Shown: positions 1 through 64,000 of the stretch, one piece after another
How positions within the stretch are numbered: position 1 is the stretch's first letter
Layout of the letters: each line of letters begins with the position of its first letter
DNA from: a virus
Lineage: Duplodnaviria; Caudoviricetes
Direction: 5' to 3' (one strand)
Length of the DNA stretch: 64,000 nt
Virus record (IMG/VR): IMGVR_UViG_3300050146_000027
Coordinates: 1 to 64,000 of that record
Translations under genes and position numbers: made by a program
The notes under the pieces: model-generated
The model's database searches: none
Seen by the model: the letters and a program-made list of their open reading frames with translations, nothing else
Told to the model about the DNA's origin: nothing

Positions 1-295
1 CTTCAGGTATCGTGTCACCTTCCAAAGGGACGAGATCACCAAATGGAACAAATCGTGCACGACGTTGGCCATTGCCATTGGTGAAGAACTCAGGCAGGCC
101 TGACAGATCTTCTGGGGCAGATGTGCTCAAGCGATGATCGATCAGCTTGAGATTGTTCTCAGCACCGACACTGCGCATGATCGAAGATTTACCCAGGCCA
201 GGTGACGATTGCACAAAAGGGACAAGACCTGCTTGCAGGATGTCGTTGATGAACTTGCGAACTTGACGAGGTGTGCAGCTGTAGAGCTCAGACAT
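1..295 (-). CDS. AAA+ (MoxR-like) ATPase, N4 gp24-like; partial, runs off the left edge
   Basis: Not in the ORF track; translated by hand: MSELYSCTPRQVRKFINDILQAGLVPFVQSSPGLGKSSIMR...LIDHRLSTSAPEDLSGLPEF. Walker A SPGLGKS; RBS AAGGA before ATG at 295. Confidence 0.85.
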   Translation of the reverse strand, partial: MSELYSCTPRQVRKFINDILQAGLVPFVQSSPGLGKSSIMRSVGAENNLKLIDHRLSTSAPEDLSGLPEFFTNGNGQRRARFVPFGDLVPLEGDTIPE

Positions 296-304
296 GAGGG
301 GTCC

Positions 305-688
305 TTAGTAAATGGCGTTAGGGTTGCGTAGACTGCGGCGACGATAGTTTTCATGTTCTTCATCAGCTGTTGCTCCCAAACAAAGTTCAGCACTTGGATA
401 ACTGATTAGCCGGAAACTACCGTCGATAGACGTGATTGACATTGTCGAAGCGTCATGCCGTATATCGACCCTCAACGTTTTAAGCACGTTGAGAACCAAA
501 CCAAAAAGATCACGGTCGGCTTCTATGGTGTGATGGTGATCCTCGACCATCACATCTTTGCCTGGGTTGTCTAAGACCAGCTGCACGTAGTGCATAGCCA
601 GCCTGATCGTTTTTCCACTCCGACGAGGCAAGCTCGGGTGTTGGAGGGTTTTGACAAAGCTCATGATATGTTTGAAGTGAATTGACAC
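305..688 (-). CDS. hypothetical protein (alternative start ATG at 664)
   Basis: ORF co-oriented with and abutting the gp24-like gene; contains PRRSGKT. Confidence 0.6.
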   Translation of the reverse strand: MSIHFKHIMSFVKTLQHPSLPRRSGKTIRLAMHYVQLVLDNPGKDVMVEDHHHTIEADRDLFGLVLNVLKTLRVDIRHDASTMSITSIDGSFRLISYPSAELCLGATADEEHENYRRRSLRNPNAIY

Positions 689-718
689 ATTGCAAGTGGT
701 GATGTATAGAAGTACAAT
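682..718 (+). promoter_or_regulatory. two overlapping sigma70-like promoters for the + strand cassette
   Basis: TTGACA(682)-N17-TATAGA(705) and TTGCAA(690)-N17-TACAAT(713), upstream of ATG 771. Confidence 0.6.
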
Positions 719-770
719 CCGCGCAGGACTACCTATCTGGTGGTCATTTCAAACCCACCGGAGAAAAGTC

Positions 771-1094
771 ATGTCTGATTTGGACAAGATCCGTACGAAA
801 AAAGATTACCCAGAAGAGTTCATCTTTCTCGAAGGAAACACTGTTCCGAAAAAAGTGGCTTACAAGCTGCCATCTCGTTTGAGCATGACGTTGGATGTGC
901 TCATTGTTGGTACTGCCACAGTGCGTCTCTACGCCAGCAACATCGAAGAATCGGCCACTGGCGCAAAGTGGGGACCCCACTTGAAAGAGTTCACTGAGTC
1001 CGCCAAGCTGATCATCGAAGGTGAGCCTTGGATCAACTGGATGGTTGAGCATGTCAGTGGAGCAGGCACTGTCGACGTTGTATTGGGGTTTTAA
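771..1094 (+). CDS. hypothetical protein, probably virion/tail-associated
   Basis: GGAGA RBS then ATG 771 (MSDLDKIRTK); first gene of the + cassette. Confidence 0.65.
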   Translation: MSDLDKIRTKKDYPEEFIFLEGNTVPKKVAYKLPSRLSMTLDVLIVGTATVRLYASNIEESATGAKWGPHLKEFTESAKLIIEGEPWINWMVEHVSGAGTVDVVLGF

Positions 1095-1096
1095 TC

Positions 1097-1420
1097 ATGA
1101 GTATGCGTAACCCAATTCAAAAGCAAGCTGGCGCAGCCCAGGCGCCAGTCGCAGCAATTGCGGTGAACTCATCGCGCAACCTGAGCAATGCTGATGCCGG
1201 CAAGGTGCTGACCGTCAAGAGCGCCAACGTTGTGCTGACCGTGGTGTCGGGTCTGAACCTCGTGCCCGGCGTGATCATCCAAAAGCACACCAGCGGCACC
1301 AGCATTGCCTTCACAGGCACCACCGGCAACGGCGCGGCCACGACGCTTCCGATCACCGGCCAGATGAGCGCCATCGTGCCTGAGAACGTGTCTGATGCCT
1401 ACCGCATCTCGGGAGTTTGA
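1097..1420 (+). CDS. small beta-rich tail-fibre-type domain protein
   Basis: LSNADAGKVLTV...AYRISG pattern typical of tail-fibre distal domains; directly upstream of the tailspike. Confidence 0.55.
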   Translation: MSMRNPIQKQAGAAQAPVAAIAVNSSRNLSNADAGKVLTVKSANVVLTVVSGLNLVPGVIIQKHTSGTSIAFTGTTGNGAATTLPITGQMSAIVPENVSDAYRISGV

Positions 1421-1422
1421 TC

Positions 1423-4400
1423 ATGAGCTTCAAACTTATCTTGAGCGTTGTTGCGTCAGCCGTTAAAAAGCTGATCGACAAGTACCTGAACAAGGACGGC
1501 TTGACAGTTGGAATGAACGTCAGCGGTACGGCCAGCTGGCTCACCAGCCGTCCGTTTGCAAACCTGATGTTCTATGCAAGCAAATGGACATCGTACAACT
1601 CACAGACGAGCACGGCCATCGCCGCAATTGCAGGTCAACAGCAGGGCCTGCTGACCACAACGTCGCCCACAGATGAGTTCACGCTGACGCTCAACGACGT
1701 TCCCAACGCGAACGGGGCGCCATTGCCAAGCGGAACGTACACCGTGATCAACCCAGATGGCTTGACCCTCAAAATCTATGTGCCAGGCGGGGTTGACCTT
1801 CTCGCATGGACGAGTTCCACCCGTGCCACCTTCAACTATGTCGCAGGCGTTACAGGCCGCGTGGCCATTGCCGTGCGGGGCGGTGTGACCAACAACAACG
1901 GCAACTTGGCCGTGCTGCTGCCTGGGCACGAATCGAGTTGGAACGCAGGCAACATCTGGAACAGCGAGTTCCTAGATTTCTACGCCCAGTCCGGCTTCAA
2001 AATGATACGGACAATGGACATGCTGAATAGCATGTGGCGTGTCGATGATGAGTGGGCTACACGCAGCCTGCCCGGCAAGCTCACACTACACCCGCGCACC
2101 AGCGGAAACTCGATGTGCATGGTGCCGTGGGAGTATTTGATTGACCTTGCGAGTCGGCTCAACACTCCACTGATGATCAACGTGCCGGTTCGCGCAAGCG
2201 TTGCGTATGTGACGGCCCTAGCCAATCTCTTCAACCAGTCGTACCCGTCCAACCTGCAGTTGTTCATTGAGGGTATCGGCAACGAGATTTGGAACACTGC
2301 ATCTGCTTTCCAGAACGCTACCCGCTGGGTGGAGTATTACAACTTCACAAAGTTCGTCGGGGCATTGGACTACACCACAGGCATCGTCACGCTGCCGTCG
2401 CACGGCCTGGCTACGGGAAACCACATCTTTGCCTTCCTTGATGCCAGCGACTGGGGCCTGTCCGGGAATGGATCCACGGACCCGTTCTATTGGGCGGCAT
2501 CGCGTGGGGAAGACCTGCTGGTGGAGGTTCTTGACGCCAACACTTTCAAGATGCGCTATTGGCCATCTACGCAGACGCCCAAGCCACTCCTGTCATTCAC
2601 GACCTACCCGAAGACTACGGTCACATTTCTCAAGTTGGCAGAGGCAGGCAAGTCCCCTGCGCTCGATGTCAACTACTCAACGCTGTGCATGCGCAACTGG
2701 TCCATTTTCGACGGAATACTGGGCCGCGAGCGTTGCGTGCACATTTTGGCTTCGCAGGCGGTCAACGCAAGCACTACCACGGCTCGATTGGCGGTGCCTG
2801 GCGCGACGGCAGCGACGGATGTTGTGGCCATCGCACCTTATTTCGGCGGATCGGTGTTCGGCATCAAGCTGACCCCCGTTGCGGGTGGTGTGACACCTGG
2901 TGTGTGGGCCTTCTACATCCTGGGTCAGCCCAAGGGCGACTCTTACGCAGCGATTTTTCCCTCCGGGGTGACACCTACGGTCGCTCAGATCAAGGGTGCT
3001 GCAGGTGTGTCTATCCTGAGCCAATTCAGTCTTGGTAGTTCTGCAGCTGATTACCTAGCCATGCCTACGCTTTCGGCCACAGATGGGACGCAAGTGACGG
3101 TCTGGGTGACCGTACAGGTGGGCGCTCAGGACATGGTGCTTTCCGGCACAGTGACTGCCGGTGCGGGGCAGTCGGCCATCGAAGTGCAACCCACTTTTGC
3201 GGAGCACGCCAAGCGTGTCCGCGAGGATGTGATGGTCAAGGTGGCTGGCAACATCAAAGCCCAAGTCACAGCAGCGGGATCCATCCCTCTCATGAACTAT
3301 GAATGCGGCTCCCACAGCGATGTGAGCGCCCCCGGCGCATTGATGGGCTGGCACACGAACTACATGCACAGCGCAGAACACGCGGCTGTCATGAAGGAGT
3401 ACGTCACGCACATGAGTCAGTGGATCAAGTTGATTGGCTGGTTTGCAGACGTTGGAGTGGACAATGCCAATACGACCTGCTGGGCCGTTGCCACGTCCTA
3501 CAAGACGGCTGAGTGGTCTGTGGACACCCGCTACAACGCATTGAAGTCGCTGAACGGGTATGTGCCTCGCGCCCAGCCTTTGCAGATTGAAGCCGTAGCC
3601 CCCGTAGCCAACATCCTGACGAACCCGGGCGCTGTGTTCAAGGTGATGGATCTGCCAGGCGATGCTTCGCATTACATCTACGCAGGCAACAATGACGGCG
3701 CCTATTCAATCTCGGGCAATGCGGTCTACGGTGACCCTGCAAAGATCAACTGGACCAAGCCGATTTCTACGGCCTTGGTGATCCATGGGGTTGTCTCCGG
3801 TGCACAGATCGGACGTGGCATCGTTTCGGTGCCAACAGGTGACTCTTGGTACGCAGGGGACTCGCTGTTCGCTTGGTCCACTATTGAGGACACAGACACA
3901 GCGGCGGTTAACCCGGCGATTGGCAACGTGGTGGCAAAGGTTTCCACGCCTAAAGCATCTGCAGCCGGTGGTCTTTGGGATATGGACAGCGCAGCGTACA
4001 ACGGCAGCGGTTTGACAGCGGCTTTGGTGCCAAGCAAACCGATTTTCATTGCCGCTGTACTGGACAAGGACAATCACACCGCGATCTATGTCAACGCGCT
4101 GCTGGCCATTGGTGGTGGGCAAGGCGTGTCGTTCCAGGTCAACGCCAGCGTGGCAAACGACATTCGGGCGATCATCGCGGCAAGCAATGGATCAGCCACT
4201 GTCACGTTCCCTACAACGACCGCAGGCGCCCATGTTTATTGGTTCTACAGTAATGGGGTTGGCAGTGTGCAGTGCGGCGTGGACCAGAACAACGGCACAA
4301 CATCTACCGCCCTTGCCTTGTCGGCATCGGGCACGATGGGCACCACGGTCGTCATCGGCTCGAACGCATCAACGCCGCGATCGCTCATGAAGCACGGCTC

Positions 4401-4488
4401 GATGATGGTCCTGAACCGCACAGGGCTGACACTGGCGCAGGCCAAAGCCATCGTGGCAAAGATGCAGACCTTGCACGGCATCGCTTGA
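1423..4488 (+). CDS. putative tailspike/depolymerase: GH-A-like TIM barrel plus C-terminal beta-sandwich (lectin-like) domain
   Basis: Motifs FKMIRTMDM, VPWEYLIDLA, LMINVP, EGIGNEIWN (acid/base NE), LMNYECGSH (nucleophile YE); Ala/Gly/Thr-rich. Confidence 0.65.
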   Translation: MSFKLILSVVASAVKKLIDKYLNKDGLTVGMNVSGTASWLTSRPFANLMFYASKWTSYNSQTSTAIAAIAGQQQGLLTTTSPTDEFTLTLNDVPNANGAPLPSGTYTVINPDGLTLKIYVPGGVDLLAWTSSTRATFNYVAGVTGRVAIAVRGGVTNNNGNLAVLLPGHESSWNAGNIWNSEFLDFYAQSGFKMIRTMDMLNSMWRVDDEWATRSLPGKLTLHPRTSGNSMCMVPWEYLIDLASRLNTPLMINVPVRASVAYVTALANLFNQSYPSNLQLFIEGIGNEIWNTASAFQNATRWVEYYNFTKFVGALDYTTGIVTLPSHGLATGNHIFAFLDASDWGLSGNGSTDPFYWAASRGEDLLVEVLDANTFKMRYWPSTQTPKPLLSFTTYPKTTVTFLKLAEAGKSPALDVNYSTLCMRNWSIFDGILGRERCVHILASQAVNASTTTARLAVPGATAATDVVAIAPYFGGSVFGIKLTPVAGGVTPGVWAFYILGQPKGDSYAAIFPSGVTPTVAQIKGAAGVSILSQFSLGSSAADYLAMPTLSATDGTQVTVWVTVQVGAQDMVLSGTVTAGAGQSAIEVQPTFAEHAKRVREDVMVKVAGNIKAQVTAAGSIPLMNYECGSHSDVSAPGALMGWHTNYMHSAEHAAVMKEYVTHMSQWIKLIGWFADVGVDNANTTCWAVATSYKTAEWSVDTRYNALKSLNGYVPRAQPLQIEAVAPVANILTNPGAVFKVMDLPGDASHYIYAGNNDGAYSISGNAVYGDPAKINWTKPISTALVIHGVVSGAQIGRGIVSVPTGDSWYAGDSLFAWSTIEDTDTAAVNPAIGNVVAKVSTPKASAAGGLWDMDSAAYNGSGLTAALVPSKPIFIAAVLDKDNHTAIYVNALLAIGGGQGVSFQVNASVANDIRAIIAASNGSATVTFPTTTAGAHVYWFYSNGVGSVQCGVDQNNGTTSTALALSASGTMGTTVVIGSNASTPRSLMKHGSMMVLNRTGLTLAQAKAIVAKMQTLHGIA

Positions 4489-4520
4489 TCAGCCTCACAA
4501 GCTGATTACCTGGTCTGACG

Positions 4521-4548
4521 ACGCCCCAGAAATGGGGCGTTGTTTCTT
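4521..4548 (+). terminator. intrinsic terminator after the tailspike gene
   Basis: ACGCCCC-AGAAAT-GGGGCGT followed by TGTTTCTTT. Confidence 0.65.
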
Positions 4549-4618
4549 TGCTGGGCCTATGGCTGGCGCGATGGCATGAGAGTGCTGAGCGATAGTTCGT
4601 GACGCTATCATCTCTGCA

Positions 4619-4647
4619 TGGCAACACTCGACCCAACCCATTACAAT
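4619..4647 (+). promoter_or_regulatory. sigma70-like promoter for holin-endolysin
   Basis: TGGCAA-N17-TACAAT, same pattern as the promoter at 690-718. Confidence 0.45.
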
Positions 4648-4663
4648 TCGGGAGTCTTAAATC

Positions 4664-5107
4664 ATGGCGAACAAGGAGAAGTACATGCAGGTGACAGAAC
4701 ACGCAACAGAGTCAGCAAGTGCTGTGGCCATCACATTGAAATCTGGTTTGTCTGGGGTTGCAGTTACTCTGTTTTTCTCGATGTTTGCAGTTGTGGTTGG
4801 CTTCAAGGTGGTGCCTCTTGTGAAAGGGCGTGAGATTGAAGATGCTTCTCGCCGTTTGGCTTGTGGCTTTCTTTCCTCAATCACAGTTGGCTTCTACTCG
4901 GCTTACAAGTTCATCAAGTTTGATCCAGACTGGCTCAAGCTTTGGTTGAATGTTTTCCAAGGTCAACAAGATCAGTGGTTTTTTGCCGTAGTCGCCGCAG
5001 CACTTCCTTTTGTTGCTGGTTCAGCATTGGCCGGGTTCTGGATTGTGGCTGCGTTCATGCGGTTGGCCAAAGAGAAAACAAACAGATACGGAAGGACTCA
5101 AAAATGA
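4664..5107 (+). CDS. holin, with possible dual start (ATG 4664 / ATG 4685)
   Basis: About three hydrophobic segments and a basic C-terminus; overlaps the endolysin start. Confidence 0.7.
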   Translation: MANKEKYMQVTEHATESASAVAITLKSGLSGVAVTLFFSMFAVVVGFKVVPLVKGREIEDASRRLACGFLSSITVGFYSAYKFIKFDPDWLKLWLNVFQGQQDQWFFAVVAAALPFVAGSALAGFWIVAAFMRLAKEKTNRYGRTQK

Positions 5108-5508
5108 ATTTGATCAAATCTCAACGTCTTGATGGCGTCAATGCATCCCTCGCTGCCATCGTTCAACGTGCAGTCAAAGCTGTACCGTTTGACGTGATCG
5201 TAGTGGAAGGCTTGCGTACCAAGGCTCGACAGGCTGATCTGTTTGCCCAAGGCCGTACCAAACCCGGCAAAGTGGTCACATGGACATTGGACAGCAAGCA
5301 CATCGAAGGACGTGCTGTGGATCTTGCCCCGATGAAAGATGGCGAGATTGACTGGTCTGACCCCAAGAAGTTCGACGCCATCAACACTGCGATGCAGGCT
5401 GCTGCTCGTGAGGCCAATGTCAAGATCCGTTGGGGTGCCGACTGGGACATGGATGGTCGGCCCCGTGAACGTGGTGAAAGCGACTCTCCCCACTGGGAAC
5501 TTGCTTGA
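5104..5508 (+). CDS. endolysin, peptidase M15 family (L-Ala-D-Glu peptidase type)
   Basis: EGLRT..RQ..L, SKHIEGRAVDLAP and WGADW..DSPHWEL zinc-ligand motifs; ATG 5104. Confidence 0.9.
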   Translation: MNLIKSQRLDGVNASLAAIVQRAVKAVPFDVIVVEGLRTKARQADLFAQGRTKPGKVVTWTLDSKHIEGRAVDLAPMKDGEIDWSDPKKFDAINTAMQAAAREANVKIRWGADWDMDGRPRERGESDSPHWELA

Positions 5509-5520
5509 CAAGCTTCTGAC

Positions 5521-5556
5521 AAAAACAAAGGCCCCTGTTGGGGCCTTTGTTCATTT
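5521..5556. terminator. bidirectional terminator between convergent units
   Basis: ACAAAGGCCCC-TGTT-GGGGCCTTTGT flanked by A and T tracts. Confidence 0.8.
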
Positions 5557-5763
5557 TGCAGGGCCTTCACATCCCAGCGTTGGTCGTGGGACCAAGTCAT
5601 AGCCTGCTTCCTTCACGAGCTCCATCGCATGCTCAAGAGCAAACCGCTTATTGAGCTCAGTGCGGGAAAGAAACGTGACACCAGGTGACTCAGGTGATTT
5701 CATGCAGCGATCAGAGCAACCTGAAGTCACATTTGGACATTCTCCGCAATCGAAACGACTCAT
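5551..5763 (-). CDS. hypothetical Cys-rich protein
   Basis: CxxC..C...C; ATGA overlap with the upstream gene. Confidence 0.55.
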   Translation of the reverse strand: MSRFDCGECPNVTSGCSDRCMKSPESPGVTFLSRTELNKRFALEHAMELVKEAGYDLVPRPTLGCEGPAK

Positions 5764-5969
5764 GGTGTTTTCCTTTCAAAAGTGAGCAGCCAAGCCACTC
5801 GTGTAAAAAGACTGGAAACTACCCCGAACACATAGATTCTGTATTCTGGGTACACAAGGTGCCATATGGTGGATATCAAATCCAACCCACCAATCACAAC
5901 AGCCGTAAAGAAGATGGACAGCATTAGAGTGATTACCAATCGACCAATGAAAAGTGCTGTCTTGTTCAC
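5760..5969 (-). CDS. hypothetical membrane protein
   Basis: Two hydrophobic segments; coupled overlaps on both sides. Confidence 0.55.
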   Translation of the reverse strand: MNKTALFIGRLVITLMLSIFFTAVVIGGLDLISTIWHLVYPEYRIYVFGVVSSLFTRVAWLLTFERKTP

Positions 5970-6847
5970 AATGCACTTTCCTTCGTGTTCGTGGGGGCGT
6001 AGGCAGTGGCAAGCAGGGCATCAGCAAACTGAACCAAGCCCCAATAGTTGAACGTTGCCACATCCCATTCCATCTGCGATCCACTGGCAAGGGAGCGGGC
6101 GTGCTTTTTGGCCAGTGCGTCGAACTTCTCCATGTCCAACTTCGGCGCAGCAGGCACAGCAGCCGGGGCGCGACAGTTGGCAAGCTGCCCCTCTGCGCTT
6201 TCAAGACGCTCACCCATCTTGGACAGCAAGCGCACCACGTCATCGACGCTCTTCGCATAGACCTCTTCCCCACACCCATCCCAGCCGGGCACCACGTCCA
6301 GCATGATCTTGCGGACATCAAGCTCGGCAGGCACAGCAGGGGCGGTAGGCTGGGAGCCGATGCGTGCCCTGTATTTGACGAATGCCTCGGTGTCCAGTTG
6401 AGCGCCAGTGAACGACTCGCCGGTTTCGGTGAAAGTCCATGGGCCGTGCGAGAACACCTCAAGCGGTTCAGCAGGCATCGGCCTCGCAGCAGGGGCGGGC
6501 TGGGCTGTGTAGAGCGTCAGCAAGTTGTGCGGCGCAAGGCCCGGCCACTCTTGAGACATCTTGGAGAGATCCTCAAGAGTGAAAGGCTCACGCTCATGGG
6601 CGGTGCCGAAGAACTCCGACTTGCGAGGTCGGATAGCTTGCGCGGTGCCGTTCTTGTCGATGATGGCCCAGCCCCACTCCTCTCCCTGCTCGCTGGCCGT
6701 GGCTTGGGTGATGGCGTCAACGGCATCACTCATCGCTCGATATGGGCATGAGTAGGAGTGCTCGGAAGCGACGGGCGTTTTTGTCAGGCATGAGCAAGAT
6801 CCCGACATCAGGCGTTGCAGTCGATAGATGATGTCTTCGGTGCCCAT
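5966..6847 (-). CDS. mosaic hypothetical protein of the type seen in prophage accessory genes
   Basis: CSCLTKTP..H...C.YR module, QPAPA/AVPA linkers, visibly GC-richer than neighbours. Confidence 0.6.
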   Translation of the reverse strand: MGTEDIIYRLQRLMSGSCSCLTKTPVASEHSYSCPYRAMSDAVDAITQATASEQGEEWGWAIIDKNGTAQAIRPRKSEFFGTAHEREPFTLEDLSKMSQEWPGLAPHNLLTLYTAQPAPAARPMPAEPLEVFSHGPWTFTETGESFTGAQLDTEAFVKYRARIGSQPTAPAVPAELDVRKIMLDVVPGWDGCGEEVYAKSVDDVVRLLSKMGERLESAEGQLANCRAPAAVPAAPKLDMEKFDALAKKHARSLASGSQMEWDVATFNYWGLVQFADALLATAYAPTNTKESAL

Positions 6848-6849
6848 GA

Positions 6850-7182
6850 TCAAAACTCCCAGTTAAAGGCAATACCAGTCGGGCTGATCATGAGACCAGT
6901 AACCTTTGCAGCCAAGCATGCGGCCGCAGCAGTGACCGCAAAGTCTTTGAAGCTGGACGTGTGCTTGTCAGGATGCTGTCCGTCATAGACCTCTTTGGCC
7001 AGACCGGCACCAGTACCAATCAAGCAACCCACAGTGGGGTTCTTTGATGCAGCGGTACCAAGGGATCCGAGGACAATTCCAACAGCTGCGTGTTGGGCTT
7101 TGTCGCGGCCAGTCCATTCATCAGCATGTGATGTGGTCATGGCCAGCATTGCAATGAATGCGATCAGTGTTTGTTTCTTCAT
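6850..7182 (-). CDS. YfiM-like secreted/membrane protein
   Basis: Signal peptide MKKQTLIAFIAMLAMTTSHA; WTGRDKAQH...GLAKEVYD...SSFKDF motif. Confidence 0.65.
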   Translation of the reverse strand: MKKQTLIAFIAMLAMTTSHADEWTGRDKAQHAAVGIVLGSLGTAASKNPTVGCLIGTGAGLAKEVYDGQHPDKHTSSFKDFAVTAAAACLAAKVTGLMISPTGIAFNWEF

Positions 7183-7183
7183 G

Positions 7184-7429
7184 TCAATTTCCTTCAGTGT
7201 GAACTTGGAATGCTTGTTGATAAAGCTCTTTCTTAACCCAATAGAGGGACCCGCCAGCATAGTAGTCTGGGTCATTGAGAATTAGGCATTCAGGAAAATT
7301 CTGACGATTGGCGAACAACTCACGACCAAGCTGATCCCATTCACGGTCGGACATTTCACTGTCGTCGCTCATGTAGTATTTCTGGGCTGCGGTCAACCAA
7401 TTGATGCGCTTGGTGATCAAGGTGCTCAT
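7184..7429 (-). CDS. stand-alone NAD-dependent DNA ligase domain Ia-like protein
   Basis: AAQKYYMSDDSEMSDREWDQLGREL matches the LigA Ia pattern YY..d.p.iSD.EYD.L..eL. Confidence 0.6.
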   Translation of the reverse strand: MSTLITKRINWLTAAQKYYMSDDSEMSDREWDQLGRELFANRQNFPECLILNDPDYYAGGSLYWVKKELYQQAFQVHTEGN

Positions 7430-7794
7430 AAAAGTTCTTCCGGTACTTCGACCTCGTCGCCGAGCTTGGATGCCACGTAGCAGCGCATGGCGGCGATGAG
7501 GGGAGTATTTCCCACTTGTTTAAAATCATTTATACCTTTACATGAAATCCACAATTGAGCGATTTTACTCACTAGTCGTGATGTGTAATTGCAGAGATCA
7601 ATTTCTTCCCGCTCAATGATCGGCCCGCCTTGTGCCCAGTCGGTGGAGGGTGAGTACAAATCGTAGTCATTTGTGAACTGCGACAGCGCAAAGCGCACCT
7701 TGCCTGCAGCAATACGAATGGACTCATCCTCACATTTCGCCACCAACCAGTCCAGGGTTGCGCCTGTGGCTTCGCTGACTTTAATTGTTTTCAT
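7426..7794 (-). CDS. DUF2591/NinX-like phage protein
   Basis: LDWLVAKCE, YSPSTDWAQGGPIIERE, TPLIAAMRCYVASKLG. Confidence 0.75.
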   Translation of the reverse strand: MKTIKVSEATGATLDWLVAKCEDESIRIAAGKVRFALSQFTNDYDLYSPSTDWAQGGPIIEREEIDLCNYTSRLVSKIAQLWISCKGINDFKQVGNTPLIAAMRCYVASKLGDEVEVPEELL

Positions 7795-7808
7795 GGAAAT
7801 TCTCCTAG

Positions 7809-8108
7809 TCAGAATCGACGGCGGGCAAAATAGAACGGAAGCTCTTTTTTGTTCTCTTTGAATTCCCACATAGATGCTTTTTGAGGAGCACTTGGTGAAA
7901 AAGCAAGCTTTCGATGGCCTTCCGAACCAGAAAGAAGAATTGCCGTATGGGCTTCTTCAGGATTGCAGCCTTGTTGCCGCAATGCACGATAGAGCTGTTG
8001 ATCCTCAGCACTTTCGTACACCCCAATTTGTGGTTTCAAGTTGCCGGGAAAGTCAATCAGCTCATCAATGATGATGGCTTTGGGTCTGGGATTTGTGTAA
8101 TTCACCAT
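7809..8108 (-). CDS. hypothetical protein
   Basis: RBS GAAGG then ATG 8108 (MVNYTNPRP). Confidence 0.55.
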   Translation of the reverse strand: MVNYTNPRPKAIIIDELIDFPGNLKPQIGVYESAEDQQLYRALRQQGCNPEEAHTAILLSGSEGHRKLAFSPSAPQKASMWEFKENKKELPFYFARRRF

Positions 8109-8110
8109 GT

Positions 8111-8464
8111 TCAGATTCCCTTCTTTGATTTTGCAGATCGCAATGCACGTCGTCTCTGATTCATGAGATGCGTGGTCAATTCCAAGTGTCCTGGGTTGCA
8201 GCACAATCTCTGATTGCATAGGTGATCCACTTGCTTCTTGCTGGGAATGTAGCCGTGGTAGTGGGTGTAGGCAACGAGATGCACAGCAACGGTTTGGGAG
8301 TCCAAAGACATTCGACCGTAACCACCACCACGACCATTCCCTGATGTTGGGCCTGTCCACAAATGACAGGGGCTTGGTTGACCATCAATAAAAAAGCCCG
8401 TATCGACGATGTCGCAACGGGCTTCTATTTTCTCGATGATCGTTTTGCGACGATCTTTTTCCAT
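8111..8464 (-). CDS. HNH endonuclease (His-Cys/zinc-loop type, N4 gp22-like)
   Basis: CHLWTG...GYGRM...VHLVAY...VDHLCNQRLCCNPGHLE. Confidence 0.85.
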   Translation of the reverse strand: MEKDRRKTIIEKIEARCDIVDTGFFIDGQPSPCHLWTGPTSGNGRGGGYGRMSLDSQTVAVHLVAYTHYHGYIPSKKQVDHLCNQRLCCNPGHLELTTHLMNQRRRALRSAKSKKGI

Positions 8465-8468
8465 GGCA

Positions 8469-8693
8469 TTACTGTCGTTGGATTAGGATTTTGTACGATC
8501 CACTTTCACCTTTGTCATGGCCAATGCCCATGATTCGCAGTGTTGTGAGGATGCTTTTGTAGATCTCTCGTCTCTCTGCAGAGATCTGACGTGAACAACT
8601 CATGGTGGGTGTTTTTTTCTTCTTTCGGATATGCACCCAAACACCAGGGTTGCTCAGCATGTGCTGAAGATACGATTCAGTGCGGGTGTTCAT
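8469..8693 (-). CDS. hypothetical protein, possible paralogue of 305-688
   Basis: Shared Y.Q..L.NPG..V...A(E/D)R...L.TLR...HD pattern. Confidence 0.55.
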   Translation of the reverse strand: MNTRTESYLQHMLSNPGVWVHIRKKKKTPTMSCSRQISAERREIYKSILTTLRIMGIGHDKGESGSYKILIQRQ

Positions 8694-9022
8694 ACCCGTC
8701 CTTCCGTATTTTCCACACAGGGGTCCAAGATCTTGTAGTTGTTGGAGGTATCCCCGTAGCTGCGAACCATTGTGATGACAGGTTCTTTCTTCATGTCCAC
8801 GTATTCAGCTTTGAGTTGCTCAAAGGTGACTTTGTGACCGGCTTTTTGGGCTGCAAACATGAACCGCAGGAATTGGCTTTCCTGCATGTAGATCATATGA
8901 GGCTGAGGAAAAGATTCTCGGATGCTCAAGTGCTCAGACATCAACAAGAGCAGCTTGTCTTGCATTGCCAAACTCAGAGTGATCTTCACTCGCATGTTGG
9001 GGCGTTCAGTGTTCTTGTTCAT
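8690..9022 (-). CDS. hypothetical protein
   Basis: ORF within a tightly packed - strand operon. Confidence 0.55.
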   Translation of the reverse strand: MNKNTERPNMRVKITLSLAMQDKLLLLMSEHLSIRESFPQPHMIYMQESQFLRFMFAAQKAGHKVTFEQLKAEYVDMKKEPVITMVRSYGDTSNNYKILDPCVENTEGRV

Positions 9023-9224
9023 TTTGAATTCCATTGAAGTGACGGCGAATTGCATAACCACGAATCAAACTCCAGATGGTGCACAGCAACACAGTCACAG
9101 TGCCAGCCAGGGTTCGATCGTCAATTTGATGAAGAACTGCCATGGTAATGGCCCATGAGCCAATGATGCCAATCGCAGTTCCAATGCAAACTTCAACCGC
9201 ACTTTGTTTCTTTGTTTGGTTCAT
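9006..9224 (-). CDS. small two-TM phage membrane protein
   Basis: MNQTKKQSAVEV...SLIRGYAIRRHF resembles the common phage family Q(S/T)..xS..E...S..RxY..RR.F. Confidence 0.6.
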   Translation of the reverse strand: MNQTKKQSAVEVCIGTAIGIIGSWAITMAVLHQIDDRTLAGTVTVLLCTIWSLIRGYAIRRHFNGIQNEQEH

Positions 9225-9475
9225 GGTTTGCCCATCAGTTTGGAAATGTTTTCGTCGTGAGCCACATAGAACGCTTCACTGATCTGTTTAGCTTTCTCAC
9301 GAGTAACCCAGAATTGAATTCGTTGACCCCGATGAATCAGATCACCGTTGTCTCCGTAATCGTCCTGAGTCATGATGCTGACCATCACATTGACATGTTG
9401 TCCCGGACGAGGATTGGTATCAATGCGAATGGTGGTACCGCTTGCATCAATAAACATTGGCGCCGGGTTGCCCAT
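9221..9475 (-). CDS. hypothetical protein
   Basis: Operon packing with ATGA overlap. Confidence 0.55.
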   Translation of the reverse strand: MGNPAPMFIDASGTTIRIDTNPRPGQHVNVMVSIMTQDDYGDNGDLIHRGQRIQFWVTREKAKQISEAFYVAHDENISKLMGKP

Positions 9476-9477
9476 GA

Positions 9478-9711
9478 TTACTCCGTACCTGGAATGATGA
9501 ACACCTCAACTGGGAATGGAATTGCCAAGATGTGTTTGATGAAAAATTCACCTTTTGGGGTGACAGCTGCAACATGATCGGAACGATCAAGCAAACCATG
9601 CTTGCACAAGTAGATGAATGCATCTTTCACGGCTGTGCCTTCATTGGTATTGGATCCAGGAGCGTAGTATTGACGCAGCAGAGTCTCAGCAATGACAGGA
9701 GTCTTCAACAT
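9478..9711 (-). CDS. hypothetical protein
   Basis: Operon packing; RBS GAAGG. Confidence 0.5.
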   Translation of the reverse strand: MLKTPVIAETLLRQYYAPGSNTNEGTAVKDAFIYLCKHGLLDRSDHVAAVTPKGEFFIKHILAIPFPVEVFIIPGTE

Positions 9712-9713
9712 GA

Positions 9714-9923
9714 TCACTTTCCTTCTTGGTTCAGCGGAATGGTTTTCCCATTGATGACGCTGTGAGTTGCTTTGCAGCTGAGTACCGCAGGTGTGGCAAT
9801 AGTTGTTTGCCCAGATTCACTGCACTGCTTCACGAGAAGAGCAGCAGTTTGTGAATTGCCTGTCTCAATGCCAGCAAACAAAGCAACTGCCAAAAGTACA
9901 GCTACAAACATGATTTCAGTCAT
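9714..9923 (-). CDS. hypothetical membrane/secreted protein
   Basis: N-terminal hydrophobic segment and two Cys. Confidence 0.55.
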   Translation of the reverse strand: MTEIMFVAVLLAVALFAGIETGNSQTAALLVKQCSESGQTTIATPAVLSCKATHSVINGKTIPLNQEGK

Positions 9924-9995
9924 TGCATTACCGCCATTTCTATCGTGAGTTGCAGTTATTTAATTCAAGAAAAGAATGACGGTAATCTAGCCTAG

Positions 9996-10026
9996 AAAAA
10001 ACAAAGCCCACCATGAAGGTGGGCTT
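9996..10026 (-). terminator. intrinsic terminator after the decoration-protein gene
   Basis: - strand AAGCCCACC-TTCAT-GGTGGGCTT then TGTTTTTT. Confidence 0.8.
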
Positions 10027-10044
10027 GTCTCGGAGACGGACTGC

Positions 10045-10557
10045 TTACGCCACAGTGATGTTGATCGTGTCCGTCTTGTTGCCAGCACCAGTGATGGTGA
10101 TGACAGTGGCACCAGCTTGCACACCAGTGATCAGACCAGTGGCACTCACAGTGGCCTTGCCAGGAACGCTGGACACGTAGGTCAGGCGTTTGTCACTGGC
10201 ATTGGCTGGAGTGAATGCTGTGGCGATCTGTCGGGTGGCACCGACTGCCAGGTTGCCTGCAGCGGCCGTGGCGTCAATCGACACCAGATCCACCAGAGGG
10301 AAAGCCAGCGTGGTCTGAATGCTGATGTTGGCCATGTCCGTGATGTTGTCAGGGAACGTGGCATTCGCGGTGGGGTTGGTAGCCGAACGCTTGTACAGCA
10401 GATCACGCACGCCATGATAGATCACCACTGAATCGGGGTAGTCGATGTCGGGGTGTTGAAAGGTGCCAATGGCAACAGAACCGCCAGGAACAGCAATGCC
10501 GTTCAGGTTGACGTTGACCATCTTGGTAGTCGGGTTGTAGGTAGCACGAAGCAGCAT
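10045..10557 (-). CDS. capsid decoration protein, N4 gp17-like, with one C-terminal Ig-like (Big_2) domain
   Basis: N-terminus MLLRATYNPTT...HGVRDLLYK; Ig motif FTPANASDKRLTYVSSVPGKATVSATGLITGVQAG. Confidence 0.8.
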   Translation of the reverse strand: MLLRATYNPTTKMVNVNLNGIAVPGGSVAIGTFQHPDIDYPDSVVIYHGVRDLLYKRSATNPTANATFPDNITDMANISIQTTLAFPLVDLVSIDATAAAGNLAVGATRQIATAFTPANASDKRLTYVSSVPGKATVSATGLITGVQAGATVITITGAGNKTDTINITVA

Positions 10558-10573
10558 ATCAATCTCCTAGCAG

Positions 10574-10609
10574 AAAAAACAAAGGGACACCTCCCGAAGG
10601 AGATGTCCC
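10574..10609 (-). terminator. intrinsic terminator after RNAP2
   Basis: - strand GGGACATCTCC-TTCG-GGAGGTGTCCC then TTTGTTTTTT. Confidence 0.85.
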
Positions 10610-10616
10610 GATGTTA

Positions 10617-11870
10617 TCAGCTCAAGGCATATTCGGCCAAGCCGATGTCTTGCCAGAGAGATTCATCCAATTTCCCGATGCTCACATTCCTTCCCAGGAT
10701 TTGGCACAGGATCGACTGCAGCAGCTTCGATTTGGCAATCAGCTGCAGTTGCAGTGTGTATTGACGACGGAGGTCATTGCCGTAGTTAGGCAAGCAGCGG
10801 AAGCAGTCATGTACAGCCAGAACCTCGAAGGGTTTGGCCGGCAAGCTGTCCAACAATTCCAGGATCACTGAGTGCTGAACCAGATGCAGGTTGTGCAGGT
10901 TCAGGTGGTCAATGATTCTGGCCGACAGGTAGCCAGACTCTTCGTAGTGTGCCCACAAGGTGCGGACCATGTCTGCATTCTCATCGTCATCGAACAGCAC
11001 AGCCAGTTCATTGCCGTCAGCCAGATACGCCATGTAATCACGCAAGGCTTGCACCTTGGCTGCATCGTAGTTGCAGCGACGTACCATTTCACGAACGATC
11101 ATGCCGTCAATGCTGTGGGTGGTGTTGGCACCCAACGATCGACCCTCATCCATTGGCATGTTGACCGTGCGAAAGGTCTCATAGGGCTTGTTCATGAAGT
11201 GCACTGACTCCATGACACGGCTCATCACCTTCACATGGACATGGAAGTTGTCCGGCAGCACCCACGAGTTGATGGTTGCATTGGGGTTCCACATCTGGAT
11301 AAAGGCTTCGTTGAGCTCCCAGACTGCCGGAGCCACGCTCTGCATGGTGTCTTCGAACACCTTGAGCAGCATGCCCTCACCAAAGACTTCTTTGGGCACA
11401 GCACGGGAACCGTACAGTGCCGTCATGATGGCTTCCTTGGTTTTCTCACGGGTGATCTTGGCAGACTCGCCCAGCACAGCCAGCATGGCTTGGTAGATCA
11501 CTGTGTAGCCGTCACGGCGCTCAGCTTCTGCCTCTGGACTGAAGTCCAGCTTTTGTGTCTTGATCACATTGACCACATTGCACAGCTCAGCTGCTTTGCG
11601 GTCACCAGTCAGTGCAGCCAGGATCTGCAGACCAGAGCTGGTTGCATCCAGGGAGATCGGATAGCCTGAAGGCTTGCCGGCCTTGATGTCTTGCCAAGCA
11701 GTGACACCAGCAAAGTACAGAGCGGGCTCTGCAGCTTGAGGCAGCACTTCCATGAGTTGCGGTTCATGGCGATCGAACCAGTCGATGCGTTCCTTCCAGG
11801 TTTTCTTGTCCAAGCCAAAGTTGTTGGCGATGTCGATCTTCAAATAGGTTTTTCCATCAAAGAGTTGCAT
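10617..11870 (-). CDS. RNA polymerase II subunit 2 (N4 gp16-like, T7-type catalytic half)
   Basis: MQLFDGKTYLKIDIANNFGLDK; motif A LDATSSGLQ; motif B REKTKEAIMTALYGS; motif C VHDCF. Confidence 0.95.
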   Translation of the reverse strand: MQLFDGKTYLKIDIANNFGLDKKTWKERIDWFDRHEPQLMEVLPQAAEPALYFAGVTAWQDIKAGKPSGYPISLDATSSGLQILAALTGDRKAAELCNVVNVIKTQKLDFSPEAEAERRDGYTVIYQAMLAVLGESAKITREKTKEAIMTALYGSRAVPKEVFGEGMLLKVFEDTMQSVAPAVWELNEAFIQMWNPNATINSWVLPDNFHVHVKVMSRVMESVHFMNKPYETFRTVNMPMDEGRSLGANTTHSIDGMIVREMVRRCNYDAAKVQALRDYMAYLADGNELAVLFDDDENADMVRTLWAHYEESGYLSARIIDHLNLHNLHLVQHSVILELLDSLPAKPFEVLAVHDCFRCLPNYGNDLRRQYTLQLQLIAKSKLLQSILCQILGRNVSIGKLDESLWQDIGLAEYALS

Positions 11871-11871
11871 T

Positions 11872-12372
11872 TTATTTACTCCGTGGTCGTCGGTTATTCG
11901 CTTGTTCTTTGCGAGTAGCCCAGCGACAGTTATTAGGGGCATAGTTGCCATCGTTATCCATACGATCAATGGTCAGTTCATCGGCATATCCCGATTTGCG
12001 TGCCCATTGAGCGAAGGTCTCGAAGTCATCCCATGCAGGACAGATCGTTATTCCACGAGCACCGTAGTAGCTGTAGTTAACTGAGTTTGCGTTGTTGCAA
12101 CGATCACGCATGCTTCGCCAGATCGTATGCAAGCGCGTGCCTGTTTGGCCATGTACTCGTGACATGTCGCCAGTCGTCTCACGACGGTAGCATCCACAAG
12201 ATGTGGTTGTGCCTTTAGTCAGTGCGACCAGAAACACAATGGTCTCTGTTCCGCACTCGCAAAGGCAGTGCATTTTTCGCACCATACGCCCATTGGGCAT
12301 CTGTGCAGGCACTGCTTCTTCAACTACTGTGAGGCGTCCAAAGGTTTGTCCGAGTACATCGAGTCGTCGCAT
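11872..12372 (-). mobile_element. free-standing HNH homing endonuclease
   Basis: [22 protein letters not shown]; YGARGITIC; [21 protein letters not shown]. Confidence 0.9.
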
Positions 12373-12380
12373 GGTAGCTC

Positions 12381-12428
12381 CTAAAAACTGATGAAGTATT
12401 GTATGCTATTTCCGGTAAATGTTTGCAT
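12381..12428 (-). pseudogene. 15-codon relic of the original RNAP2 5' end
   Basis: GGAG RBS then ATG CAA ACA TTT ACC GGA AAT (MQTFTGN), versus the RNAP2 start ATG CAA CTC TTT GAT GGA AAA (MQLFDGK). Confidence 0.65.
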
Positions 12429-12464
12429 TTCTCTGCTCCATTGCTTCTTGAGAAGGTTGTTGAA

Positions 12465-12794
12465 TTAGCGAGTAATCGCCCGCACTCTGTCTTTGCATGG
12501 TGACTCAGGGTACTTGTCAGAACCCTTGAGCACACCACAGACTTTGCACATCTGCAGCTTGTAAAGCATGCTCGTTACTTTGAATCCAGCTTGCTCACCA
12601 GTGATCCAAGCATGTTTGAGTTTGCCGTCCTCACGGTAGACAAGCAGTTCTTGATTGAGTGACTCGATCACATTGCTGATGACCGTTTCACTCTCCTCTT
12701 TGAGTTGCTCACGCACCCAACCTGGCAAGTCCATTTGTTCGGACTTGAACCAGGCTGGGATCAGTGATGCAGCGACTTCGTCTGCCTCAGTCAT
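12465..12794 (-). CDS. hypothetical protein with C-terminal CxxC...C
   Basis: ORF between the RNAP subunit genes. Confidence 0.55.
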   Translation of the reverse strand: MTEADEVAASLIPAWFKSEQMDLPGWVREQLKEESETVISNVIESLNQELLVYREDGKLKHAWITGEQAGFKVTSMLYKLQMCKVCGVLKGSDKYPESPCKDRVRAITR

Positions 12795-12964
12795 GGGGCT
12801 TTACTCCCACAAGAGTTGCAACAGTAGCCCCGCATCACAGGCCACTTGCAATGGCGGCATGTGTAGATCTGCGGTGCCCATTCAGTGAGCATTTCAAGCT
12901 TTCTTTCCTCAAACTGCTTTGAAGTCGGTGGGCTTGGCAACTTGCGTTTTTCTTCATCAGTCAT
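12791..12964 (-). CDS. small zinc-finger protein
   Basis: CRHC...CCNSC; ATGA overlap with the RNAP1 stop. Confidence 0.55.
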   Translation of the reverse strand: MTDEEKRKLPSPPTSKQFEERKLEMLTEWAPQIYTCRHCKWPVMRGYCCNSCGSKAP

Positions 12965-13776
12965 TCGACATGCTCCTTGTTGGCGAATTGAATTACTGCC
13001 TTGTTCCACGCAGCACCTTGATAGGTGACGTGGTAGCCCTGGCAGTACGTGCGACCACGCTTGTCGTACTTGTGGGTCAAATAGAAATCTGATCCCTCAC
13101 GTTGAAGCAGGTCGATGACATCTCGTGCAGTGCGATCGTATTTCTCGAAGGCACGCCGGCGACGATCAAAGTCGGCCTTGGTCTCGCCCTCTTTGGGCTT
13201 GTCCAGATTCCGCCACTTGTTCTTCACCATCTGAGCAGTGCGATGATCGATGGTCAGCTTGATGGCATTCATGCGGTTGATGTGGTCGAGACACACATCA
13301 TCATCATGGTGGTTGTTCCGGAGAATGACTGACCCCTTGGAGGTCAGGTAGCCATTCTCTTTGTTGGTTCCCACGAACTTCGGAGGTACCACCATTGGCA
13401 GAGGGAACTGGAAGCGATCCAGTTCTTCTTGCACCTTTTCGGAGACTGTGAACTTGACGATGAATGTCTCCAGGACAGGGTCCCAGTCCATGAGATCAGC
13501 CTCAGCACTGCGATACAGCAGATCAGCACACTCTTGTGGATCACGAGTGAGATGCTGCAAGCAGCCCACCATGATTGGCAGAGATGCGCGTTTGTGCAGT
13601 GCCATTTGTGTGAGCACTTCAATGGCAAAGCCTGATGGAATGCCTTTGCTCTCGGCGTATTTCATGAAGTCGAATTCGCTGCAGCCAGCGAACTCTGCAC
13701 GAATGCGAGGGAGCAACTGGTTTTTGTTGAACAGTTGTTCCAGTTGGATCTGATGCTGCTTTTTGGCGTCTCGCAT
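12961..13776 (-). CDS. RNA polymerase II subunit 1 (N4 gp15-like)
   Basis: LEQLFNKNQL, FPLPMVVPP, DDVCLDHIN, THKYDKRGRTYCQGYHV (DxRGR motif). Confidence 0.93.
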   Translation of the reverse strand: MRDAKKQHQIQLEQLFNKNQLLPRIRAEFAGCSEFDFMKYAESKGIPSGFAIEVLTQMALHKRASLPIMVGCLQHLTRDPQECADLLYRSAEADLMDWDPVLETFIVKFTVSEKVQEELDRFQFPLPMVVPPKFVGTNKENGYLTSKGSVILRNNHHDDDVCLDHINRMNAIKLTIDHRTAQMVKNKWRNLDKPKEGETKADFDRRRRAFEKYDRTARDVIDLLQREGSDFYLTHKYDKRGRTYCQGYHVTYQGAAWNKAVIQFANKEHVE

Positions 13777-13791
13777 TTGATGCTCCTTGAT

Positions 13792-14010
13792 TCAGTTGGG
13801 ATTGATTGCTGGACGAGCAATCTGTTGAACGATGGTTGTCTCGATTTTCACGAGAGCCAGTCGAAGATAGAACTCTTTGTGCTTCTCAGCCAAGAGTTTC
13901 TTGGCAAGCCAGACTTCAGCATCTCGTTGTGAGAGCAGTTCTTGAGCTACACCACCAGCAGCTGTTTGCCACTGGTACACAGAACGCTGGATCGTATTTT
14001 CTTTGCACAT
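13792..14010 (-). CDS. hypothetical protein
   Basis: RBS AAGGA; operon packing. Confidence 0.55.
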   Translation of the reverse strand: MCKENTIQRSVYQWQTAAGGVAQELLSQRDAEVWLAKKLLAEKHKEFYLRLALVKIETTIVQQIARPAINPN

Positions 14011-14032
14011 GATTGATCCTTAATCGGTTGGT

Positions 14033-14416
14033 TTAGAAAGTGCCCCAGTAGTCATAGCCCGCTCCGAGTAATGGTTCCCATTCCAGATCGAAGTGGCAAT
14101 TCCTCGGTGCTCCGATGAACATCGGAGCAATCTCCGAATCTTTGAGACCAGCCAAGCCACAGCCAATCCGTGTCACTTGGAACACTAGCTTGGGATGATC
14201 TTTGGCGTAGGCAATGAAGCCTTTGATGTACAGATCGATGCGGCCTGTGGGCAGCGTCTCGATGTACTCATCTTTGGTTGGGATAGCGAACGAGTCACCG
14301 CAGTGCCCATAGCTGAAACCCCAACGTGCACCATGCTTCTGGTATGCAGTCTTTGCTGCACCAGCACCATGTACACCGGCAGCATTACTACCGAATACAA
14401 AAACTCGTTTGGACAT
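14033..14416 (-). CDS. N4 gp14-like protein, macrodomain-like
   Basis: VFVFGSNAAGVHGAGAA..AIPTK..VTRIGCGLAG. Confidence 0.75.
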   Translation of the reverse strand: MSKRVFVFGSNAAGVHGAGAAKTAYQKHGARWGFSYGHCGDSFAIPTKDEYIETLPTGRIDLYIKGFIAYAKDHPKLVFQVTRIGCGLAGLKDSEIAPMFIGAPRNCHFDLEWEPLLGAGYDYWGTF

Positions 14417-14436
14417 GTTCTTTCCTTGGTTCAGAT

Positions 14437-14778
14437 TTAGCAATGGTTTTTGGCCCACTGCAGTCGTTTGGGGTTGATGTGGCAGGTGTCCTGTCTCATT
14501 TCAATGCTCATGGAGTTCTCGTCCTTTGAGTACCTGTTGAATGGGTATTGCTTGTCTAACCCAGCTTCAACAAATTGCCTGATCATTTCCCCGGCATACA
14601 TCGTGTGATGACCATAGCAACTGTGCTGAAAACAAAACAATCGAAGATTTCCGCAGAGGCCGACACCACGCAAGAACTCAAAAGGATTCTTGGGGTGAAG
14701 AACAGTCTCTGGGGCACCAACATCAAGCCAATCGACATAAGCTTGATAGAAGGCAGTCAGTTCGTCAGATTGACTCAT
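14437..14778 (-). CDS. hypothetical protein
   Basis: RBS AAGG; ends with ..RLQWAKNHC. Confidence 0.6.
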   Translation of the reverse strand: MSQSDELTAFYQAYVDWLDVGAPETVLHPKNPFEFLRGVGLCGNLRLFCFQHSCYGHHTMYAGEMIRQFVEAGLDKQYPFNRYSKDENSMSIEMRQDTCHINPKRLQWAKNHC

Positions 14779-14816
14779 GGGAACCTTTCATGTGTTTAGC
14801 GATAGGCGCGAGAATA

Positions 14817-14842
14817 CAAACACCGCCCGCTGGCGGTGTTTG
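14817..14842. terminator. terminator-like hairpin
   Basis: CAAACACCGCC-CGCT-GGCGGTGTTTG. Confidence 0.65.
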
Positions 14843-14857
14843 GTTCGAGCTAAAGCT

Positions 14858-15016
14858 TTAGCAGATCACATCAGTCTCAACCCTTACCCGCTCACGCAAG
14901 TAAAAGAAGACTTCAGTTTCCCAACTGTCTTGTCGGTTTTCGATGAACCACCACAGTGCAACTGTGGTGGGCAACGTTTCCAGATAGGCAATCACTTCTT
15001 TAGGTGTCATGTTCAT
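14858..15016 (-). CDS. small hypothetical protein (52 aa; not in the ORF track)
   Basis: MNMTPKEVIAYLETLPTTVALWWFIEN...; ATGA overlap with the SLOG gene stop. Confidence 0.55.
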   Translation of the reverse strand: MNMTPKEVIAYLETLPTTVALWWFIENRQDSWETEVFFYLRERVRVETDVIC

Positions 15017-15561
15017 ACTGCTCCCAGTGGCACATGAATACGCAACTTGTCAGCTGCCATGTCCCATGTCATTTTGGTGCCACCATCAGCTGGCACATCA
15101 CCTTCAGCAAAGGTGAACGCCACCATATGGGTACAGGTGTTGCCCACCTTGCGATTGCGTGCAGCGAATGCACCGTAGCCAGAGCTGGCAGGTTCTTCAG
15201 TGATGGCCACCGAAGATCGGTACATGAATGCTTGCTTGATGTGGTCCAAGGACTTGAATCCCATGACCTCACTAAACAGCCCGTGGTAGTAGTTGCAAGT
15301 CTGGCCAGCACTCATGCTTGGGCCTTCGAACTTGCCATTCACGAATGGTGCAGGCAGATGCAGGATCAGGCTCTTCACCAGCCCAGTGCCATAGGCCCAG
15401 ATGGCAACATGGTCAGCCCAGGCAGCACCACCAGACACGAGCGTGTCTTCTGGCTTGACCTCAGCAGCGATTGTTTCACACATGAAGTCCCAATGTTTGT
15501 CAGTCATGGGACGCGTCTTGTCTCGGCCAGCTGTGCCGATGACTGCGATGATTCGAGACAT
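15013..15561 (-). CDS. SLOG-superfamily (DprA/YpsA-like Rossmann fold) protein
   Basis: IIAVIGTAGR, LVSGGAAWADHVA, AARNRKV, GGTKMTW. Confidence 0.75.
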   Translation of the reverse strand: MSRIIAVIGTAGRDKTRPMTDKHWDFMCETIAAEVKPEDTLVSGGAAWADHVAIWAYGTGLVKSLILHLPAPFVNGKFEGPSMSAGQTCNYYHGLFSEVMGFKSLDHIKQAFMYRSSVAITEEPASSGYGAFAARNRKVGNTCTHMVAFTFAEGDVPADGGTKMTWDMAADKLRIHVPLGAV

Positions 15562-15566
15562 GGTCT

Positions 15567-15581
15567 CTCCTATTTAGGTTG
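15567..15581 (-). repeat. 15-nt motif CAACCTAAATAGGAG, copy 1 of 3
   Basis: Exact copies at 15567, 16440 and 16810, each just upstream of an ATG. Confidence 0.85.
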
Positions 15582-15585
15582 AGGT

Positions 15586-15954
15586 TTATTTGACGATCTC
15601 AACGATAAAGTTGGGATGTTTCCCTTTCCATCGTTTGATGGCAGCTTCACAAGCCTTGCGTGTGGTAAAGCATTGCTGGGCTCTGTTGTCGTAGCACCAG
15701 CCACGAATACCCAGGTCACCTGGGAAAATGACAGAACCACGATCATCAATCTCCATGACTGCCCCAAAATAGAGCTCAGAGTCACTGATCTGATTTGCTG
15801 ATACAGCCCTCCAGTAATCGTTTTCACGAGCACTGATGCGGATGCAGACCGCAAAGTTTTTGCCCCCGAGGGTCTTTCTCGAATAGCCTGGGATGAAGGC
15901 AAGAGCACCTGGCTTGAGTGTCTTCTTGCTGTGGGTTGTTGAGCGGATTGGCAT
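15586..15954 (-). CDS. hypothetical protein
   Basis: RBS AAGGA; operon packing. Confidence 0.55.
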   Translation of the reverse strand: MPIRSTTHSKKTLKPGALAFIPGYSRKTLGGKNFAVCIRISARENDYWRAVSANQISDSELYFGAVMEIDDRGSVIFPGDLGIRGWCYDNRAQQCFTTRKACEAAIKRWKGKHPNFIVEIVK

Positions 15955-15977
15955 GGCTTCTTAATCCTTTTCTTGAT

Positions 15978-16433
15978 TCAGTGTTGAGAGTTGAGCTTCA
16001 GTTCTATACGAACTGCTTTGTCCACGAGTTCTTTGATGTAGTCACCGTGGCATTGTTGTGGTGCGCAGAAGCAGACCAGATTGACTGGCATGCCTTTGAG
16101 CACCTTGTTGGCGATGTCGTCAAGCTCTTTGATCACAGGCTTGTCTGCCTGCGAGAGCTTTGTGGTCAGCCATCCAGCGTAGAGAGCACAGACCATCTTG
16201 CGAGGGACTGATGCTGTGATGGCATGGGGATTGCCCAGCCTGGAGCCACGGCCGATGTACACGTCATCAGGTGTGGGTACATGGGTGTGCTTGTTGACCA
16301 CGGTCACCTTCCCAGGTGCCACGGCTGCATGCAAGAGCATGACAGCGTGATTTGCCCAATCAGCTTTGGTGCGGCAACGGCCACACTTGAAGTCCCAGTT
16401 GGACTGGAGGCCTTTCTTGCATGCGCATTGCAT
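15978..16433 (-). CDS. DUF4326 family protein with N-terminal Cys cluster
   Basis: DVYIGRGSRLGNPH...LVCFCAPQQCHGDYI. Confidence 0.85.
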   Translation of the reverse strand: MQCACKKGLQSNWDFKCGRCRTKADWANHAVMLLHAAVAPGKVTVVNKHTHVPTPDDVYIGRGSRLGNPHAITASVPRKMVCALYAGWLTTKLSQADKPVIKELDDIANKVLKGMPVNLVCFCAPQQCHGDYIKELVDKAVRIELKLNSQH

Positions 16434-16439
16434 GGTTTT

Positions 16440-16454
16440 CTCCTATTTAGGTTG
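16440..16454 (-). repeat. 15-nt motif, copy 2
   Basis: CTCCTATTTAGGTTG on the + strand. Confidence 0.85.
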
Positions 16455-16593
16455 GTGGGAACTTGCCATTGATCCAGTTGGTCACGTCATCCCAGGCCAT
16501 GCGGCACAAGATGCACAGAACAAAGATAGGACCCCAGGCCATGATGGTTGCCATCAAGAACAGCCTGAGAAGGACTTTTTGTTTCTTGGTCAT
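16447..16593 (-). CDS. small membrane protein (48 aa; not in the ORF track)
   Basis: MTKKQKVLLRLFLMATIMAWGPIFVLCILCRMAW...; RBS GAGG. Confidence 0.55.
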   Translation of the reverse strand: MTKKQKVLLRLFLMATIMAWGPIFVLCILCRMAWDDVTNWINGKFPPT

Positions 16594-16605
16594 GTGACCT
16601 CTTAT

Positions 16606-16803
16606 TTATGTCGCGTCGTAGGCCAAGATCAGGCCTTGGATTGCCAGGACAGCCATGAAGATCCACATGACAAACATGAGGTAATGCTTTGGGGGAATCA
16701 CCAACTGGTCTTTTGTGACCATAACGATGATGTTCAAGAGGAGCACAACACCGTCAGTGAATGTCAGTGTGTTGATCCCAGCTTGAATGAAAAAGTTGAG
16801 CAT
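16606..16803 (-). CDS. small two-TM membrane protein
   Basis: Hydrophobic 65 aa; RBS AGGAG. Confidence 0.6.
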   Translation of the reverse strand: MLNFFIQAGINTLTFTDGVVLLLNIIVMVTKDQLVIPPKHYLMFVMWIFMAVLAIQGLILAYDAT

Positions 16804-16809
16804 GATCTA

Positions 16810-16824
16810 CTCCTATTTAGGTTG
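16810..16824 (-). repeat. 15-nt motif, copy 3
   Basis: CTCCTATTTAGGTTG on the + strand. Confidence 0.85.
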
Positions 16825-16968
16825 TGAACGCAGCTTGAGCTGACATTCAGCATGGATGGTGAACAGGGATGTGTAGTAGGCAGCGGCGTTGCCACACACA
16901 TCTTTCTTGGCTCGTTCTTGAGCTGATGGGATCAGCACAATGGGCTTATTGCAGTGGGTGCACTTCAT
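16813..16968 (-). CDS. small zinc-binding protein (51 aa; not in the ORF track)
   Basis: MKCTHCNKPIVLIPSAQERAKK...HAEC. Confidence 0.55.
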   Translation of the reverse strand: MKCTHCNKPIVLIPSAQERAKKDVCGNAAAYYTSLFTIHAECQLKLRSQPK

Positions 16969-17014
16969 TTTTACCCTTTAGGTGAGTCCAGCCAAAAAGT
17001 TCAAATAAGTAGGG

Positions 17015-17039
17015 CATGACTTATCGCCATGACCTATCG
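17015..17039. repeat. tandem 12-nt direct repeat CATGACYTATCG
   Basis: CATGACTTATCG-C-CATGACCTATCG, intergenic. Confidence 0.6.
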
Positions 17040-17049
17040 AGTTGAAATG

Positions 17050-17076
17050 AAAAGAGCCACCCGAAGGCAGCTCTTT
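17050..17076 (-). terminator. intrinsic terminator ending the gp2 early unit
   Basis: - strand AAAGAGCTGCC-TTCG-GGTGGCTCTTTT. Confidence 0.75.
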
Positions 17077-17097
17077 AGATGCGAGTTGGAAGGACGA

Positions 17098-17319
17098 TTA
17101 CTTCGTCGCAGACTCGCCAAACGTCGAACGAGGACGCTTGGAATCGATGTCACGGTACTTGCGTTCCTGACGTTGACAGGCAGCTTCCCCGTCCTTGCGA
17201 TGAACTGCGTGGGTGGCCTGCAAATAAATCTGAGCAGGCGTCGGCTGACGGATCATGTTGAGCTCAGGCTTCTTCACTTGGCTGAATTGCTTGTCAGTGG
17301 CGTTGGCTTTGATGGTCAT
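17098..17319 (-). CDS. early hypothetical protein
   Basis: RBS GGAG; basic 73-aa ORF. Confidence 0.6.
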   Translation of the reverse strand: MTIKANATDKQFSQVKKPELNMIRQPTPAQIYLQATHAVHRKDGEAACQRQERKYRDIDSKRPRSTFGESATK

Positions 17320-17415
17320 GGTTTCTCCAGTGAGAGTTGAAAGTTAAAGGAGGCAAGTTGCCCAGCATACCCTCGGTTAAAAGGGCATGCGGAGTTCTCG
17401 GGAACCAGGCTTGGA

Positions 17416-17868
17416 TCAGAACTTCAGTTCACGGATGAACTGGTTCTGGTCGGGAGCGATTTCGGCCTGTTCGTCATTGACACGACGCAGCTGGATCGAC
17501 AGGTTCAGGATGACCTCTTCGCCAGGCTTGAGCTGTTCAGCACGAGCCATGATCTGGTCCATGAGGTTGTTACGTGCCGATTGGAAGGCAGCAAACTCAT
17601 GGTTGCGGGAGTTGGTGGCCAGGCGTTCTTGGCCGTCCAGCGGGATGCCGGCCGGCAACGAGACGAACTTGGTGCCACCAGAGGCTTCATCAGCAACGCC
17701 GGAGTCATAGCCGATGTTCAGCCAGAACTTGGCCTTGGGACGGTCACCAGAGTTGCCCTTGCCATTGACGGAAGTCGGAGCAGGAGCTGCACCGAAAGTG
17801 CGATGGAAGTCAATGCCACCAGGAGTACCGGTAGCAGCAGGAGCATGAGTGTTTGCGTTCGTGGACAT
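17416..17868 (-). CDS. N4 gp2-like ssDNA-binding activator of RNAPII
   Basis: DRPKAKFWLNIGY..KFVSLPAGIPLDGQE..LKPGEE..LNLSIQLRRV matches the recalled N4 gp2 sequence. Confidence 0.85.
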   Translation of the reverse strand: MSTNANTHAPAATGTPGGIDFHRTFGAAPAPTSVNGKGNSGDRPKAKFWLNIGYDSGVADEASGGTKFVSLPAGIPLDGQERLATNSRNHEFAAFQSARNNLMDQIMARAEQLKPGEEVILNLSIQLRRVNDEQAEIAPDQNQFIRELKF

Positions 17869-17928
17869 GATGTGATCCTTGGAGGTGATGTGAGAGATGA
17901 ATGAATAGATGCTGACAACCAGCAACCA

Positions 17929-17947
17929 CCAAAAGACGCGCAGCGTC
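17929..17947 (-). promoter_or_regulatory. vRNAP hairpin promoter upstream of gp2
   Basis: Template (+) strand CCAAAA-GACGC-GCA-GCGTC, versus N4 P2 CCAAAA-GAAGC-GGA-GCTTC. Confidence 0.8.
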
Positions 17948-17967
17948 AGTGACTTAGCCGAGCAAGC

Positions 17968-18144
17968 TCAGCGGATGATTCCAACTTTGACAACGGAGTT
18001 GAGTGCGTAGAACATGCCAAGAAGCATGGCAGCAGTGCCCACCCATTGGGTGACTGCGTCAGCTCCAAAGGCAGCACACATGCCGCCCAGGGTGATCATG
18101 ACCAAGCCTGCAATGAATAGGACGATGAATTGGAGCAGGGACAT
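17968..18144 (-). CDS. small two-TM early membrane protein
   Basis: Hydrophobic 58 aa; RBS GAGGT. Confidence 0.55.
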   Translation of the reverse strand: MSLLQFIVLFIAGLVMITLGGMCAAFGADAVTQWVGTAAMLLGMFYALNSVVKVGIIR

Positions 18145-18155
18145 TTGAGGTGACC

Positions 18156-18389
18156 TCACTGGTAGTTGAGTTCGACGTTGATGGTGCGGAAGGTGATTTC
18201 TTCGTCATCATTCTCGAAGGTGGTGATGTAGTGGTCGTGGTTGATGCCGACACCGATGATGCCTGAATCAGCCACTTCCACGCCGACGTAGAGCAGCTTG
18301 TCAGAGCCTTCGTAGATCTGACCGTGCTTGAGGCTTTCACTCCCCAGCGGGTAGAGCTGGGTTGTCTTGTTGTTGATGGTGATGGGCAT
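18156..18389 (-). CDS. early hypothetical protein
   Basis: RBS AGGAG then ATG 18389. Confidence 0.6.
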   Translation of the reverse strand: MPITINNKTTQLYPLGSESLKHGQIYEGSDKLLYVGVEVADSGIIGVGINHDHYITTFENDDEEITFRTINVELNYQ

Positions 18390-18432
18390 AGCCACTCCTA
18401 TTTATGTCTAAAAGACGGAGAGAGTTGGACTC

Positions 18433-18567
18433 TCAGATGCAGGAACGGGAGATCTCATGGCCCATGCAAGCAGGGTCGAAGAGCTCAGCGTTGGTGATGT
18501 AGAGACCAACCAGACAGAGCGCAATCAGGATGACAGCGACTGTCTTCAGAATGGGATGATTGACCAT
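18433..18567 (-). CDS. small single-TM early protein (44 aa; not in the ORF track)
   Basis: MVNHPILKTVAVILIALCLVGLYITNAELFDPACMGHEISRSCI. Confidence 0.5.
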   Translation of the reverse strand: MVNHPILKTVAVILIALCLVGLYITNAELFDPACMGHEISRSCI

Positions 18568-18647
18568 GATGATTAGACCTATCTTAGGGATGGGATCAAC
18601 CTACCCTGGTGAGGGATAGGTTGAAGGGAGGCTTAGGCCTTGTTTAG

Positions 18648-18968
18648 TTAGGCCTTGAGCAGAGTTGCGAGCTCGTCGTAAGCTTGTTGGTACTGAGTAC
18701 CATGTTGCTCACTTTGCTTGGCGAATGCTTGCATTTGGATGCGTGACTCGGCCAGTTCCTGTGCCTTCTCCTGATGGAGAGTCTTCTCGAAGATGGCGTT
18801 GTCCAGCTTGGAGCGGACTTCTTGGCGAAGAGCAGCGTCAGTGACGAACTTGTTTGCCATGCCAACAGCGGAGTTGATGGCGGTGAGTGCACCAGTAGCA
18901 GTATTGGCAGTTGTTTGCACAGCAGCCAGGATGGAGCCAACGGTCATGCGTGAGTTAGCGACGGACAT
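18648..18968 (-). CDS. N4 gp1-like early protein
   Basis: ANSRMTVGSILAAVQTTANTATG..NSAVGMANKFV resembles the recalled N4 gp1. Confidence 0.7.
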   Translation of the reverse strand: MSVANSRMTVGSILAAVQTTANTATGALTAINSAVGMANKFVTDAALRQEVRSKLDNAIFEKTLHQEKAQELAESRIQMQAFAKQSEQHGTQYQQAYDELATLLKA

Positions 18969-18969
18969 G

Positions 18970-19630
18970 TGATGTACCTCAAGATAAGTAGGAAGGATGG
19001 ATCGATGATGATCCCTACAAGAGGCGCAGCCTCAATGATGTGGGGTAGGCGTGTGGTCGGTGTGGATACCCTATACCCGCACACACATATGACCCAAATC
19101 ACTATGTCCCCTCATATTTATTCTGAGGATCTACTCACTACCGAGATATCTTAGAGGGAGATCGGCCCCTTTCTTTCTTGGTTCATGCCAAGGGCTTCTC
19201 ACCACAAAAATATATTGTGGGAAGCTATAGGGGCGAAGCGATCCACATGAGGAGGTAGCACCAAGGCACGTCTGAGCGCAGCGAGGACGTGGCCTGCAGT
19301 GCGGACGAGGATGGGGGATTGCTGAGCGCATGAATGCTACCCACCAATGAAAGAAGGGAGACCTTCACAGATCTCCCTTCAGTGTCGCAGCAGGATTGAG
19401 GAGCCTCCCCTGCGACTGTAGCTGTTACCCACCTGCTACTGGGGCATGGCGCAACTCGTCGTACAACCAAGAAGCAGCTCCAGTGTAGCGGAGCCCTTTG
19501 CCGTAGGCAATGGGCAATAGGGGACACCATCTCTTGTCTTCATTTTGTTGAAGGAGATTTCTACAGGGTGTGATAGAGTTTAGGCTTACCTTCGTCGAAA
19601 GACAACCCTCAATCTTTGTTGGAGAGACCA
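18970..19630. other. non-coding divergence point; probable collapsed terminal repeat / genome end
   Basis: Early genes leave to the left and the terminase operon to the right, as across the N4 ends; many inverted repeats. Confidence 0.6.
19013..19033 (-). promoter_or_regulatory. vRNAP hairpin promoter upstream of gp1
   Basis: Template strand CCCTACAA-GAGGC-GCA-GCCTC, 53 bp from the gp1 start. Confidence 0.7.
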
Positions 19631-20410
19631 ATGAACAGCGCACATGACCTGACCGAAGTCGAGATCAAGAACCTGATTGCCCGTGGCACTGCCCCGAAGA
19701 TCGAAGAGCATGAGATCGAAGCTCTGATTGTCAAGGAAGAGTTTCACCAGTTTGCAGGCACGACCCTCATCACCTGCGTGTTGACTTTGAAGAACGGCTA
19801 CACCGTGAGCGGTGAGTCGGCCTGTGCAGATCCCACCAACTTCAAGGAAGACACTGGCCGTGCTCTGGCCCGCAAGCAAGCCAAGGGCAAGATCTGGTCG
19901 CTGGAAGGCTATGTGCTGAAGAACAAGCTGGCCTTGATCGAAGCAGCAACCAAGCCCACCAAGCCAGATGCAGATGTCAAGACCTACGTCGGTACGAAGG
20001 TGGTTCATGCTTGCCCGATGACTCGACTGGCCTACAACAAGCTCCGTGGTTGGGAGTTGCCTGCAAATGAAAATGGCGATGACGCCGGCTATCTGGTGGA
20101 GTACGCCGACGGTGGTGCACCCAACCTGCCCTCGTTCCGTGGCTACGTCAGTTGGTCCCCCAAGGATGTCTTTGAGAAAGCCTACACCACTGGGGTAACT
20201 TTGAAGAAGACCACCTATGTGGAGCGCATGCTTGAAGAGGTCGCTCAGCTGGGTGAAAAGATCAGGCTGCTGGACAAGTTCATCGAAGGCAGCATCTTTC
20301 CGACCATTGACATTCAGGATGGACAAGATCTGGTGCTTCAGTTGCAGGTCATGAGCGAGTACCACAGCATCCTGAGCCGTCGCTTGCAGCGGGCACAGAA
20401 ACAAAGCTGA
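19631..20410 (+). CDS. three-domain protein: gp49/gp66-family domain + YxGTK..GY.V.Y..SWSP domain + helical crAss001_48-like domain
   Basis: TLITCVLTLKNGYTVSGESACADPTNF..G..LAR..A..KIW.LEGY; YVGTKVVHACPMT..GYLVEY..GYVSWSPKDVFEKAY; YVERMLEE..QL.EK...L.KF...QLQVMSEY..IL. Confidence 0.75.
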   Translation: MNSAHDLTEVEIKNLIARGTAPKIEEHEIEALIVKEEFHQFAGTTLITCVLTLKNGYTVSGESACADPTNFKEDTGRALARKQAKGKIWSLEGYVLKNKLALIEAATKPTKPDADVKTYVGTKVVHACPMTRLAYNKLRGWELPANENGDDAGYLVEYADGGAPNLPSFRGYVSWSPKDVFEKAYTTGVTLKKTTYVERMLEEVAQLGEKIRLLDKFIEGSIFPTIDIQDGQDLVLQLQVMSEYHSILSRRLQRAQKQS

Positions 20411-20427
20411 AGCTGATCATTGGGGCA

Positions 20428-20461
20428 TCGCGCCGCAGGCGCGAGCTACTCCAAGAGTAGC
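20428..20461. promoter_or_regulatory. two abutting 7-bp triloop hairpins
   Basis: TCGCGCC-GCA-GGCGCGA directly followed by GCTACTC-CAA-GAGTAGC. Confidence 0.5.
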
Positions 20462-20493
20462 GAGCCCCTCTTACGACATAAGTAGGAAGAACC

Positions 20494-20733
20494 ATGCCCG
20501 ATTACCTGGACCCCTTTGGGAACTACGACCACATCAAGTCACTGCCGATGGCAGAGGCCGTTGCCCGAGCCAAGGAGATGCAACAGCAGATCCTTGCCTT
20601 ACATGAAGAAGTCTCCAAGGAGATCCGCATGCATGTGTCGACTGTGAAGAGCCGCGAGACGATCCGTGCCAAGATTGCTGTACTCCAAGAAGAGATGAAG
20701 TTCCTTCTTGTTCGTAGTGCACTAGCAACCTAA
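20494..20733 (+). CDS. hypothetical coiled-coil protein
   Basis: RBS AGGAAG; heptad pattern. Confidence 0.6.
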   Translation: MPDYLDPFGNYDHIKSLPMAEAVARAKEMQQQILALHEEVSKEIRMHVSTVKSRETIRAKIAVLQEEMKFLLVRSALAT

Positions 20734-20747
20734 GTAGGAAGAAGATC

Positions 20748-21422
20748 ATGACATTGACCGTAGCTGACGTTGCTAAGGCCCTGCCCCCCAATCTCAAGGG
20801 GGCAGCCACTCCTGAGTTCGTTGACCAGATCAACAACATCGTGACTGACCCGGAGGTGGCCCAGCATGTGCGGGACAACTTCATCAGCTACACCAAAGTC
20901 TTGCAGGATGGGAAGTTCAAGACTGAGGACTACCTGCATGCGGTGACTTACGTCAGCTTCAAGCTCATGGGGCTCTCCAATCAGGATGCCTACTTCCGTA
21001 CCTTCCCGGCTCGACATGCTCGACTGGTAGCGGCCGGCACTTCATCGAAAGACATTGCCGCCTACGTCTCGGGCTACAACCGAGGCAAGTTGGTGAACCT
21101 GATCCTGGAGCAAAGCTTGGTGCCCACCTGGGTTCTGAACCAAGACATCTACCAGAAGGCCATCAACGTGCAGGCTGACTTGATGGCCAATGCCATGAGT
21201 GAGCTGGTTCGCACGCAGGCAGCCAACTCGCTGCTGACTCACCTGGCCAAGCCCAAGGAAGCCGGCCCGCTGGTAAACATCGACATGCGTGAGAGCTCTG
21301 GCATGAACGAACTCAAGGACACCCTCACCAAATTGGCACTGCAGCAGCAAGCTCTGATCCAAGCCGGTGTGTCTACCAAATCGATCGCTGAACAGAACAT
21401 CATTGATGTGGAGGCCAAGTAA
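20748..21422 (+). CDS. N4 gp69-like protein (putative terminase small subunit)
   Basis: DNFISYTKVL..GKFK..DYL.AV.YVS.KLMG..N..AY..TFP.R; immediately upstream of the large terminase. Confidence 0.75.
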   Translation: MTLTVADVAKALPPNLKGAATPEFVDQINNIVTDPEVAQHVRDNFISYTKVLQDGKFKTEDYLHAVTYVSFKLMGLSNQDAYFRTFPARHARLVAAGTSSKDIAAYVSGYNRGKLVNLILEQSLVPTWVLNQDIYQKAINVQADLMANAMSELVRTQAANSLLTHLAKPKEAGPLVNIDMRESSGMNELKDTLTKLALQQQALIQAGVSTKSIAEQNIIDVEAK

Positions 21423-23014
21423 TGACCGCTCTCATCAAACAAGACTTGGATCTGTGGTTGGATCAAGTCAACTACGCAGACATCAACAGCTCGTTGTATC
21501 TGCCGTCTGAGTTTGCACTGACGTTCATGAACTTCATCAAGTTGGTGAACGGGAGCCAAGGAGAAAGCAACAAGACTCCTGCAGTTCACTTGAAGATGCT
21601 GGACAAGGTTGTGGGTCCAAGCGACTACATTGCCAACCTCTGCTTTCGTGGTGCAGCAAAGACCACGCTCTTCATGGAATACTTCAGTCTGTTCCTTGGA
21701 GTATTCCACTGTCTGCCAGGATTCGGTGCTATTGATGGGATGATCTACGTCTCAGACTCTATGGACAACGGCGTCAAGTCAGCACGGAAGAACATTGAGT
21801 TCCGCTACAACAACAGTGAGTTCTTGCAGCAGTGGATTCCGGAAGCGAAGTTTACTGACGCCTACATCGAGTTCAAGAACCGATCGGGCGAGATGCTGGG
21901 CATCAAGATGTTCGGTGCCAAGACCGGTCTGCGGGGTACGAAAATCTTTGGCAAGCGCCCTGTCATTGCCATCCTTGATGACTTGGTGAGTGATGATGAC
22001 GCCAACTCCAAAGCGGCCATGAGCACCATCAAGGACACGGTCTACAAGGGCGTGAACCATGCACTGGATCCAACCCGTCGCAAGGTGATTTTCAACGGCA
22101 CTCCGTTCAACAAGGATGACATCCTGATCGAAGCGGTTGAATCTGGTGGCTGGGATGTGAACGTCTGGCCAGTCTGCGAAAGGTTTCCATGCAGCCGAGA
22201 AGAGTTTGTCGGTGCTTGGCCAGATCGATTCAGCTACGACTACATCCAAAGTCAGTACGAGCTGGCTGAGAAAACCGGGAAGCTGTCTGGTTTCTACCAA
22301 GAGCTCATGCTTCGCATCTCGTCTGAGGATGAGCGCCTTGTGCAAGATGCAGAAATTCGCTGGTACAAGCGGGCGCAGATCCTCAGCAACAAGGGGATGT
22401 ACAACTTCTACATCACGACTGACTTTGCCACAAGCAAAAAACAGACCGCCGATTACAACGTGATCAGCGTTTGGGCCTACAATGCCAATGGCGATTGGTT
22501 CTGGGTAGATGGTATCTATGTTCGTCAGACCATGGATCACACGATCAACGATCTGTTCCGGCTGGTGCAAGCGTACCGACCACAGCAAGTAGGCGTCGAG
22601 ATCACAGGCCAGCAGGGTGCTTTCATTCAGTGGCTTCAGCAAGAAATGCTGAGTCGGAATATCTGGTTCAACTTTGCCAGCTCCGAGAAAAGCAATGAGC
22701 CCGGCATTCGTCCTTCTGTTGACAAGCTGCAGCGATTCAACCTTGTTGTCCCTTGGTTCAAGACCGGCAAGATGTACTTCCCTGAAGAGATGCGGCAAAG
22801 TACCATCATGGGTGCGTTCATGCAGCAGATTCGTTTGACCACGATGTCTGGCATCAAAGGCAAGGATGACTGCCTGGATACCATCTCGATGCTCGGATAC
22901 TTGAAACCCTGGAAGCCGGCCGACGCTGTACCATTGAGTCAGCGTGACGATGGCGTCTGGGAACCAGATGAAGAAGAGGCATCGCCGTCTGCTTTGTCTT
23001 CCTACCTTGTGTGA
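21422..23014 (+). CDS. terL: terminase large subunit (N4 gp68-like)
   Basis: CFRGAAKTT Walker A, IAILDDLVSD Walker B, nuclease TTDFATS and DDCLDTISML. Confidence 0.93.
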   Translation: MTALIKQDLDLWLDQVNYADINSSLYLPSEFALTFMNFIKLVNGSQGESNKTPAVHLKMLDKVVGPSDYIANLCFRGAAKTTLFMEYFSLFLGVFHCLPGFGAIDGMIYVSDSMDNGVKSARKNIEFRYNNSEFLQQWIPEAKFTDAYIEFKNRSGEMLGIKMFGAKTGLRGTKIFGKRPVIAILDDLVSDDDANSKAAMSTIKDTVYKGVNHALDPTRRKVIFNGTPFNKDDILIEAVESGGWDVNVWPVCERFPCSREEFVGAWPDRFSYDYIQSQYELAEKTGKLSGFYQELMLRISSEDERLVQDAEIRWYKRAQILSNKGMYNFYITTDFATSKKQTADYNVISVWAYNANGDWFWVDGIYVRQTMDHTINDLFRLVQAYRPQQVGVEITGQQGAFIQWLQQEMLSRNIWFNFASSEKSNEPGIRPSVDKLQRFNLVVPWFKTGKMYFPEEMRQSTIMGAFMQQIRLTTMSGIKGKDDCLDTISMLGYLKPWKPADAVPLSQRDDGVWEPDEEEASPSALSSYLV

Positions 23015-23022
23015 GGCCCAAC

Positions 23023-23688
23023 ATGCATTTGTCTCAATTGCTCAAAGAACTTTCCTTCTCGGAGTTCTCCAACCTTGCTGTTGGGGAAAGTGGCTCTGGA
23101 GAAATCTCTGAAATGCGGCTGCCCTCTGTCGTTGCTGCAGTGAATGGTGCCCTGCTCCGGATCTACTCCAAGTTTCTACAGGACCACAAGACCGTGGTCT
23201 TGAAGAAGCTCGCCAATCAAACTCGTTACGTCATCTCGTCTGAGTTTGCTGAATCGACGGCGGCCGCTGTGCCCTACGTCATGGATGCAGCTGATCCTTT
23301 CAAGGACAACATCCTGAAGATCATCAGCGTGAACTACCAGAGTGGCGGGGACTCCAAGGCAATCACAGTCAACGTCCCTCGCACTGTGAACCTGCCTGAA
23401 GATGTGCCGGCTGGTACGTTGTTCCTTGTCAAGTTTCGGGCCAGTCATCCTGAGGTTGTCTACGATGACGACACCTTCATTGAAGCACCGCCTTCAGCAT
23501 TCGAAGCGATCAAGGCCTATGTCGCCTACAAAGAATACTCAGCCATGAACACCGAAACTGGTGTGGCAAAGGGTCAAGAGTACCTGGCATCATTCAATGC
23601 CCTCTGTGCTGAGCTTACGAATAGCGATACCATCGGTGTCACTGAAGAGTTCACTGACACCAAGTTTTCTGATCGAGGGTATGTATGA
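23023..23688 (+). CDS. head-tail adaptor, N4 gp67-like
   Basis: L..LSFSEFSNLAVG..N.AL..IYSKF...F.DRGYV; synteny. Confidence 0.7.
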   Translation: MHLSQLLKELSFSEFSNLAVGESGSGEISEMRLPSVVAAVNGALLRIYSKFLQDHKTVVLKKLANQTRYVISSEFAESTAAAVPYVMDAADPFKDNILKIISVNYQSGGDSKAITVNVPRTVNLPEDVPAGTLFLVKFRASHPEVVYDDDTFIEAPPSAFEAIKAYVAYKEYSAMNTETGVAKGQEYLASFNALCAELTNSDTIGVTEEFTDTKFSDRGYV

Positions 23689-24071
23689 GCTGCACCACCA
23701 ACACCACAGTGTCTTCACGCCGTCGGTCGAAGCAACTTGATCTGCTGATTGAGCAAGGTGCCACGTTCTCCATTCCGATCGTCTACAAAGAAGATACTCT
23801 TCCTGTGGACCTGACTGGTGCCACAGTGCACTGCCAGTTTCGAGAAAAGATCAACTCTCCTCTTGCTCTTTTGAATCTGTCTTCTGGAGTGAATGGTGGT
23901 CTGGTGGTCACTGCCCTTGAAGGCAAGATTGTCATGACGATCACTGGTGCACAGACTGACGTGATGAAGATCTGGACGGGCGTGTGGGACATGGTGATCA
24001 CGTTCCCCTCCGGTGAGAAGTTCCGCATCCTCAAGGGCCAGTGGACGCTGGACCGTGGAGTTACCCGATGA
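23685..24071 (+). CDS. tail/baseplate beta-sandwich adaptor protein
   Basis: DLLIEQGATF...PVDLTGAT....R...WDM......RILKG...LDRGVTR. Confidence 0.7.
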   Translation: MSCTTNTTVSSRRRSKQLDLLIEQGATFSIPIVYKEDTLPVDLTGATVHCQFREKINSPLALLNLSSGVNGGLVVTALEGKIVMTITGAQTDVMKIWTGVWDMVITFPSGEKFRILKGQWTLDRGVTR

Positions 24072-25972
24072 GCGAATGGACTGCACCCACTGTTGAGATT
24101 GACACTGCAATCGATGTCGTGTCAGAGGTGCCTGTCGAGACGCCGGTGATTATTCTTCTTGGTTCCAGCTCCAGCATTGAAGTCGCTACCAGTGGAGCAG
24201 AGGTCGTCATTGATGCCACCCTAGTCGATGAAGTTGTGGAGGTTTTGACCAAAACCAAAGGCGACAAGGGTGACAAAGGCGATACAGGAGAACGCGGCCT
24301 TCGAGGTCTTCGTGGTATTCCTGGCCCTGAAGGCTTACGTGGTCCAGATGGTCCAGATGGTCCTCGTGGCTTTCGTGGTGCCATGGGTACTGGGGGTGGT
24401 CAAGGAAACCAAGGCAATCAAGGTCCTCCTGGTGAGGTCGATACTGACTTGGTGATTGAGCTCGTCCAGCCTTTGCTGAACGAAGCTGCAGCCATTCCCA
24501 TTGCAGAGATTCAACAAGATCTGCAGAGCTTGCCTGGCAGTATCCTGAGCTCGTTCCTGGGTGACCTGGCCGGCCAAGACATTGCAGATGCTGACTGGGC
24601 AGCTGGTGACGACGATGTGCACCATGTTGGCACGGTAACTCTCACGTCGATGATCAACGACGAGATCTACAACAGCTATCGCAAGACGACAGCCATGCTT
24701 GCCCAAGTGGGTGATTCCTTGGGAGCCGTTCGAAGTGAGCAGTACGCTCAGGCCGAATATGGCCGAGCTACTGCCGGACAACTCACCCAGTTTGTTGCTC
24801 AGACTGGCACGAATGTTGCAGCCATTGAGCAGCGTCTTGAGGTTGTGTCTACTCAGACTTATGCAACTGCCACTGCCCTTGAGCAGTATAGTGTCACGAC
24901 CGATGGCTCTTTGGCCCAAGTCACCAATCGAATTGACCTTCTGGTTGACGACATCGGGGCTACAACCATTCTTCAAAATGAAGCCATTGCTGCAACCAAC
25001 GGCAATGTGGCTCTGCTTCAAGATACTGTGGAACTGCAAGCTGACGACATCGCAGCAACAGCAGAGGATTTGAATTTGTTGTCGGTGTCTGTCGGCCTTA
25101 TGGGCAGTGACATTACTGAGTTGTATACCTTGGTGGCTGACAGCGAAGATGGTCGGTTGTCTGCCAATTACCAGCTCAAAGCGCAGGTCACCGATGGCGA
25201 TCGTGTTGTACTGACTGGGATGGCATTGGGTGCTTCTGTTGGCGAGAATGGTGATTACCGTTCTGAGATCATCATGATGGCGGATACTATTGGTTTTCTG
25301 ACAGCCAATGGCGGAACTCTTCATCAACCATTTACGTTTGATGTTGCAAACGATACTGCTTACCTGAATTCAGTATTCATCAAGGATGCTGACATTACCA
25401 ATGCCAAGATTGCCAATCTGGCTGTGACATCAGCCAAGATCGATAACCTGGCTGTGACTGCTGCCAAGATCAATAACCTGGCAGTGACCAATGCCAAGAT
25501 TGCTTTGTCTGCAATCAAGACAGCGAATATCGAAGATGCCGCCATTACTCGACTGCAGGTGGCTGATGCTGCCATTGATACACTACAGATCAATGGAAAT
25601 GCGGTGACGGTGCCTGTTTCAGCGCAGTGGTCAGGTTATGCGTCAAACTTTAGTGGACAAATAACAAACACGAGTTCATCAAATTTTCAGGGTTCTCCGG
25701 TAGTTATATTTGCGCAAGCCACAGTTAGATCCGGAGGGTACGCGGCAGAAGTAGCCGTTCGGATATATAGAAACGGTACACATATAGCAACTGGCCCGTA
25801 TACCACTACATACAGGGGCCCGGAAGACCCGACCAATGCGTCGTCTACTTTTATATTTATTGATTATCCTGGCGCCGGAACTTTCAATTATGGGGTTGGG
25901 TGCTCAAAGTCCCCTGGGGTCTATGACGGCGTAATTCAAGCGGCAATTGTTGCGTTGGGGGTCAAACGATGA
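24068..25972 (+). CDS. tail fibre with collagen-like stalk, DUF1983-like (tail-tip J C-terminal) domain and AKI pentapeptide repeats
   Basis: 20 GXY triplets; YQLKAQV..G..LG..SEIIMMAD.IGF..PF....TAYLNSVFIKDA; TNAKI repeats. Confidence 0.8.
   Translation: MSEWTAPTVEIDTAIDVVSEVPVETPVIILLGSSSSIEVATSGAEVVIDATLVDEVVEVLTKTKGDKGDKGDTGERGLRGLRGIPGPEGLRGPDGPDGPRGFRGAMGTGGGQGNQGNQGPPGEVDTDLVIELVQPLLNEAAAIPIAEIQQDLQSLPGSILSSFLGDLAGQDIADADWAAGDDDVHHVGTVTLTSMINDEIYNSYRKTTAMLAQVGDSLGAVRSEQYAQAEYGRATAGQLTQFVAQTGTNVAAIEQRLEVVSTQTYATATALEQYSVTTDGSLAQVTNRIDLLVDDIGATTILQNEAIAATNGNVALLQDTVELQADDIAATAEDLNLLSVSVGLMGSDITELYTLVADSEDGRLSANYQLKAQVTDGDRVVLTGMALGASVGENGDYRSEIIMMADTIGFLTANGGTLHQPFTFDVANDTAYLNSVFIKDADITNAKIANLAVTSAKIDNLAVTAAKINNLAVTNAKIALSAIKTANIEDAAITRLQVADAAIDTLQINGNAVTVPVSAQWSGYASNFSGQITNTSSSNFQGSPVVIFAQATVRSGGYAAEVAVRIYRNGTHIATGPYTTTYRGPEDPTNASSTFIFIDYPGAGTFNYGVGCSKSPGVYDGVIQAAIVALGVKR
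24260..24439 (+). repeat. collagen-like (Gly-X-Y)20 repeat
   Basis: GDK GDK GDT GER GLR GLR GIP GPE ... GNQ GNQ GPP GEV. Confidence 0.9.
25397..25504 (+). repeat. 30-nt tandem repeat (T..KI.NLAV, about 3.5 copies)
   Basis: ACCAATGCCAAGATTGCCAATCTGGCTGTG / ACATCAGCCAAGATCGATAACCTGGCTGTG / ACTGCTGCCAAGATCAATAACCTGGCAGTG. Confidence 0.85.
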
Positions 25973-26556
25973 TCAAGGTTGCCTACTTTATTCAAGCCGA
26001 TGGGCAGGTGTTTTCAATCCTCACTGGCCCGTCGCTTGCGGGTATGCCAGACGCACCTGCCGGTCAATTTGCAACCCTCACGGATTACAGCGGCCCGCTG
26101 CCAGCCTACTGGAATGGTTCGACGGTTCAGGCAATACCCATGCAGCCATCCTCCTCGCACGCCTGGAACTGGTCGACCAAGCAATGGGCCTACGATCTCA
26201 CCGAAGGCCGGGCGCAGAGCTGGTCCCGCATCAAGTCCGCCCGTAAATCCGCAGAGTTTGGTCCGTTCGTGTGGGGTGGTCACGTCTTTGATGGTGATGA
26301 GGTGTCGCGCAGTCGTTTTGGCGTGGCTCTTGAGGGGGCCAAAGAAGCGATTTCGGCAGGCAACACAACATGGTCAAAGCCATGGAAACTGGCAAACAAC
26401 GCTGTCATTATGCTTTCGGCGCCGGATCTTGTTGAGGTTGTTCGCGCCCACGGCGAGAACATGGAGGCCGCCCACGCCACGGCGGGGGTGCTCTCCTACT
26501 TCATCGACGCAGCAACCACTCCTGAAGAACTGGAGGCAATTCAATGGCCGGTCTAA
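25969..26556 (+). CDS. tail-fibre assembly/chaperone protein (DUF4376-like)
   Basis: QPSSSHAWNW..KQW; FDGDE.SR.R..W.LANN....LSA.DL; follows the fibre gene. Confidence 0.7.
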   Translation: MIKVAYFIQADGQVFSILTGPSLAGMPDAPAGQFATLTDYSGPLPAYWNGSTVQAIPMQPSSSHAWNWSTKQWAYDLTEGRAQSWSRIKSARKSAEFGPFVWGGHVFDGDEVSRSRFGVALEGAKEAISAGNTTWSKPWKLANNAVIMLSAPDLVEVVRAHGENMEAAHATAGVLSYFIDAATTPEELEAIQWPV

Positions 26557-26762
26557 AATCTTATTTGTGGAACCTGCTGGTCAGCTTGGACCAGTCCCTG
26601 AACACTATCCTTGGAGGGCATCCTGATGAGACAATCAGCAGTCGGGCAGCCAAGTCTCGAAAGCAAGGTAAACGTTGGGCATGTATCCTGTGCGACTTGC
26701 TCGACAAGCTGGACCCCAATCACTGTGAGAAGAGCATTGAAGCGGACGAAGGCTTCCATTAA
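26544..26762 (+). CDS. conserved small phage protein
   Basis: NLLVSLDQSLNTILGG.PDETISSR...W...LC.LLD.LDPNHC..SIE family pattern. Confidence 0.7.
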   Translation: MAGLKSYLWNLLVSLDQSLNTILGGHPDETISSRAAKSRKQGKRWACILCDLLDKLDPNHCEKSIEADEGFH

Positions 26763-26777
26763 TTGAAGAGAACAACC

Positions 26778-26948
26778 ATGGCAGCACCTACTCTTGAAAA
26801 AATTATTGAGCACCATCTGTCCCAGAATGCTGGACAGAAGTTGACTCCCCATCTTATTACTGGCTTGGTGATTCTTATTGGTCAGAACATCCGCCAAGCT
26901 GATTTGCACAAAGAACCTGCTGTGGTTGCGGAGGAATCTCATGATTGA
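26778..26948 (+). CDS. hypothetical protein
   Basis: ATG 26778; operon packing. Confidence 0.5.
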   Translation: MAAPTLEKIIEHHLSQNAGQKLTPHLITGLVILIGQNIRQADLHKEPAVVAEESHD

Positions 26949-28248
26949 CTTTGGCGACTATAAAGTGGACCTGGACACGGCCCGGCCCAATCCAACGAAC
27001 AACACTCAAGTTGTTCGTGGTGACTCTCCTCGCACGGCATTTAGCAAATACAACGACATGCTTGATGCTGTGCATCAAGTGACTCGTCATGTTGGTCCTT
27101 TGGCTCCATCTCCTACTTCACCGTGGATGCAGTGGCTGGATACAAGTATTGATCCTCCTGTTGAGCGCCAACGTAATAGCATCGATACTGCGTGGGTTCT
27201 TGCCACTGTAAATGGTGCTTTGCGAGTTGATTCAAATGGCAATGTGGGCATTGGCGTAAGCGACCCAGATGCACCTTTGGTCATAAAAGCAAACTCAGCC
27301 TCTTATGGCATTTCTGTGAGAGGGAGGTCATCTGATAGTGCGAGTCTGATTGCATTCCGTTCAAATAACAATTCTACGGAGTTGGCTCGTCTCTTAAGAT
27401 CTTCCGACGGGAACTTGGCAATCAGCAATACTTCTGGCGGTTCGTCAATAACACTGACTCCATTGGGGTCGAGCGGAAACTCTTACTTTTCTTTTACCTC
27501 CGCAGGAAACTTCACCAACGTCGGGACAAATGATGCGATTCATGTCATCAACCAGACCGACCCAGTCGCAACAAACAACAAAAGCCCGATTATCTCTTTG
27601 AGAAAAGCGGGAGTCATCTCATTCAATCTCTCTTGCGATGGCGGTAACACTGGTTTGACAAGGTATGACGCAAAGAGCAATACCGGTCAGCATCAATTTT
27701 ATACAGACGGTGTCGAGAGGGTAAAAATCAGTCCTCCCGGTAACTTGTTGGTCGGGATAACTTCTTCTTCTGCAAGGCTGCACGTTCAAGGTTCTGGTGG
27801 GGCAAATGATCTTGGTTTCTTTCAACAAGGTGGAACATCAAGCGCAGTGGTGGTGATCAACCATGAAGATCCTCTAGGAACAAACCCAGGATCGAGACCG
27901 GTTTTGTCTTTGAGAAAAGGAAACGTCACCTCGTTCAATTTATCAGTGGACGGTACAACGCTTGGGGCCACGTACTACGACGCTATTGGCCCCAATGGGC
28001 AACATCGCTTCTACACAAACGGAACCGAACGGCTGACCGTCAGAGAAAGCGGGTTCGTAGGTATTGGTACACCAACACCCACAGCAAGACTGGATGTCAG
28101 TAGCGATACGCTCCGGTTGAGAACAGCAAAGACGCCTGCCAGTGGGACTGCTACAGGCAATGCCGGTGACGTTTGCTGGGACGCCAGCTACATCTACGTC
28201 TGCGTAGCAACCAACACATGGAAGCGATCGGCAATCGCAACATGGTAA
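26941..28248 (+). CDS. second tail fibre / receptor-binding protein with internal duplication
   Basis: N-terminal GDSPRTAFSK.N anchor; GNVGIG repeats; C-terminal TGNAGDVCWDASYIYVCVATNTWKR. Confidence 0.8.
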   Translation: MIDFGDYKVDLDTARPNPTNNTQVVRGDSPRTAFSKYNDMLDAVHQVTRHVGPLAPSPTSPWMQWLDTSIDPPVERQRNSIDTAWVLATVNGALRVDSNGNVGIGVSDPDAPLVIKANSASYGISVRGRSSDSASLIAFRSNNNSTELARLLRSSDGNLAISNTSGGSSITLTPLGSSGNSYFSFTSAGNFTNVGTNDAIHVINQTDPVATNNKSPIISLRKAGVISFNLSCDGGNTGLTRYDAKSNTGQHQFYTDGVERVKISPPGNLLVGITSSSARLHVQGSGGANDLGFFQQGGTSSAVVVINHEDPLGTNPGSRPVLSLRKGNVTSFNLSVDGTTLGATYYDAIGPNGQHRFYTNGTERLTVRESGFVGIGTPTPTARLDVSSDTLRLRTAKTPASGTATGNAGDVCWDASYIYVCVATNTWKRSAIATW

Positions 28249-28268
28249 TATTTACCGGAGAAGCACAA

Positions 28269-28778
28269 GTGACCACTCAAATCAAGATCGCCATCCTGTT
28301 GGCCAGCACCCTGCTTATCTTTGGCTACACCAAAGCCATTCAACATCTTGCTTACCAAGATGGTGCCGCTTCTGTACAGTCAAGGTGGGACACGGAGACT
28401 GCCCGACGTGATCTCATCACTGAGCAGCTCAAGTCCAAAAACGAAAAGCTGAGCCAAGAGAACAAAGATCTCACGGCCGGCATTGCCACAAACCTGGAGA
28501 ATGCAAATGTCGCTCACGCAAAAGTCATTGCTGGTGTGCGTGCTGAGTACACTGACCGCTTGCGCAAGTCAGAAGCCCGCTCGGGAATTTATCGAGAGCA
28601 AGCCGAAGGTGGAGCCACTCAGTGCCGGCGTCTTGCAAGCCATGCAACCGAACTCGACCGAAGTCTTGAAGAAGGCCGATCAGTGGTACAAGAGCTCCGG
28701 ACTACTGTTGGACTCCGTGACCAACAACTCGAACAACTAGGACGGCAGATCCTTGCTGATCGTGCACTCCTGAATTGA
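28269..28778 (+). CDS. i-spanin (Rz-like)
   Basis: GTG start with GGAG RBS; N-terminal TM helix then coiled coil; next to the portal as in N4. Confidence 0.75.
28507..28740 (+). CDS. o-spanin (Rz1-like lipoprotein) nested in the i-spanin gene
   Basis: GGAG RBS; [19 protein letters not shown] lipobox; different frame, fully inside 28269-28778. Confidence 0.8.
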   Translation: MSLTQKSLLVCVLSTLTACASQKPAREFIESKPKVEPLSAGVLQAMQPNSTEVLKKADQWYKSSGLLLDSVTNNSNN

Positions 28779-28785
28779 GGCTTAC

Positions 28786-30999
28786 ATGCAGACCGACACC
28801 CAACATCCACAGTCCCCAGACGTTTCCAGCAAGATGACAACCTGGGCCAATGAGCCCACGTTGGCTGCATTGAAGACAGATCTGGAAGCGGCCAAGCCTG
28901 CACACGATGCTCAGGTTGCTCGCATCAATCACTGGAATGATCTGCTGAAAGTCAAAGGCAATGCCAAGCCCAAGACGGTGAAAGGTCGATCTTCTGTTCA
29001 ACCGAAATTGATTCGTCGCCAAGCTGAGTGGCGATACTCGGCTTTGAGTGAGCCGTTCTTGAGCTCACCCAAATTGTTCAACATCAATCCGGTGACGTTT
29101 GAAGACACGAAAGCGGCCAAACAAAATGAGTTGGTGCTGAACTGGCAGTTCCGGACCAAGCTCAACCGTGTGAAGTTCATCGACGATTACGTGCGTGCCA
29201 CTGTCGATGAAGGCACCTGCATTGCTAAGCTCGGATGGAAGCGAGCAACCAAAATGGTCAAAGAAGACGTGCCTGTCTTCGATCATTTTGAAATTGACAA
29301 TGAAGAGAATCTCAAGGTTCTGCAGCAGGCCATTGAGCTCAAAGTTTCGAATCCTCGTGAGTTCGAAGAAAAGGCAAGCCCTGAAGTCAAGGCCAGCGTT
29401 ACTTTGTATGAAGAGACTGGTCAGGCCACGATTGCCGTAAAAAATGGCACTCAAAAGGTTGATGTCGAAAAGGTGCTGGAGAATCGCCCTATCGTCGACA
29501 TCATGAACCCAGCCAATGTCTACATCGACCCGAGCTGTGGTGGTGACATTGACCGGGCTATGTTTGTTGCCATTACCTTTGAGACCTGCCATGCAGATCT
29601 GAAGAAGGAAGGCAAAAAATACAAGAACTTGGGCAAGGTTTTGCTTGATGGTGCCAATCCATTGAACGAACCCGACCATGCCACCAATACCCCGAACGAC
29701 TTCAACTTTGCTGACAAGGCACGGAAGAAGGTCGTGGCCTACGAATACTGGGGCTATTTCGACATTGAGGGTAATGGCGAGCTGGTTCCATTTGTGGCTA
29801 CCTGGATCGGCAATGTTTTGATTCGAATGGAGCTCAATCCATTCCCCGACCAGAAGCTCCCTTTTGTTGTGGTTCCCTACCTGCCGGTCACTCGTGATCT
29901 GTACGGTGAGCCTGATGCTGAGCTGCTGGAAGACAATCAGCGTGTCCTGGGTGCGGTCATGCGTGGCATGGTTGACTTGATGGGCAAGTCGGCCAATGCA
30001 CAGCAGGGCATGGCCAAGGGTTTGTTGGATCCTTTGAACCGTCGTCGATTTGATTCCGGTGAGAACTACGAGTTCAACCCCAATCAGCATCCCAACAACG
30101 GGATGCTTCAGCATACCTTTCCAGAGATTCCTCAGTCAGCCATGCTGATGCTGGGTTTGCAGAACCAAGAAGCAGAAGGCCTCACTGGTGTGAAGTCCTT
30201 CAGTGGTGGTGTCTCAGGTGCTGCTTACGGTGACGTGGCTGCTGGTATTCGGGGCGCACTGGATGCTGCCTCCAAACGAGAGATGGCTATTCTCCGTCGT
30301 TTGGCTAAGGGCATGTCGGACATTGGCAGCAAAATCATTGCCATGAACGGTGAGTTCATGTCTGAGTCGGAAATCATCCGGATCACCAATGAAGAGTTTG
30401 TCGATGTGCTTCGTGAAGACCTGGCCGGCAACTTCGACTTGGAAGTGGACATTTCGACGGCTGAGGTTGATGACGCCAAAGCCAAGGACCTGGGTTTCAT
30501 GCTGCAGACTCTGGGTCCAAACATGGACAGCAGTATCACCATGATGATCCTGTCTGAGATTGCTCGACTCAAGCGCATGCCTGAATTGGCCAACATGCTT
30601 ACCAATTGGAAACCTACTCCCGATCCTTTGGCTCAGGCTCTCAAAGAAGCTGAACTTCAAAAAGCCCAGAAAGAGGTTGAAAAGCTGCAAAGCGAGATCG
30701 ACCTCAATCAGGCCAAAGCTGCTGAAGCTCGTGCCAGCAAGGAACAGAAAGACTTGGACTTTGTCGAACAGGAGACCGGTACCAAGCACGCCCGTGAACT
30801 TGAGAAACAAGGTGGCCAGGCTCGTGGCAATCAGAATTTGGAAGTGACCAAGGCTTTGCTGAAATCACGCAAGCCTGATGAATCTGCTCCTGATGTTGAA
30901 GCAGGTATTGGCTTCAACCAACTTAGTGATATGATTGAGGGAGGACAAGGCCAACCTGGCCTGGGTTCCATCCCAGCAATCCAAGCACCGAGCTACTAA
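28786..30999 (+). CDS. portal protein (N4 gp59-like)
   Basis: [48 protein letters not shown]. Confidence 0.92.
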
Positions 31000-31013
31000 G
31001 AGGAATTTCCACC

Positions 31014-31349
31014 ATGTCTGAAACCGCCGCACTGATCAAGCAACAAGAAGATGCCAAGGCCTTCATGGCTCGCCGTGATACGGCTTTGAGGCTCTACGAC
31101 AATCCTGACTTCAAGAAACTCATCCTGAAGGAATTCTGTGTCGAAGAATGTGCTCGCTACGTGCACACCAGTGCCGACCCTGCGCTGAAGCCGGAGAATC
31201 GTGCTGATGCCCTGGCTCTTGCCCAGGCTGCTGGCCATCTTCGCCGCTGGTTGTCGGTGGTTGTCCAGATGGGCAATCAGGCCGAAGGCCAACTCCAAAG
31301 CCTGGATCAGGCCATCGAAGAAGCTCGTCAAGAAGGGGGCGCTGAATGA
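31014..31349 (+). CDS. N4 gp58-like protein
   Basis: L..NPDFKKLIL..F...ECARY...S.DP; synteny. Confidence 0.7.
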   Translation: MSETAALIKQQEDAKAFMARRDTALRLYDNPDFKKLILKEFCVEECARYVHTSADPALKPENRADALALAQAAGHLRRWLSVVVQMGNQAEGQLQSLDQAIEEARQEGGAE

Positions 31350-32561
31350 CTGGTGAAATCCTCGCCATGTCGGACGAGGAGTTTCTGAAACTCAGCGAAC
31401 CCCCGGCAGTGTCTGGGGCTTCGACTGAATCGTCAGATTCCACGGTCACCGACGAAGAGCGTGCTGCTGAACAGGCTGCAGCCGCTTCTGCCCAAGCTCA
31501 AGCAGATGCTAACGCAGCTGCTGAGTTGTCCCGTCAAACTGAAGAAGCAGCTGCGCTTGCCTCACAATGGTGATACAGTCGCCACCGAGTCCGGTGAGCA
31601 AACTCCCACGGCAAACAAGCCCGCTGAGAATGCGCCCCCTGTTGATCAATCAGGCAAGGCAAATTCCAGTGGCGAGTCCACAGAAAATTCTTCTGTTGGT
31701 TCCAAGGCTGAAGGCCAGGGTGAGACTCCCGACTATGAGGGGTTCTACAAGCAGATCATGTCGCCGCTAAAAGCGAACGGCAAAACGATCACTTTGCAGG
31801 ATCCCAAAGAAGCGATTCAGCTCATGCAGATGGGCGCCAATTACACCCGCAAAATGCAGGAATTGGCGCCTCACCGCAAACTGCTGATGATGCTTGACGC
31901 CAACGGCTTGATGGATGAAGGTCAACTTTCTTTTGCCATTGACTTGGTGAAGAAGAATCCTGAAGCCATCAAGAAGTTGGTCAAAGACGCTGGCATTGAT
32001 CCTCTGGATATTGATGCCAGCACTGAACCGAACTACCAAGCAGGCAATCACAGGGTGTCTGATCAGGAAGTGTCTTTCGCCACTGTCCTTGACGATGTCA
32101 AGGGCAAGGATGGCGGTACCGAGACGCTCCGGGTCATTCAGACCCAATGGGATCAAGCCAGCAAGGATGTGTTGTGGGCAAACCCAGATCTGATGGACAC
32201 GATTCACGAACAGCGTGCTTCGGGCATTTATGGCCGAATTGCCGATGAAGTGGAACGCCAAAAGACCCTTGGTGCCATCCCTGCTCAGATGCCTTTCATC
32301 CAAGCCTACAAGGCTGTCGGTGACAAACTGGCTGATGCCGGCGCGTTCAACGATCTGGTGAAGACAGAGCCAGCGAAACCTCAAGAGTCCAAGACTCCTG
32401 TGGCCACTCGTGCAGCTGTTGTCAAACCGGTGGTCAAGAATGGCGACAAGGTCAATGCTGCTTCGGCAATACGAACCACTCCCAAGACTGCTGAAATGAA
32501 GGTCAATCCTTTGTCGCTGAGCGACGATGACTTCATGAAGCAAATGGCAAACCGCCTGTGA
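31346..32561 (+). CDS. N4 gp57-like protein (scaffold-like), interrupted by a +1 frameshift near 31565
   Basis: N-part 31346-31573 (ILAMSDEEF, Ala/Glu-rich) and C-part in the +1 frame ([27 protein letters not shown]). Confidence 0.75.
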
Positions 32562-32571
32562 AGGAAACACC

Positions 32572-33801
32572 ATGTTGAATTACAACGCCCCGGCCGACGG
32601 CCAGAAGTCGAGCATCGACGGTGATGGCTCCGACCAACTGAACACCTTTTTCTGGTTGAAGAAGGCCATCATCGAGACCCGCAAGGATCAGTTCTTCATG
32701 CCACTGGCTTCGGTCGTGAACATGCCCAAGAACTACGGCAAGACCATCAAGGTCTATGAGTACGTTCCTCTGCTGGATGATCGCAACATCAATGACCAAG
32801 GCATCGACGCCAACGGTGCCACCATGGCCAAGGGCAACCTGTATGGTTCCAGCCGTGACGTGGGCACCATCACCGGCAAGCTGCCTCTGCTGACCGAAAA
32901 CGGTGGCCGTGTGAACCGTGTCGGCTTCACCCGTCTGACCCTGGAAGGTTCGATCCACAAGTTCGGCTTCTTTTATGAGTTCACCCAGGAAACTCTGGAC
33001 TTCGACTCCGACGACATGCTCAAAGATCACCTGGCCCGTGAACTGCTGAGCGGTGCTGTGCAGCTGACTGAAGCTGTTCTGCAAAAGGACCTGCTGGCCG
33101 GTGCTGGTACCATCCTGTACGCCGGTGCTGCCACGAGCGACGACGAAGTAACCGGTGAAGTGACTCCTCCTGCCGGTGGTGCACCTGAACTGCCTGCCTC
33201 TGTGCTGAGCTACCGCAACCTGATGCGTCTGGACCAAATCCTGACCGACAAGCGCACGCCCAAGCAGACCAAGGTGATCACCGGCTCCCGCATGGTTGAC
33301 ACCATGGTCATCCCTGCCGGCCGCATCGCCTACGTTGGCTCCGAGCTCGTGCCCTGGCTGAAGGAAATGAAGGACCTGTTCAACAACAAGGCCTTCATCG
33401 AAGTGCAGCACTATGCTGACGCCGGTACCGTCCTGAACGGCGAGATCGGCAGCATTGATGCCTTCCGCTTCATCCAGGTGCCCGAGATGCTGCACTGGGC
33501 TGGTGCTGGTGCCATCGTCGATGACAACCCTGGATACCGTTCAACCTTGGTCGGCGGCACGGAGCACTACGACGTGTTCCCCATCCTGGTTGTGGGCGAT
33601 GACAGCTTCACCACGATCGGTTTCCAGACCGATGGCAAGACCGTGAAATTCTCGGTCATCACCAAGATGCCTGGCCAAGCCACTGCGGATCGCAACGATC
33701 CCTACGGCGAAACCGGTTTCAGCTCGATCAAGTGGTACTACGGTATCCTGATCAAGCGTCCCGAGCGGCTGGGCCTGATCAAGACTGTTGCTCCTGTCTG
33801 A
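32572..33801 (+). CDS. major capsid protein (N4 gp56-like)
   Basis: [39 protein letters not shown]; [11 protein letters not shown]; [16 protein letters not shown]. Confidence 0.95.
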
Positions 33802-33816
33802 TGACTGGGCACCGAG

Positions 33817-33844
33817 AACCAAGGGGGAAACCCCTTGGTTTTTT
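33817..33844 (+). terminator. terminator after the major capsid gene
   Basis: AACCAAGGGG-GAAA-CCCCTTGGTT-TTTT. Confidence 0.85.
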
Positions 33845-33864
33845 ACAACCTGTGGAGAGATTTC

Positions 33865-34488
33865 ATGAGCGAACAATCTGAAGGCACCGGCCAAACCGAT
33901 GAGCTGCAAATCGATGAGTTGACGTTGCTGAAGCAACGTGCTCGCATGATGGGCATCACTTTTTCCAACAACATCAGCGTCGAGACACTGAGTGAGAAGA
34001 TTGCTGCCAAGCAGGCCGGCAATGCAGATGAGGCACCCAAAGCGGATGCTGATGTCGAAGTCAAAACCGAAAATCCCTTGGCTGTTGAAGAAACCCCCAA
34101 ACAAAAAAAGCTGTCGGTCCGCAATTACATGATCCAAGAGAACATGAAGTTGGTCCGCATTCGCGTCACCTGCCTGGATCCGAAGAAGAAGGAATGGCCT
34201 GGTGAGTTCCTGACTGTCGCCAATGAGTTCCTGGGCACTGTGACCAAATTCGTGCCTTTTGGTGAAGCCACGGACAACGGCTACCACGTCCCGCACTGCA
34301 TCTACAAGATGCTGAAAAACCGAAAGTTCCTGAGCATTCGGACGTTCAAGGACCGTGCCAATGCCGGCCAGATCAAGGTCGAGCAGCGTTGGGCCAACGA
34401 GTTCGCCATTGAAGTGATGGAACCGTTGACTGCCCAAGAGCTGGCCAAGCTTGCTGCTGCCCAGACCGCTGGTGGCAACATTAGCTGA
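33865..34488 (+). CDS. N4 gp55-like protein
   Basis: EL..LKQRA..MGI.FSNNI..E.L; LVRIR.TCLDPKK; VTKFVPF. Confidence 0.75.
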   Translation: MSEQSEGTGQTDELQIDELTLLKQRARMMGITFSNNISVETLSEKIAAKQAGNADEAPKADADVEVKTENPLAVEETPKQKKLSVRNYMIQENMKLVRIRVTCLDPKKKEWPGEFLTVANEFLGTVTKFVPFGEATDNGYHVPHCIYKMLKNRKFLSIRTFKDRANAGQIKVEQRWANEFAIEVMEPLTAQELAKLAAAQTAGGNIS

Positions 34489-34509
34489 ACCTGTTCTTCT
34501 TGGTTCGGC

Positions 34510-34540
34510 GGAGCCCTCCACATGGAGGGCTTCTTCGTTT
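34510..34540 (+). terminator. terminator-like hairpin
   Basis: GGAGCCCTCC-ACAT-GGAGGGCTTC-TTCGTTT. Confidence 0.6.
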
Positions 34541-34576
34541 AAGATACCCCCAACTCATATTTGATTGGAGCAGGCC

Positions 34577-35527
34577 ATGGCCGTACTTGACCCAGCAGCA
34601 GATGCCAATGCTCTGTTCAGCCAGTTGACTGAAGACTATGCTCTTTCCCTACCTGAATTTGACTTGAGCGGGCCTCAATTTGATTTCCCCTTTGACCAGA
34701 CATCTACGATCTACGATGCTGTCGCCAAGATCTCCATCTGTGACCTGACTACCGGAGAAGTTGGTGGCTCTGGTGTATTTGACTCGCTGATGAAGACGGT
34801 GGCTGCCCACCTGAAAGCTGAGTTTGACGCTGGCCGAATTACCGGTGCGGAATACACCAAGTCCTACATTGCAGCCATTGAATCGTCGATGAGCAATGGC
34901 ACTCAGTTTCTGCTTCAAAAGGATGCAGCGTTTTGGCAAGCACAGACAGCCCAACTGGCTGCCATCACTGCACGAGTGCAGCTGCAAACTGCTAAGGCTC
35001 AGCTGGTTCAGACCATGTACGGAGCCCTGACGGAGAAGGCAAAGTACGCCTTGCTGAAAATGCAAGCCACTACAGCCACGATCGAATACAAGGTTGCCGA
35101 ATACAACCACACGATGATGCAGCCTCTTCAGAAGGAAATTCTGGAGAAGCAATCTGCGACTACCACGCTTCAGATTGAAGGCCTGGACCTGGACAACCAA
35201 ACCAAAGACTTCACCCTAATCAACATCCTGCCGACGCAGCGGAATCTGCTCACTGAGCAAATGGAAGCTGCTCGTGCCCAGACCTTGGATGTGCGTAGCG
35301 ACGGGACTACTCCAGTCACCGGCTCTGTGGGCAAGCAAAAGGACCTGTACGCCCAGCAGATTACTTCCTACCAGCGCAAGTCTGAACTCGACGCAGCACG
35401 CCTGTGGTCGGATGCCTGGACTGTCCAGAAAACCATTGATGAAGGTTTGACGGCACCCACCAACTTCACGAACACCAACGTGGATACTGTGCTTTCTCGT
35501 ATCCGGACAGCTAATGGGCTGACGTAA
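34577..35527 (+). CDS. N4 gp54-like structural protein
   Basis: G.G.FD.LM.....HL..EF..GRITGAEY; GKQKDLY.QQI.SY.R. Confidence 0.8.
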   Translation: MAVLDPAADANALFSQLTEDYALSLPEFDLSGPQFDFPFDQTSTIYDAVAKISICDLTTGEVGGSGVFDSLMKTVAAHLKAEFDAGRITGAEYTKSYIAAIESSMSNGTQFLLQKDAAFWQAQTAQLAAITARVQLQTAKAQLVQTMYGALTEKAKYALLKMQATTATIEYKVAEYNHTMMQPLQKEILEKQSATTTLQIEGLDLDNQTKDFTLINILPTQRNLLTEQMEAARAQTLDVRSDGTTPVTGSVGKQKDLYAQQITSYQRKSELDAARLWSDAWTVQKTIDEGLTAPTNFTNTNVDTVLSRIRTANGLT

Positions 35528-38196
35528 TGGGCAGCAAGAAAACCTATGTGGCTTCTGCCGTGTACAACATGGCAGGGGACATCAAAGACCGCCCCCACTA
35601 TCTCAAAACGATGGTGGCTGGGCGAGTGCTTTCTGGCCAACCTGCTACTGAAAGTTTCACAGCCACAAGTCTTCGAAGCTATTTAAAAGGTCCTGGCATT
35701 GACCTTCGCCATTTTGTTCGATGGGCCCGTTTAGATGGCTACAACGCAAATCTTGGTGAGGTACAGAGCACAATCTCAGTGCCGAACAACATCAATACTA
35801 CGGCCCTGTCTGCACAGTTGGAACTGATCTACGGCAAAACTCTGTACCTGAACCGAGTCAACGTGGGCATGGCTGATTATGGCATTTGGGCTAATCAGTA
35901 CATGTTGGCAAATCACCAGGACAAGTACACAACAGCATGGGCAGCTGATTTTAATGAAGCTACTGGGCAGATCATCATTCGAATTCCTATGATGTCGCCA
36001 ATCACATTCACCCCAGTTGGTTATGTGCAGTCGGCTCAGTACATGTATGTAAGCCTGAACCAAGAGAAGGATTTTGTGTCTTCGTCAGAGACTTCGGGTT
36101 GGTTGGTTGGTCAGGTAGACGTCCCTGACGATTACACAATCCAAAGCAACCAGACCAACAGCGTCACTGTATTGCTCGAAGACACGACAGTTGTTTCTCA
36201 AACTTTGAATGGTGGAGTGCCTTACAGTTCTGCTTTTAGTAACCCACACTACGAGACCATTTCTCTGACAAGCCAGCTCTATACCCGTAAGTCAAATTTA
36301 CCAAACATCGACTCTGACCTTGTTGTGGGCAGTGTCACTGAAAGCATTGAGATTCGTGAGGTGCAGAGCATTCACGAGAAAATCAACACGAGCACGTTGA
36401 CTGAGTTAGTTCAAGCTGGCACTCGAATCAGTAATACCACTAGCACAATTCAAACACTTCAGAAACACACAGAGTATCAAAAGATTACTGTGACTGTTCG
36501 TGAGAAGTCTTGGGCAAATGAAGAGATTTTCATCTACCGACAAGGTAGCGGCAATGCTGCGCTTGATGCTTTGTTTGTGGCTCGCAGTGCGGCAGGTTCA
36601 TTTTTCCCAGCTATTCCTATTCGCATTAACAACAAGTTTGTGACGGAACCTCAGTACGCTGGAATTCTTCCTTGGGTACAGAAGGCTGTTGCTCGCTCTA
36701 CCAACTTTACTTTTGAAAAGTTGCTGGATATTGTCAAAGACAATCCAAGCCTCAAAGACATTGATTTTGCTTACATGCTTTTTGGTGTGTCGCTAAACTC
36801 TACAGAAAATGCATCCAAGCGGTACATGTATGAGTTTTTCCGAAATGCTGGGCAGCCCTCTACAGCAGCCATGAATCAATTCTGGAATGACTACTGGGTT
36901 GCAGTGGCTTCTTGGGATGCATGGGTTCAGTGGTATGAGAGTGGCCGCTACGAATCGAATAGGTATGACTGGGATAACTCGATGCCAACTGAGCCAACTC
37001 GGTTGCCTATGCCAACGCTCCCAAAGCAGGGCATCAATGTCCGATCTCAGTATAACTACAACCTTTTGATTGAGTTTTCTGGGGCTGTTGAGGAGTTGTT
37101 TGAAGGAAAGTATTCTCCATCAGCAAAGATCAATACCCTTCGAATCTACAAAGGTCCAACATTGAACTTTAGGCAGTACCCGCAGCAAAGTGAAAAAGGC
37201 AGTCGAGCGTATCAAGGCTACTTCCTCGACACCAACGACAGTGCGCCTGCCTACCAGACTGTGATTATTGATTGGCAATACGCGCATGGTGCGTATCGTC
37301 GTTTGACTATTACTGGATTGAAGCACGTCAATTTTGTGTACGGAGGTAAAGCAGTTGAGATCACGGCATGGGATGCTCTTGATGATTTGGAAGAATCTGG
37401 ATTTATCATCCCCCTACAAGAAGAAACGTTGTTTGGGTTGCCGCTTTCGGTGACTACCCAGTTGACCACGGCCTCGACCTACATGATGTTCAACTCGTAC
37501 CAGATCGTCAAACAAGAGTGGTACCAGACTGGCATTTTTAAAGTCGTCCTGGTCATCATTACGATCGTCCTCAGTATTTACTTTCCCCCGGCTTCAGGGG
37601 TTACTGGTGGTTTGCTTGGCACCAACGTTGCTATTGGAACTGCTCTTGGTTTCACAGGCACTGCGGCTATTATTGCTGGGGCCATCGCCAATGCTATTGT
37701 TTCGATGATCGTTACTGAGATCATTTCCCGTGCTTCTATTGCTTTACTTGGACCTAGAGTTGGTTCCATTGTTGGTGCTATTCTTTCGATTGTGGTTGTT
37801 TCTGTCGGCACAAGCATGGCAGGCGGAAAGCCTCTGTCAATTTCTTTTGGCAACCTCATCAATGCAGAGAATCTGATGAAGTTGACTTCTGCTCTGAGCA
37901 CTGGCATCTCTGCCTACATTGCTTCAGGCACTCAAGACACCATCGTCGAAACTCAGGATGTTCTTGAGGACTACAAACGTCAGGCGAAGTCCATTGCTGA
38001 GCGGTACACTCAAGAATTTGGTGACTCTTCTGGCGTCATCGATCCTCTTGCTGTTGCTGACGCTGTGCAGTTCCAAATAGAAGATCCCAGCATCTTCTTG
38101 AATCGCACGTTGATGAACGGCACAGACATTGCTGACTTGTCCCACAACATGTTGGATAATTTCACAACCCTCACTACGGCCTTGCCCTTGGAGTGA
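35527..38196 (+). CDS. N4 gp53-like structural (tail/ejection) protein
   Basis: KTYVASAVYNMAGD; IDFAY..FGVSLN; GFIIPL; WYQTGIFK followed by a hydrophobic tract. Confidence 0.8.
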   Translation: MGSKKTYVASAVYNMAGDIKDRPHYLKTMVAGRVLSGQPATESFTATSLRSYLKGPGIDLRHFVRWARLDGYNANLGEVQSTISVPNNINTTALSAQLELIYGKTLYLNRVNVGMADYGIWANQYMLANHQDKYTTAWAADFNEATGQIIIRIPMMSPITFTPVGYVQSAQYMYVSLNQEKDFVSSSETSGWLVGQVDVPDDYTIQSNQTNSVTVLLEDTTVVSQTLNGGVPYSSAFSNPHYETISLTSQLYTRKSNLPNIDSDLVVGSVTESIEIREVQSIHEKINTSTLTELVQAGTRISNTTSTIQTLQKHTEYQKITVTVREKSWANEEIFIYRQGSGNAALDALFVARSAAGSFFPAIPIRINNKFVTEPQYAGILPWVQKAVARSTNFTFEKLLDIVKDNPSLKDIDFAYMLFGVSLNSTENASKRYMYEFFRNAGQPSTAAMNQFWNDYWVAVASWDAWVQWYESGRYESNRYDWDNSMPTEPTRLPMPTLPKQGINVRSQYNYNLLIEFSGAVEELFEGKYSPSAKINTLRIYKGPTLNFRQYPQQSEKGSRAYQGYFLDTNDSAPAYQTVIIDWQYAHGAYRRLTITGLKHVNFVYGGKAVEITAWDALDDLEESGFIIPLQEETLFGLPLSVTTQLTTASTYMMFNSYQIVKQEWYQTGIFKVVLVIITIVLSIYFPPASGVTGGLLGTNVAIGTALGFTGTAAIIAGAIANAIVSMIVTEIISRASIALLGPRVGSIVGAILSIVVVSVGTSMAGGKPLSISFGNLINAENLMKLTSALSTGISAYIASGTQDTIVETQDVLEDYKRQAKSIAERYTQEFGDSSGVIDPLAVADAVQFQIEDPSIFLNRTLMNGTDIADLSHNMLDNFTTLTTALPLE

Positions 38197-38198
38197 CC

Positions 38199-38657
38199 AT
38201 GTCTCAATACCAGTACAACCCTTTGGCCACGTTTGGCAGCGGCTCTCTGCAATTCGGTCAGCAAAGCCCCTTGGGCAACTTCACTCTTGGCGGCGGTCCT
38301 CTTGGCGGCGACAACCCCTACGCTTCAACAGACTTCCTTGCCCAAGCTGCAGGCAGCTCTACAGGAGGTGCTGTCCCTCAAGCTGGTGGCTTCCAGCTAG
38401 GCATGAATGCGCCGACCATCGGGATGGGCCTGTCTGGATTGAACAGCTTGGCCAACATCTGGGGTGCCTGGCAAGCCAACAAGCTGGCCAAGGATCAGTT
38501 GGCTTTCACAAAAGCCACGACCAACACCAACTTGAACAACTCGATCAAGTCCTACAACACTTCTCTTGAAGATCGGGCGCGGACTCGTGGCTTTACCGAA
38601 GGCCAGTCTGCTGCTCAAATTCAAGACTACGTTTCCACCAATCGGCTCAGCCGGTAA
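38199..38657 (+). CDS. N4 gp52-like internal virion protein
   Basis: KSYNTSLEDRARTR...Y...NRL; synteny. Confidence 0.75.
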   Translation: MSQYQYNPLATFGSGSLQFGQQSPLGNFTLGGGPLGGDNPYASTDFLAQAAGSSTGGAVPQAGGFQLGMNAPTIGMGLSGLNSLANIWGAWQANKLAKDQLAFTKATTNTNLNNSIKSYNTSLEDRARTRGFTEGQSAAQIQDYVSTNRLSR

Positions 38658-38666
38658 GGAGCCATC

Positions 38667-40673
38667 ATGGCAATTTTGACCTGGCGTAACGTTGATGCGC
38701 CCAACTTCTCTGGTGCTTTGGAAGGCTACCGCACTGCCAGTCAATTGCTGAGCAGTGCAGTCAAGTCTGGTCAAGACGTCGTTGGTGCTTACACCCAGGC
38801 CAACACTGATGCTGCTGACCGTGCCATCATGAATCGTGCACTTGGTGTGCAGGACTCTGGGGCATATCGAACTGCCTTGGCTTCCGGTTCTCTTGTTGGT
38901 TCTGATGGCCAAAACGCATCCATGAAGCTGCTTGGCGATCTGGACACCCGCACAGGCACTCTATTGAATCGTGATGTGGTTCGTGAAAACCTGGGTCAGA
39001 CTCAGTACACAAACCAGCGTGGCCAGCAGAGCGATGCTCTCATGGATGAGGCCGGTCCTGACGCTGCACAGGCTCGTTTGCTGGCCCGCAACAATGACCA
39101 AGTCGGTCTCAACAAGTTGCTGCAAAGCAGCCCCACTCTACAAAAGCTGCGTCCTGACCAGCTGGCTACTTTGTTGACCGGCGTGGACAGCTTGTCTACG
39201 AGCTTTCAAGGTCGTCGTGGCAGCGATTCGAGCTTCAAGCAAAGTGAATGGCGTTTTGGCAATGAAGTTCGTGACTCGAAGGATGCTCAAGCTGCTCAAG
39301 AGGCTTGGCTTCAGATCCAACGAGATAATGCCACTCCTGGCACAGTGCAGGGTGCTGTCAATGCACGTGCTAGCACGATGTCTCCCGGTGCCATGGCCCG
39401 ACTCAACAACCTTGCCAAAGGCGGTGGCTACAGCATCAACGGCCCGGTGGGTGCTGATGCGCCCAACATGGGCGGCCCCGGTGTTCCTTCTTCTGGTTCA
39501 GGTGGTGGTGATTCGTCTCTGTCGATCATGACCGGTGGGGCACAGTTGCCCGACAACATTCGAACTGTTGGCGACATGGTGGACAACAAGTCCACTTTGT
39601 TGAAAACCAATCCGAAAGGCACTGCCACGGGAATGTGGCAGATCACTGCTGACACATGGACTGACTTTGCACCAAAAGCTTTGGGCTCTGAGTGGCGTTC
39701 GGCTGACATCCGAGATCCTCAAGTTCAGAACAAGGTGGCGGAGTCCATTTGGAATTCTGCACGCAGTAGCGGGAAGACCATCAAAGGTCGATGGGATTCG
39801 TTGACCCAAGAAGAAGCAAACAGCATGCAGGGCATGTCATGGGACCAAGCCCGTGACATCATCAGCCGAAAAGAGTCTGGTGCAGTGGCCACGGAGATTT
39901 TGAATCAAGCTCGCAGTCGTGCAGGCAACAATCTTGGTGTGGATCTCACACGTCAAGAGATGCGTGATCGTGCCGGCCAAAACCAAGCTACAGGTATCTT
40001 CCCTGAGCTCGATGCTTTGCAAGCAAGCCGCAGCAAGTCTGTTGATGTTGCTGACCAGCTCATTGGAGAAAAGGGTCCTCTTCGTGGTGCAAACCGTGGT
40101 GAGGTGCTTGACTACATTAACTGGATCGTCGACAACAGCAAGGGTCGAATCAATCCAGCCATGGCTGGTGAGATGCTGGCCCGCAATGTGGGCAGTGCTG
40201 ACAACTTCGCTGAACGCGCTGGCAGTATGCTTTTGGACGTGGTTGGTGCTCCATTTGGTCGTAAAGTTCGAACTGGGAACCTGACCCAAGGCAGCGATGG
40301 TATTCGTCTCAAAGACGAAGGCGTTTACCAGATGATGAACGAGTATCTCTCCGGTGGTACGGCTGTTCGTCGAACTAGTCAACAAGCCCTGGCAGCCGAG
40401 GATCAGTCACTTGAAAAGCTCCGAACTAAGTACAACGACGCAGACGCCCTGTATCGCGAAATGCGTGCACAAAGCAAGACCCGCCCTGGACTCGCTGCTG
40501 TCCTCCCTGAGTATCAGCAAAAGCGTGACGCATTGGAACAGGCACTTGAACGTGCAATCAGTGAAACGAACAGCAATCAAACTTTGATGCCAAGCCGGGA
40601 TCGCCCTACACCACAACCTGTCCAAAAAAGTGCACCTGGTGTTGACATTACCAAAAATCCTGCCTTCAAATGA
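38667..40673 (+). CDS. N4 gp51-like internal virion protein with a lysozyme-like insert
   Basis: MAILTWRNV.AP.FS start; TATGMWQITADTW..Q...A..W.SL segment. Confidence 0.75.
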   Translation: MAILTWRNVDAPNFSGALEGYRTASQLLSSAVKSGQDVVGAYTQANTDAADRAIMNRALGVQDSGAYRTALASGSLVGSDGQNASMKLLGDLDTRTGTLLNRDVVRENLGQTQYTNQRGQQSDALMDEAGPDAAQARLLARNNDQVGLNKLLQSSPTLQKLRPDQLATLLTGVDSLSTSFQGRRGSDSSFKQSEWRFGNEVRDSKDAQAAQEAWLQIQRDNATPGTVQGAVNARASTMSPGAMARLNNLAKGGGYSINGPVGADAPNMGGPGVPSSGSGGGDSSLSIMTGGAQLPDNIRTVGDMVDNKSTLLKTNPKGTATGMWQITADTWTDFAPKALGSEWRSADIRDPQVQNKVAESIWNSARSSGKTIKGRWDSLTQEEANSMQGMSWDQARDIISRKESGAVATEILNQARSRAGNNLGVDLTRQEMRDRAGQNQATGIFPELDALQASRSKSVDVADQLIGEKGPLRGANRGEVLDYINWIVDNSKGRINPAMAGEMLARNVGSADNFAERAGSMLLDVVGAPFGRKVRTGNLTQGSDGIRLKDEGVYQMMNEYLSGGTAVRRTSQQALAAEDQSLEKLRTKYNDADALYREMRAQSKTRPGLAAVLPEYQQKRDALEQALERAISETNSNQTLMPSRDRPTPQPVQKSAPGVDITKNPAFK

Positions 40674-40803
40674 TTGAGTGATTTTGGCACTGACTACATC
40701 AGTCCGGAAGGCAAAAAGGTTTTTCAAAGTCGTGTTGCTGAGGCTAAAAGTGGAGGTAAACAACTGACTGAAGTTGAAATCCTTCGCGCAAAGCAGGCAG
40801 GGT

Positions 40804-40812
40804 TGCTATGAT
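40804..40812 (+). promoter_or_regulatory. possible extended -10 promoter for the vRNAP gene
   Basis: TG-C-TATGAT about 25 bp before ATG 40837. Confidence 0.35.
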
Positions 40813-40836
40813 TATGGGAACTCTCAGGAACCAAAC

Positions 40837-43800
40837 ATGGCTGACGTCAACTCCCTTCTGAATCATGCTCTCAGCATGATGTCTGCTCCCACAGCAGTCG
40901 ATACCAAAAAGCAGTCTGTTGCTGCAGCAGTCGATGAAAAGAAAAGTGCCCTGGGCAAGACCCCGGACTTTTACCAAATCGCTGCTGCAGGCAGTACCGA
41001 TGCTGGTCTGGCTTCTGCTGGTGAGTTGGAGAAGGACGTGCGGACCATGAACCAGAGTCAGCTCTGGCAGAAGTACGGTGACAAAGCTCCCCAACTGTTC
41101 CGCCAAATGGCTGATGGTCAGCAAAAGTTTTCTGCTGACATGACGATCGATCGTAATGCTGGTGAGCTCTTTAGCGACTCTACCTCAGGTGCTGCTTCTA
41201 GTTTTGTTGGTGGCTTGGGTAGCATTGCTGCTTTAGGTACTGGTCTGGTCAATGCAGACGCCGGTGCTGCTTTGTCCGGTGCTGTGGCCAAAATGGGTGA
41301 GGTTGTTCAGGGCGTTCAGTCGGAAGGTGTTGGCGCTGCACGTCGAGTTCAACAAGCTCGCTCAGCCAACACCAGTCGCGATAACGAACAACAGTACAAC
41401 CAAGACGTTGCCGATGGCAGCTCTGAGTTGGTTGCTGGCTTGAAGCAGTTTGGTCGTGATTTTGTTGACACAGCAGGCAACTCCACAGACGCGGCTTTTT
41501 TTGCCCAAGGCACCGCCGAAGCAGCCGGCTCCCTTTTGTCTGGCTCTCCTGTGGCTGCAGGTCTTCGCAAGATTGGCACAGCACTTATGGGCGGAGCTGC
41601 CAAACAACGTGCTGTTGCTTTGGCTGCCCAAATTGACCGCACCACTGGTGTTGCATCGACTGCTCGTGTCGCTGATCGTGCTCGCAAAATTGGCTCGGGT
41701 GCGGCTTGGCCTCTGGCAACTGCAGCACTTGAAGGTGGTGGTGCCTACACAGGCACGGTCAATGAAATCATGGGCATGACTCATGATCAGCTGCAAGAAG
41801 GCTCTCCTCAGTATCGTCAAATGTTGGCTGACATGGTAGCCAGTGGCGTTCCTGTTGCTGACGCACGAGAACAAGTCAAAGTCACTTTGGCGAACCAAGC
41901 AGGGGAACAGGCTGCTGCCATCCAGGCCCCTATTGCAGGCGTCACTGGTTTGCTGACTCGTGCTTTGGAAAAACCCTTCACTGCACCATCTGTGCGTGCT
42001 GCCGCTCGTGCTACGTTTGTCAACGAACCTGTTGAAGAGGCTGTTCAGTCATCGACTGGTCAGCTGGCTCAAAACATTGGTGTCCAAGCCAATGCCAATG
42101 AGAACCAAAATCTGGCCAAGGGTGTTGGCGAACAAGGTGCCATGGGTGCTATGTTTGGCATGACTTCTGCAGGTAGTGTTCAAGGTCCTGCTGTTGCCGG
42201 TTTGGGTGCACGCAATGTGTATCGTGGAGCCAAAGCTGCCGTGTCTGCTGCTGTGGAAGCAGGCAAGCCTTTGTACCAAGCACTCATTGAACGTGGTGAC
42301 CGCATTCTGCGTCAGCAAGAACAAGCTTCTCCTGTCAGCGATGAAGCCATCACCGCAGCAACCAACAATCTCAACGCAGTCGCTGAAAACTCGACTGCTG
42401 TGATGACGGAAGCCTTGAACACAGCCAAGATCGATGAAGCAGTCAAGCAGTCCGGCAACCAGTACGTTTCCTCTTTGGTTCAGTCTCTGCAGTTTGACCC
42501 AGCTGAGTTGGAAGGTGCCCCTGACTATGTGCGTCAAGCTGTGGGTGATACCACCTCTCGTGCTGAAGCCGCCATCAAGCTGGCCGACTTGGTGAACAAG
42601 TCTCAAACTGATCAAGATGCTTTGAACAACGCAGCAATGCTGTGGATGCTCATGGAACCTGTGAAGGCCATGAAAGAAGCTGACCCAGAGGCGTTTGCTT
42701 CACTACCCAAGGACAGCCCTGCTCTGTCGCTTGTGCAGCAGTATTCCCAAGTCGCGAACAGCATTGAAGCCAATGCTACTGTTCGACGTGCACTTCGTGC
42801 TGTTGAGCCTTTGCTGACTCGTGCGGCCGCTACGATTCAACCGGTGACTGAAGAATCTCTGGCCACTCCAGAAGGTCAACAGAACGTGCAGAACGCCATT
42901 GCTGTGGCATCGCTGCACCCAGACAAAGGCAACCTGGACGCCAACGAACAGATCTTGACCCATGCTGCCCAGGGCAAGCTGAATCTCACACCCGACCAGC
43001 TGAACACGCTGAAGACTTCTGTCACGTTGCTCCGAGCTCGTGCCAAGATGGAGGAACAGATTGCTGCTTCTGGCACCCGTCGGGTCAAAGATGTGGTGTC
43101 CAGTCAGATCGTGGCCGGCAATGATCCTCTTCGCAAGGTGGCCAAGTCTGCTTTGCAGCACACGCAGGAAATCCTGTCTGCCATGCGAGGCCAGAACTCT
43201 GAATTGGCCACAGCTCGTCTTGAGGATTTTGGCAAGTTTGTTCAGCACATGCAGAACAAAGTCATGGCCCTCAACACTCACTTTGCAAACGGCAATCCGA
43301 ATGCAGATGGCGTGCCATACCAACAACTCCAGCCCACAGGCAATCGTGATTTCAGGCTGTCGCGTGATGGCATGTTTGTCAACACAAACAAAGGCAGCTC
43401 GATCGATTTGGCCCAGTCTGCTGCCATCGAAGCACAAATCTTGGCAGACGTATACAACGGTCTGGTGGGCACCTTTCCTGAACTCAATCAAGCCACCATT
43501 GCAGCAGTGCCATTGGATGCTGCGTTGATCGGCGATTCTGAGACTCTGGCTCAAGGCTTTCGTGATGCACGCAAGCCAGCCAAAGCACAGCCTGTGGAGA
43601 CTGACAATGCAAACCGAAATGTCGATGGTGAGCCAAGTGCCGTGGTACCTGCACGAGATGTACGGGTGGCAGCTGGGGATGAAACAGTCGTTGCAACTCC
43701 TGCTCCAACAGAAGTTGTTGACCAAGGACGAAGCGAAGCAGTTCCACCAGTTGTGGAAACAAAACAAGACAGCACCCCCACACCTGTGGTCGAAGTGCGA

Positions 43801-46800
43801 GATCCTGTACCTGACGCAGTTGATGCCAGCGAACCGCCTGCCAGTGTGATCACCACTCCTCTGGATGATTTGTACGGTGACAACAACTTTGCTCGGTCCA
43901 GCTTCGTCTACCCAGATGAGGCCACAACCCGCCTCAGTGCTGAAGAGTCTCCAATCGCTGCAGTGCGTCGTGCACTGTCGAGCGAGACCCGCTTGAGTTC
44001 TTTCCTCTTTGGTTCGACCAAGCGAAATACTTTGAAGCCTGAAACTGCTTCTGCTTATCAACGGCTGCTCACAGACACCCTGGCACCAGTGGTCATGGCT
44101 GTGCAGCAGCAGTTGGCTGACTTCTTGAACAGCAGTTATTCCAAGAGCGTTCCACAAACGATGCAGGAAATTTTCCTGAACAACATCGAAGTTCCTCGCA
44201 AATCTGGCAAGCCATTGATGGGTTCAGAAATGAACCGACTGGCTCGCGCCAAGGTGCTGAACTTCACTCAGTTGGACAGCAATGGCAACTTGATCTACCA
44301 ACCCCAGATGTTGGAACAAGCATCGTTGGCTGCCATGCAGTGGCTGCTGTCGTCTGATTCTTTCTCCAGTGTGATGGATGAGTCTGACGTGGCCCAGATG
44401 ACTGGCCTGTCTGAAACAGCACTGCAACGAAACCCTGAACTGATTGAGCAACTGACTGAAGGCATGAGCGTTGCTCAGGCCAAAGGCTCACTCTCGATCA
44501 AGATTCGAAAGTACATGGGGCTGCAGTCGAAGAGCACCGCTGACATGGCCTACTCCAACGGTATCATCAATGCGATGGCTGCCGAGCTTCTGCGTGCCAT
44601 GGCTTCTGCTGGGTTGCTGGAGATCAACAACACCAAGCTGACCCCTGCTGTGCACGGAGTCAAGAAAGACAAGACGTTCACTCGCATCGTTGTCAAAAAG
44701 CTGGATGACAAAGAAGCTCTGGCTTCTTTTCAGGACGCCATTGAAGTGGCTTCACTGGTTGCTCCCGAAGTCACCAATTACATCGGTGACGTGACTCCTG
44801 ATGTCGCTGAGCGTCAGATGAACAACAACGAAGTGGCGAATACCACGAACCAAAAGGATGCATTGAGCAAGGAACAACAAACTCCTTTCTACGTGAATCC
44901 TGCCATGGTCAGTTTCTACACATCGCTGGGCAAAGACAATTTGCTGGCCTTGTTTGGAACTTCGTTGGATGACGAAGAGGTGTTCAACGATGCTCACTTG
45001 AAATCAGTGAAAAGCAAGAACAACTCTGTGACTTCGGCTTTTGATCATCTGCTTAGTGTCTTAGCTGATGTCAGCAACGTGGCTGAAACTGCAGGGACTG
45101 CTTTGGATCAAACCCCGATCCGTTACGCCTACAACATGAGCCGAGTGGGTCGCATGCAAATGCTTGGCAAGTACGGTCCACAAGCCAGCAAGCTGGTTCG
45201 TGAGGCCATCCTGCCTACTCGATCCACTCTGAATCTGTCCAACCAGAACAGTGGGTCATTTACTGCCTATGGTCTGGGCTTGGCCCAAGCCCTTGGCATC
45301 AAGGTGCACAACCAGCCGGCTGACGTGTCCGTAACTGAGGTCATGGCCAAGCTGAATGGTGGTCTGGCTCCTGCTGTTGAAATGGTTCGTGAATGGTTGT
45401 CGGCAGTCGATTTGAATCGCCCTGCCGAAATGACTGCCGAGCTCACGACAGACCAAGTCATGCAGCTCAAGGATGCCTTTGCTGCTGCCAAAGCAGATCT
45501 CTCGATGGTTGGTCTGCATGCTCTTGTTGATTACGCTCGCTACTTGGCCAGTGAAGATCAATCAGCATTCCAGACTTCAATGTACTTGGAAGCAGACGGC
45601 GTCACCAACGGTCCCATCAATGCCATGGCCCTGATGAGCATCGGTGGTTTTACGCCGGCATGGGTTAACAATGTTTCCAAGGGTGGTTTGGCATTTGGCC
45701 AGCCCACTACGATGGCCGACATTCGCAAAAGCGACTCCAAGGATCTGTATCAGGCATCGACTGATGCAACTCGTGCACGCCTCTCTGAACTCCGGGATTC
45801 CCTGAGCCAAGAAGGTACTGAGCAAATGGATCATCTGCTCAATCTGATGTCGCTGTTCAGCCCAGATGTGATTTTCAATCCAGATGCCAAATGGGAAGAT
45901 GGCTCTTTGGAGCTGAAGCGTGGAATCGCCAAGAACCCTCTGACCATTACCATCTACGGCTCAGGCCAGTCTGGTATTGCAGGCAAGCTGACTGGTGCTT
46001 TGGTCGATGAGATCTACGCACGCATGAGCACGCTCCTGCAGGCACGCAAAGCCAATCCAGACATCTCGGTGGCCGATGCCATGTTCCCTGGTGATCTTGA
46101 TGCTGCCAACAAGCTGGATCGTTTCAGCAAGTCGATTCATGCTCTGACCACTCTGGTGCCTGTTCGTGAGAAAGGCAATCTGCTTTTTGATGCAGTCAGC
46201 CAACCTGCCCGCAAGTTTGTGCCCAAGACGTTCAGCTTCACAGCCAGTGAACTGGAAACCATGGAAGCCAACATGCTGGAGCTGTTCGTGAAGCCGATGC
46301 GTCAAGGCATTGCTGACACTGTCGGTGAGCCATTGATGCAGGCAGTTGCTACCCTCCGTGATGCTGCTCAAGTGCAATCGATCTTCTTGGAAGCGATGTA
46401 CGTCCAACGCATTGATGAGGCCATGAACAAAAAAGAAGCCACCGATCCGATTTGGCGTCGTGGTGACTTCTTGAGTCAAGCTGAACTGAAAAAGATCACT
46501 GCCGACCTGCGTAACATTTCTCCTTTGGTTCAGACAGGGGATCAAACTTTCCTGATTACCAGCAAACAGACACTTGACCTCGAAGGTCGTGATCTGGAAT
46601 TTGGTCGTGCACTGGATGACAGTCTTCGTCCTGACGCAGACATGTTTGGTCCTGGCCAAGCTGGTGTGCGTGCAATCCCAATGATGACCATTGGTATGGG
46701 CGACGGCATGATGATGCAACTGCTGGCCCAGATGGGCTTGCAAGGCACGCTCAAGATCTTTGATGGCATGAACATGCCTTTGGACAAGATCGGTCAGTAC

Positions 46801-49800
46801 AGCGAACAAGCCAATGCTGCTGTTTACGAATCGTGGAAGGGCAACCCACACGCTGAGATGCTGAAGACTTTTGAGACGTTCTTGGACAATGTCTCTGAAG
46901 CAACAATCACACCGGCCATGCTGCCTACTCTGACTCAGACTTTGTTCTCGTCGTCAGAGCGTCGTTCCATGGCAAAGACTGGTGAAGTGCCCAGCAATGC
47001 AATGATCATGGAACGGATCAAGCAACTGCAAGGCAACTTGGAATGGTCTGCCAAGAGCATTGATGCTCGTCACGCTGCCATTGAATCTTTGCCTGTGTCG
47101 GTTGACCAGATGGCTGCTGCCGGCCGCCCATATACGAACGGCCGTACAACTACCGCACGCATGACCACTGATGATGCTGTGGCTGCTTTGAACAAGGCCT
47201 ATGAAGCTGCCATGGATGGCGGTGCTGTTCCAGCGACCGCACCCATCGCTTCCGTGCCTGCTGTACCAAAGGCTGTCGCATCCCCCATTGACTTGGTGGG
47301 TCGTGTTGCTGCATCTGGGGTTCGTGTTCTGTCGCCTACTGCCATTGAGAGCCTTTCCCGTGACGGCATGACTGAGGCACAAAAAGCTGTCTACAGCGAG
47401 ATCCGTCGATCCAATGCAGTGCAGGGCTACAAGGTGGTAGCTGGTACGGCTGAGCAACTTGATGCATTCATCGCTGAGACTGGCCGCTCACAGCGTCCAG
47501 CCCAAGAGGTGCATGGCTGGATCAACGTTGGTGACAAGACCATCTACATGATCAACCCGTCGGTTGAGACTCTGGTCCACGAGCTTGTGCATGCAGGTTC
47601 CTATGAGACGGTTCTGGCTCACTATCGTGGCGAGAGTGTCAGCACTGAAGTGGCTGCTGCTGTCGGTCGCCTGGAAACTTTGATGGCTGAGTTTGTTGAA
47701 ACTGATGTCAGTCAGTTTGATCCAGCACTGCGTGCTGCTTACGACTCAGCCAAGGCTGCAATCCTTTCGGCCAACTTGGAATCGGATCAGTCTGTGGCCA
47801 TGGCCAAAGCACTGAATGAATTCATGGCCTGGGGCTTGACCAACGAACAGCTGACCAAGGACCTGAAGAGTAAGCCTGCTCCTGTTCTGGTCCGTTTGGC
47901 CAAGGGCATCGTTGCTGCGATCAAGTCTCTGATCTGTGGCCGCAAGATTGCACCCAAGCCTGCCGACGATTTCCTCAGCAACCTGCAATTCAACTCTGGT
48001 GTGATCTTCCGCAGCCAACCCAACATTGCTGCTGTGGTTCGCAGCGGTGAGCTCTATCACTCGACTGCCTATGGCAACTCCAACCGCATCAACACCATCC
48101 GTCAGACGTTTGCTCAGAAGATCGTTGACCTTCTGGCCACTGAGAAGTGGCAACGTGGTACGAAGATGCGTCAGGTGGAAGTCTCTCAAGCTGTGCAAGA
48201 AGCTGTCTTGGTGGGTCTGTCCTTTAATGCCCACGGCTTTCCGATGAACCAACAAGAAGGAACTACCTTCCGCATGATGCTGGCTGCCCTGGCTACTGAA
48301 GCCGACATTGACGCAAACTCGATGGATCGTGCACAAGAGCTCTACGCCCACGTCTCCAAGAACTTGACGGTTGAAGACTTCATGGCTGATCCATCTTCAT
48401 TGGATCCCCAGATGCGTTACGACGCACAAGAGAAGTACAGCGTGATCATGGGCCAGTACCTCACGGTGAAAGATGCCAAGGGTCGCAGCTCACTGCTCCC
48501 ATCATTCCTGGCTCTGGCTACTGTGAACGATGAGTTCCGTGCTGTTTTGGCCAAGATGGCTTTGCCCAAAACTGTCAAGAACATGGATGGCACTTTGGAT
48601 TCGATCTTGAGCAATGCTGGCGACTCGGTGATGGACTCTTTGAGCCGTCGCTTGGCCGGCGATGTCAAAGGCAAGTCGGTTCGTGACTCCATCGACAACC
48701 TGCTGGAGCACATTCGCAAGGAAGCCCAAAACGAACAAACGTTCCTTGACCAGTACGCTTCAGTCTCTGGTGGCATCGTTGACCGTGCCAATGAAATTGT
48801 GACCAATGGTCTGAAAGCTGCTTCTGACGCATTGCTTGCTCGTGCTGATGCTGCTGAGAAGAATGCATCGAATGCTTTGGTCAAGAGTGGTGCCCGCTTT
48901 GCCAAGCTGGTGGCTTTGGTGGCAAGCGAGAAGAACGGTGCCATCATCTCTGAAGGTCTGCTGGCATCCACCAACGCCACAAAGATGTGGGAGCCCCTGC
49001 GTACTTTCATCAGCGACATGGTTGGTCGGACTGAGTCCAATGCCAACGTGTACGACATGATCAAAGCAGTTCGCTCAGCAGTGCAGCAAACTCGTCAGCA
49101 GTTCCGTGATGGGGTGCCTCAGATCATCAACAGCAAATTCAAGAAGAAGGTGACTCCTGCTCAATGGACCGCAATGTTCAGCACCCTGGCCAAGACTGAC
49201 CTGGCTGTGCTTCGCGGTTCAATGCAGCATGCTGAGATCGCAGCTTTGATCTCTGACCAAGCTGCTCGTGACACTGAGATCAACAAACTGGAAGCTCAGA
49301 TTCAAGCTTCGAATCCTCGCCACTGGGCAATCTTGTCGGCCAAGATGAAGCAACTGGCTGTGTTCATGAACACTGGTGTCCCTGGTGTGAACCTGCTTCG
49401 CAATGCAGAAGCCATCGGTCGCCTGCTTGGTGAGCAGAAGGCCAACAACTACAGCCTGCCCAATGCAACCACCAAAACTGCCATCGACAAGCTGGTGAGC
49501 CTGTACGCTTTGGAAGCACTGCCTGACGCTACCCGAGACACAGTTTCCTCTTTGGTTCAAAGCGAAGCAGATGGTGTCAGCTTTGTAGTTGACTACTTGG
49601 TTGGTCAACGCAAAGAGGAAGTTCGCAAGGCCACCGGCACTGCAATGCTGAATGCTTACAAGGGCTACATCCCTTCTGAACAAGAAGGCGGTGTGTCCAT
49701 GCAAATTGCCAGTGACTCGGAGTTTGCCAACCTTCGTGAGCTTGGCTACGTTCGCGTTGCTCCTTACAAGGGCAGCTCTGTCGAACTTGGTCAAGAGCTC

Positions 49801-51417
49801 AAGAGCTACTACTACGCTCCTTTGTCGGGACGTGCCATCTTCAACCAAGGCATCATGCAGAACGTCCGACACACTGCAGGCGGTGTTGATGCAACGTCTG
49901 GTTTCACTGTCGGCATGACTGCTGGTCGAGTGACCGGCAAGCAGCAGATTGCTCGCATCCTCAGCCGCATGGGCCAAGAAAAGAGCACGGTTGAAACCTT
50001 CATGCCTGTGTATGACTCTGTTGGTGAGGTCATTGCTCTGGAGCGTTCAGTTGATCCTAAGATCGCTGCCAAGCTCAACAACAGCAAGGACCTTGCTCGC
50101 ATGATTGGTGTCTGGCGTGGTCGTCAAGTTGAAGAAGCCACCAGCCAAATCTACAACGAGCAGTTGATCGACAAGCTCAAGGCTATGTACGACGAAGACA
50201 TGAAAGTGTCTTCTTCAAACAAGGCACAGTATGTGAACCTTCTGGACAACAAGACGGCCAAGGGGAACCCAGTCATTGCTGATGCTGTCTCGCTGTTTAC
50301 CAATGAGACTCTTGACTACATCCGAAGCAAGTTTGGTCAAGATTTCTGGGTTCGTCGTGACATGGTGCGTGATGCTGTTGGCGAACGCTCTGCTTCGATT
50401 GGGGATCTGTGGAGTGGTGTCTCGAACATGTCAAAAGACAATCGTGACCATCTTCGCAAAGCTCTCGTTGGTGCGCTTGGTATCGACGCATACCGCAAAG
50501 TGGTTGGTGCAGAACGTTTGCTGCAGAACTTCATGGCTGACATGCGGACACTGATTGTGGTGAAGTCGGTGATTGTTCCGGCTGCCAACTTCGTGTCGAA
50601 CATCTATCAGCTGATCAGCCGTGGTGTGCCCATGCTCTACATTGCGAAGACCATGCCTGCCAAGCTGACTGAGATCGATTCGTATGCCAAGACCCAGCTG
50701 CGTCAGATTGAAGCTGAAGCTGAGCTTCGGGCTGCCACTGGCAATGCCGTTGCTGAGCGTAAATTGAAGGCTGAGATTCAATCGATCAAAGATGCCCACA
50801 AGCGTATGAGCATCTGGCCTCTGATCGAAGCTGGCGAGTTCAGTTCAATTGCTGACGTGGGCATGCAGGCTGAAGACTTGGATCTGACTTCAGGCAAGCT
50901 GGCCTCTTACGTTGAACGCCAAGTGGACAAGCTGCCTGACAGCATCAAAACTGCTGGCCGCTATGCTTTGATCACCAAGGACACTGCTCTGTATCGTGGC
51001 TTGCAGAAGTCGGTGCAGTACGGTGACTTTGTGGCCAAGGCAGTGCTCTTTGATGATCTGACCAAACGTCAGAAGAAGACCAAGGCAGAAGCCCTGGCCC
51101 GTATCACTGAAGAGTTTGTGAACTACGATCGGTTGCCCGGCCGGTTCCGCAGCTACCTGGAGAACTCCGGTCTGCTGTGGTTCTACAACTTCAAGATCCG
51201 TTCGACCAAGGTGGCTCTGAGCACGATCCGGAACAACCCAGTGCATGCTTTGATGTCGATGACACTGCCTGCTCCGGATTTCTTGGGCAGCATCGGCTCA
51301 CCCATAAGTGACAACATCCTGGCCAAGTCTCTCAGTGATTCTCTTGGTTCCTCGATCGGCACTGACATGGCTTTCCGAGCACCAACGCTGAACCCCTGGA
51401 TGAACATGATCCACTGA
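40837..51417 (+). CDS. virion-encapsidated RNA polymerase (N4 gp50-like), 3526 aa
   Basis: YAYNMSRVGRMQMLG, LEADGVTNGP (motif A), RGIAKNPLTITIYGSG (motif B), KIFDG (motif C); RBS AGGA. Confidence 0.97.
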   Translation: MADVNSLLNHALSMMSAPTAVDTKKQSVAAAVDEKKSALGKTPDFYQIAAAGSTDAGLASAGELEKDVRTMNQSQLWQKYGDKAPQLFRQMADGQQKFSADMTIDRNAGELFSDSTSGAASSFVGGLGSIAALGTGLVNADAGAALSGAVAKMGEVVQGVQSEGVGAARRVQQARSANTSRDNEQQYNQDVADGSSELVAGLKQFGRDFVDTAGNSTDAAFFAQGTAEAAGSLLSGSPVAAGLRKIGTALMGGAAKQRAVALAAQIDRTTGVASTARVADRARKIGSGAAWPLATAALEGGGAYTGTVNEIMGMTHDQLQEGSPQYRQMLADMVASGVPVADAREQVKVTLANQAGEQAAAIQAPIAGVTGLLTRALEKPFTAPSVRAAARATFVNEPVEEAVQSSTGQLAQNIGVQANANENQNLAKGVGEQGAMGAMFGMTSAGSVQGPAVAGLGARNVYRGAKAAVSAAVEAGKPLYQALIERGDRILRQQEQASPVSDEAITAATNNLNAVAENSTAVMTEALNTAKIDEAVKQSGNQYVSSLVQSLQFDPAELEGAPDYVRQAVGDTTSRAEAAIKLADLVNKSQTDQDALNNAAMLWMLMEPVKAMKEADPEAFASLPKDSPALSLVQQYSQVANSIEANATVRRALRAVEPLLTRAAATIQPVTEESLATPEGQQNVQNAIAVASLHPDKGNLDANEQILTHAAQGKLNLTPDQLNTLKTSVTLLRARAKMEEQIAASGTRRVKDVVSSQIVAGNDPLRKVAKSALQHTQEILSAMRGQNSELATARLEDFGKFVQHMQNKVMALNTHFANGNPNADGVPYQQLQPTGNRDFRLSRDGMFVNTNKGSSIDLAQSAAIEAQILADVYNGLVGTFPELNQATIAAVPLDAALIGDSETLAQGFRDARKPAKAQPVETDNANRNVDGEPSAVVPARDVRVAAGDETVVATPAPTEVVDQGRSEAVPPVVETKQDSTPTPVVEVRDPVPDAVDASEPPASVITTPLDDLYGDNNFARSSFVYPDEATTRLSAEESPIAAVRRALSSETRLSSFLFGSTKRNTLKPETASAYQRLLTDTLAPVVMAVQQQLADFLNSSYSKSVPQTMQEIFLNNIEVPRKSGKPLMGSEMNRLARAKVLNFTQLDSNGNLIYQPQMLEQASLAAMQWLLSSDSFSSVMDESDVAQMTGLSETALQRNPELIEQLTEGMSVAQAKGSLSIKIRKYMGLQSKSTADMAYSNGIINAMAAELLRAMASAGLLEINNTKLTPAVHGVKKDKTFTRIVVKKLDDKEALASFQDAIEVASLVAPEVTNYIGDVTPDVAERQMNNNEVANTTNQKDALSKEQQTPFYVNPAMVSFYTSLGKDNLLALFGTSLDDEEVFNDAHLKSVKSKNNSVTSAFDHLLSVLADVSNVAETAGTALDQTPIRYAYNMSRVGRMQMLGKYGPQASKLVREAILPTRSTLNLSNQNSGSFTAYGLGLAQALGIKVHNQPADVSVTEVMAKLNGGLAPAVEMVREWLSAVDLNRPAEMTAELTTDQVMQLKDAFAAAKADLSMVGLHALVDYARYLASEDQSAFQTSMYLEADGVTNGPINAMALMSIGGFTPAWVNNVSKGGLAFGQPTTMADIRKSDSKDLYQASTDATRARLSELRDSLSQEGTEQMDHLLNLMSLFSPDVIFNPDAKWEDGSLELKRGIAKNPLTITIYGSGQSGIAGKLTGALVDEIYARMSTLLQARKANPDISVADAMFPGDLDAANKLDRFSKSIHALTTLVPVREKGNLLFDAVSQPARKFVPKTFSFTASELETMEANMLELFVKPMRQGIADTVGEPLMQAVATLRDAAQVQSIFLEAMYVQRIDEAMNKKEATDPIWRRGDFLSQAELKKITADLRNISPLVQTGDQTFLITSKQTLDLEGRDLEFGRALDDSLRPDADMFGPGQAGVRAIPMMTIGMGDGMMMQLLAQMGLQGTLKIFDGMNMPLDKIGQYSEQANAAVYESWKGNPHAEMLKTFETFLDNVSEATITPAMLPTLTQTLFSSSERRSMAKTGEVPSNAMIMERIKQLQGNLEWSAKSIDARHAAIESLPVSVDQMAAAGRPYTNGRTTTARMTTDDAVAALNKAYEAAMDGGAVPATAPIASVPAVPKAVASPIDLVGRVAASGVRVLSPTAIESLSRDGMTEAQKAVYSEIRRSNAVQGYKVVAGTAEQLDAFIAETGRSQRPAQEVHGWINVGDKTIYMINPSVETLVHELVHAGSYETVLAHYRGESVSTEVAAAVGRLETLMAEFVETDVSQFDPALRAAYDSAKAAILSANLESDQSVAMAKALNEFMAWGLTNEQLTKDLKSKPAPVLVRLAKGIVAAIKSLICGRKIAPKPADDFLSNLQFNSGVIFRSQPNIAAVVRSGELYHSTAYGNSNRINTIRQTFAQKIVDLLATEKWQRGTKMRQVEVSQAVQEAVLVGLSFNAHGFPMNQQEGTTFRMMLAALATEADIDANSMDRAQELYAHVSKNLTVEDFMADPSSLDPQMRYDAQEKYSVIMGQYLTVKDAKGRSSLLPSFLALATVNDEFRAVLAKMALPKTVKNMDGTLDSILSNAGDSVMDSLSRRLAGDVKGKSVRDSIDNLLEHIRKEAQNEQTFLDQYASVSGGIVDRANEIVTNGLKAASDALLARADAAEKNASNALVKSGARFAKLVALVASEKNGAIISEGLLASTNATKMWEPLRTFISDMVGRTESNANVYDMIKAVRSAVQQTRQQFRDGVPQIINSKFKKKVTPAQWTAMFSTLAKTDLAVLRGSMQHAEIAALISDQAARDTEINKLEAQIQASNPRHWAILSAKMKQLAVFMNTGVPGVNLLRNAEAIGRLLGEQKANNYSLPNATTKTAIDKLVSLYALEALPDATRDTVSSLVQSEADGVSFVVDYLVGQRKEEVRKATGTAMLNAYKGYIPSEQEGGVSMQIASDSEFANLRELGYVRVAPYKGSSVELGQELKSYYYAPLSGRAIFNQGIMQNVRHTAGGVDATSGFTVGMTAGRVTGKQQIARILSRMGQEKSTVETFMPVYDSVGEVIALERSVDPKIAAKLNNSKDLARMIGVWRGRQVEEATSQIYNEQLIDKLKAMYDEDMKVSSSNKAQYVNLLDNKTAKGNPVIADAVSLFTNETLDYIRSKFGQDFWVRRDMVRDAVGERSASIGDLWSGVSNMSKDNRDHLRKALVGALGIDAYRKVVGAERLLQNFMADMRTLIVVKSVIVPAANFVSNIYQLISRGVPMLYIAKTMPAKLTEIDSYAKTQLRQIEAEAELRAATGNAVAERKLKAEIQSIKDAHKRMSIWPLIEAGEFSSIADVGMQAEDLDLTSGKLASYVERQVDKLPDSIKTAGRYALITKDTALYRGLQKSVQYGDFVAKAVLFDDLTKRQKKTKAEALARITEEFVNYDRLPGRFRSYLENSGLLWFYNFKIRSTKVALSTIRNNPVHALMSMTLPAPDFLGSIGSPISDNILAKSLSDSLGSSIGTDMAFRAPTLNPWMNMIH

Positions 51418-51422
51418 CCAAA

Positions 51423-51450
51423 AACAAAGCCCCACTTCTGGGGCTTTGTT
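51423..51450. terminator. bidirectional terminator
   Basis: AACAAAGCCCC-ACTTCT-GGGGCTTTGTT between convergent genes. Confidence 0.8.
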
Positions 51451-51635
51451 CATTGGCAGTTGAGGCATGACACGTCATCGCCCATGTCACACATGCAACA
51501 TTTCATGCTCCCGCAGAACTCACACTTCACCAACTCAGTTGGGATGTCATCGTCAGGGTAGTTGTTTGCCTTGCGTTCACGATCATTGAAGCTGCTTCCG
51601 CAGCATGGGCATTCGTCGTCAACTTCGGAGCTCAA
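51450..51635 (-). CDS. small Cys-rich zinc-finger protein (TTG start)
   Basis: CPCC..CEFC..KCCMCD..CLNC; TTGA overlap. Confidence 0.55.
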   Translation of the reverse strand: MSSEVDDECPCCGSSFNDRERKANNYPDDDIPTELVKCEFCGSMKCCMCDMGDDVSCLNCQ

Positions 51636-51811
51636 AACGTCACCCCCATCCTTTTGAGAGCCTGAAAGATGTGTTCACGTACACCCGATGCAACAGCCGG
51701 TTCATCTTCGGTGTGGGCGTTTTGCATCATGGCCATGAGTGCACAAGCTTCGGCTTGGGTCATTTCCATTTCGATCTTGTAGCTGACAACCTCCTGGACA
51801 ACAGTTTTCAT
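51632..51811 (-). CDS. small hypothetical protein (59 aa; not in the ORF track)
   Basis: RBS GAGGA; MKTVVQEVVSYKIEMEMTQAEACALMAMMQNA... Confidence 0.6.
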   Translation of the reverse strand: MKTVVQEVVSYKIEMEMTQAEACALMAMMQNAHTEDEPAVASGVREHIFQALKRMGVTF

Positions 51812-51842
51812 CTTGGTTCCTCAAAGTTATATCCAGAAAAAG

Positions 51843-51864
51843 AAAAGCCCCCGAAGGGGCTTTT
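51843..51864. terminator. terminator with UUCG loop on the - strand
   Basis: AAAAGCCCC-CGAA-GGGGCTTTT. Confidence 0.85.
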
Positions 51865-51882
51865 CACACTGCCGATCGGAGA

Positions 51883-52335
51883 TCAGCTGTTCTTGGGACG
51901 CTGCAGGCCACCGAACAGGCTCTTGGGCGTGGTGGCCGGAGCTGCTTCGACTTGGGAAGTCGCTTCGGTCTGCTCAGCTTCGCCAGTGACCTGACCAGCC
52001 TCAGCTTCTTGGACCACCGAGCCAGTTTCCTGGGCCGTGGCTGCGTTTTCTTGAGCAGCCGAGGCCTGGGTAGCCGGATCAGGCTGCACTTCGCTGACGG
52101 CCTTCACAGCGGCCACCGCGACAGGCTTGATGTTGGTCGAGCGGGTGACTTGGGCCACAGCCGTGGGGGCAACCTGGCCGGGCTCGATCAGATCGATCGT
52201 GGCAGTGATGCCATTGGCACCACGAGTGGCGGCCAGATCGATGCTGAAGGTGGTGCCTTCGGCCAGGGTCAGGCGAGAGGCGACGTAGTCACGCAGGGCT
52301 TGTTCGACTTCAGTTTGGACGAGGGTGATTTGCAT
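51883..52335 (-). CDS. conserved N4-like hypothetical protein
   Basis: MQI.L.Q.E.EQAL..Y........G....ID..ATRG..G.TA.ID; ends with SLFGGL. Confidence 0.7.
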   Translation of the reverse strand: MQITLVQTEVEQALRDYVASRLTLAEGTTFSIDLAATRGANGITATIDLIEPGQVAPTAVAQVTRSTNIKPVAVAAVKAVSEVQPDPATQASAAQENAATAQETGSVVQEAEAGQVTGEAEQTEATSQVEAAPATTPKSLFGGLQRPKNS

Positions 52336-52344
52336 GGAAACTCC

Positions 52345-52905
52345 TTAGACTGTATTCAGCAGTCGGATCAGGTTTTGAAATTGCTGGGTGTTGACCCCAG
52401 CGTGGATTGCCCCGATGGCATCGGCCATGTGTTCAGCACTGGAAGCGTTGATCACACCGCCATGCAGAGGCCAATTGGCTGTCGGGTAGTCAGCCACAGC
52501 GGCTGAGATCATCTGATCCTTTGTCGCTGTTTTTGAGTTAGTCATGGCTTTTTTGACTTCACTCGCAGTGACCTCAATGAGCGGGATGTTCTGAGCACGC
52601 AAGGCACCAAGTAGACCAACACAAATGCCATAGGCTTTCATGCCAGCAGCACTTTGTGAGCCCACAGGGGCTTCCACAAAGATGACTTTGGAGGACAGAA
52701 CCAAAGGAAGAATGTTGCTGAACAGCTTGTTGGCACGTTCAATGTCATAGCTGTTCACGCGAACTTGCTTCCCCTTTGGTTCATCTCCAGTCTTGATGAC
52801 AGACAACACAGGCACATCAAGTACCCCTGTTGCCAGGTCAAGACTGGAGAAGGCCAGTCCCCAGTTGCGCATGCTCGGATCCATCCCTAGAACAGGGACC
52901 CTCAC
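52345..52905 (-). CDS. RuvC-like Holliday junction resolvase (N4 gp46-like)
   Basis: LGMDPSMRNWGLA, IFVEAPVGSQSA, EHMADAI. Confidence 0.85.
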   Translation of the reverse strand: MRVPVLGMDPSMRNWGLAFSSLDLATGVLDVPVLSVIKTGDEPKGKQVRVNSYDIERANKLFSNILPLVLSSKVIFVEAPVGSQSAAGMKAYGICVGLLGALRAQNIPLIEVTASEVKKAMTNSKTATKDQMISAAVADYPTANWPLHGGVINASSAEHMADAIGAIHAGVNTQQFQNLIRLLNTV

Positions 52906-52908
52906 AGG

Positions 52909-53661
52909 TCAGCTCTTGGGGCCGAACAGGCTCTTACGAGCTGTTGCAGCAACTTCGCCGGCCTTGGGTGGGGCTGTGCGAGCACCACCAGCAGCACCGT
53001 CCTTGATCGTGCGCTTGTCACGAGTCTGACCCTTGTTGCGTTCGAGCCAAGAATCCCAGAACTTCGCTTCGGTCTGGCCTTGGCGAGCTTCGGCCACAGT
53101 CAGCTTCTGTTCAGGGTGGTAGACCTTGTCGGTCACGTTGATCTCACGGGTTTCGGCCGTGGGCACGTACTCGGCGTCAGCACCGGTGCCGGACTTCTCG
53201 TTCTTGTTTTCCAGCACCTTCAAGATGCCCAACGAGATGGGTTGGCCAATGGCGGCCACCAGCATGTCGACGCCTTTGGGCAGTTCCTTCTTGGCTTCGT
53301 AGTCGTAGAGCTTGATGGTGCGCTCTTCGAAAGCAGACTCGGACAAGGGAACGCCAGTGGCGATCAGGCAGATGTCGTCAGCGATGGTGAAGCCAGGCAG
53401 AGGAACCTTCTTGGTTCTGTCGTCCTTGTTCAGGAAGAAGTTCTCACCCTTCTTGTTCGTGATCCAGAAGGTCTCACGGAACTCGGTGCCGCTGAAGTCA
53501 GCGATCAGGGTCAGAGATGCGGCACCGCCGTCGGATTTGCCGGCGTACAGGGCTTTGATCTTGCCGGTGTAGATGTCAGTTTCGAGGGGGCGAAAACCGC
53601 CCAGACGGTCTTGGGATTCTTCCAGACCTTCGCTTTTCAGATTGCCAAACAGAGCACTCAT
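52909..53661 (-). CDS. single-stranded DNA-binding protein (N4 gp45-like)
   Basis: DRLGG...ETDIY, ETFWIT.KKG, LPGF..ADD, C-terminal RKSLFG. Confidence 0.85.
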   Translation of the reverse strand: MSALFGNLKSEGLEESQDRLGGFRPLETDIYTGKIKALYAGKSDGGAASLTLIADFSGTEFRETFWITNKKGENFFLNKDDRTKKVPLPGFTIADDICLIATGVPLSESAFEERTIKLYDYEAKKELPKGVDMLVAAIGQPISLGILKVLENKNEKSGTGADAEYVPTAETREINVTDKVYHPEQKLTVAEARQGQTEAKFWDSWLERNKGQTRDKRTIKDGAAGGARTAPPKAGEVAATARKSLFGPKS

Positions 53662-53731
53662 GATGCTGCCTTTCGTTGCAGTTGTTGAACAGAGCAGAGA
53701 ATTCTGCTCCCAGTTCTACGGGAACGGTAGC

Positions 53732-54457
53732 TTAACCGTAGTACGCCCGCAGTCGTTTGAACACAAGGTCCATGTCGTTGTCGATGTACAGCTCGTTGCG
53801 GTTCCAAAGACCCATGGCTGACCGCATTTTGCTGCCAGCTGTTTCCTTGGTGATCCGTGTACAGAACACGTACTTGACTCCGTCTTCCTTCTCAGCATCG
53901 GTGATGGTGAGCAAGTCGTTTTCGATGCCTTCCAGCTTTTTGACTGGAATCTGCATCGTGCGCAAGATGGTCGTGAAGTCAGCTTCAACGCCAACCTTGC
54001 CGACAGCACCCTTCACAGGAACCCGAGCTTCCATCATCTGAGCCTGTTCATTCAAGGACTCGTCTTCGTGAGCAAAGATGGTGTAGTTCTTGGTTCCTGA
54101 TTTGATGGCATGGATCAGATCACGGTAGAAGTTGCCGTAATCGCCCCATGCAGATTGACCAGTCTTGGTCCCGGCAAAGGGAGCCACGTACTGGCGTTCG
54201 TACATGTTCATCAAGAACGTGATGGTGTCAAGCACCGCACCCGTGACGCCAGGTTCTTCTTCAATCTGGGTCACGTACTCGATCACGTCTTTGGCATCAG
54301 CGATTTCGACGCTCTGCATGAAGCGGTCACGGAATGGGAGTTCCTTCAGATCAGCATTCAAGTAGACCATCGAACTCTGTGGGAGATTCCGAAGTGATGT
54401 CGACTTGCCGGTGTTGGGCTTGCCCATCACCAAGACGATGTTTTTGTTCTGGGCCAT
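53732..54457 (-). CDS. AAA-family ATPase (N4 gp44-like)
   Basis: GKPNTGKSTSL Walker A; VLDTITFLM Walker B. Confidence 0.85.
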   Translation of the reverse strand: MAQNKNIVLVMGKPNTGKSTSLRNLPQSSMVYLNADLKELPFRDRFMQSVEIADAKDVIEYVTQIEEEPGVTGAVLDTITFLMNMYERQYVAPFAGTKTGQSAWGDYGNFYRDLIHAIKSGTKNYTIFAHEDESLNEQAQMMEARVPVKGAVGKVGVEADFTTILRTMQIPVKKLEGIENDLLTITDAEKEDGVKYVFCTRITKETAGSKMRSAMGLWNRNELYIDNDMDLVFKRLRAYYG

Positions 54458-54519
54458 TTGTATTCCTTTGGTTCCGGAGATTGATAACCAAAGAAAGGGA
54501 TGACGGTGCACCCCCTTCT

Positions 54520-56676
54520 TCAACGTGCGGTGAATCGTTTAGCCACAGTTACCATGATCGTGCTGTCCAATTCATCTTTGTCCAGCGGAGCATTGAGCTT
54601 GCTGTTGAACGCATGTACCTGATGGGTGACCTCAATCAAATTCATACCGTTGTCCACCAGGGCCAGTGCGTATTTCAGCATCTGGTTGTTGCGATTGCCA
54701 CTGGCAATGCGAGAGGCAAACCAACGCTCCAAGTTGTCCAGTGATTGGACTTGTTGGAAGTTTTTGGCGTACTCAGCGTTCTTGCTGGTTTTGGGAATGA
54801 ATGGCAGTGCATCCAAGGTCATGCCTTCAAGATTGAAGTGGATCTCTCCATCAGCAAATGACTCCCACTTGCGTGAGCGTTGATTTGCAGATTCGTCAAC
54901 CTTGAATGGCAGCCAGCCCACCACGTTTGTCATGAACTCCTTGTACTCATCCACATCGAGTGCAAGCTCGTAGTTGATGGGAAGCACCAGTCGGAAGCGG
55001 TCACCGTAACCTTCGGTCTGGTGACGCTTCGTCGTGTAGATCATGTACTTGTAGTCCTTGAGCAGTTCACGCGCGAAATCCAAGTTGTGGCCTTCATCGA
55101 CATCGATCACGACAAGGTTGAAACCAACCAAGACGTTTTCTTCTGCACGATGGCCGGCTTTGAAATGGTGGTTGGCCCAGTGCATGCCTTCAGCTTGAGC
55201 GACCACACCCAGCTGATCGAAGGGAACCTTCTCGCCCAGGTAGCTGTAAGCCCAGTGATCGCTGTAGCTGATGAACATCTCATTGAGATCAGTCTCTTTG
55301 AGCTTTTCGCCACGGAAGAACTCGATGCCATCGACAAACGTCTTCTTGATGATGATGTGCTTCTTGTAGCCCCAGGCCGTAGCCAGGGTCATCATCTCGT
55401 TGCGTGCTGCATTGCCGCTCTTGTAGAACGGCAAGGCTTCCAGCAAGTCAGCGTGAGTGACTTCTTCGTCGATGCTGGCAATATACTTAGCCAGCTTCAC
55501 GTAGGTCTTCTCACGATTCAAAATGGATTGGAAAGCAGCACCGCTCTCCTCCACCAGCAGGATGGCCTGCATCAGGTGTTCCATTTCGATCTCGCTGGAT
55601 CGATCCACGAATGCGTAGGCACCGGCCAGCTTCAAGGCTTTGAAGTAGCGATGCGAGATCTCGGCCTTGCGGATTTCTTCGTGATCAGCCATCAGATCAG
55701 CTGCCTTTTCGCAGGCGATCTTGTACTCCAGCAGACGAATGCCCACGGGCTCATCAACCGTCATCTTCCAGCCGAAGCGGGCAGGGTCAGCCAGATCATG
55801 GAAGTGCATGGACCACTTGTCCACCACACTGCTGTTGCCAGTCGAGATCAACTTTTGATAGATCTCGGTTGGTGTCATTGTGTTGAAAGCCTTGCGGTCG
55901 TGCTGCCCAATTCCAAACAGACAACGACGTGCATAGCCGGTGTCGAGGAATGAGTAGAACTGGTCCTCGGTTTGGCCACCATCCAGCAACTTGCTTGGAG
56001 TACCGAACAGCAGCATGTTGGTTGGTGTCTTGCCGTCGATCTCCTCGCCACGAGTGTTTTCAGCTGTGTTCTTGGTGAGCTTTTGCTTTACCAAACCTTG
56101 GTCGTACAGCTCCAGGAACAAGGTCAACATGTCGGTTGCCTCGATCAGGTTAGAACCGATTTCGTCGATCTGCAGATTGATGGATCCGCAGTTGGCCAGA
56201 CGCAGCTTGTGGATCAACTGCTTGACGGCAGGTGTGGTACCGCTGTCGAACGTGAAAGGGAATGCACCAGCACGCTTGAACTCGGAGCTGACGCCGTCGA
56301 ATTCCTCTTGAGCATCGGTACCTTGACGGGCAGCACGGTCATTGGCGATCTCCCACAGATGCTTTTCAGCAACCACAGGCATGGTGTCTTCCATGAAACG
56401 CTTTTTGAAGCCTTTGATGAACTCGTTCTCCATGATGTTCACGGAGTGGCCTTTGCCAAAGCCTGAAGTAGCTAAAGCAAGTGCGTAGATGTTCACAGGG
56501 ACTTCGCCACGATCCTTGGTCACAATGGTTGCTCGTTGTGAGCTGGCCAACTTGCCCAGGAAGTAGCAAACTTCAACACGGAAGAATCCACGATCGGTGT
56601 TGGTGGTCTTGTTGCACAAGACATCGACAATCTCAGAGACTGCCGAATGATGGGTGACGCCAGCGAGGTCAATCAA
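54520..56676 (-). CDS. DNA primase (N4 gp43-like; TTG start)
   Basis: ALALATSGFGKG, FDSGTTPAVKQ, YTTKRH...RFRL, GNRNNQMLKYAL (primase C-terminal). Confidence 0.85.
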   Translation of the reverse strand: MIDLAGVTHHSAVSEIVDVLCNKTTNTDRGFFRVEVCYFLGKLASSQRATIVTKDRGEVPVNIYALALATSGFGKGHSVNIMENEFIKGFKKRFMEDTMPVVAEKHLWEIANDRAARQGTDAQEEFDGVSSEFKRAGAFPFTFDSGTTPAVKQLIHKLRLANCGSINLQIDEIGSNLIEATDMLTLFLELYDQGLVKQKLTKNTAENTRGEEIDGKTPTNMLLFGTPSKLLDGGQTEDQFYSFLDTGYARRCLFGIGQHDRKAFNTMTPTEIYQKLISTGNSSVVDKWSMHFHDLADPARFGWKMTVDEPVGIRLLEYKIACEKAADLMADHEEIRKAEISHRYFKALKLAGAYAFVDRSSEIEMEHLMQAILLVEESGAAFQSILNREKTYVKLAKYIASIDEEVTHADLLEALPFYKSGNAARNEMMTLATAWGYKKHIIIKKTFVDGIEFFRGEKLKETDLNEMFISYSDHWAYSYLGEKVPFDQLGVVAQAEGMHWANHHFKAGHRAEENVLVGFNLVVIDVDEGHNLDFARELLKDYKYMIYTTKRHQTEGYGDRFRLVLPINYELALDVDEYKEFMTNVVGWLPFKVDESANQRSRKWESFADGEIHFNLEGMTLDALPFIPKTSKNAEYAKNFQQVQSLDNLERWFASRIASGNRNNQMLKYALALVDNGMNLIEVTHQVHAFNSKLNAPLDKDELDSTIMVTVAKRFTAR

Positions 56677-57685
56677 AATACTTCTCCTTTTGGCTACAGA
56701 TGGGGAATGCTTCGCAATAGCCACAGCGTTTGGGCTCCCCGGGTTTGGTAATCAGAACGCCCTTGCCTGCTTTGGACGCCAAAAAAGATTTGGCATCTGC
56801 GGCATTGTCAAAGTTTTTCGTTGACCGGCCAGTTGTCTTGGCCGGGTCTGAGTAGTATTTGTACACAGGATCTGAGATCCACAGTTCTTCATCAGTGCAG
56901 TGAGGAACGTCAACTTCATCTGCTTCAGCGTATTTCAAGAAAGCAGCCAGCTTGGCTTTGATCCAGGCGTCAGTCTCTTCAATGGACATCAAAGGTACGT
57001 CTTTGAATGTGCAGCGGCTTTGCGGGTAATTTGAATTGGCCTTGGCCATCATCTTTGACCAGTCGGTGAAGATGAAGTTGATGCGGATGAAGTCCTCAGT
57101 GATGCGATCAACACCCAGAGGCTGAGTGCATTCAGCATCTTCAAAGCCGTTGGTGTTGAGCCATCGATAGATGCTGCCTTGCAGCTTGTAGTCATCATCC
57201 TTGGTTCCAAACAACCAAGTCATCGCAGTCGTGGACTTGTTGTCATGCACGATGCCTTCAGCCACCATGTCGAATTTGCCGCCAATGGTGAATTCAATTC
57301 CATCCACAGTGACTTTCTTGAAGGCACGCTGTTCCAGATAAACAGGAATGGTATTCGGCTTCAAGTCACTTACAGCCGGGTTGACCAGCACACGATCAAT
57401 GACTGCTTGGGGATAGCCCAGCTTTTTGAGATTCTTGTTCTTGGCATTGACCCATGATTTTTCAATGGAGTCGTGCAAAGAGTGGCCCATGGCACGAGAC
57501 ACAAAGTCCGCAAGATCCATTTCACGTTCAGCTGAGGGCACACGATCAGGCAGAACCAAGTGACGAATTGGCTTCATCAACTTGGTGGCTGAAACGTAGT
57601 TGTCTGCCTTGACATAGTCGTACTCGTCATGTACCAGCCACACAGCCAGTGCGAGAGGGATGTTGCTGTTGTTCGTGATGTTCAT
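56669..57685 (-). CDS. PD-(D/E)XK nuclease (N4 gp42-like)
   Basis: LAVWL..D.YD, SATKLMKP, YLEQR..GKFD.V.EG.V.D.KST, RCGYC.AF..C. Confidence 0.85.
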   Translation of the reverse strand: MNITNNSNIPLALAVWLVHDEYDYVKADNYVSATKLMKPIRHLVLPDRVPSAEREMDLADFVSRAMGHSLHDSIEKSWVNAKNKNLKKLGYPQAVIDRVLVNPAVSDLKPNTIPVYLEQRAFKKVTVDGIEFTIGGKFDMVAEGIVHDNKSTTAMTWLFGTKDDDYKLQGSIYRWLNTNGFEDAECTQPLGVDRITEDFIRINFIFTDWSKMMAKANSNYPQSRCTFKDVPLMSIEETDAWIKAKLAAFLKYAEADEVDVPHCTDEELWISDPVYKYYSDPAKTTGRSTKNFDNAADAKSFLASKAGKGVLITKPGEPKRCGYCEAFPICSQKEKYFD

Positions 57686-57702
57686 GGAACACTCCATATT
57701 AA

Positions 57703-57739
57703 ATTGAAAGACCGCAGCCCAGAGAAAGAGCTGCGGTCT
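57703..57739 (-). terminator. terminator-like hairpin
   Basis: - strand AGACCGCAGC(TC)...(GG)GCTGCGGTCT then TTCAATTT. Confidence 0.6.
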
Positions 57740-57744
57740 GGGGG

Positions 57745-58056
57745 TCACGCTTCGCGTTCAGCTTTGCGCAGAATTCGGCCCGAGTAGTGGACCATCTTTT
57801 GCGCAGCACGCAATGGGGTGTTGCCCATTTTGCCAGTGCCTTGGCGGGCATTGGCAGTACGCCAGATCTCCTTGAAGATATTCGCTTCATCAGGGCTGAG
57901 GGCGAGAGCATCCATGATGTCTTCGCACTCGGCCTGATAAGGAATTTGCTCTTCACGTTGGGGGTGATCTACCTTCACAAGGTAGTAGTTCACACGGCCC
58001 CCGGAGATTTCGCCTTCAATCGCCTTTGGGGACGGCTGCAACGATGGAGTCGACAT
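57745..58056 (-). CDS. conserved N4-like hypothetical protein
   Basis: SGG.VNYY.V.V..P....PY.AEC.DI..AL.....E.NIFK..WR. Confidence 0.7.
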   Translation of the reverse strand: MSTPSLQPSPKAIEGEISGGRVNYYLVKVDHPQREEQIPYQAECEDIMDALALSPDEANIFKEIWRTANARQGTGKMGNTPLRAAQKMVHYSGRILRKAEREA

Positions 58057-58429
58057 CAGGAGCCTTGTCTGCTTGTGCGTGCTCGCCGTTGGCAGCACCC
58101 AGAGCACTGTCCAGTTCGGTGGCCACTTGTTGCACAGACATGCCAGCAGGCGGTTGCTTGAACTCGGCTTCGGTGAACTGACCCAAGTAGGTAAAGCTCA
58201 TCAGAACCACGTCCACGACTTGGACTTCATTGGCACTGATGCCAGTGCTCTTGAAGAAGTTCAGCTGCAGGATCTGCTGGGCCTTGCTCAGCGAACGAGC
58301 AGGCAGGTCAGTCGTGTCCGTGATCAAGACGCCGTTCAAGGGCACGCTGCCGGGCTGTTCAGTCTCCTTGTTCAGGAAGACGACATTGCCTGCGATCAGG
58401 AAGTGGTGTTTCTTTTCGGTTGCGTCCAT
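58016..58429 (-). CDS. conserved N4-like hypothetical protein
   Basis: HHFLIAG.V...VVDVV......LG.F...EF; synteny after the polymerase. Confidence 0.65.
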   Translation of the reverse strand: MDATEKKHHFLIAGNVVFLNKETEQPGSVPLNGVLITDTTDLPARSLSKAQQILQLNFFKSTGISANEVQVVDVVLMSFTYLGQFTEAEFKQPPAGMSVQQVATELDSALGAANGEHAQADKAPDVDSIVAAVPKGD

Positions 58430-58450
58430 GTTGGACTCCTTGTTTTGGGC

Positions 58451-59185
58451 TTAGCCCATTGCTTTGATGACACATCGTCGGATTTGTTCTTCAGATGCAT
58501 CGATTGGGATCCCGATCTCTTCACACCATGTTGGCCAGAAAATGGAGAGCTCGCCTCCAAGTTTGACTTCATCGTGCTGGATGTCGGGATGGTCCTGCCA
58601 CTGCACAGCCTTCACGAGGTGCTCATTGGTGTACATGACTGCATTGATGTCATCGCGGACAAGCATGTACTGGGCATCGTGGATGTGGGCACATGGCCGG
58701 ATGTCGAGGCGGTGTCCTGACTTGCGGACACCACCCATGAATTCTGCACTGGCTCGGCTGTTCAGTAAACACCAAGATTGGCCAAGAGCATTGCCGGCCG
58801 TTCGACCTTCTGCCTCAGCTTCATAGGGTGTTTTGCTGTTGCCTCTGATCACTTGCTTGAGCAAGGGTGTGCGAAGACGCAGACCAAATGCTGCAGTGAT
58901 GTAGCCATCTTTCGAGGCCTGATCAAGCTTGGCCTGTACCCAGGCATCACTAATCTTGTAGAGCTCGTGATACCTGGCTTCCACCATCAATGCCTTCTCT
59001 TTGGAGAAGCCGCAATTCTTGATCAGAGTGATGTAGGTTCCCTGGTAGGTCAGTGCAAAAGTGGGTGCTTTGCTGTCCTGACGTTGTGGCTTGTAGAGGT
59101 CCTGGATCGAGTTGATCTCAGCGACGTTAAAGTCTCGCAATGGAACCTCCTCTATCTTGGCTCCAGGCTTGAGTTGAATTTGCAT
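58451..59185 (-). CDS. DNA polymerase (family A), C-terminal part carrying motifs B and C
   Basis: RQDSKAPTFALTYQG (motif B), RTAGNALGQS, HIHDAQY (motif C); GGAG RBS before ATG 59185. Confidence 0.9.
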   Translation of the reverse strand: MQIQLKPGAKIEEVPLRDFNVAEINSIQDLYKPQRQDSKAPTFALTYQGTYITLIKNCGFSKEKALMVEARYHELYKISDAWVQAKLDQASKDGYITAAFGLRLRTPLLKQVIRGNSKTPYEAEAEGRTAGNALGQSWCLLNSRASAEFMGGVRKSGHRLDIRPCAHIHDAQYMLVRDDINAVMYTNEHLVKAVQWQDHPDIQHDEVKLGGELSIFWPTWCEEIGIPIDASEEQIRRCVIKAMG

Positions 59186-59197
59186 GATTGCTCCGAT

Positions 59198-59227
59198 AAA
59201 AAAGCCGCCCACATTTCTGTAGGCGGC
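59198..59227 (-). terminator. intrinsic-terminator-like hairpin between the two polymerase halves
   Basis: - strand GCCGCCTAC-AGAAAT-GTGGGCGGC-TTTTTT. Confidence 0.75.
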
Positions 59228-59233
59228 CCCCCA

Positions 59234-61384
59234 TCATGAAGTGAAATGGTCTTCCACGTTCATGACAGTACCATCTGGCAGGGCGACAGTATCCCCTTCC
59301 ACCAGATAGATCACTTCGTCACCTTGGGTGACACGAAAAGCTTTCACACTTTCCACTTGTCGGATCAAAGGCATCTCTGAACCAAAGTAGGCATAAGCAC
59401 GCAGGCTGTGGCCGTCGTAGCCGTCGGTGTAAACCTTCAGCTTGTTCGGGTCCTTTGTTGTCAAGGCACTGATGCGGTCTTCGAGAGATGCGAAGTCCAA
59501 ACCACAAAACAACCATCCAGGTGGTGCTTGGAAGCAGCTCTTGATGAGCTTGCCCAAATGGAGCTTGCCTTTCTTGATGAACTTGCCAGCTCCCATGGAT
59601 TCCAGCAACACCAGCACAGCAGCCACCAGCGCAACCTCCACGTTGGCAGGGAGGTTCTGCAGGTTTGGTTCACTGGAACTGAGTCGACCAGACAGAGTCC
59701 CACCAAGGTTGAAGTTGCCGAACAAGTAGTGCCAGCCGTCAGGTCCGAGAGCAGCATTTTTCATCGCTGGGATGAATGATGTGAGGATCTTGTTCACTGC
59801 ACCGTAGTCCAGCATGGCTGCAAGGAACTCTTTCACCTCGGGAGTCTTGGCGTGGTTGACCAAGGCTTCTAAAGTGTCACGATCAACTGAAGGTTGTTTG
59901 CTGGCTGTCAACCCAATGACAGGCATTCCCAGAATTTCAAACAAGATCTCTTGCAGTTGCGGGCCTGAGTTGGGATTGAAAGTGATTTCAGTGCGAATGG
60001 CCTCAGAGGTTTGGCTTGCAGCTAACATCTCTTGAACAGTCATTCGCTTTTTCTTCCACTCCTTGTTTTTTTCCTCAGTGAATCGTTCGAGTCGGGTGTA
60101 CTCGTACTCCTGAATCAGCTTGCATTGATGGATCGTATTCAGAGCATGGTCGTAGACCACGGTCAGAATGCTCTCTACTTTGAGAACCTGGTCCATGCTG
60201 AGTGGCAGGCCAGTCAACTGCATCTGGATGATGTCAGTCGTCGCTGGCTTGAACAGACTTTGGTACACGTTCAGCTGCTGATCGTTGACCATCGTTTGGT
60301 AGTGTTTTTCATGCACATACCATGTGGAGAGGGCATCGACCAAGTTGTACCGCAAGAGCTTTGGCAAAGGTATCTTTGTGATGTCCTTGATGTCATCGTC
60401 GTTCATCGCGTAGTTGCCAGAATACTCTTGAGACTGGTCTTTGAGACCGAGCTTGTTACCAGCGCAGCTGTTGGTGGCCAAGTAGGTGATCAGCTTGGTG
60501 TCGTCCCAGCATCGCAGCATCACGTCGATACCTTCGAGCAAGCCTTCTGTGTCCAATAGATCTTTCATGTAGAGCTGATAGATCAACACGTACACGTCGA
60601 AGCTGATGTTGTGCCAGATCATTTGCTTGAGGTAGCGATTGAAAAAGTCTTTCAGCAGTGCACGCACAGGCCCGTTACGGGCGTTGCGCCCATACGGTGC
60701 TTCGGTAGCATCTTCGATCGGCTCGTAGTCTACCGCAAAGGCAATGCCCTCGTGCTTGTTCCAGGCCAGTGCAATGCTGCCAATGCCGGCCTTGTGGTGC
60801 TTTAGATCGAAGGCTTCAATGTCGGCTGTGAAATCCACATTCATAGCCAGCAGCTTCTCCAAAGCAGCAGCGATCTCAGTTGGTCCGGATGGGTACTCTT
60901 CGTACTTGATGATGTCTGTGCCTGGTGCTTGGTAGCTGCCGGCAACGTGATCAAGCAGAGCGTTTATGCCCTGCTTGATCTTTGCACGAACCTTTTCAGG
61001 ATCGTAGAACACAGCCCGGTAGCTTGGAACGTAGACCACCTTCCAAGGACCAAACACGCAGTCCATCATGTAGCCAAGATTTGCCTCAGTCTTGGCAGAC
61101 TTTGTCAGTACCTTGAAGTAGTCGCTGTCGGCAACGATCAGGTACTTGGCCTGGCTGTCCTGGAGCACAGGCACCAACTCGCTTTTGATGAATTGCTTCA
61201 TCTCTTCGGCTGGCGTCTTCTTTTTGGTCTGAGAGTAGTGCAGATCGCAGATCAGCACATCATCTTCTGGGATACCAAAAGGAGTGAGGTATTCCTTTTG
61301 GATCTCATCCTTACGGATGGTGGGGACCAGAAACACCAGTGGGTAGGTGACCAGATCTTGTTGTGAGTAGAACAGCTGTCTCAT
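59234..61384 (-). CDS. DNA polymerase (family A), N-terminal part: 3'-5' exonuclease and motif A
   Basis: FTADIEAF (ExoI), WHNISFDV (ExoII), YNLVDALST (ExoIII), GRLSSSEPNLQN, GLDFASLEDR (motif A). Confidence 0.92.
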   Translation of the reverse strand: MRQLFYSQQDLVTYPLVFLVPTIRKDEIQKEYLTPFGIPEDDVLICDLHYSQTKKKTPAEEMKQFIKSELVPVLQDSQAKYLIVADSDYFKVLTKSAKTEANLGYMMDCVFGPWKVVYVPSYRAVFYDPEKVRAKIKQGINALLDHVAGSYQAPGTDIIKYEEYPSGPTEIAAALEKLLAMNVDFTADIEAFDLKHHKAGIGSIALAWNKHEGIAFAVDYEPIEDATEAPYGRNARNGPVRALLKDFFNRYLKQMIWHNISFDVYVLIYQLYMKDLLDTEGLLEGIDVMLRCWDDTKLITYLATNSCAGNKLGLKDQSQEYSGNYAMNDDDIKDITKIPLPKLLRYNLVDALSTWYVHEKHYQTMVNDQQLNVYQSLFKPATTDIIQMQLTGLPLSMDQVLKVESILTVVYDHALNTIHQCKLIQEYEYTRLERFTEEKNKEWKKKRMTVQEMLAASQTSEAIRTEITFNPNSGPQLQEILFEILGMPVIGLTASKQPSVDRDTLEALVNHAKTPEVKEFLAAMLDYGAVNKILTSFIPAMKNAALGPDGWHYLFGNFNLGGTLSGRLSSSEPNLQNLPANVEVALVAAVLVLLESMGAGKFIKKGKLHLGKLIKSCFQAPPGWLFCGLDFASLEDRISALTTKDPNKLKVYTDGYDGHSLRAYAYFGSEMPLIRQVESVKAFRVTQGDEVIYLVEGDTVALPDGTVMNVEDHFTS

Positions 61385-61392
61385 TGTTGCTC

Positions 61393-61905
61393 CTAGCAGA
61401 CCAGTGCTGCAACCGAATAGGCTTGAATCAAAGGCAAAGCTTTTTCGTATGCACGCACAGCATACGGATCGCTTCTGATGAAGACAGTGTTGTCTTCTTT
61501 GGTTCTCGACAGGTGGGAGATCTGCGGGATCAAATGGATCAAGCACTCCGGCAAAGAATCCCTGATGTCCTGCACACTAGTGCAGTTGATGAGCAAAGGG
61601 GCAAGGGCTTGCTTGATGCGTGCTTTGTCATTCTCTATCTGAGCCATGTCAGCGTCGAACTGAGTTAGTTTGTCCTGCAGATGAAAACCTAGAGTGGGAA
61701 CAGGGTAATTGCTCAAAACCTTATTCTGAGATTCGTAATTTGGATCTATGTACTTCTTGCCGTGGTGCATAAACCCAAAATGCTGTATGCCAATGCGCTG
61801 GCTGTTTTCTTTATTGAGCTGACTGACAACCCTCCCAAGCCTTTTGGTGTCAGGCTGGAAAAGGTTGGCAATGATCATGTCAACCCATTCGTGTGCATTC
61901 TGCAT
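61393..61905 (-). CDS. N4 gp38-like hypothetical protein
   Basis: QDIRDSLPECL motif; synteny between helicase and polymerase. Confidence 0.7.
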   Translation of the reverse strand: MQNAHEWVDMIIANLFQPDTKRLGRVVSQLNKENSQRIGIQHFGFMHHGKKYIDPNYESQNKVLSNYPVPTLGFHLQDKLTQFDADMAQIENDKARIKQALAPLLINCTSVQDIRDSLPECLIHLIPQISHLSRTKEDNTVFIRSDPYAVRAYEKALPLIQAYSVAALVC

Positions 61906-61918
61906 GTCGATGACCTTA

Positions 61919-63217
61919 TTATTTGACCAAACCCCCGTATTTTGAGGCAAGGTCTCCGTAGAGGAAAATCCCGTGGCGAGCCCGGCTGAACGCGACGTAA
62001 AGCATACGGGCCGCTTGGTTGGGGTTGTGGCAGGTGGAGATGTCACCGAGATCGACGAAGACGTAGTCATGACTACTCCCTTGAGACTTGTGCACTGTTG
62101 CCGAATCCCTGGGGCGGAGATCAGGGTAGTTGTTCTTCAACTTGTAGTACATCGGCCAGCGCTTTTGCTGTTGGTAATGCTTGACCAGTTGATTGAAGTG
62201 GGCCTTGTCTTCAGGCAGCATCACGTCGTCATACGAGCCGTGATAGTCAGTCGTCAGTGTGGCTCGCCGGCACTCCAAGAAAACACCATCTTCAATCTCA
62301 ACCATCTCGGTCAAAAGCGACAGGTTGGTGATGGTGACTTCTTCTTCAACAGAAAGCATGCAGGTCTTCAAGGTGACTGCTGAGTTGTTGATCAGTCGTT
62401 CACCTTCGATATAGGTCGAGTTGATCTGGCGAATGGCACGAACATGATTGTTGTAGTCCGTGACCCGGCGATTGGTATAGGCCAGGATGCGAGCATCTGC
62501 TTTGCCGTCAAGAAACACCTCATCGATCTTGGCTTCCATCTGAGCACTGTCAAGATGTTCGATGACACCTGGCACCAGTTGGATTGGGTAGAACTCACCG
62601 GTCTCAACTGTGTCTCGCATTTGCAAGTTGAGGTTTTGCAGATGAGGACAACCAGTTCGCATCGGTTCTGTCAGCTCAAAAAACGGCAGGTTCTGGTTGT
62701 AGACTGGACTGATGGGTTCATGCACTGGTGCCAATTGGCAATGGTCACCAACGTAGACGATCTTGCACTTGCTGGTCCCTTCACGCATGAAGGCCAACAA
62801 CTGACGATCAATCATGGAGCACTCGTCCACAAAAATGATCGTGTTCTGGTGCACAACCCAACTGTTGGACTTGGTGATTTGGCTGCGGCCTGTGCTGTAA
62901 TCGTCTTTCACTTTGAGATTGAAAAACGAATGAGCAGTTTCTGCTGGCCGGCCAGTGGAATGGCTCAGCACATCAACAGCCTTGTTGGTTGTGGCTGTCA
63001 TCTGGACATTGTTGTATTCCGGGTGAAGGCCCATCAACTGACAGGTCTGCTCGTAGCGGGGCATGATGTCGTCGATCAGATAGCCCATGAGGAACGTCTT
63101 GCCAACACCGCCTGGACCGGAAATGATCAGCTCACGGGCATCGCTGAACAGAAATTGAAAGAAGCCATCAGCGGCTGCTTGTTGACCCTTGTTCAGAGTC
63201 TTGGTTTCTTGAGTCAT
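61919..63217 (-). CDS. SF1 DNA helicase (Dda/RecD-like, N4 gp37-like)
   Basis: GPGGVGKT, FVDECSMI, VGDHCQLAP, TVHKSQGS, LYVAFSRAR. Confidence 0.93.
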   Translation of the reverse strand: MTQETKTLNKGQQAAADGFFQFLFSDARELIISGPGGVGKTFLMGYLIDDIMPRYEQTCQLMGLHPEYNNVQMTATTNKAVDVLSHSTGRPAETAHSFFNLKVKDDYSTGRSQITKSNSWVVHQNTIIFVDECSMIDRQLLAFMREGTSKCKIVYVGDHCQLAPVHEPISPVYNQNLPFFELTEPMRTGCPHLQNLNLQMRDTVETGEFYPIQLVPGVIEHLDSAQMEAKIDEVFLDGKADARILAYTNRRVTDYNNHVRAIRQINSTYIEGERLINNSAVTLKTCMLSVEEEVTITNLSLLTEMVEIEDGVFLECRRATLTTDYHGSYDDVMLPEDKAHFNQLVKHYQQQKRWPMYYKLKNNYPDLRPRDSATVHKSQGSSHDYVFVDLGDISTCHNPNQAARMLYVAFSRARHGIFLYGDLASKYGGLVK

Positions 63218-63234
63218 GTTGTGTCTTTCTTGGT

Positions 63235-63459
63235 TCAGATGAAATACGCAATTGCGTTGAACACCTGTTGGCCTGTTGGGGTAAGTCGAACGTAGCTGTA
63301 GTGCGGTCTTTCACGCACTTCAACCAGTTCTTGGGGGAGCTTGCGAACCAAAGAAAGAACAGGCCTGCTGGTTAGTGTCCAGCCGCTTTCATTCTTGTCT
63401 TTGTCAATGAGTTGGATCAGGTGGATCTCGCCTGAGTCAAGTTTGCGTGGAGTTGTCAT
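63235..63459 (-). CDS. hypothetical protein
   Basis: Operon packing. Confidence 0.55.
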   Translation of the reverse strand: MTTPRKLDSGEIHLIQLIDKDKNESGWTLTSRPVLSLVRKLPQELVEVRERPHYSYVRLTPTGQQVFNAIAYFI

Positions 63460-63461
63460 GA

Positions 63462-63911
63462 TTAGCCTTCGAAAAAATGATCATCTGGGTTGTTGAGCCA
63501 ACTGATGGCCATCGGAATCAGGTAACTCAAGTTGTACATCTTGGGCATTTGCCCCAAGTTCAATGTGAGATCATTCCAAACGTCAACGATCACAACTTCT
63601 TCGCTTTCCATTGTTTGGCAGGAGTTGATCAAAGAATCCGACACTTGGGCGCACATGAAGTACACCTTGTTGTTGGTGTCCCGGTAGTAGCGTTCAGTGT
63701 GAAAGTTGGTCCAATCCAGGGGATTGATATCTACTCCAGCTTCTTCAAAAAATTCTCGACTCATGGCTCCACGAGGACTCTCACCAATTTCAATTTTTCC
63801 TCCGATGCCGTTGAACTTGCCTGCCATTTGACGTGGCCCACGATTTTTACGAATCAACACGACACGATTCAAATCAGGGCTGAAAAGAAATCCACAAACG
63901 TATGTAGTCAT
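63462..63911 (-). CDS. Nudix hydrolase
   Basis: Nudix box GGKIEIGESPRGAMSREFFEEAG (GX5EX7REUXEEXG). Confidence 0.9.
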   Translation of the reverse strand: MTTYVCGFLFSPDLNRVVLIRKNRGPRQMAGKFNGIGGKIEIGESPRGAMSREFFEEAGVDINPLDWTNFHTERYYRDTNNKVYFMCAQVSDSLINSCQTMESEEVVIVDVWNDLTLNLGQMPKMYNLSYLIPMAISWLNNPDDHFFEG

Positions 63912-64000
63912 ATTGTGTCCTCATTGAAGTTGATTGTGTTTCGCGGCACCAGGATGAGATAGTGTTCTTCCATGAGATCGCAAAACTTGTACCAATCGTT
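63908..64000 (-). CDS. partial CDS (3' end only)
   Basis: ...DWYKFCDLMEEHYLILVPRNTINFNEDTI* overlapping the Nudix ATG. Confidence 0.4.
   Translation of the reverse strand, partial: NDWYKFCDLMEEHYLILVPRNTINFNEDTI

Follow-up and report, generated by a model that had tools for sequence, protein, structure and literature searches.

A predicted immune-signal sponge fusion of an N4-like phage joins Acb4 and Sequestin modules through a conserved domain of no named family

A gene of an N4-like phage encodes a 259-aa protein in which two known sponge domains for bacterial immune nucleotides, Acb4 (against CBASS) and Sequestin (against Thoeris), are joined through a third small domain, here called X, which no database we searched names and which recurs attached to sponge proteins. 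Two-module Acb4-Sequestin fusions have already been characterized, so the reading of this protein as a multi-signal sponge is well supported by homology and is not new; the new part is X, which occurs in at least 1,563 protein clusters and is the most conserved module of the protein.

Gene and domain architecture

We analyzed a 64,000-nt stretch (the window; positions 1 to 64,000 of IMG/VR record IMGVR_UViG_3300050146_000027). The frame at 19631-20410 (+), stop codon included, translates without internal stops to 259 aa, a Shine-Dalgarno-like GGAG (19621-19624, +) lies 6 nt upstream of the ATG, and M1 is conserved in homologues of the same length, of which there are more than 100 clusters, many on 72-77 kb N4-like contigs. 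The long open frame on the opposite strand (19586-20404) is a shadow of this gene. Pfam search placed PF13876 (Phage_gp49_66) at aa 25-100 (19703-19930, +; E 3.2e-24; 85.7 bits against a gathering cut-off of 27) and PF21825 (crAss001_48) at aa 195-254 (20213-20392, +; E 3.4e-13; 49.7 bits against 24.8, and 53.3 bits when the C-terminal piece was searched alone). The stretch between them, about aa 116-187, had no Pfam hit even at E ≤ 10 (aa 110-192 searched) but matched its own PHROGs, phrog_872 and phrog_9467. An AlphaFold2 model built on 86 homologues (mean pLDDT 89) shows three separate folded units joined by linkers: a helix, three strands and a long helix (aa 26-105), a small beta-rich unit (aa 117-184), and a two-helix hairpin (aa 196-258).

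The observation made in an earlier note on this sequence, that the gene carries three separable modules, is confirmed. That note had also linked the gp49/gp66-type domain to the cyclic-nucleotide sponge Acb4 and the middle domain to fusions with DUF2829, the Tad2 family, and both links hold: PF13876 is the Acb4 family, and the middle domain sits N-terminal to the Pfam Tad2-like/DUF2829 domain in N4 gp49, IME11_19, Vibrio phage 44E38.1 p0031 and phage Huey CDS0064.

The Acb4 and Sequestin modules

Chang et al. (bioRxiv 10.1101/2024.12.30.630793) found SPO1 Acb4 to be a tetrameric sponge for 3'3'-cGAMP with a fold derived from dsRBDs, assigned 1,331 homologues to PF13876, remarked on unexplained extra extensions in some members, and reported that all eight homologues tested, drawn from varied clades, bound cGAMP. 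Our model superposes on their structure (PDB 9e4w) by Foldseek (E 4e-4, prob 1.0, rmsd 1.6 Å over 68 columns, target TM 0.67-0.76), with strands at aa 33-40, 46-53 and 58-64 followed by a helix at aa 73-105, and the module is 37% identical to the Acb4 domain of Ab09 gp59. Of the SPO1 Acb4 ligand-contact residues (K36, F48, E49, V56, Y57, F62, N63, I66, T70, K81), a weak phmmer alignment (E 0.4) keeps only the aromatic positions F48 (Y57 here) and F62 (F71 here), while polar contacts differ (K36 to T45, E49 to T58, Y57 to A66, N63 to K72, T70 to L79). The cyclic-dinucleotide specificity of this module may therefore differ from that of SPO1 Acb4.

PF21825 is now published as the Sequestin family. 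Tal et al. (10.1101/2025.07.12.664507) identified it as the Pfam family most often fused to Tad2 (60 cases) and to Acb4 (91 cases), and showed that it sequesters 1''-3' gcADPR (3'cADPR) and cancels type I Thoeris, with 10 of 13 tested members inhibiting this system. In our model the module is a two-helix hairpin (aa 196-219 and 228-258, pLDDT 95-98). The ligand-contacting residues of SequestinA (R8, E12, Q47 and R61, of which E12, Q47 and R61 are essential; Q is printed as "O" in the text consulted and was read as Q) correspond in spacing to R199, E203, Q237 and R251 (4/34/14, against 4/35/14 in SequestinA). Across the 86 homologues, E203, Q237 and R251 are invariant and R199 is at least 90% conserved, and all four align with the same residues of Ab09 gp59.

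The X domain

X (aa 117-186; 19979-20188, +) carries the motifs YVGTK..PMTR..YN..RGW.LP..EN..GYLVEY..GG.PN...GYVSWSPKDVFEKAY. Beyond Pfam, NCBIfam gave no hit, and a search of ESM Atlas returned only unnamed viral clusters. Against PDB sequences, the whole protein returned only the weak Acb4 row (E 0.4) and chance rows, and the X profile returned only chance SH3 rows (E 0.5-0.8). Modelled alone, X reaches pLDDT 92 and is predicted to form a small SH3/Tudor-like beta-barrel. Foldseek against PDB found nothing at E ≤ 0.001; VIA-align against 48,161 chains gave a best Z of 4.4, with a mix of DUF1653, CarD, Mfd, Tudor, chromo and SH3 barrels that is within noise; and realignment of the Foldseek list gave a best Z of 3.5. 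X is thus, as modelled, a generic small barrel without a recognizable structural relative.

We next asked whether X corresponds to a known anti-defence family. A diverged Tad2 has no support: PF11195 (DUF2829) was not found in the whole protein at E ≤ 1 or in aa 110-192 at E ≤ 10, in X-Tad2 proteins PF11195 covers only the part after X, and the Tad2 chains 8wje_D and 8smf_G, listed by Foldseek only at E 1.7-2.8 and TM 0.30, did not reach Z ≥ 2 on realignment. TadIV-1 was rejected because it is all-helical and confined to Straboviridae. Lockin is described as an elongated, mostly beta-sheet hexamer, and no Lockin row appeared in any search, an absence that excludes nothing. In the literature examined, where the comparison did not extend to Tad3-Tad8, X is not a named anti-defence family.

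X is nevertheless a large and tightly conserved family. A full HMMER pass over 1.84 billion representatives found 1,563 at E ≤ 1e-3 and 815 at E ≤ 1e-10, with typical identity of 57-75% over about 70 residues. Among 144 of the 150 best representatives (the other six had already come up in an earlier search), Pfam found Tad2-like domains in 41, Sequestin in 41, Acb4 in 29 and the Acb2/Tad1 hairpin in 2. With local domain HMMs, the architectures of the 150 best representatives included X-Tad2 (37), X-unknown (31), Acb4-X-Sequestin (19), X-Sequestin (19), X alone (13), Acb4-X (7) and X-Acb4 (5), and Sequestin-X, Tad2-X and X-Acb4-Sequestin also occur, so that domain order is free. Clustering of the 54 unexplained stretches in X proteins gave 47 singletons and no recurrent new partner family in this sample. 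A lone 98-aa X gene is followed, with its stop overlapping the next start, by a lone 79-aa Sequestin gene in three metagenomic N4-like contigs, and another lone X sits in an unrelated context. BLASTP of X to IME11_19 and Vibrio phage 44E38.1 p0031, both X-Tad2 like phage Huey CDS0064, gave 54-57% identity. Within the 86 three-module orthologues, mean pairwise identity is 66% for X, 48% for Acb4 and 36% for Sequestin.

The one studied homologue of X is the N-terminal domain of gp68 of Pectobacterium phage vB_PatP_CB1, the "RyR Tad" gcADPR sponge of a June 2026 preprint (10.64898/2026.06.04.730250), to which the X profile aligns at aa 2-70 (hhalign 95.6%, E 1.1e-8). A BFVD search found the same architecture in a RyR protein of Yersinia phage TG1 (E 1.2e-4, TM 0.70). 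The preprint, which names Tad2, Tad3, Acb4 and Sequestin, calls the N-terminal domain of gp68 "a fold with unknown function". Its authors report that in the crystal this domain forms a domain-swapped dimer, with strand beta-1 inserted into the partner, and that aa 1-86 alone had no anti-Thoeris-I activity (type I Thoeris being the only system tested for that half), whereas the RyR half sufficed.

Genome context

The contig is a 75,132-bp circular assembly with a 42-bp end overlap. The phage is N4-like, with a 3,547-aa virion RNA polymerase (vRNAP) at 40774-51417 and the large terminase at 21422-23014, and its nearest relatives are Achromobacter and Pseudomonas N4-like phages. Immediately upstream and divergent lie homologues of N4 gp1 (18648-18968, -; the first early gene; tblastn with PF26891-annotated neighbours from two compared loci, L011 and L014, gave E 9e-25 and 1e-16) and gp2. 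Between gp1 and the fusion gene, at the boundary of the leftward early genes and the rightward late block, is a 662-bp non-coding junction (18969-19630) that contains no ORF and several hairpins and that, by synteny, is the place of the N4-type genome termini, although physical ends are not visible in a circular assembly. Downstream on the same strand lie a 79-aa ORF and, at 20748-23014 (+), a small-terminase-like gene (224 aa), whose homologue in Pseudomonas phage Arace01 is annotated as small terminase, and the large terminase (530 aa; Terminase_6C hit). The claim in the earlier note that this is the first gene rightward of the genome end is therefore supported by synteny, and the same layout holds in Rhizobium phage RHph_X3_15, Arace01 and two metagenomic genomes. 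The gene is the first of the rightward block that continues into the terminase and structural genes, at the early/late junction, which in N4 is where the genome ends lie.

At the same spot other relatives carry Tad2 + Acb4-X or X + Sequestin. This points to a second sponge locus with variable module content in N4-like phages, at the early/late junction and distinct from the published hotspot between primase and vRNAP, which in this phage holds a RuvC/Bes1-like gene but no sponge domain that Pfam recognizes. No terminator-like site was found between 20410 and 20800, a sigma-70 promoter scan of 18400-20800 found 0 sites, and the window has no tRNAs. Co-expression with the late genes is plausible but is a guess from gene order, and the further suggestion of the earlier note that the protein may be late-expressed or packaged has no direct support.

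Interpretation

We consider it likely that the gene encodes a multivalent immune-signal sponge. In this view the Acb4 module would assemble as a tetramer and sequester CBASS cyclic dinucleotides of the 3'3'-cGAMP and c-di-AMP type, and the Sequestin hairpin would pair into antiparallel dimers, each holding 1''-3' gcADPR in two interface pockets, which would silence type I Thoeris. By homology to gp68, X would form a strand-swapped dimer and act at least as a conserved two-fold hub tying protomers together between the two sponge modules; two-fold units are compatible with a D2 tetramer. Our analysis establishes the domain identities, the conservation of the Sequestin ligand residues, the fold match to Acb4, and the distribution, conservation and synteny of X, whereas oligomeric states, ligands and their binding, expression timing and anti-defence activity are inferred from homology and gene order alone. 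A purely structural role fits X poorly, given its conservation and its occurrence as a lone ORF. The interpretation in the earlier note, that one polypeptide may neutralize several nucleotide second messengers (cGAMP- and gcADPR-type), is supported, although by a different route: the gcADPR arm is the C-terminal module, to which the note had given no function, rather than the middle domain, which is often fused to Tad2 but has no shown ligand.

A possible but tentative extension is that X is itself an undescribed sponge family, or at least an autonomous anti-defence module, binding a signal other than 1''-3' gcADPR in pockets at its strand-swapped dimer interface; candidates are His-ADPR, N7-cADPR, cyclic trinucleotides, Pycsar cCMP/cUMP and cyclic oligoadenylates. 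The fusion logic that led to Sequestin applies even more strongly to X, and its promiscuous fusion to five sponge families, its existence as a free-standing gene and its higher conservation than its neighbours are hard to explain for a mere linker. Its invariant residues are polar or aromatic, as in nucleotide pockets (K123, R132, R139, E147, Y135, Y158, Y172, W141, W175), and its conservation across phages of Proteobacteria, Clostridium and Bacteroidota fits a universal small-molecule target. Against this reading stand the negative Thoeris-I result for the N-terminal domain of gp68, the description of the ligand pocket of the gcADPR co-crystal in the C-terminal domain, the lack of any pocket evidence, and a generic fold with no nucleotide-binding relative.

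It is unlikely, though possible, that X instead binds a conserved protein, either a host protein such as RNA polymerase or a defence protein, and so tethers or targets the attached sponge or inhibits a sensor or effector directly, as Tad3-Tad8 do. Protein-binding anti-Thoeris proteins exist, and the best structural look-alikes include the RNA-polymerase-interacting Tudor-like domains of CarD, CdnL, Mfd and UvrD/PcrA (Z 3.5-4.3), but Z below 5 is within the noise for small barrels by the method's own guidance, there is no sequence similarity, and X is conserved across phages of very different hosts. A non-immune role as an RNA-binding or DNA-packaging accessory, suggested by the dsRBD-derived Acb4 fold and the position directly upstream of the terminase genes, is very unlikely because all three modules recur beside other sponges in non-terminase contexts (for example the N4 gp48/gp49 hotspot next to the vRNAP), module content at this locus varies among relatives in a pattern typical of accessory anti-defence genes and not of packaging machinery, and the Sequestin ligand residues are conserved.

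Fused sponges let a phage disarm several signalling defences with one small gene, and because Acb4-Sequestin fusions are published, this protein as a whole adds a variant and not a principle. The value lies in X, a highly conserved unit of about 70 aa attached to Acb4, Sequestin, Tad2, Acb2/Tad1 and RyR-Tad domains, which the published fusion screen that found Sequestin could not have seen because it queried Pfam families only. If X binds a signal, it is a new, widespread sponge family present in the model phage N4; this protein would then be a three-specificity sponge, N4 gp49, RyR-Tad and hundreds of "DUF2829" proteins would be two-sponge fusions, and the reading of many such annotations would change. 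If X is only a dimerizing hub, it shows how phages build multivalent sponges.

Comparison with characterized proteins

The closest characterized protein is gp59 of Pseudomonas phage vB_PaeP_C2-10_Ab09, also an N4-like phage (a phage YH6 fusion is also described by Tal et al.). gp59 has the same two Pfam domains in the same order and is a tetramer that binds 1''-3' gcADPR tightly and 3'3'-cGAMP and 2'3'-cAA more weakly, and inhibits type I Thoeris strongly and type II-A CBASS partly (10.64898/2026.06.04.730250). It differs in being 147 aa long, in lacking the roughly 72-aa X domain and its linkers, and in lying in the primase-to-vRNAP hotspot rather than at the early/late junction next to the terminase. 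CB1 gp68 shares the plan of X joined to a gcADPR sponge domain, but its X is N-terminal and divergent (about 30% identical), and its partner is a RyR Repeat12-like helical domain (PF02026), not Acb4 or Sequestin. In phage N4 the modules are split over two adjacent genes beside the vRNAP: gp48 is PF13876, and gp49 carries X at aa ~9-77 (tblastn, 56% identity, E 3e-18) followed by a Pfam Tad2-like domain at aa 83-159, so that X is paired with Tad2 rather than Sequestin; N4 Acb4 binds c-di-AMP at 111 nM and triggers PanDA. SPO1 Acb4 (PDB 9e4w) shares the alpha-beta-beta-beta-alpha core and membership of PF13876 with the N-terminal module, but is about 26% identical, differs in most side-chain ligand contacts in the weak phmmer alignment, and is a single-domain protein of 96 aa.

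Modular variation of the sponge locus

We examined the slot between the divergent gp1/gp2 early genes and the small-terminase-like gene in the window (18969-21422) and in loci of related phages (L009-L011, 1166-2668; L013-L015, 3066-4319; L007, 4372-5130; L008, 2668-3429). In a clade of N4-like phages, this slot is a sponge locus, as judged by domain content, with variable module composition. It holds Acb4-X-Sequestin (where X is the unnamed middle domain) in the window, L007, L008, L013 and L014, Tad2 together with Acb4-X in L015, and X and Sequestin as two coupled ORFs in L009-L011. A 79-aa ORF (window 20494-20733, + strand) lies between the sponge gene and the small-terminase-like gene and has no real family, with only a sub-threshold hit to an Mtr4 barrel. 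A 71-aa ORF occupies the same position in L009 and L010, and the ORF is absent in L013-L015 and in Rhizobium phage RHph_X3_15. In a metagenomic protein of 227 aa (P0161), two overlapping X-domain matches (aa 14-74 and 69-151) lie ahead of a Tad2 domain, a possible tandem X-X-Tad2 form.

Non-coding junction and contig ends

The non-coding junction contains two strong hairpins, at window 19153-19172 (+ strand) and 19353-19380 (- strand), which share an AGGGAGA(T/C)C core; one of them has a 12-bp stem. Seven terminator-like sites were found in 18400-20800, against 1.6 expected. They could be terminators, N4-type hairpin promoters or end-related repeats. The two ends of the 75,132-bp contig (positions 1-42 and 75091-75132 of the genome) are joined by a 42-bp overlap with one mismatch; the assembly is circular, so any terminal repeat is collapsed and the physical termini are not resolved.

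Annotation of related proteins and comparison with the N4 hotspot

In the RefSeq numbering of phage N4 (NC_008720; locus L004, 2106-2959), the PF13876 “N4 Gp49” family hits gp48, while gp49 is X-Tad2 and is annotated only as DUF2829. The Pfam family name and the gene number do not match, which can mislead annotation. In Escherichia phage Huey (locus L005), an X-Tad2 protein and an Acb4 protein (1201-1701 and 1936-2316) are both annotated as “anti-CRISPR protein”; by domain content they are sponge-type anti-CBASS/anti-Thoeris candidates, and the label therefore looks wrong.

We also scanned ORFs in the canonical N4 anti-signalling hotspot next to the vRNAP, which in this phage lies at window 51883-54523 (- strand). 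None of the ORFs scanned there has a sponge domain that Pfam recognises. The interval holds a RuvC-like protein (52345-52905) that is a likely Bes1 orthologue, a 149-aa ORF and a 249-aa ORF with no family, and a Sak4-like AAA_24 protein. The sponge locus between the gp1/gp2 early genes and the small-terminase-like gene is distinct from the published primase-to-vRNAP hotspot.

Follow-up and report, generated by a model that had tools for sequence, protein, structure and literature searches.

The gene for the family A DNA polymerase of this N4-like phage lies in two open reading frames (ORFs) of the window (the whole 64,000-nt stretch of DNA that was analysed), and the locus raises the question of how an essential gene came to be divided and how its two products might still provide one enzyme.

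A polymerase gene in two cistrons

ORF calling in the window placed the two halves at 59234-61546 and 58451-59212 on the minus strand, sharing one frame, and comparison with relatives favoured starts at 61384 and 59185 for the upstream and downstream halves, respectively (Table 1). The two ORFs are collinear with the single ORF of relatives and each has its own translation signals. The Pfam DNA_pol_A profile (PF00476) is covered at positions 13-199 by the N-half (E 2e-25) and at positions 199-303 by the C-half (E 3e-8, which taken alone falls 0.7 bits under the Pfam cut-off), which places motif A before the break and motifs B and C after it, as a previous reading of the sequence alone (hereafter the sequence-only reading) had proposed. 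Alignments to Pol I chains in the PDB behave in the same manner, with that of the N-half stopping at residues just before the break and that of the C-half beginning just after it. Motifs A, B, and C are collinear across the two halves, as in family A enzymes of the N4 gp39 type, and the halves match phrog_17. Taken together they are 58-75% identical to named N4-like polymerases, with the N-half 62% identical to phiEaP8 starting at residue 1 and the C-half 72-75% identical to N4 and phiEaP8. No other ORF resembling a polymerase was noticed in the window. A real split of the N4 gp39-type polymerase gene between motifs A and B is thereby confirmed.

Table 1. Features of the divided polymerase gene (window coordinates)
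Feature	Position	Strand	Description
Polymerase N-half CDS	59237..61384	-	716 aa; 3'-5' exonuclease region, thumb, palm with motif A; phrog_17
N-half stop TGA	59234-59236	-	
C-terminal tail of N-half	59237..59365	-	43 aa; absent from one-piece N4-type enzymes
Intercistronic hairpin and U6	59198..59227	-	10-bp stem, GAAA loop (GNRA)
Hairpin stem with GAAA loop	59204-59227	-	
U6 run	59198-59203	-	
Shine-Dalgarno to start	59183..59194	-	GGAG 59191-59194, 5-nt spacer, ATG 59183-59185
N-terminal arm of C-half	59129..59185	-	19 aa
Polymerase C-half CDS	58454..59185	-	244 aa; fingers with motif B, palm with motif C
C-half stop codon	58451-58453	-	

Relative to the one-ORF genes of phiEaP8, ort11, and Zuri, the window holds ~73 additional codons between the conserved flanks, and the earlier statement that these flanks are nearly adjacent in N4-type enzymes was borne out by the alignment to one-piece relatives. 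The junction reads, in order, TGA, a 10-bp GNRA hairpin, U6, GGAG, and a new ATG, and the hairpin, U-run, and GGAG described earlier were recovered at 59191-59227.

Origin of the split

The reading favoured here, with a probability of about 0.78, is that the two-gene polymerase is a case of 'genes in pieces', the endonuclease-free remnant of a cassette invasion, whose separately translated chains would assemble non-covalently. A mobile cassette would have entered the fingers loop of an ancestral one-piece N4 gp39-type gene, between motifs A and B; it would have comprised a tail extension, a free-standing I-HmuI-like HNH gene, and a new start with an arm extension. The endonuclease gene would have been lost in the lineage of this phage, leaving behind the tail, the stop, the hairpin with its U-run, the ribosome-binding site, and the arm. 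Non-covalent assembly would be required because the two chains divide the motifs, one having A and the other B and C, with the tail and arm most likely aiding this assembly; RNA splicing, protein splicing, and stop-codon readthrough would not be needed.

Several lines of evidence from relatives argue for this history. HNH/NUMOD4 ORFs of 207-235 aa, with NUMOD4 / HNH_3 / I-HmuI_NUMOD-like domains, occupy the same gap in three relatives (L033, L035, and L037) and overlap both polymerase halves. Neither an endonuclease gene nor a homologue of one was found in the window or in the whole 75-kb genome and, because of this, the proposed endonuclease origin draws on the relatives; with an HNH gene at the same site in all three, the window would be the endonuclease-free derivative. 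The sequence-only reading had remarked on the lack of any intervening element, which is true of the window but finds an explanation in the HNH gene that relatives carry in exactly this gap. Further, in L004, L005, and the cultured coliphage Pollock, the polymerase gene is split elsewhere, at a second site, by a homologous HNH gene (30-34% identity, E about 1e-20). On the core tree, one-piece genes are intermixed with those split at site 1 and at site 2, forcing at least 8-13 changes, and the site-2 split also occurs on a core identical to that of N4; this intermixing points to mobility of the cassette. It should be noted that some one-piece genes (P0207, L005/P0024) have, at the site divided in the window, a contiguous insert of 35-41 aa, and the mini-insert could therefore predate the split.

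Conservation of the tail and arm

Metagenomic N4-like contigs supply ~100 N-halves and ~60 C-halves with the same break point, the former conserving a C-terminal tail of ~40 aa and the latter an arm of ~19 aa. Among the best 120 matches to the tail region, ~100 are N-halves ending in the same kind of tail, and >1600 short C-half-like proteins were found, many of them 243-255 aa in length and located on ~70-kb contigs. Between the window and its closest relative (L007), pN/pS is 0.03 for both cores, 0.26 for the tail, and 0.14 for the arm. Both halves and both extensions are conserved throughout a large group of relatives, where purifying selection acts on them; such selection on the two halves suggests that the pieces would assemble into an active enzyme. 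The heterodimer with a docking module envisaged in the sequence-only reading gains from this comparison, as the break point, the halves, and the extensions are all conserved; as for the docking role itself, the tail and arm most likely help the two halves to assemble.

Structural predictions were of low confidence for the junction. The tail is predicted, with low confidence, to form four short beta strands and a short helix, and the final ~8 residues of the arm resemble a second copy of the native loop that the N-half core also retains at its end; in phiEaP8, the regions matched by the two halves overlap by 30 nt. AlphaFold pLDDT values for the tail and arm were only 55-73, and contact between them received no model support. 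A 977-aa read-through construct was modelled well overall (pLDDT 81) with the junction and fingers poor, because tails and motif B were mixed in its alignment; for a shorter construct of 129 aa around the junction, whose alignment was cleaner, the mean pLDDT was 52.

The tails of the two split sites are homologous, with the site-1 tail matching the site-2 tail of Pollock by BLASTP (E 6e-9) and a site-1 tail profile scoring site-2 tails at 14-17 bits, higher than all 200 shuffles. Because of this homology the tail can be regarded as part of the cassette; for the arms no homology between site 1 and site 2 was detectable. A search of a protein atlas with the tail gave no usable match, and among the cultured phages of the collection none carries this tail or arm by nucleotide search or by tblastn with either alone. 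A more speculative proposal, on present evidence doubtful, is that the tail and a site-specific arm constitute a portable, non-splicing 'clasp' carried by the HNH homing cassette. Such a clasp would allow the cassette to land at more than one site in an essential polymerase without killing the phage, would be kept as a permanent heterodimerisation module after loss of the endonuclease, and may derive from that lobe of a split intein which lies next to the endonuclease. Should the tail and arm be a self-contained association module, they would offer a small natural means, free of splicing chemistry, of bringing split proteins back together.

Alternative explanations

A closer link to inteins would make the tail and arm the remnant of a split intein (the endonuclease-proximal part of the N-fragment and the start of the C-fragment), either trans-splicing still or reduced to an association module that does not splice. 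The gene order, in which a half with its tail is followed by a free-standing endonuclease and then by an arm with the other half, mirrors that of the 'fractured genes' described by Dassa et al. 2009 (PMC2677866), and true inteins do occur in N4-like polymerases, though at another site. For a profile of 16 tails, the top PDB match was 9hth_A, a split intein (Aes123 PolB1) from a phage polymerase, but only at E 0.29. Against 1.8 billion representatives, the tail profile retrieved, besides polymerase N-halves, chiefly repeat proteins that are unrelated but have a common beta-hairpin motif, and therefore provided no bridge to true inteins; one Hint-repeat protein was among the hits. No tail has a Pfam match to a Hint or intein family, and profile-profile comparison (hhalign) with the resident polymerase inteins gave probabilities of ≤2% and alignments that were not collinear. 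The start of the insert lacks a conserved Cys/Ser, and the Asp/Asn that ends the arm precedes a Val, leaving no +1 nucleophile, in keeping with the earlier remark that no intein C-terminus is present. At 43 + 19 = 62 aa, the module is below half of the minimal intein fold of 130-150 aa (PMC11923092). With no Hint match, no catalytic residues, and extensions this short, the intein reading is unsupported and considered improbable.

The ~220 nt of additional sequence could instead be a small self-splicing group I-like intron, with the mature mRNA encoding a one-piece polymerase. The classic I-HmuI-type endonucleases of Bacillus phages reside inside group I introns of family A polymerase genes, and ~220 nt fits the size of a minimal group I intron; the earlier argument that there is no room for an intron is invalid for the same reason, as small group I introns are of about this size. 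The junction region also folds better than shuffled sequence (z = -5). However, Rfam intron models matched nothing in the window junction with a threshold of E 10, and the same was true, with a threshold of E 1, of six related loci that include endonuclease-bearing ones. In ~100 divergent sequences the tail remains an open frame whose substitutions follow a protein-like pattern, the arm always has a start codon and an SD-like stretch, and nonsynonymous change is less frequent than synonymous change in both. Additionally, the endonuclease ORFs of relatives overlap both halves in the manner of coupled cistrons. The lack of a covariance-model match, combined with coding constraint on the intervening sequence, leads to rejection of the group I intron, which would be very improbable.

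Programmed UGA readthrough, or a selenocysteine-like event, would join the halves with the hairpin as a stimulator, and related to this is the regulated TGA readthrough with antitermination that the sequence-only reading had offered. A single TGA separates in-frame halves in the window, L100, and L008, and the window hairpin begins 6 nt past the stop. The shared frame is not conserved, however: in the closest relative (L007), with a C-half 97% identical to that of the window, the spacer is 47 nt instead of 48 nt and the halves are out of frame, as they likewise are in L006, L036, L043, and L099. Because of these five relatives readthrough is rejected as highly improbable, and the frame shared in the window is coincidental. 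The spacer of L102 contains further stops, and spacer sequence is not conserved as protein. Comparative evidence leaves the two-subunit reading better supported than TGA readthrough combined with antitermination.

A nonsense mutation, an assembly error, or a decaying pseudogene, of which a single stop within an otherwise continuous frame would be typical, is rejected as the least probable explanation given the same architecture in many independent assemblies (the break recurring at one place in ~100 N-halves and ~60 C-halves, as expected had the earlier dismissal of a sequencing error been right), strong purifying selection on both halves, and a gap whose ~73 extra codons and dedicated translation signals amount to more than a point change.

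The intercistronic hairpin

The junction hairpin and U6 resemble an intrinsic terminator, and within the two-cistron reading the hairpin would most likely act as a partial terminator or as a stabiliser of RNA ends between the cistrons. A consensus terminator scan did not list it, probably because G-U pairs prolong the stem into the U-run. Compared with the window, the hairpin of L100 has one compensatory change from G-C to A-U and one change from A-U to G-U. Analogous hairpins of unrelated sequence are found in L006, L036, L102, L099, and L008, though that of L008 is weak and those of L099 and L102 have no U-run, and a hairpin recurs in 6/9 short junctions. In every short endonuclease-free junction examined, the start of the second ORF is closely preceded by a purine-rich, SD-like stretch. 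Rfam searches of the junction returned nothing relevant; a weak hit resembling a SAM/SAH riboswitch (E 0.13; 19 bits, where the cut-off is 40 bits) corresponds simply to the hairpin plus the SD.

Relation to known systems

A large, mostly uncultivated branch of N4-like phages appears to replicate with a two-chain family A polymerase; therefore, annotation of the Schitoviridae and phylogenies that use the polymerase as a marker should join both ORFs and expect recombination around the site. The one-piece, endonuclease-bearing split, empty split, and re-fused forms with a mini-insert provide a natural series that is useful for studying the fracture of essential genes by selfish nucleases and the ways in which the host gene accommodates it. 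No description of split N4-like polymerases was found in the literature.

Among T4-like phages, nrdA of Aeh1 is split by mobE and split gp43 polymerases occur. To our knowledge, conserved peptide extensions have not been described for the nrdA case, unlike the cassette here, which would also contribute such extensions. In these phages, as proposed here for the N4-like polymerase, a selfish nuclease gene cuts an essential replication enzyme into two chains, each translated separately, that reassemble without splicing, but the present case concerns a family A polymerase, N4-like podophages, and a lost endonuclease. 'Genes in pieces' generated by free-standing homing endonucleases in T4-like phages have been reviewed (PMC2988022).

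SPO1-like Bacillus phages carry group I introns with I-HmuI-type HNH genes in their family A polymerase genes. The gap gene of the relatives shares with these introns the same endonuclease family and the same kind of target gene, but no intron RNA was detected here and the interrupted gene consists of two unspliced cistrons. Fractured genes with split inteins (PMC2677866) and the Aes123 PolB1 split intein (PMC11923092) have the same order of half with extension, endonuclease, and extension with half; the extensions here are far too short, with no catalytic residues, no Hint match, and no sign of protein splicing.

The nearest cultured counterpart is the N4-like Escherichia phage Pollock (KM236242), in which the polymerase is annotated as two CDS, gp44 and gp46, on either side of the HNH gene gp45. 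Unlike the window, Pollock is split ~25 codons further upstream, at site 2, and retains its endonuclease; its ORFs overlap with no hairpin between them, and its arm has no detectable similarity to the one described here. Like the window, its N-half ends in a homologous tail of ~45 aa and its C-half opens with a short new arm, and its HNH belongs to the same family as the HNH found in relatives at the position of the window's gap.

A conserved two-gene polymerase

The family A DNA polymerase of the window (phage N4 gp39 type) is a genuine, conserved two-gene enzyme of the 'genes-in-pieces' kind, with its N- and C-terminal halves encoded as separate ORFs. The source genome is a single contig of 75,132 bp, the first 64 kb of which form the window, and its closest polymerases belong to N4-like phages (Schitoviridae), with Erwinia phage phiEaP8 sharing 62% and 75% identity with the N-half and C-half, respectively, and N4 itself sharing 72% with the C-half. 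The Pfam DNA_pol_A profile is shared out between the two products (positions 13 to 199 in the N-half and 199 to 303 in the C-half), so that motif A belongs to the first chain and motifs B and C to the second. The sequence-only reading had described the split, the TGA, the hairpin, the U6 run, and the GGAG, and its description proved accurate by ORF calls, Pfam, and inspection of the sequence.

Features of the split polymerase and its junction in the window
Feature	Position	Strand	Remarks
Polymerase N-half ORF	59237-61384	-	716 aa
N-half stop TGA	59234-59236	-	
Intercistronic spacer	between TGA and C-half ORF	-	48 nt
Stem	59204-59227	-	10 bp, GAAA loop
U6 run	59198-59203	-	
GGAG, then C-half ATG	GGAG 59191-59194	-	
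Polymerase C-half ORF	58454-59185	-	244 aa; same frame as N-half

The polymerase is a single continuous gene in phiEaP8, ort11, and Zuri, and alignment to these reveals ~73 additional codons in the window at a single point, within a loop that spans ~9 residues in the closest Pol I chain of known structure. The N-half has an extra C-terminal tail of 43 aa and the C-half an extra N-terminal arm of 19 aa, and the spacer between them makes up the rest. BLAST matches of the two halves on phiEaP8 overlap by 30 nt, which indicates that ~8-10 native-loop residues were retained, in diverged form, on either side of the break.

Searched against proteins of similar length, the C-half gave >1600 matches, many of them 243-255 aa long, covering the query from residue 1, and located on ~70-kb contigs; ~60 distinct matches begin with the same arm pattern. 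When only the C-terminal 77 residues of the N-half were scored, ~100 of the best 120 matches were themselves N-halves (~660-720 aa) ending in a recognisably homologous tail. The many relatives sharing the break, tail, and arm rule out a sequencing or assembly error or the peculiarity of one phage. Between the window and a close relative (L007), pN/pS was 0.03 for both polymerase cores, 0.26 for the tail, and 0.14 for the arm, values that denote strong constraint on both halves and weaker, yet real, protein-level constraint on the extensions. In the low-coverage contig of another relative, L006, the N-half carries a frameshift upstream of motif A (3600-3720) that is probably an assembly error, and the junction is otherwise typical.

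Relatives with an endonuclease in the gap

At three related loci (L033, L035, and L037), which come from independent samples, the gap at the break point of the window (site 1, between motifs A and B) holds an ORF of 207-235 aa, which begins within the end of the tail and runs into the start of the arm. It encodes HNH_3 and/or NUMOD4 (I-HmuI-type) domains in L033 and L035 and HNH-like sequence motifs in L037. A second split site (site 2) lies ~25 codons upstream and carries an HNH gene homologous to that of site 1 (30-34% identity, E about 1e-20) in L004, L005, and Pollock (KM236242). The polymerase of this cultured coliphage, already annotated in GenBank as polymerase/HNH homing endonuclease/polymerase, is also split around an HNH of the same kin, but at site 2; no cultured phage in the collection searched had the site-1 split. 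The genome of the window itself has no homologue of these endonucleases, and from the relatives we conclude that its junction is the endonuclease-free remnant of a mobile cassette comprising tail, HNH homing endonuclease gene, and arm. Elsewhere the endonuclease is replaced by two or three small ORFs without a Pfam match (L034, 5061-5709; L095, 880-1500; L103, 1833-2526), and the gap between the polymerase halves seems to be a cargo slot.

The tails are homologous at both sites (site-1 tail against the Pollock tail, pairwise BLASTP E 6e-9; two of three site-2 tails scoring above all 200 shuffles with the site-1 profile), which assigns the tail to the mobile cassette and not to the polymerase. 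Between the arms of the two sites no similarity was detectable. Site-2 arms (L004, 4001-4085, and generally) align with the native segment after motif A, as though each repeated, in degenerate form, the sequence immediately before the insertion point; cassette insertion may generally involve such duplication of a flank. In a tree built on the conserved C-terminal core, enzymes in one piece, split at site 1, and split at site 2 are thoroughly intermingled, with at least 8-13 state changes forced by well-supported branches, a pattern that would be expected of a homing element with flank co-conversion. The metagenomic protein P0030 has a conserved core identical to that of the N4 polymerase, yet is split at site 2, which shows the cassette to be moving among phages very closely related to the type phage.

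The three site-1 loci with an endonuclease gene also carry a short insertion within the motif B codons, ~100 nt downstream of that gene, that introduces a stop or frameshift: 5 nt containing TAG (L033, 5790-5840), 1 nt (L035, 5905-5935), and 6 nt with an in-frame TAG (L037, 1590-1615). Motif B is intact in the window and five other loci checked. By analogy with T4 gene 60/mobA, the insertions could protect the endonuclease target site and require recoding, or they could reflect decay.

Alternative origins of the break

The order of events could be the reverse, a small insert preceding the split. The one-piece enzymes P0207 and L005/P0024 carry a contiguous insert of 35-41 aa at site 1 that, in the junction alignment, looks like tail fused directly to arm, with the end of the tail, the spacer, and the beginning of the arm missing. 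In the core tree they group in a single small clade amid split forms, which fits a secondary re-fusion of split halves.

A group I intron was a serious candidate for the ~220-nt insertion: introns of family A polymerase genes are the classic location of genes for I-HmuI-type enzymes, and the junction region folds well (z = -5). It was not supported, however: the window junction and six related loci gave no Rfam intron match, and the intervening sequence acts as coding, with its own stop, Shine-Dalgarno sequence, and start.

A non-splicing, intein-derived origin of the tail has a low probability. In the PDB, the tail profile matched the Aes123 PolB1 split intein best, albeit weakly (E 0.29), and a single Hint-repeat protein occurred among the profile matches, also a weak indication; against this, Pfam detected no Hint family, the catalytic residues are absent, and tail plus arm, at 62 aa, are far too small. 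Profile comparison with the true inteins of some N4-like polymerases gave a probability of 2% or less. These inteins (P0202, residues 355-544; also P0213 and P0241-P0249) occupy a conserved segment upstream of motif A, different from site 1, and have a Pfam Intein_splicing match, Cys at position 1, and His-Asn-Ser at the end; P0202, P0213, and P0201 combine intein and site-1 split. A model of the 977-aa read-through product was good overall and predicted four short strands and one helix for the tail (pLDDT 66-73; arm 54-69), and a 129-aa junction construct gave the same secondary structure (mean pLDDT 52). Neither model, with low pLDDT at the junction, showed tail-arm contact.

Readthrough of the TGA, the alternative offered by the sequence-only reading, is excluded as a conserved mechanism by the 47-nt spacer of L007, which puts the halves out of frame, by out-of-frame halves in L006, L036, L043, and L099, and by additional stops in the L102 spacer. 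Every short junction examined has, immediately before the second start, a purine-rich stretch resembling a Shine-Dalgarno sequence, so the C-half is initiated independently.

The junction hairpin

Within the clade of the window, L007, and L100, a double change that turns a G-C pair into A-U and a single change of an A-U pair to G-U leave the stem paired, and the GNRA loop is also kept. Hairpins in other lineages occupy the same position with unrelated sequences, and endonuclease-bearing junctions have overlapping ORFs instead. A U-run follows the hairpin in the window, L007, L100, L006, L036, and, weakly, L008, and is absent in L102 and L099. We infer that the hairpin may be a partial terminator or 3'-end stabiliser, one that would have arisen after loss of the endonuclease gene. 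A consensus terminator scan of the window did not list it, we think because G-U pairs extend the stem into the U-tract. Downstream of the polymerase genes, the minus strand has two more strong hairpins with T-runs, at 57709-57739 and 51842-51865 (12- and 10-bp stems), giving the replication-gene region several terminator-like sites.
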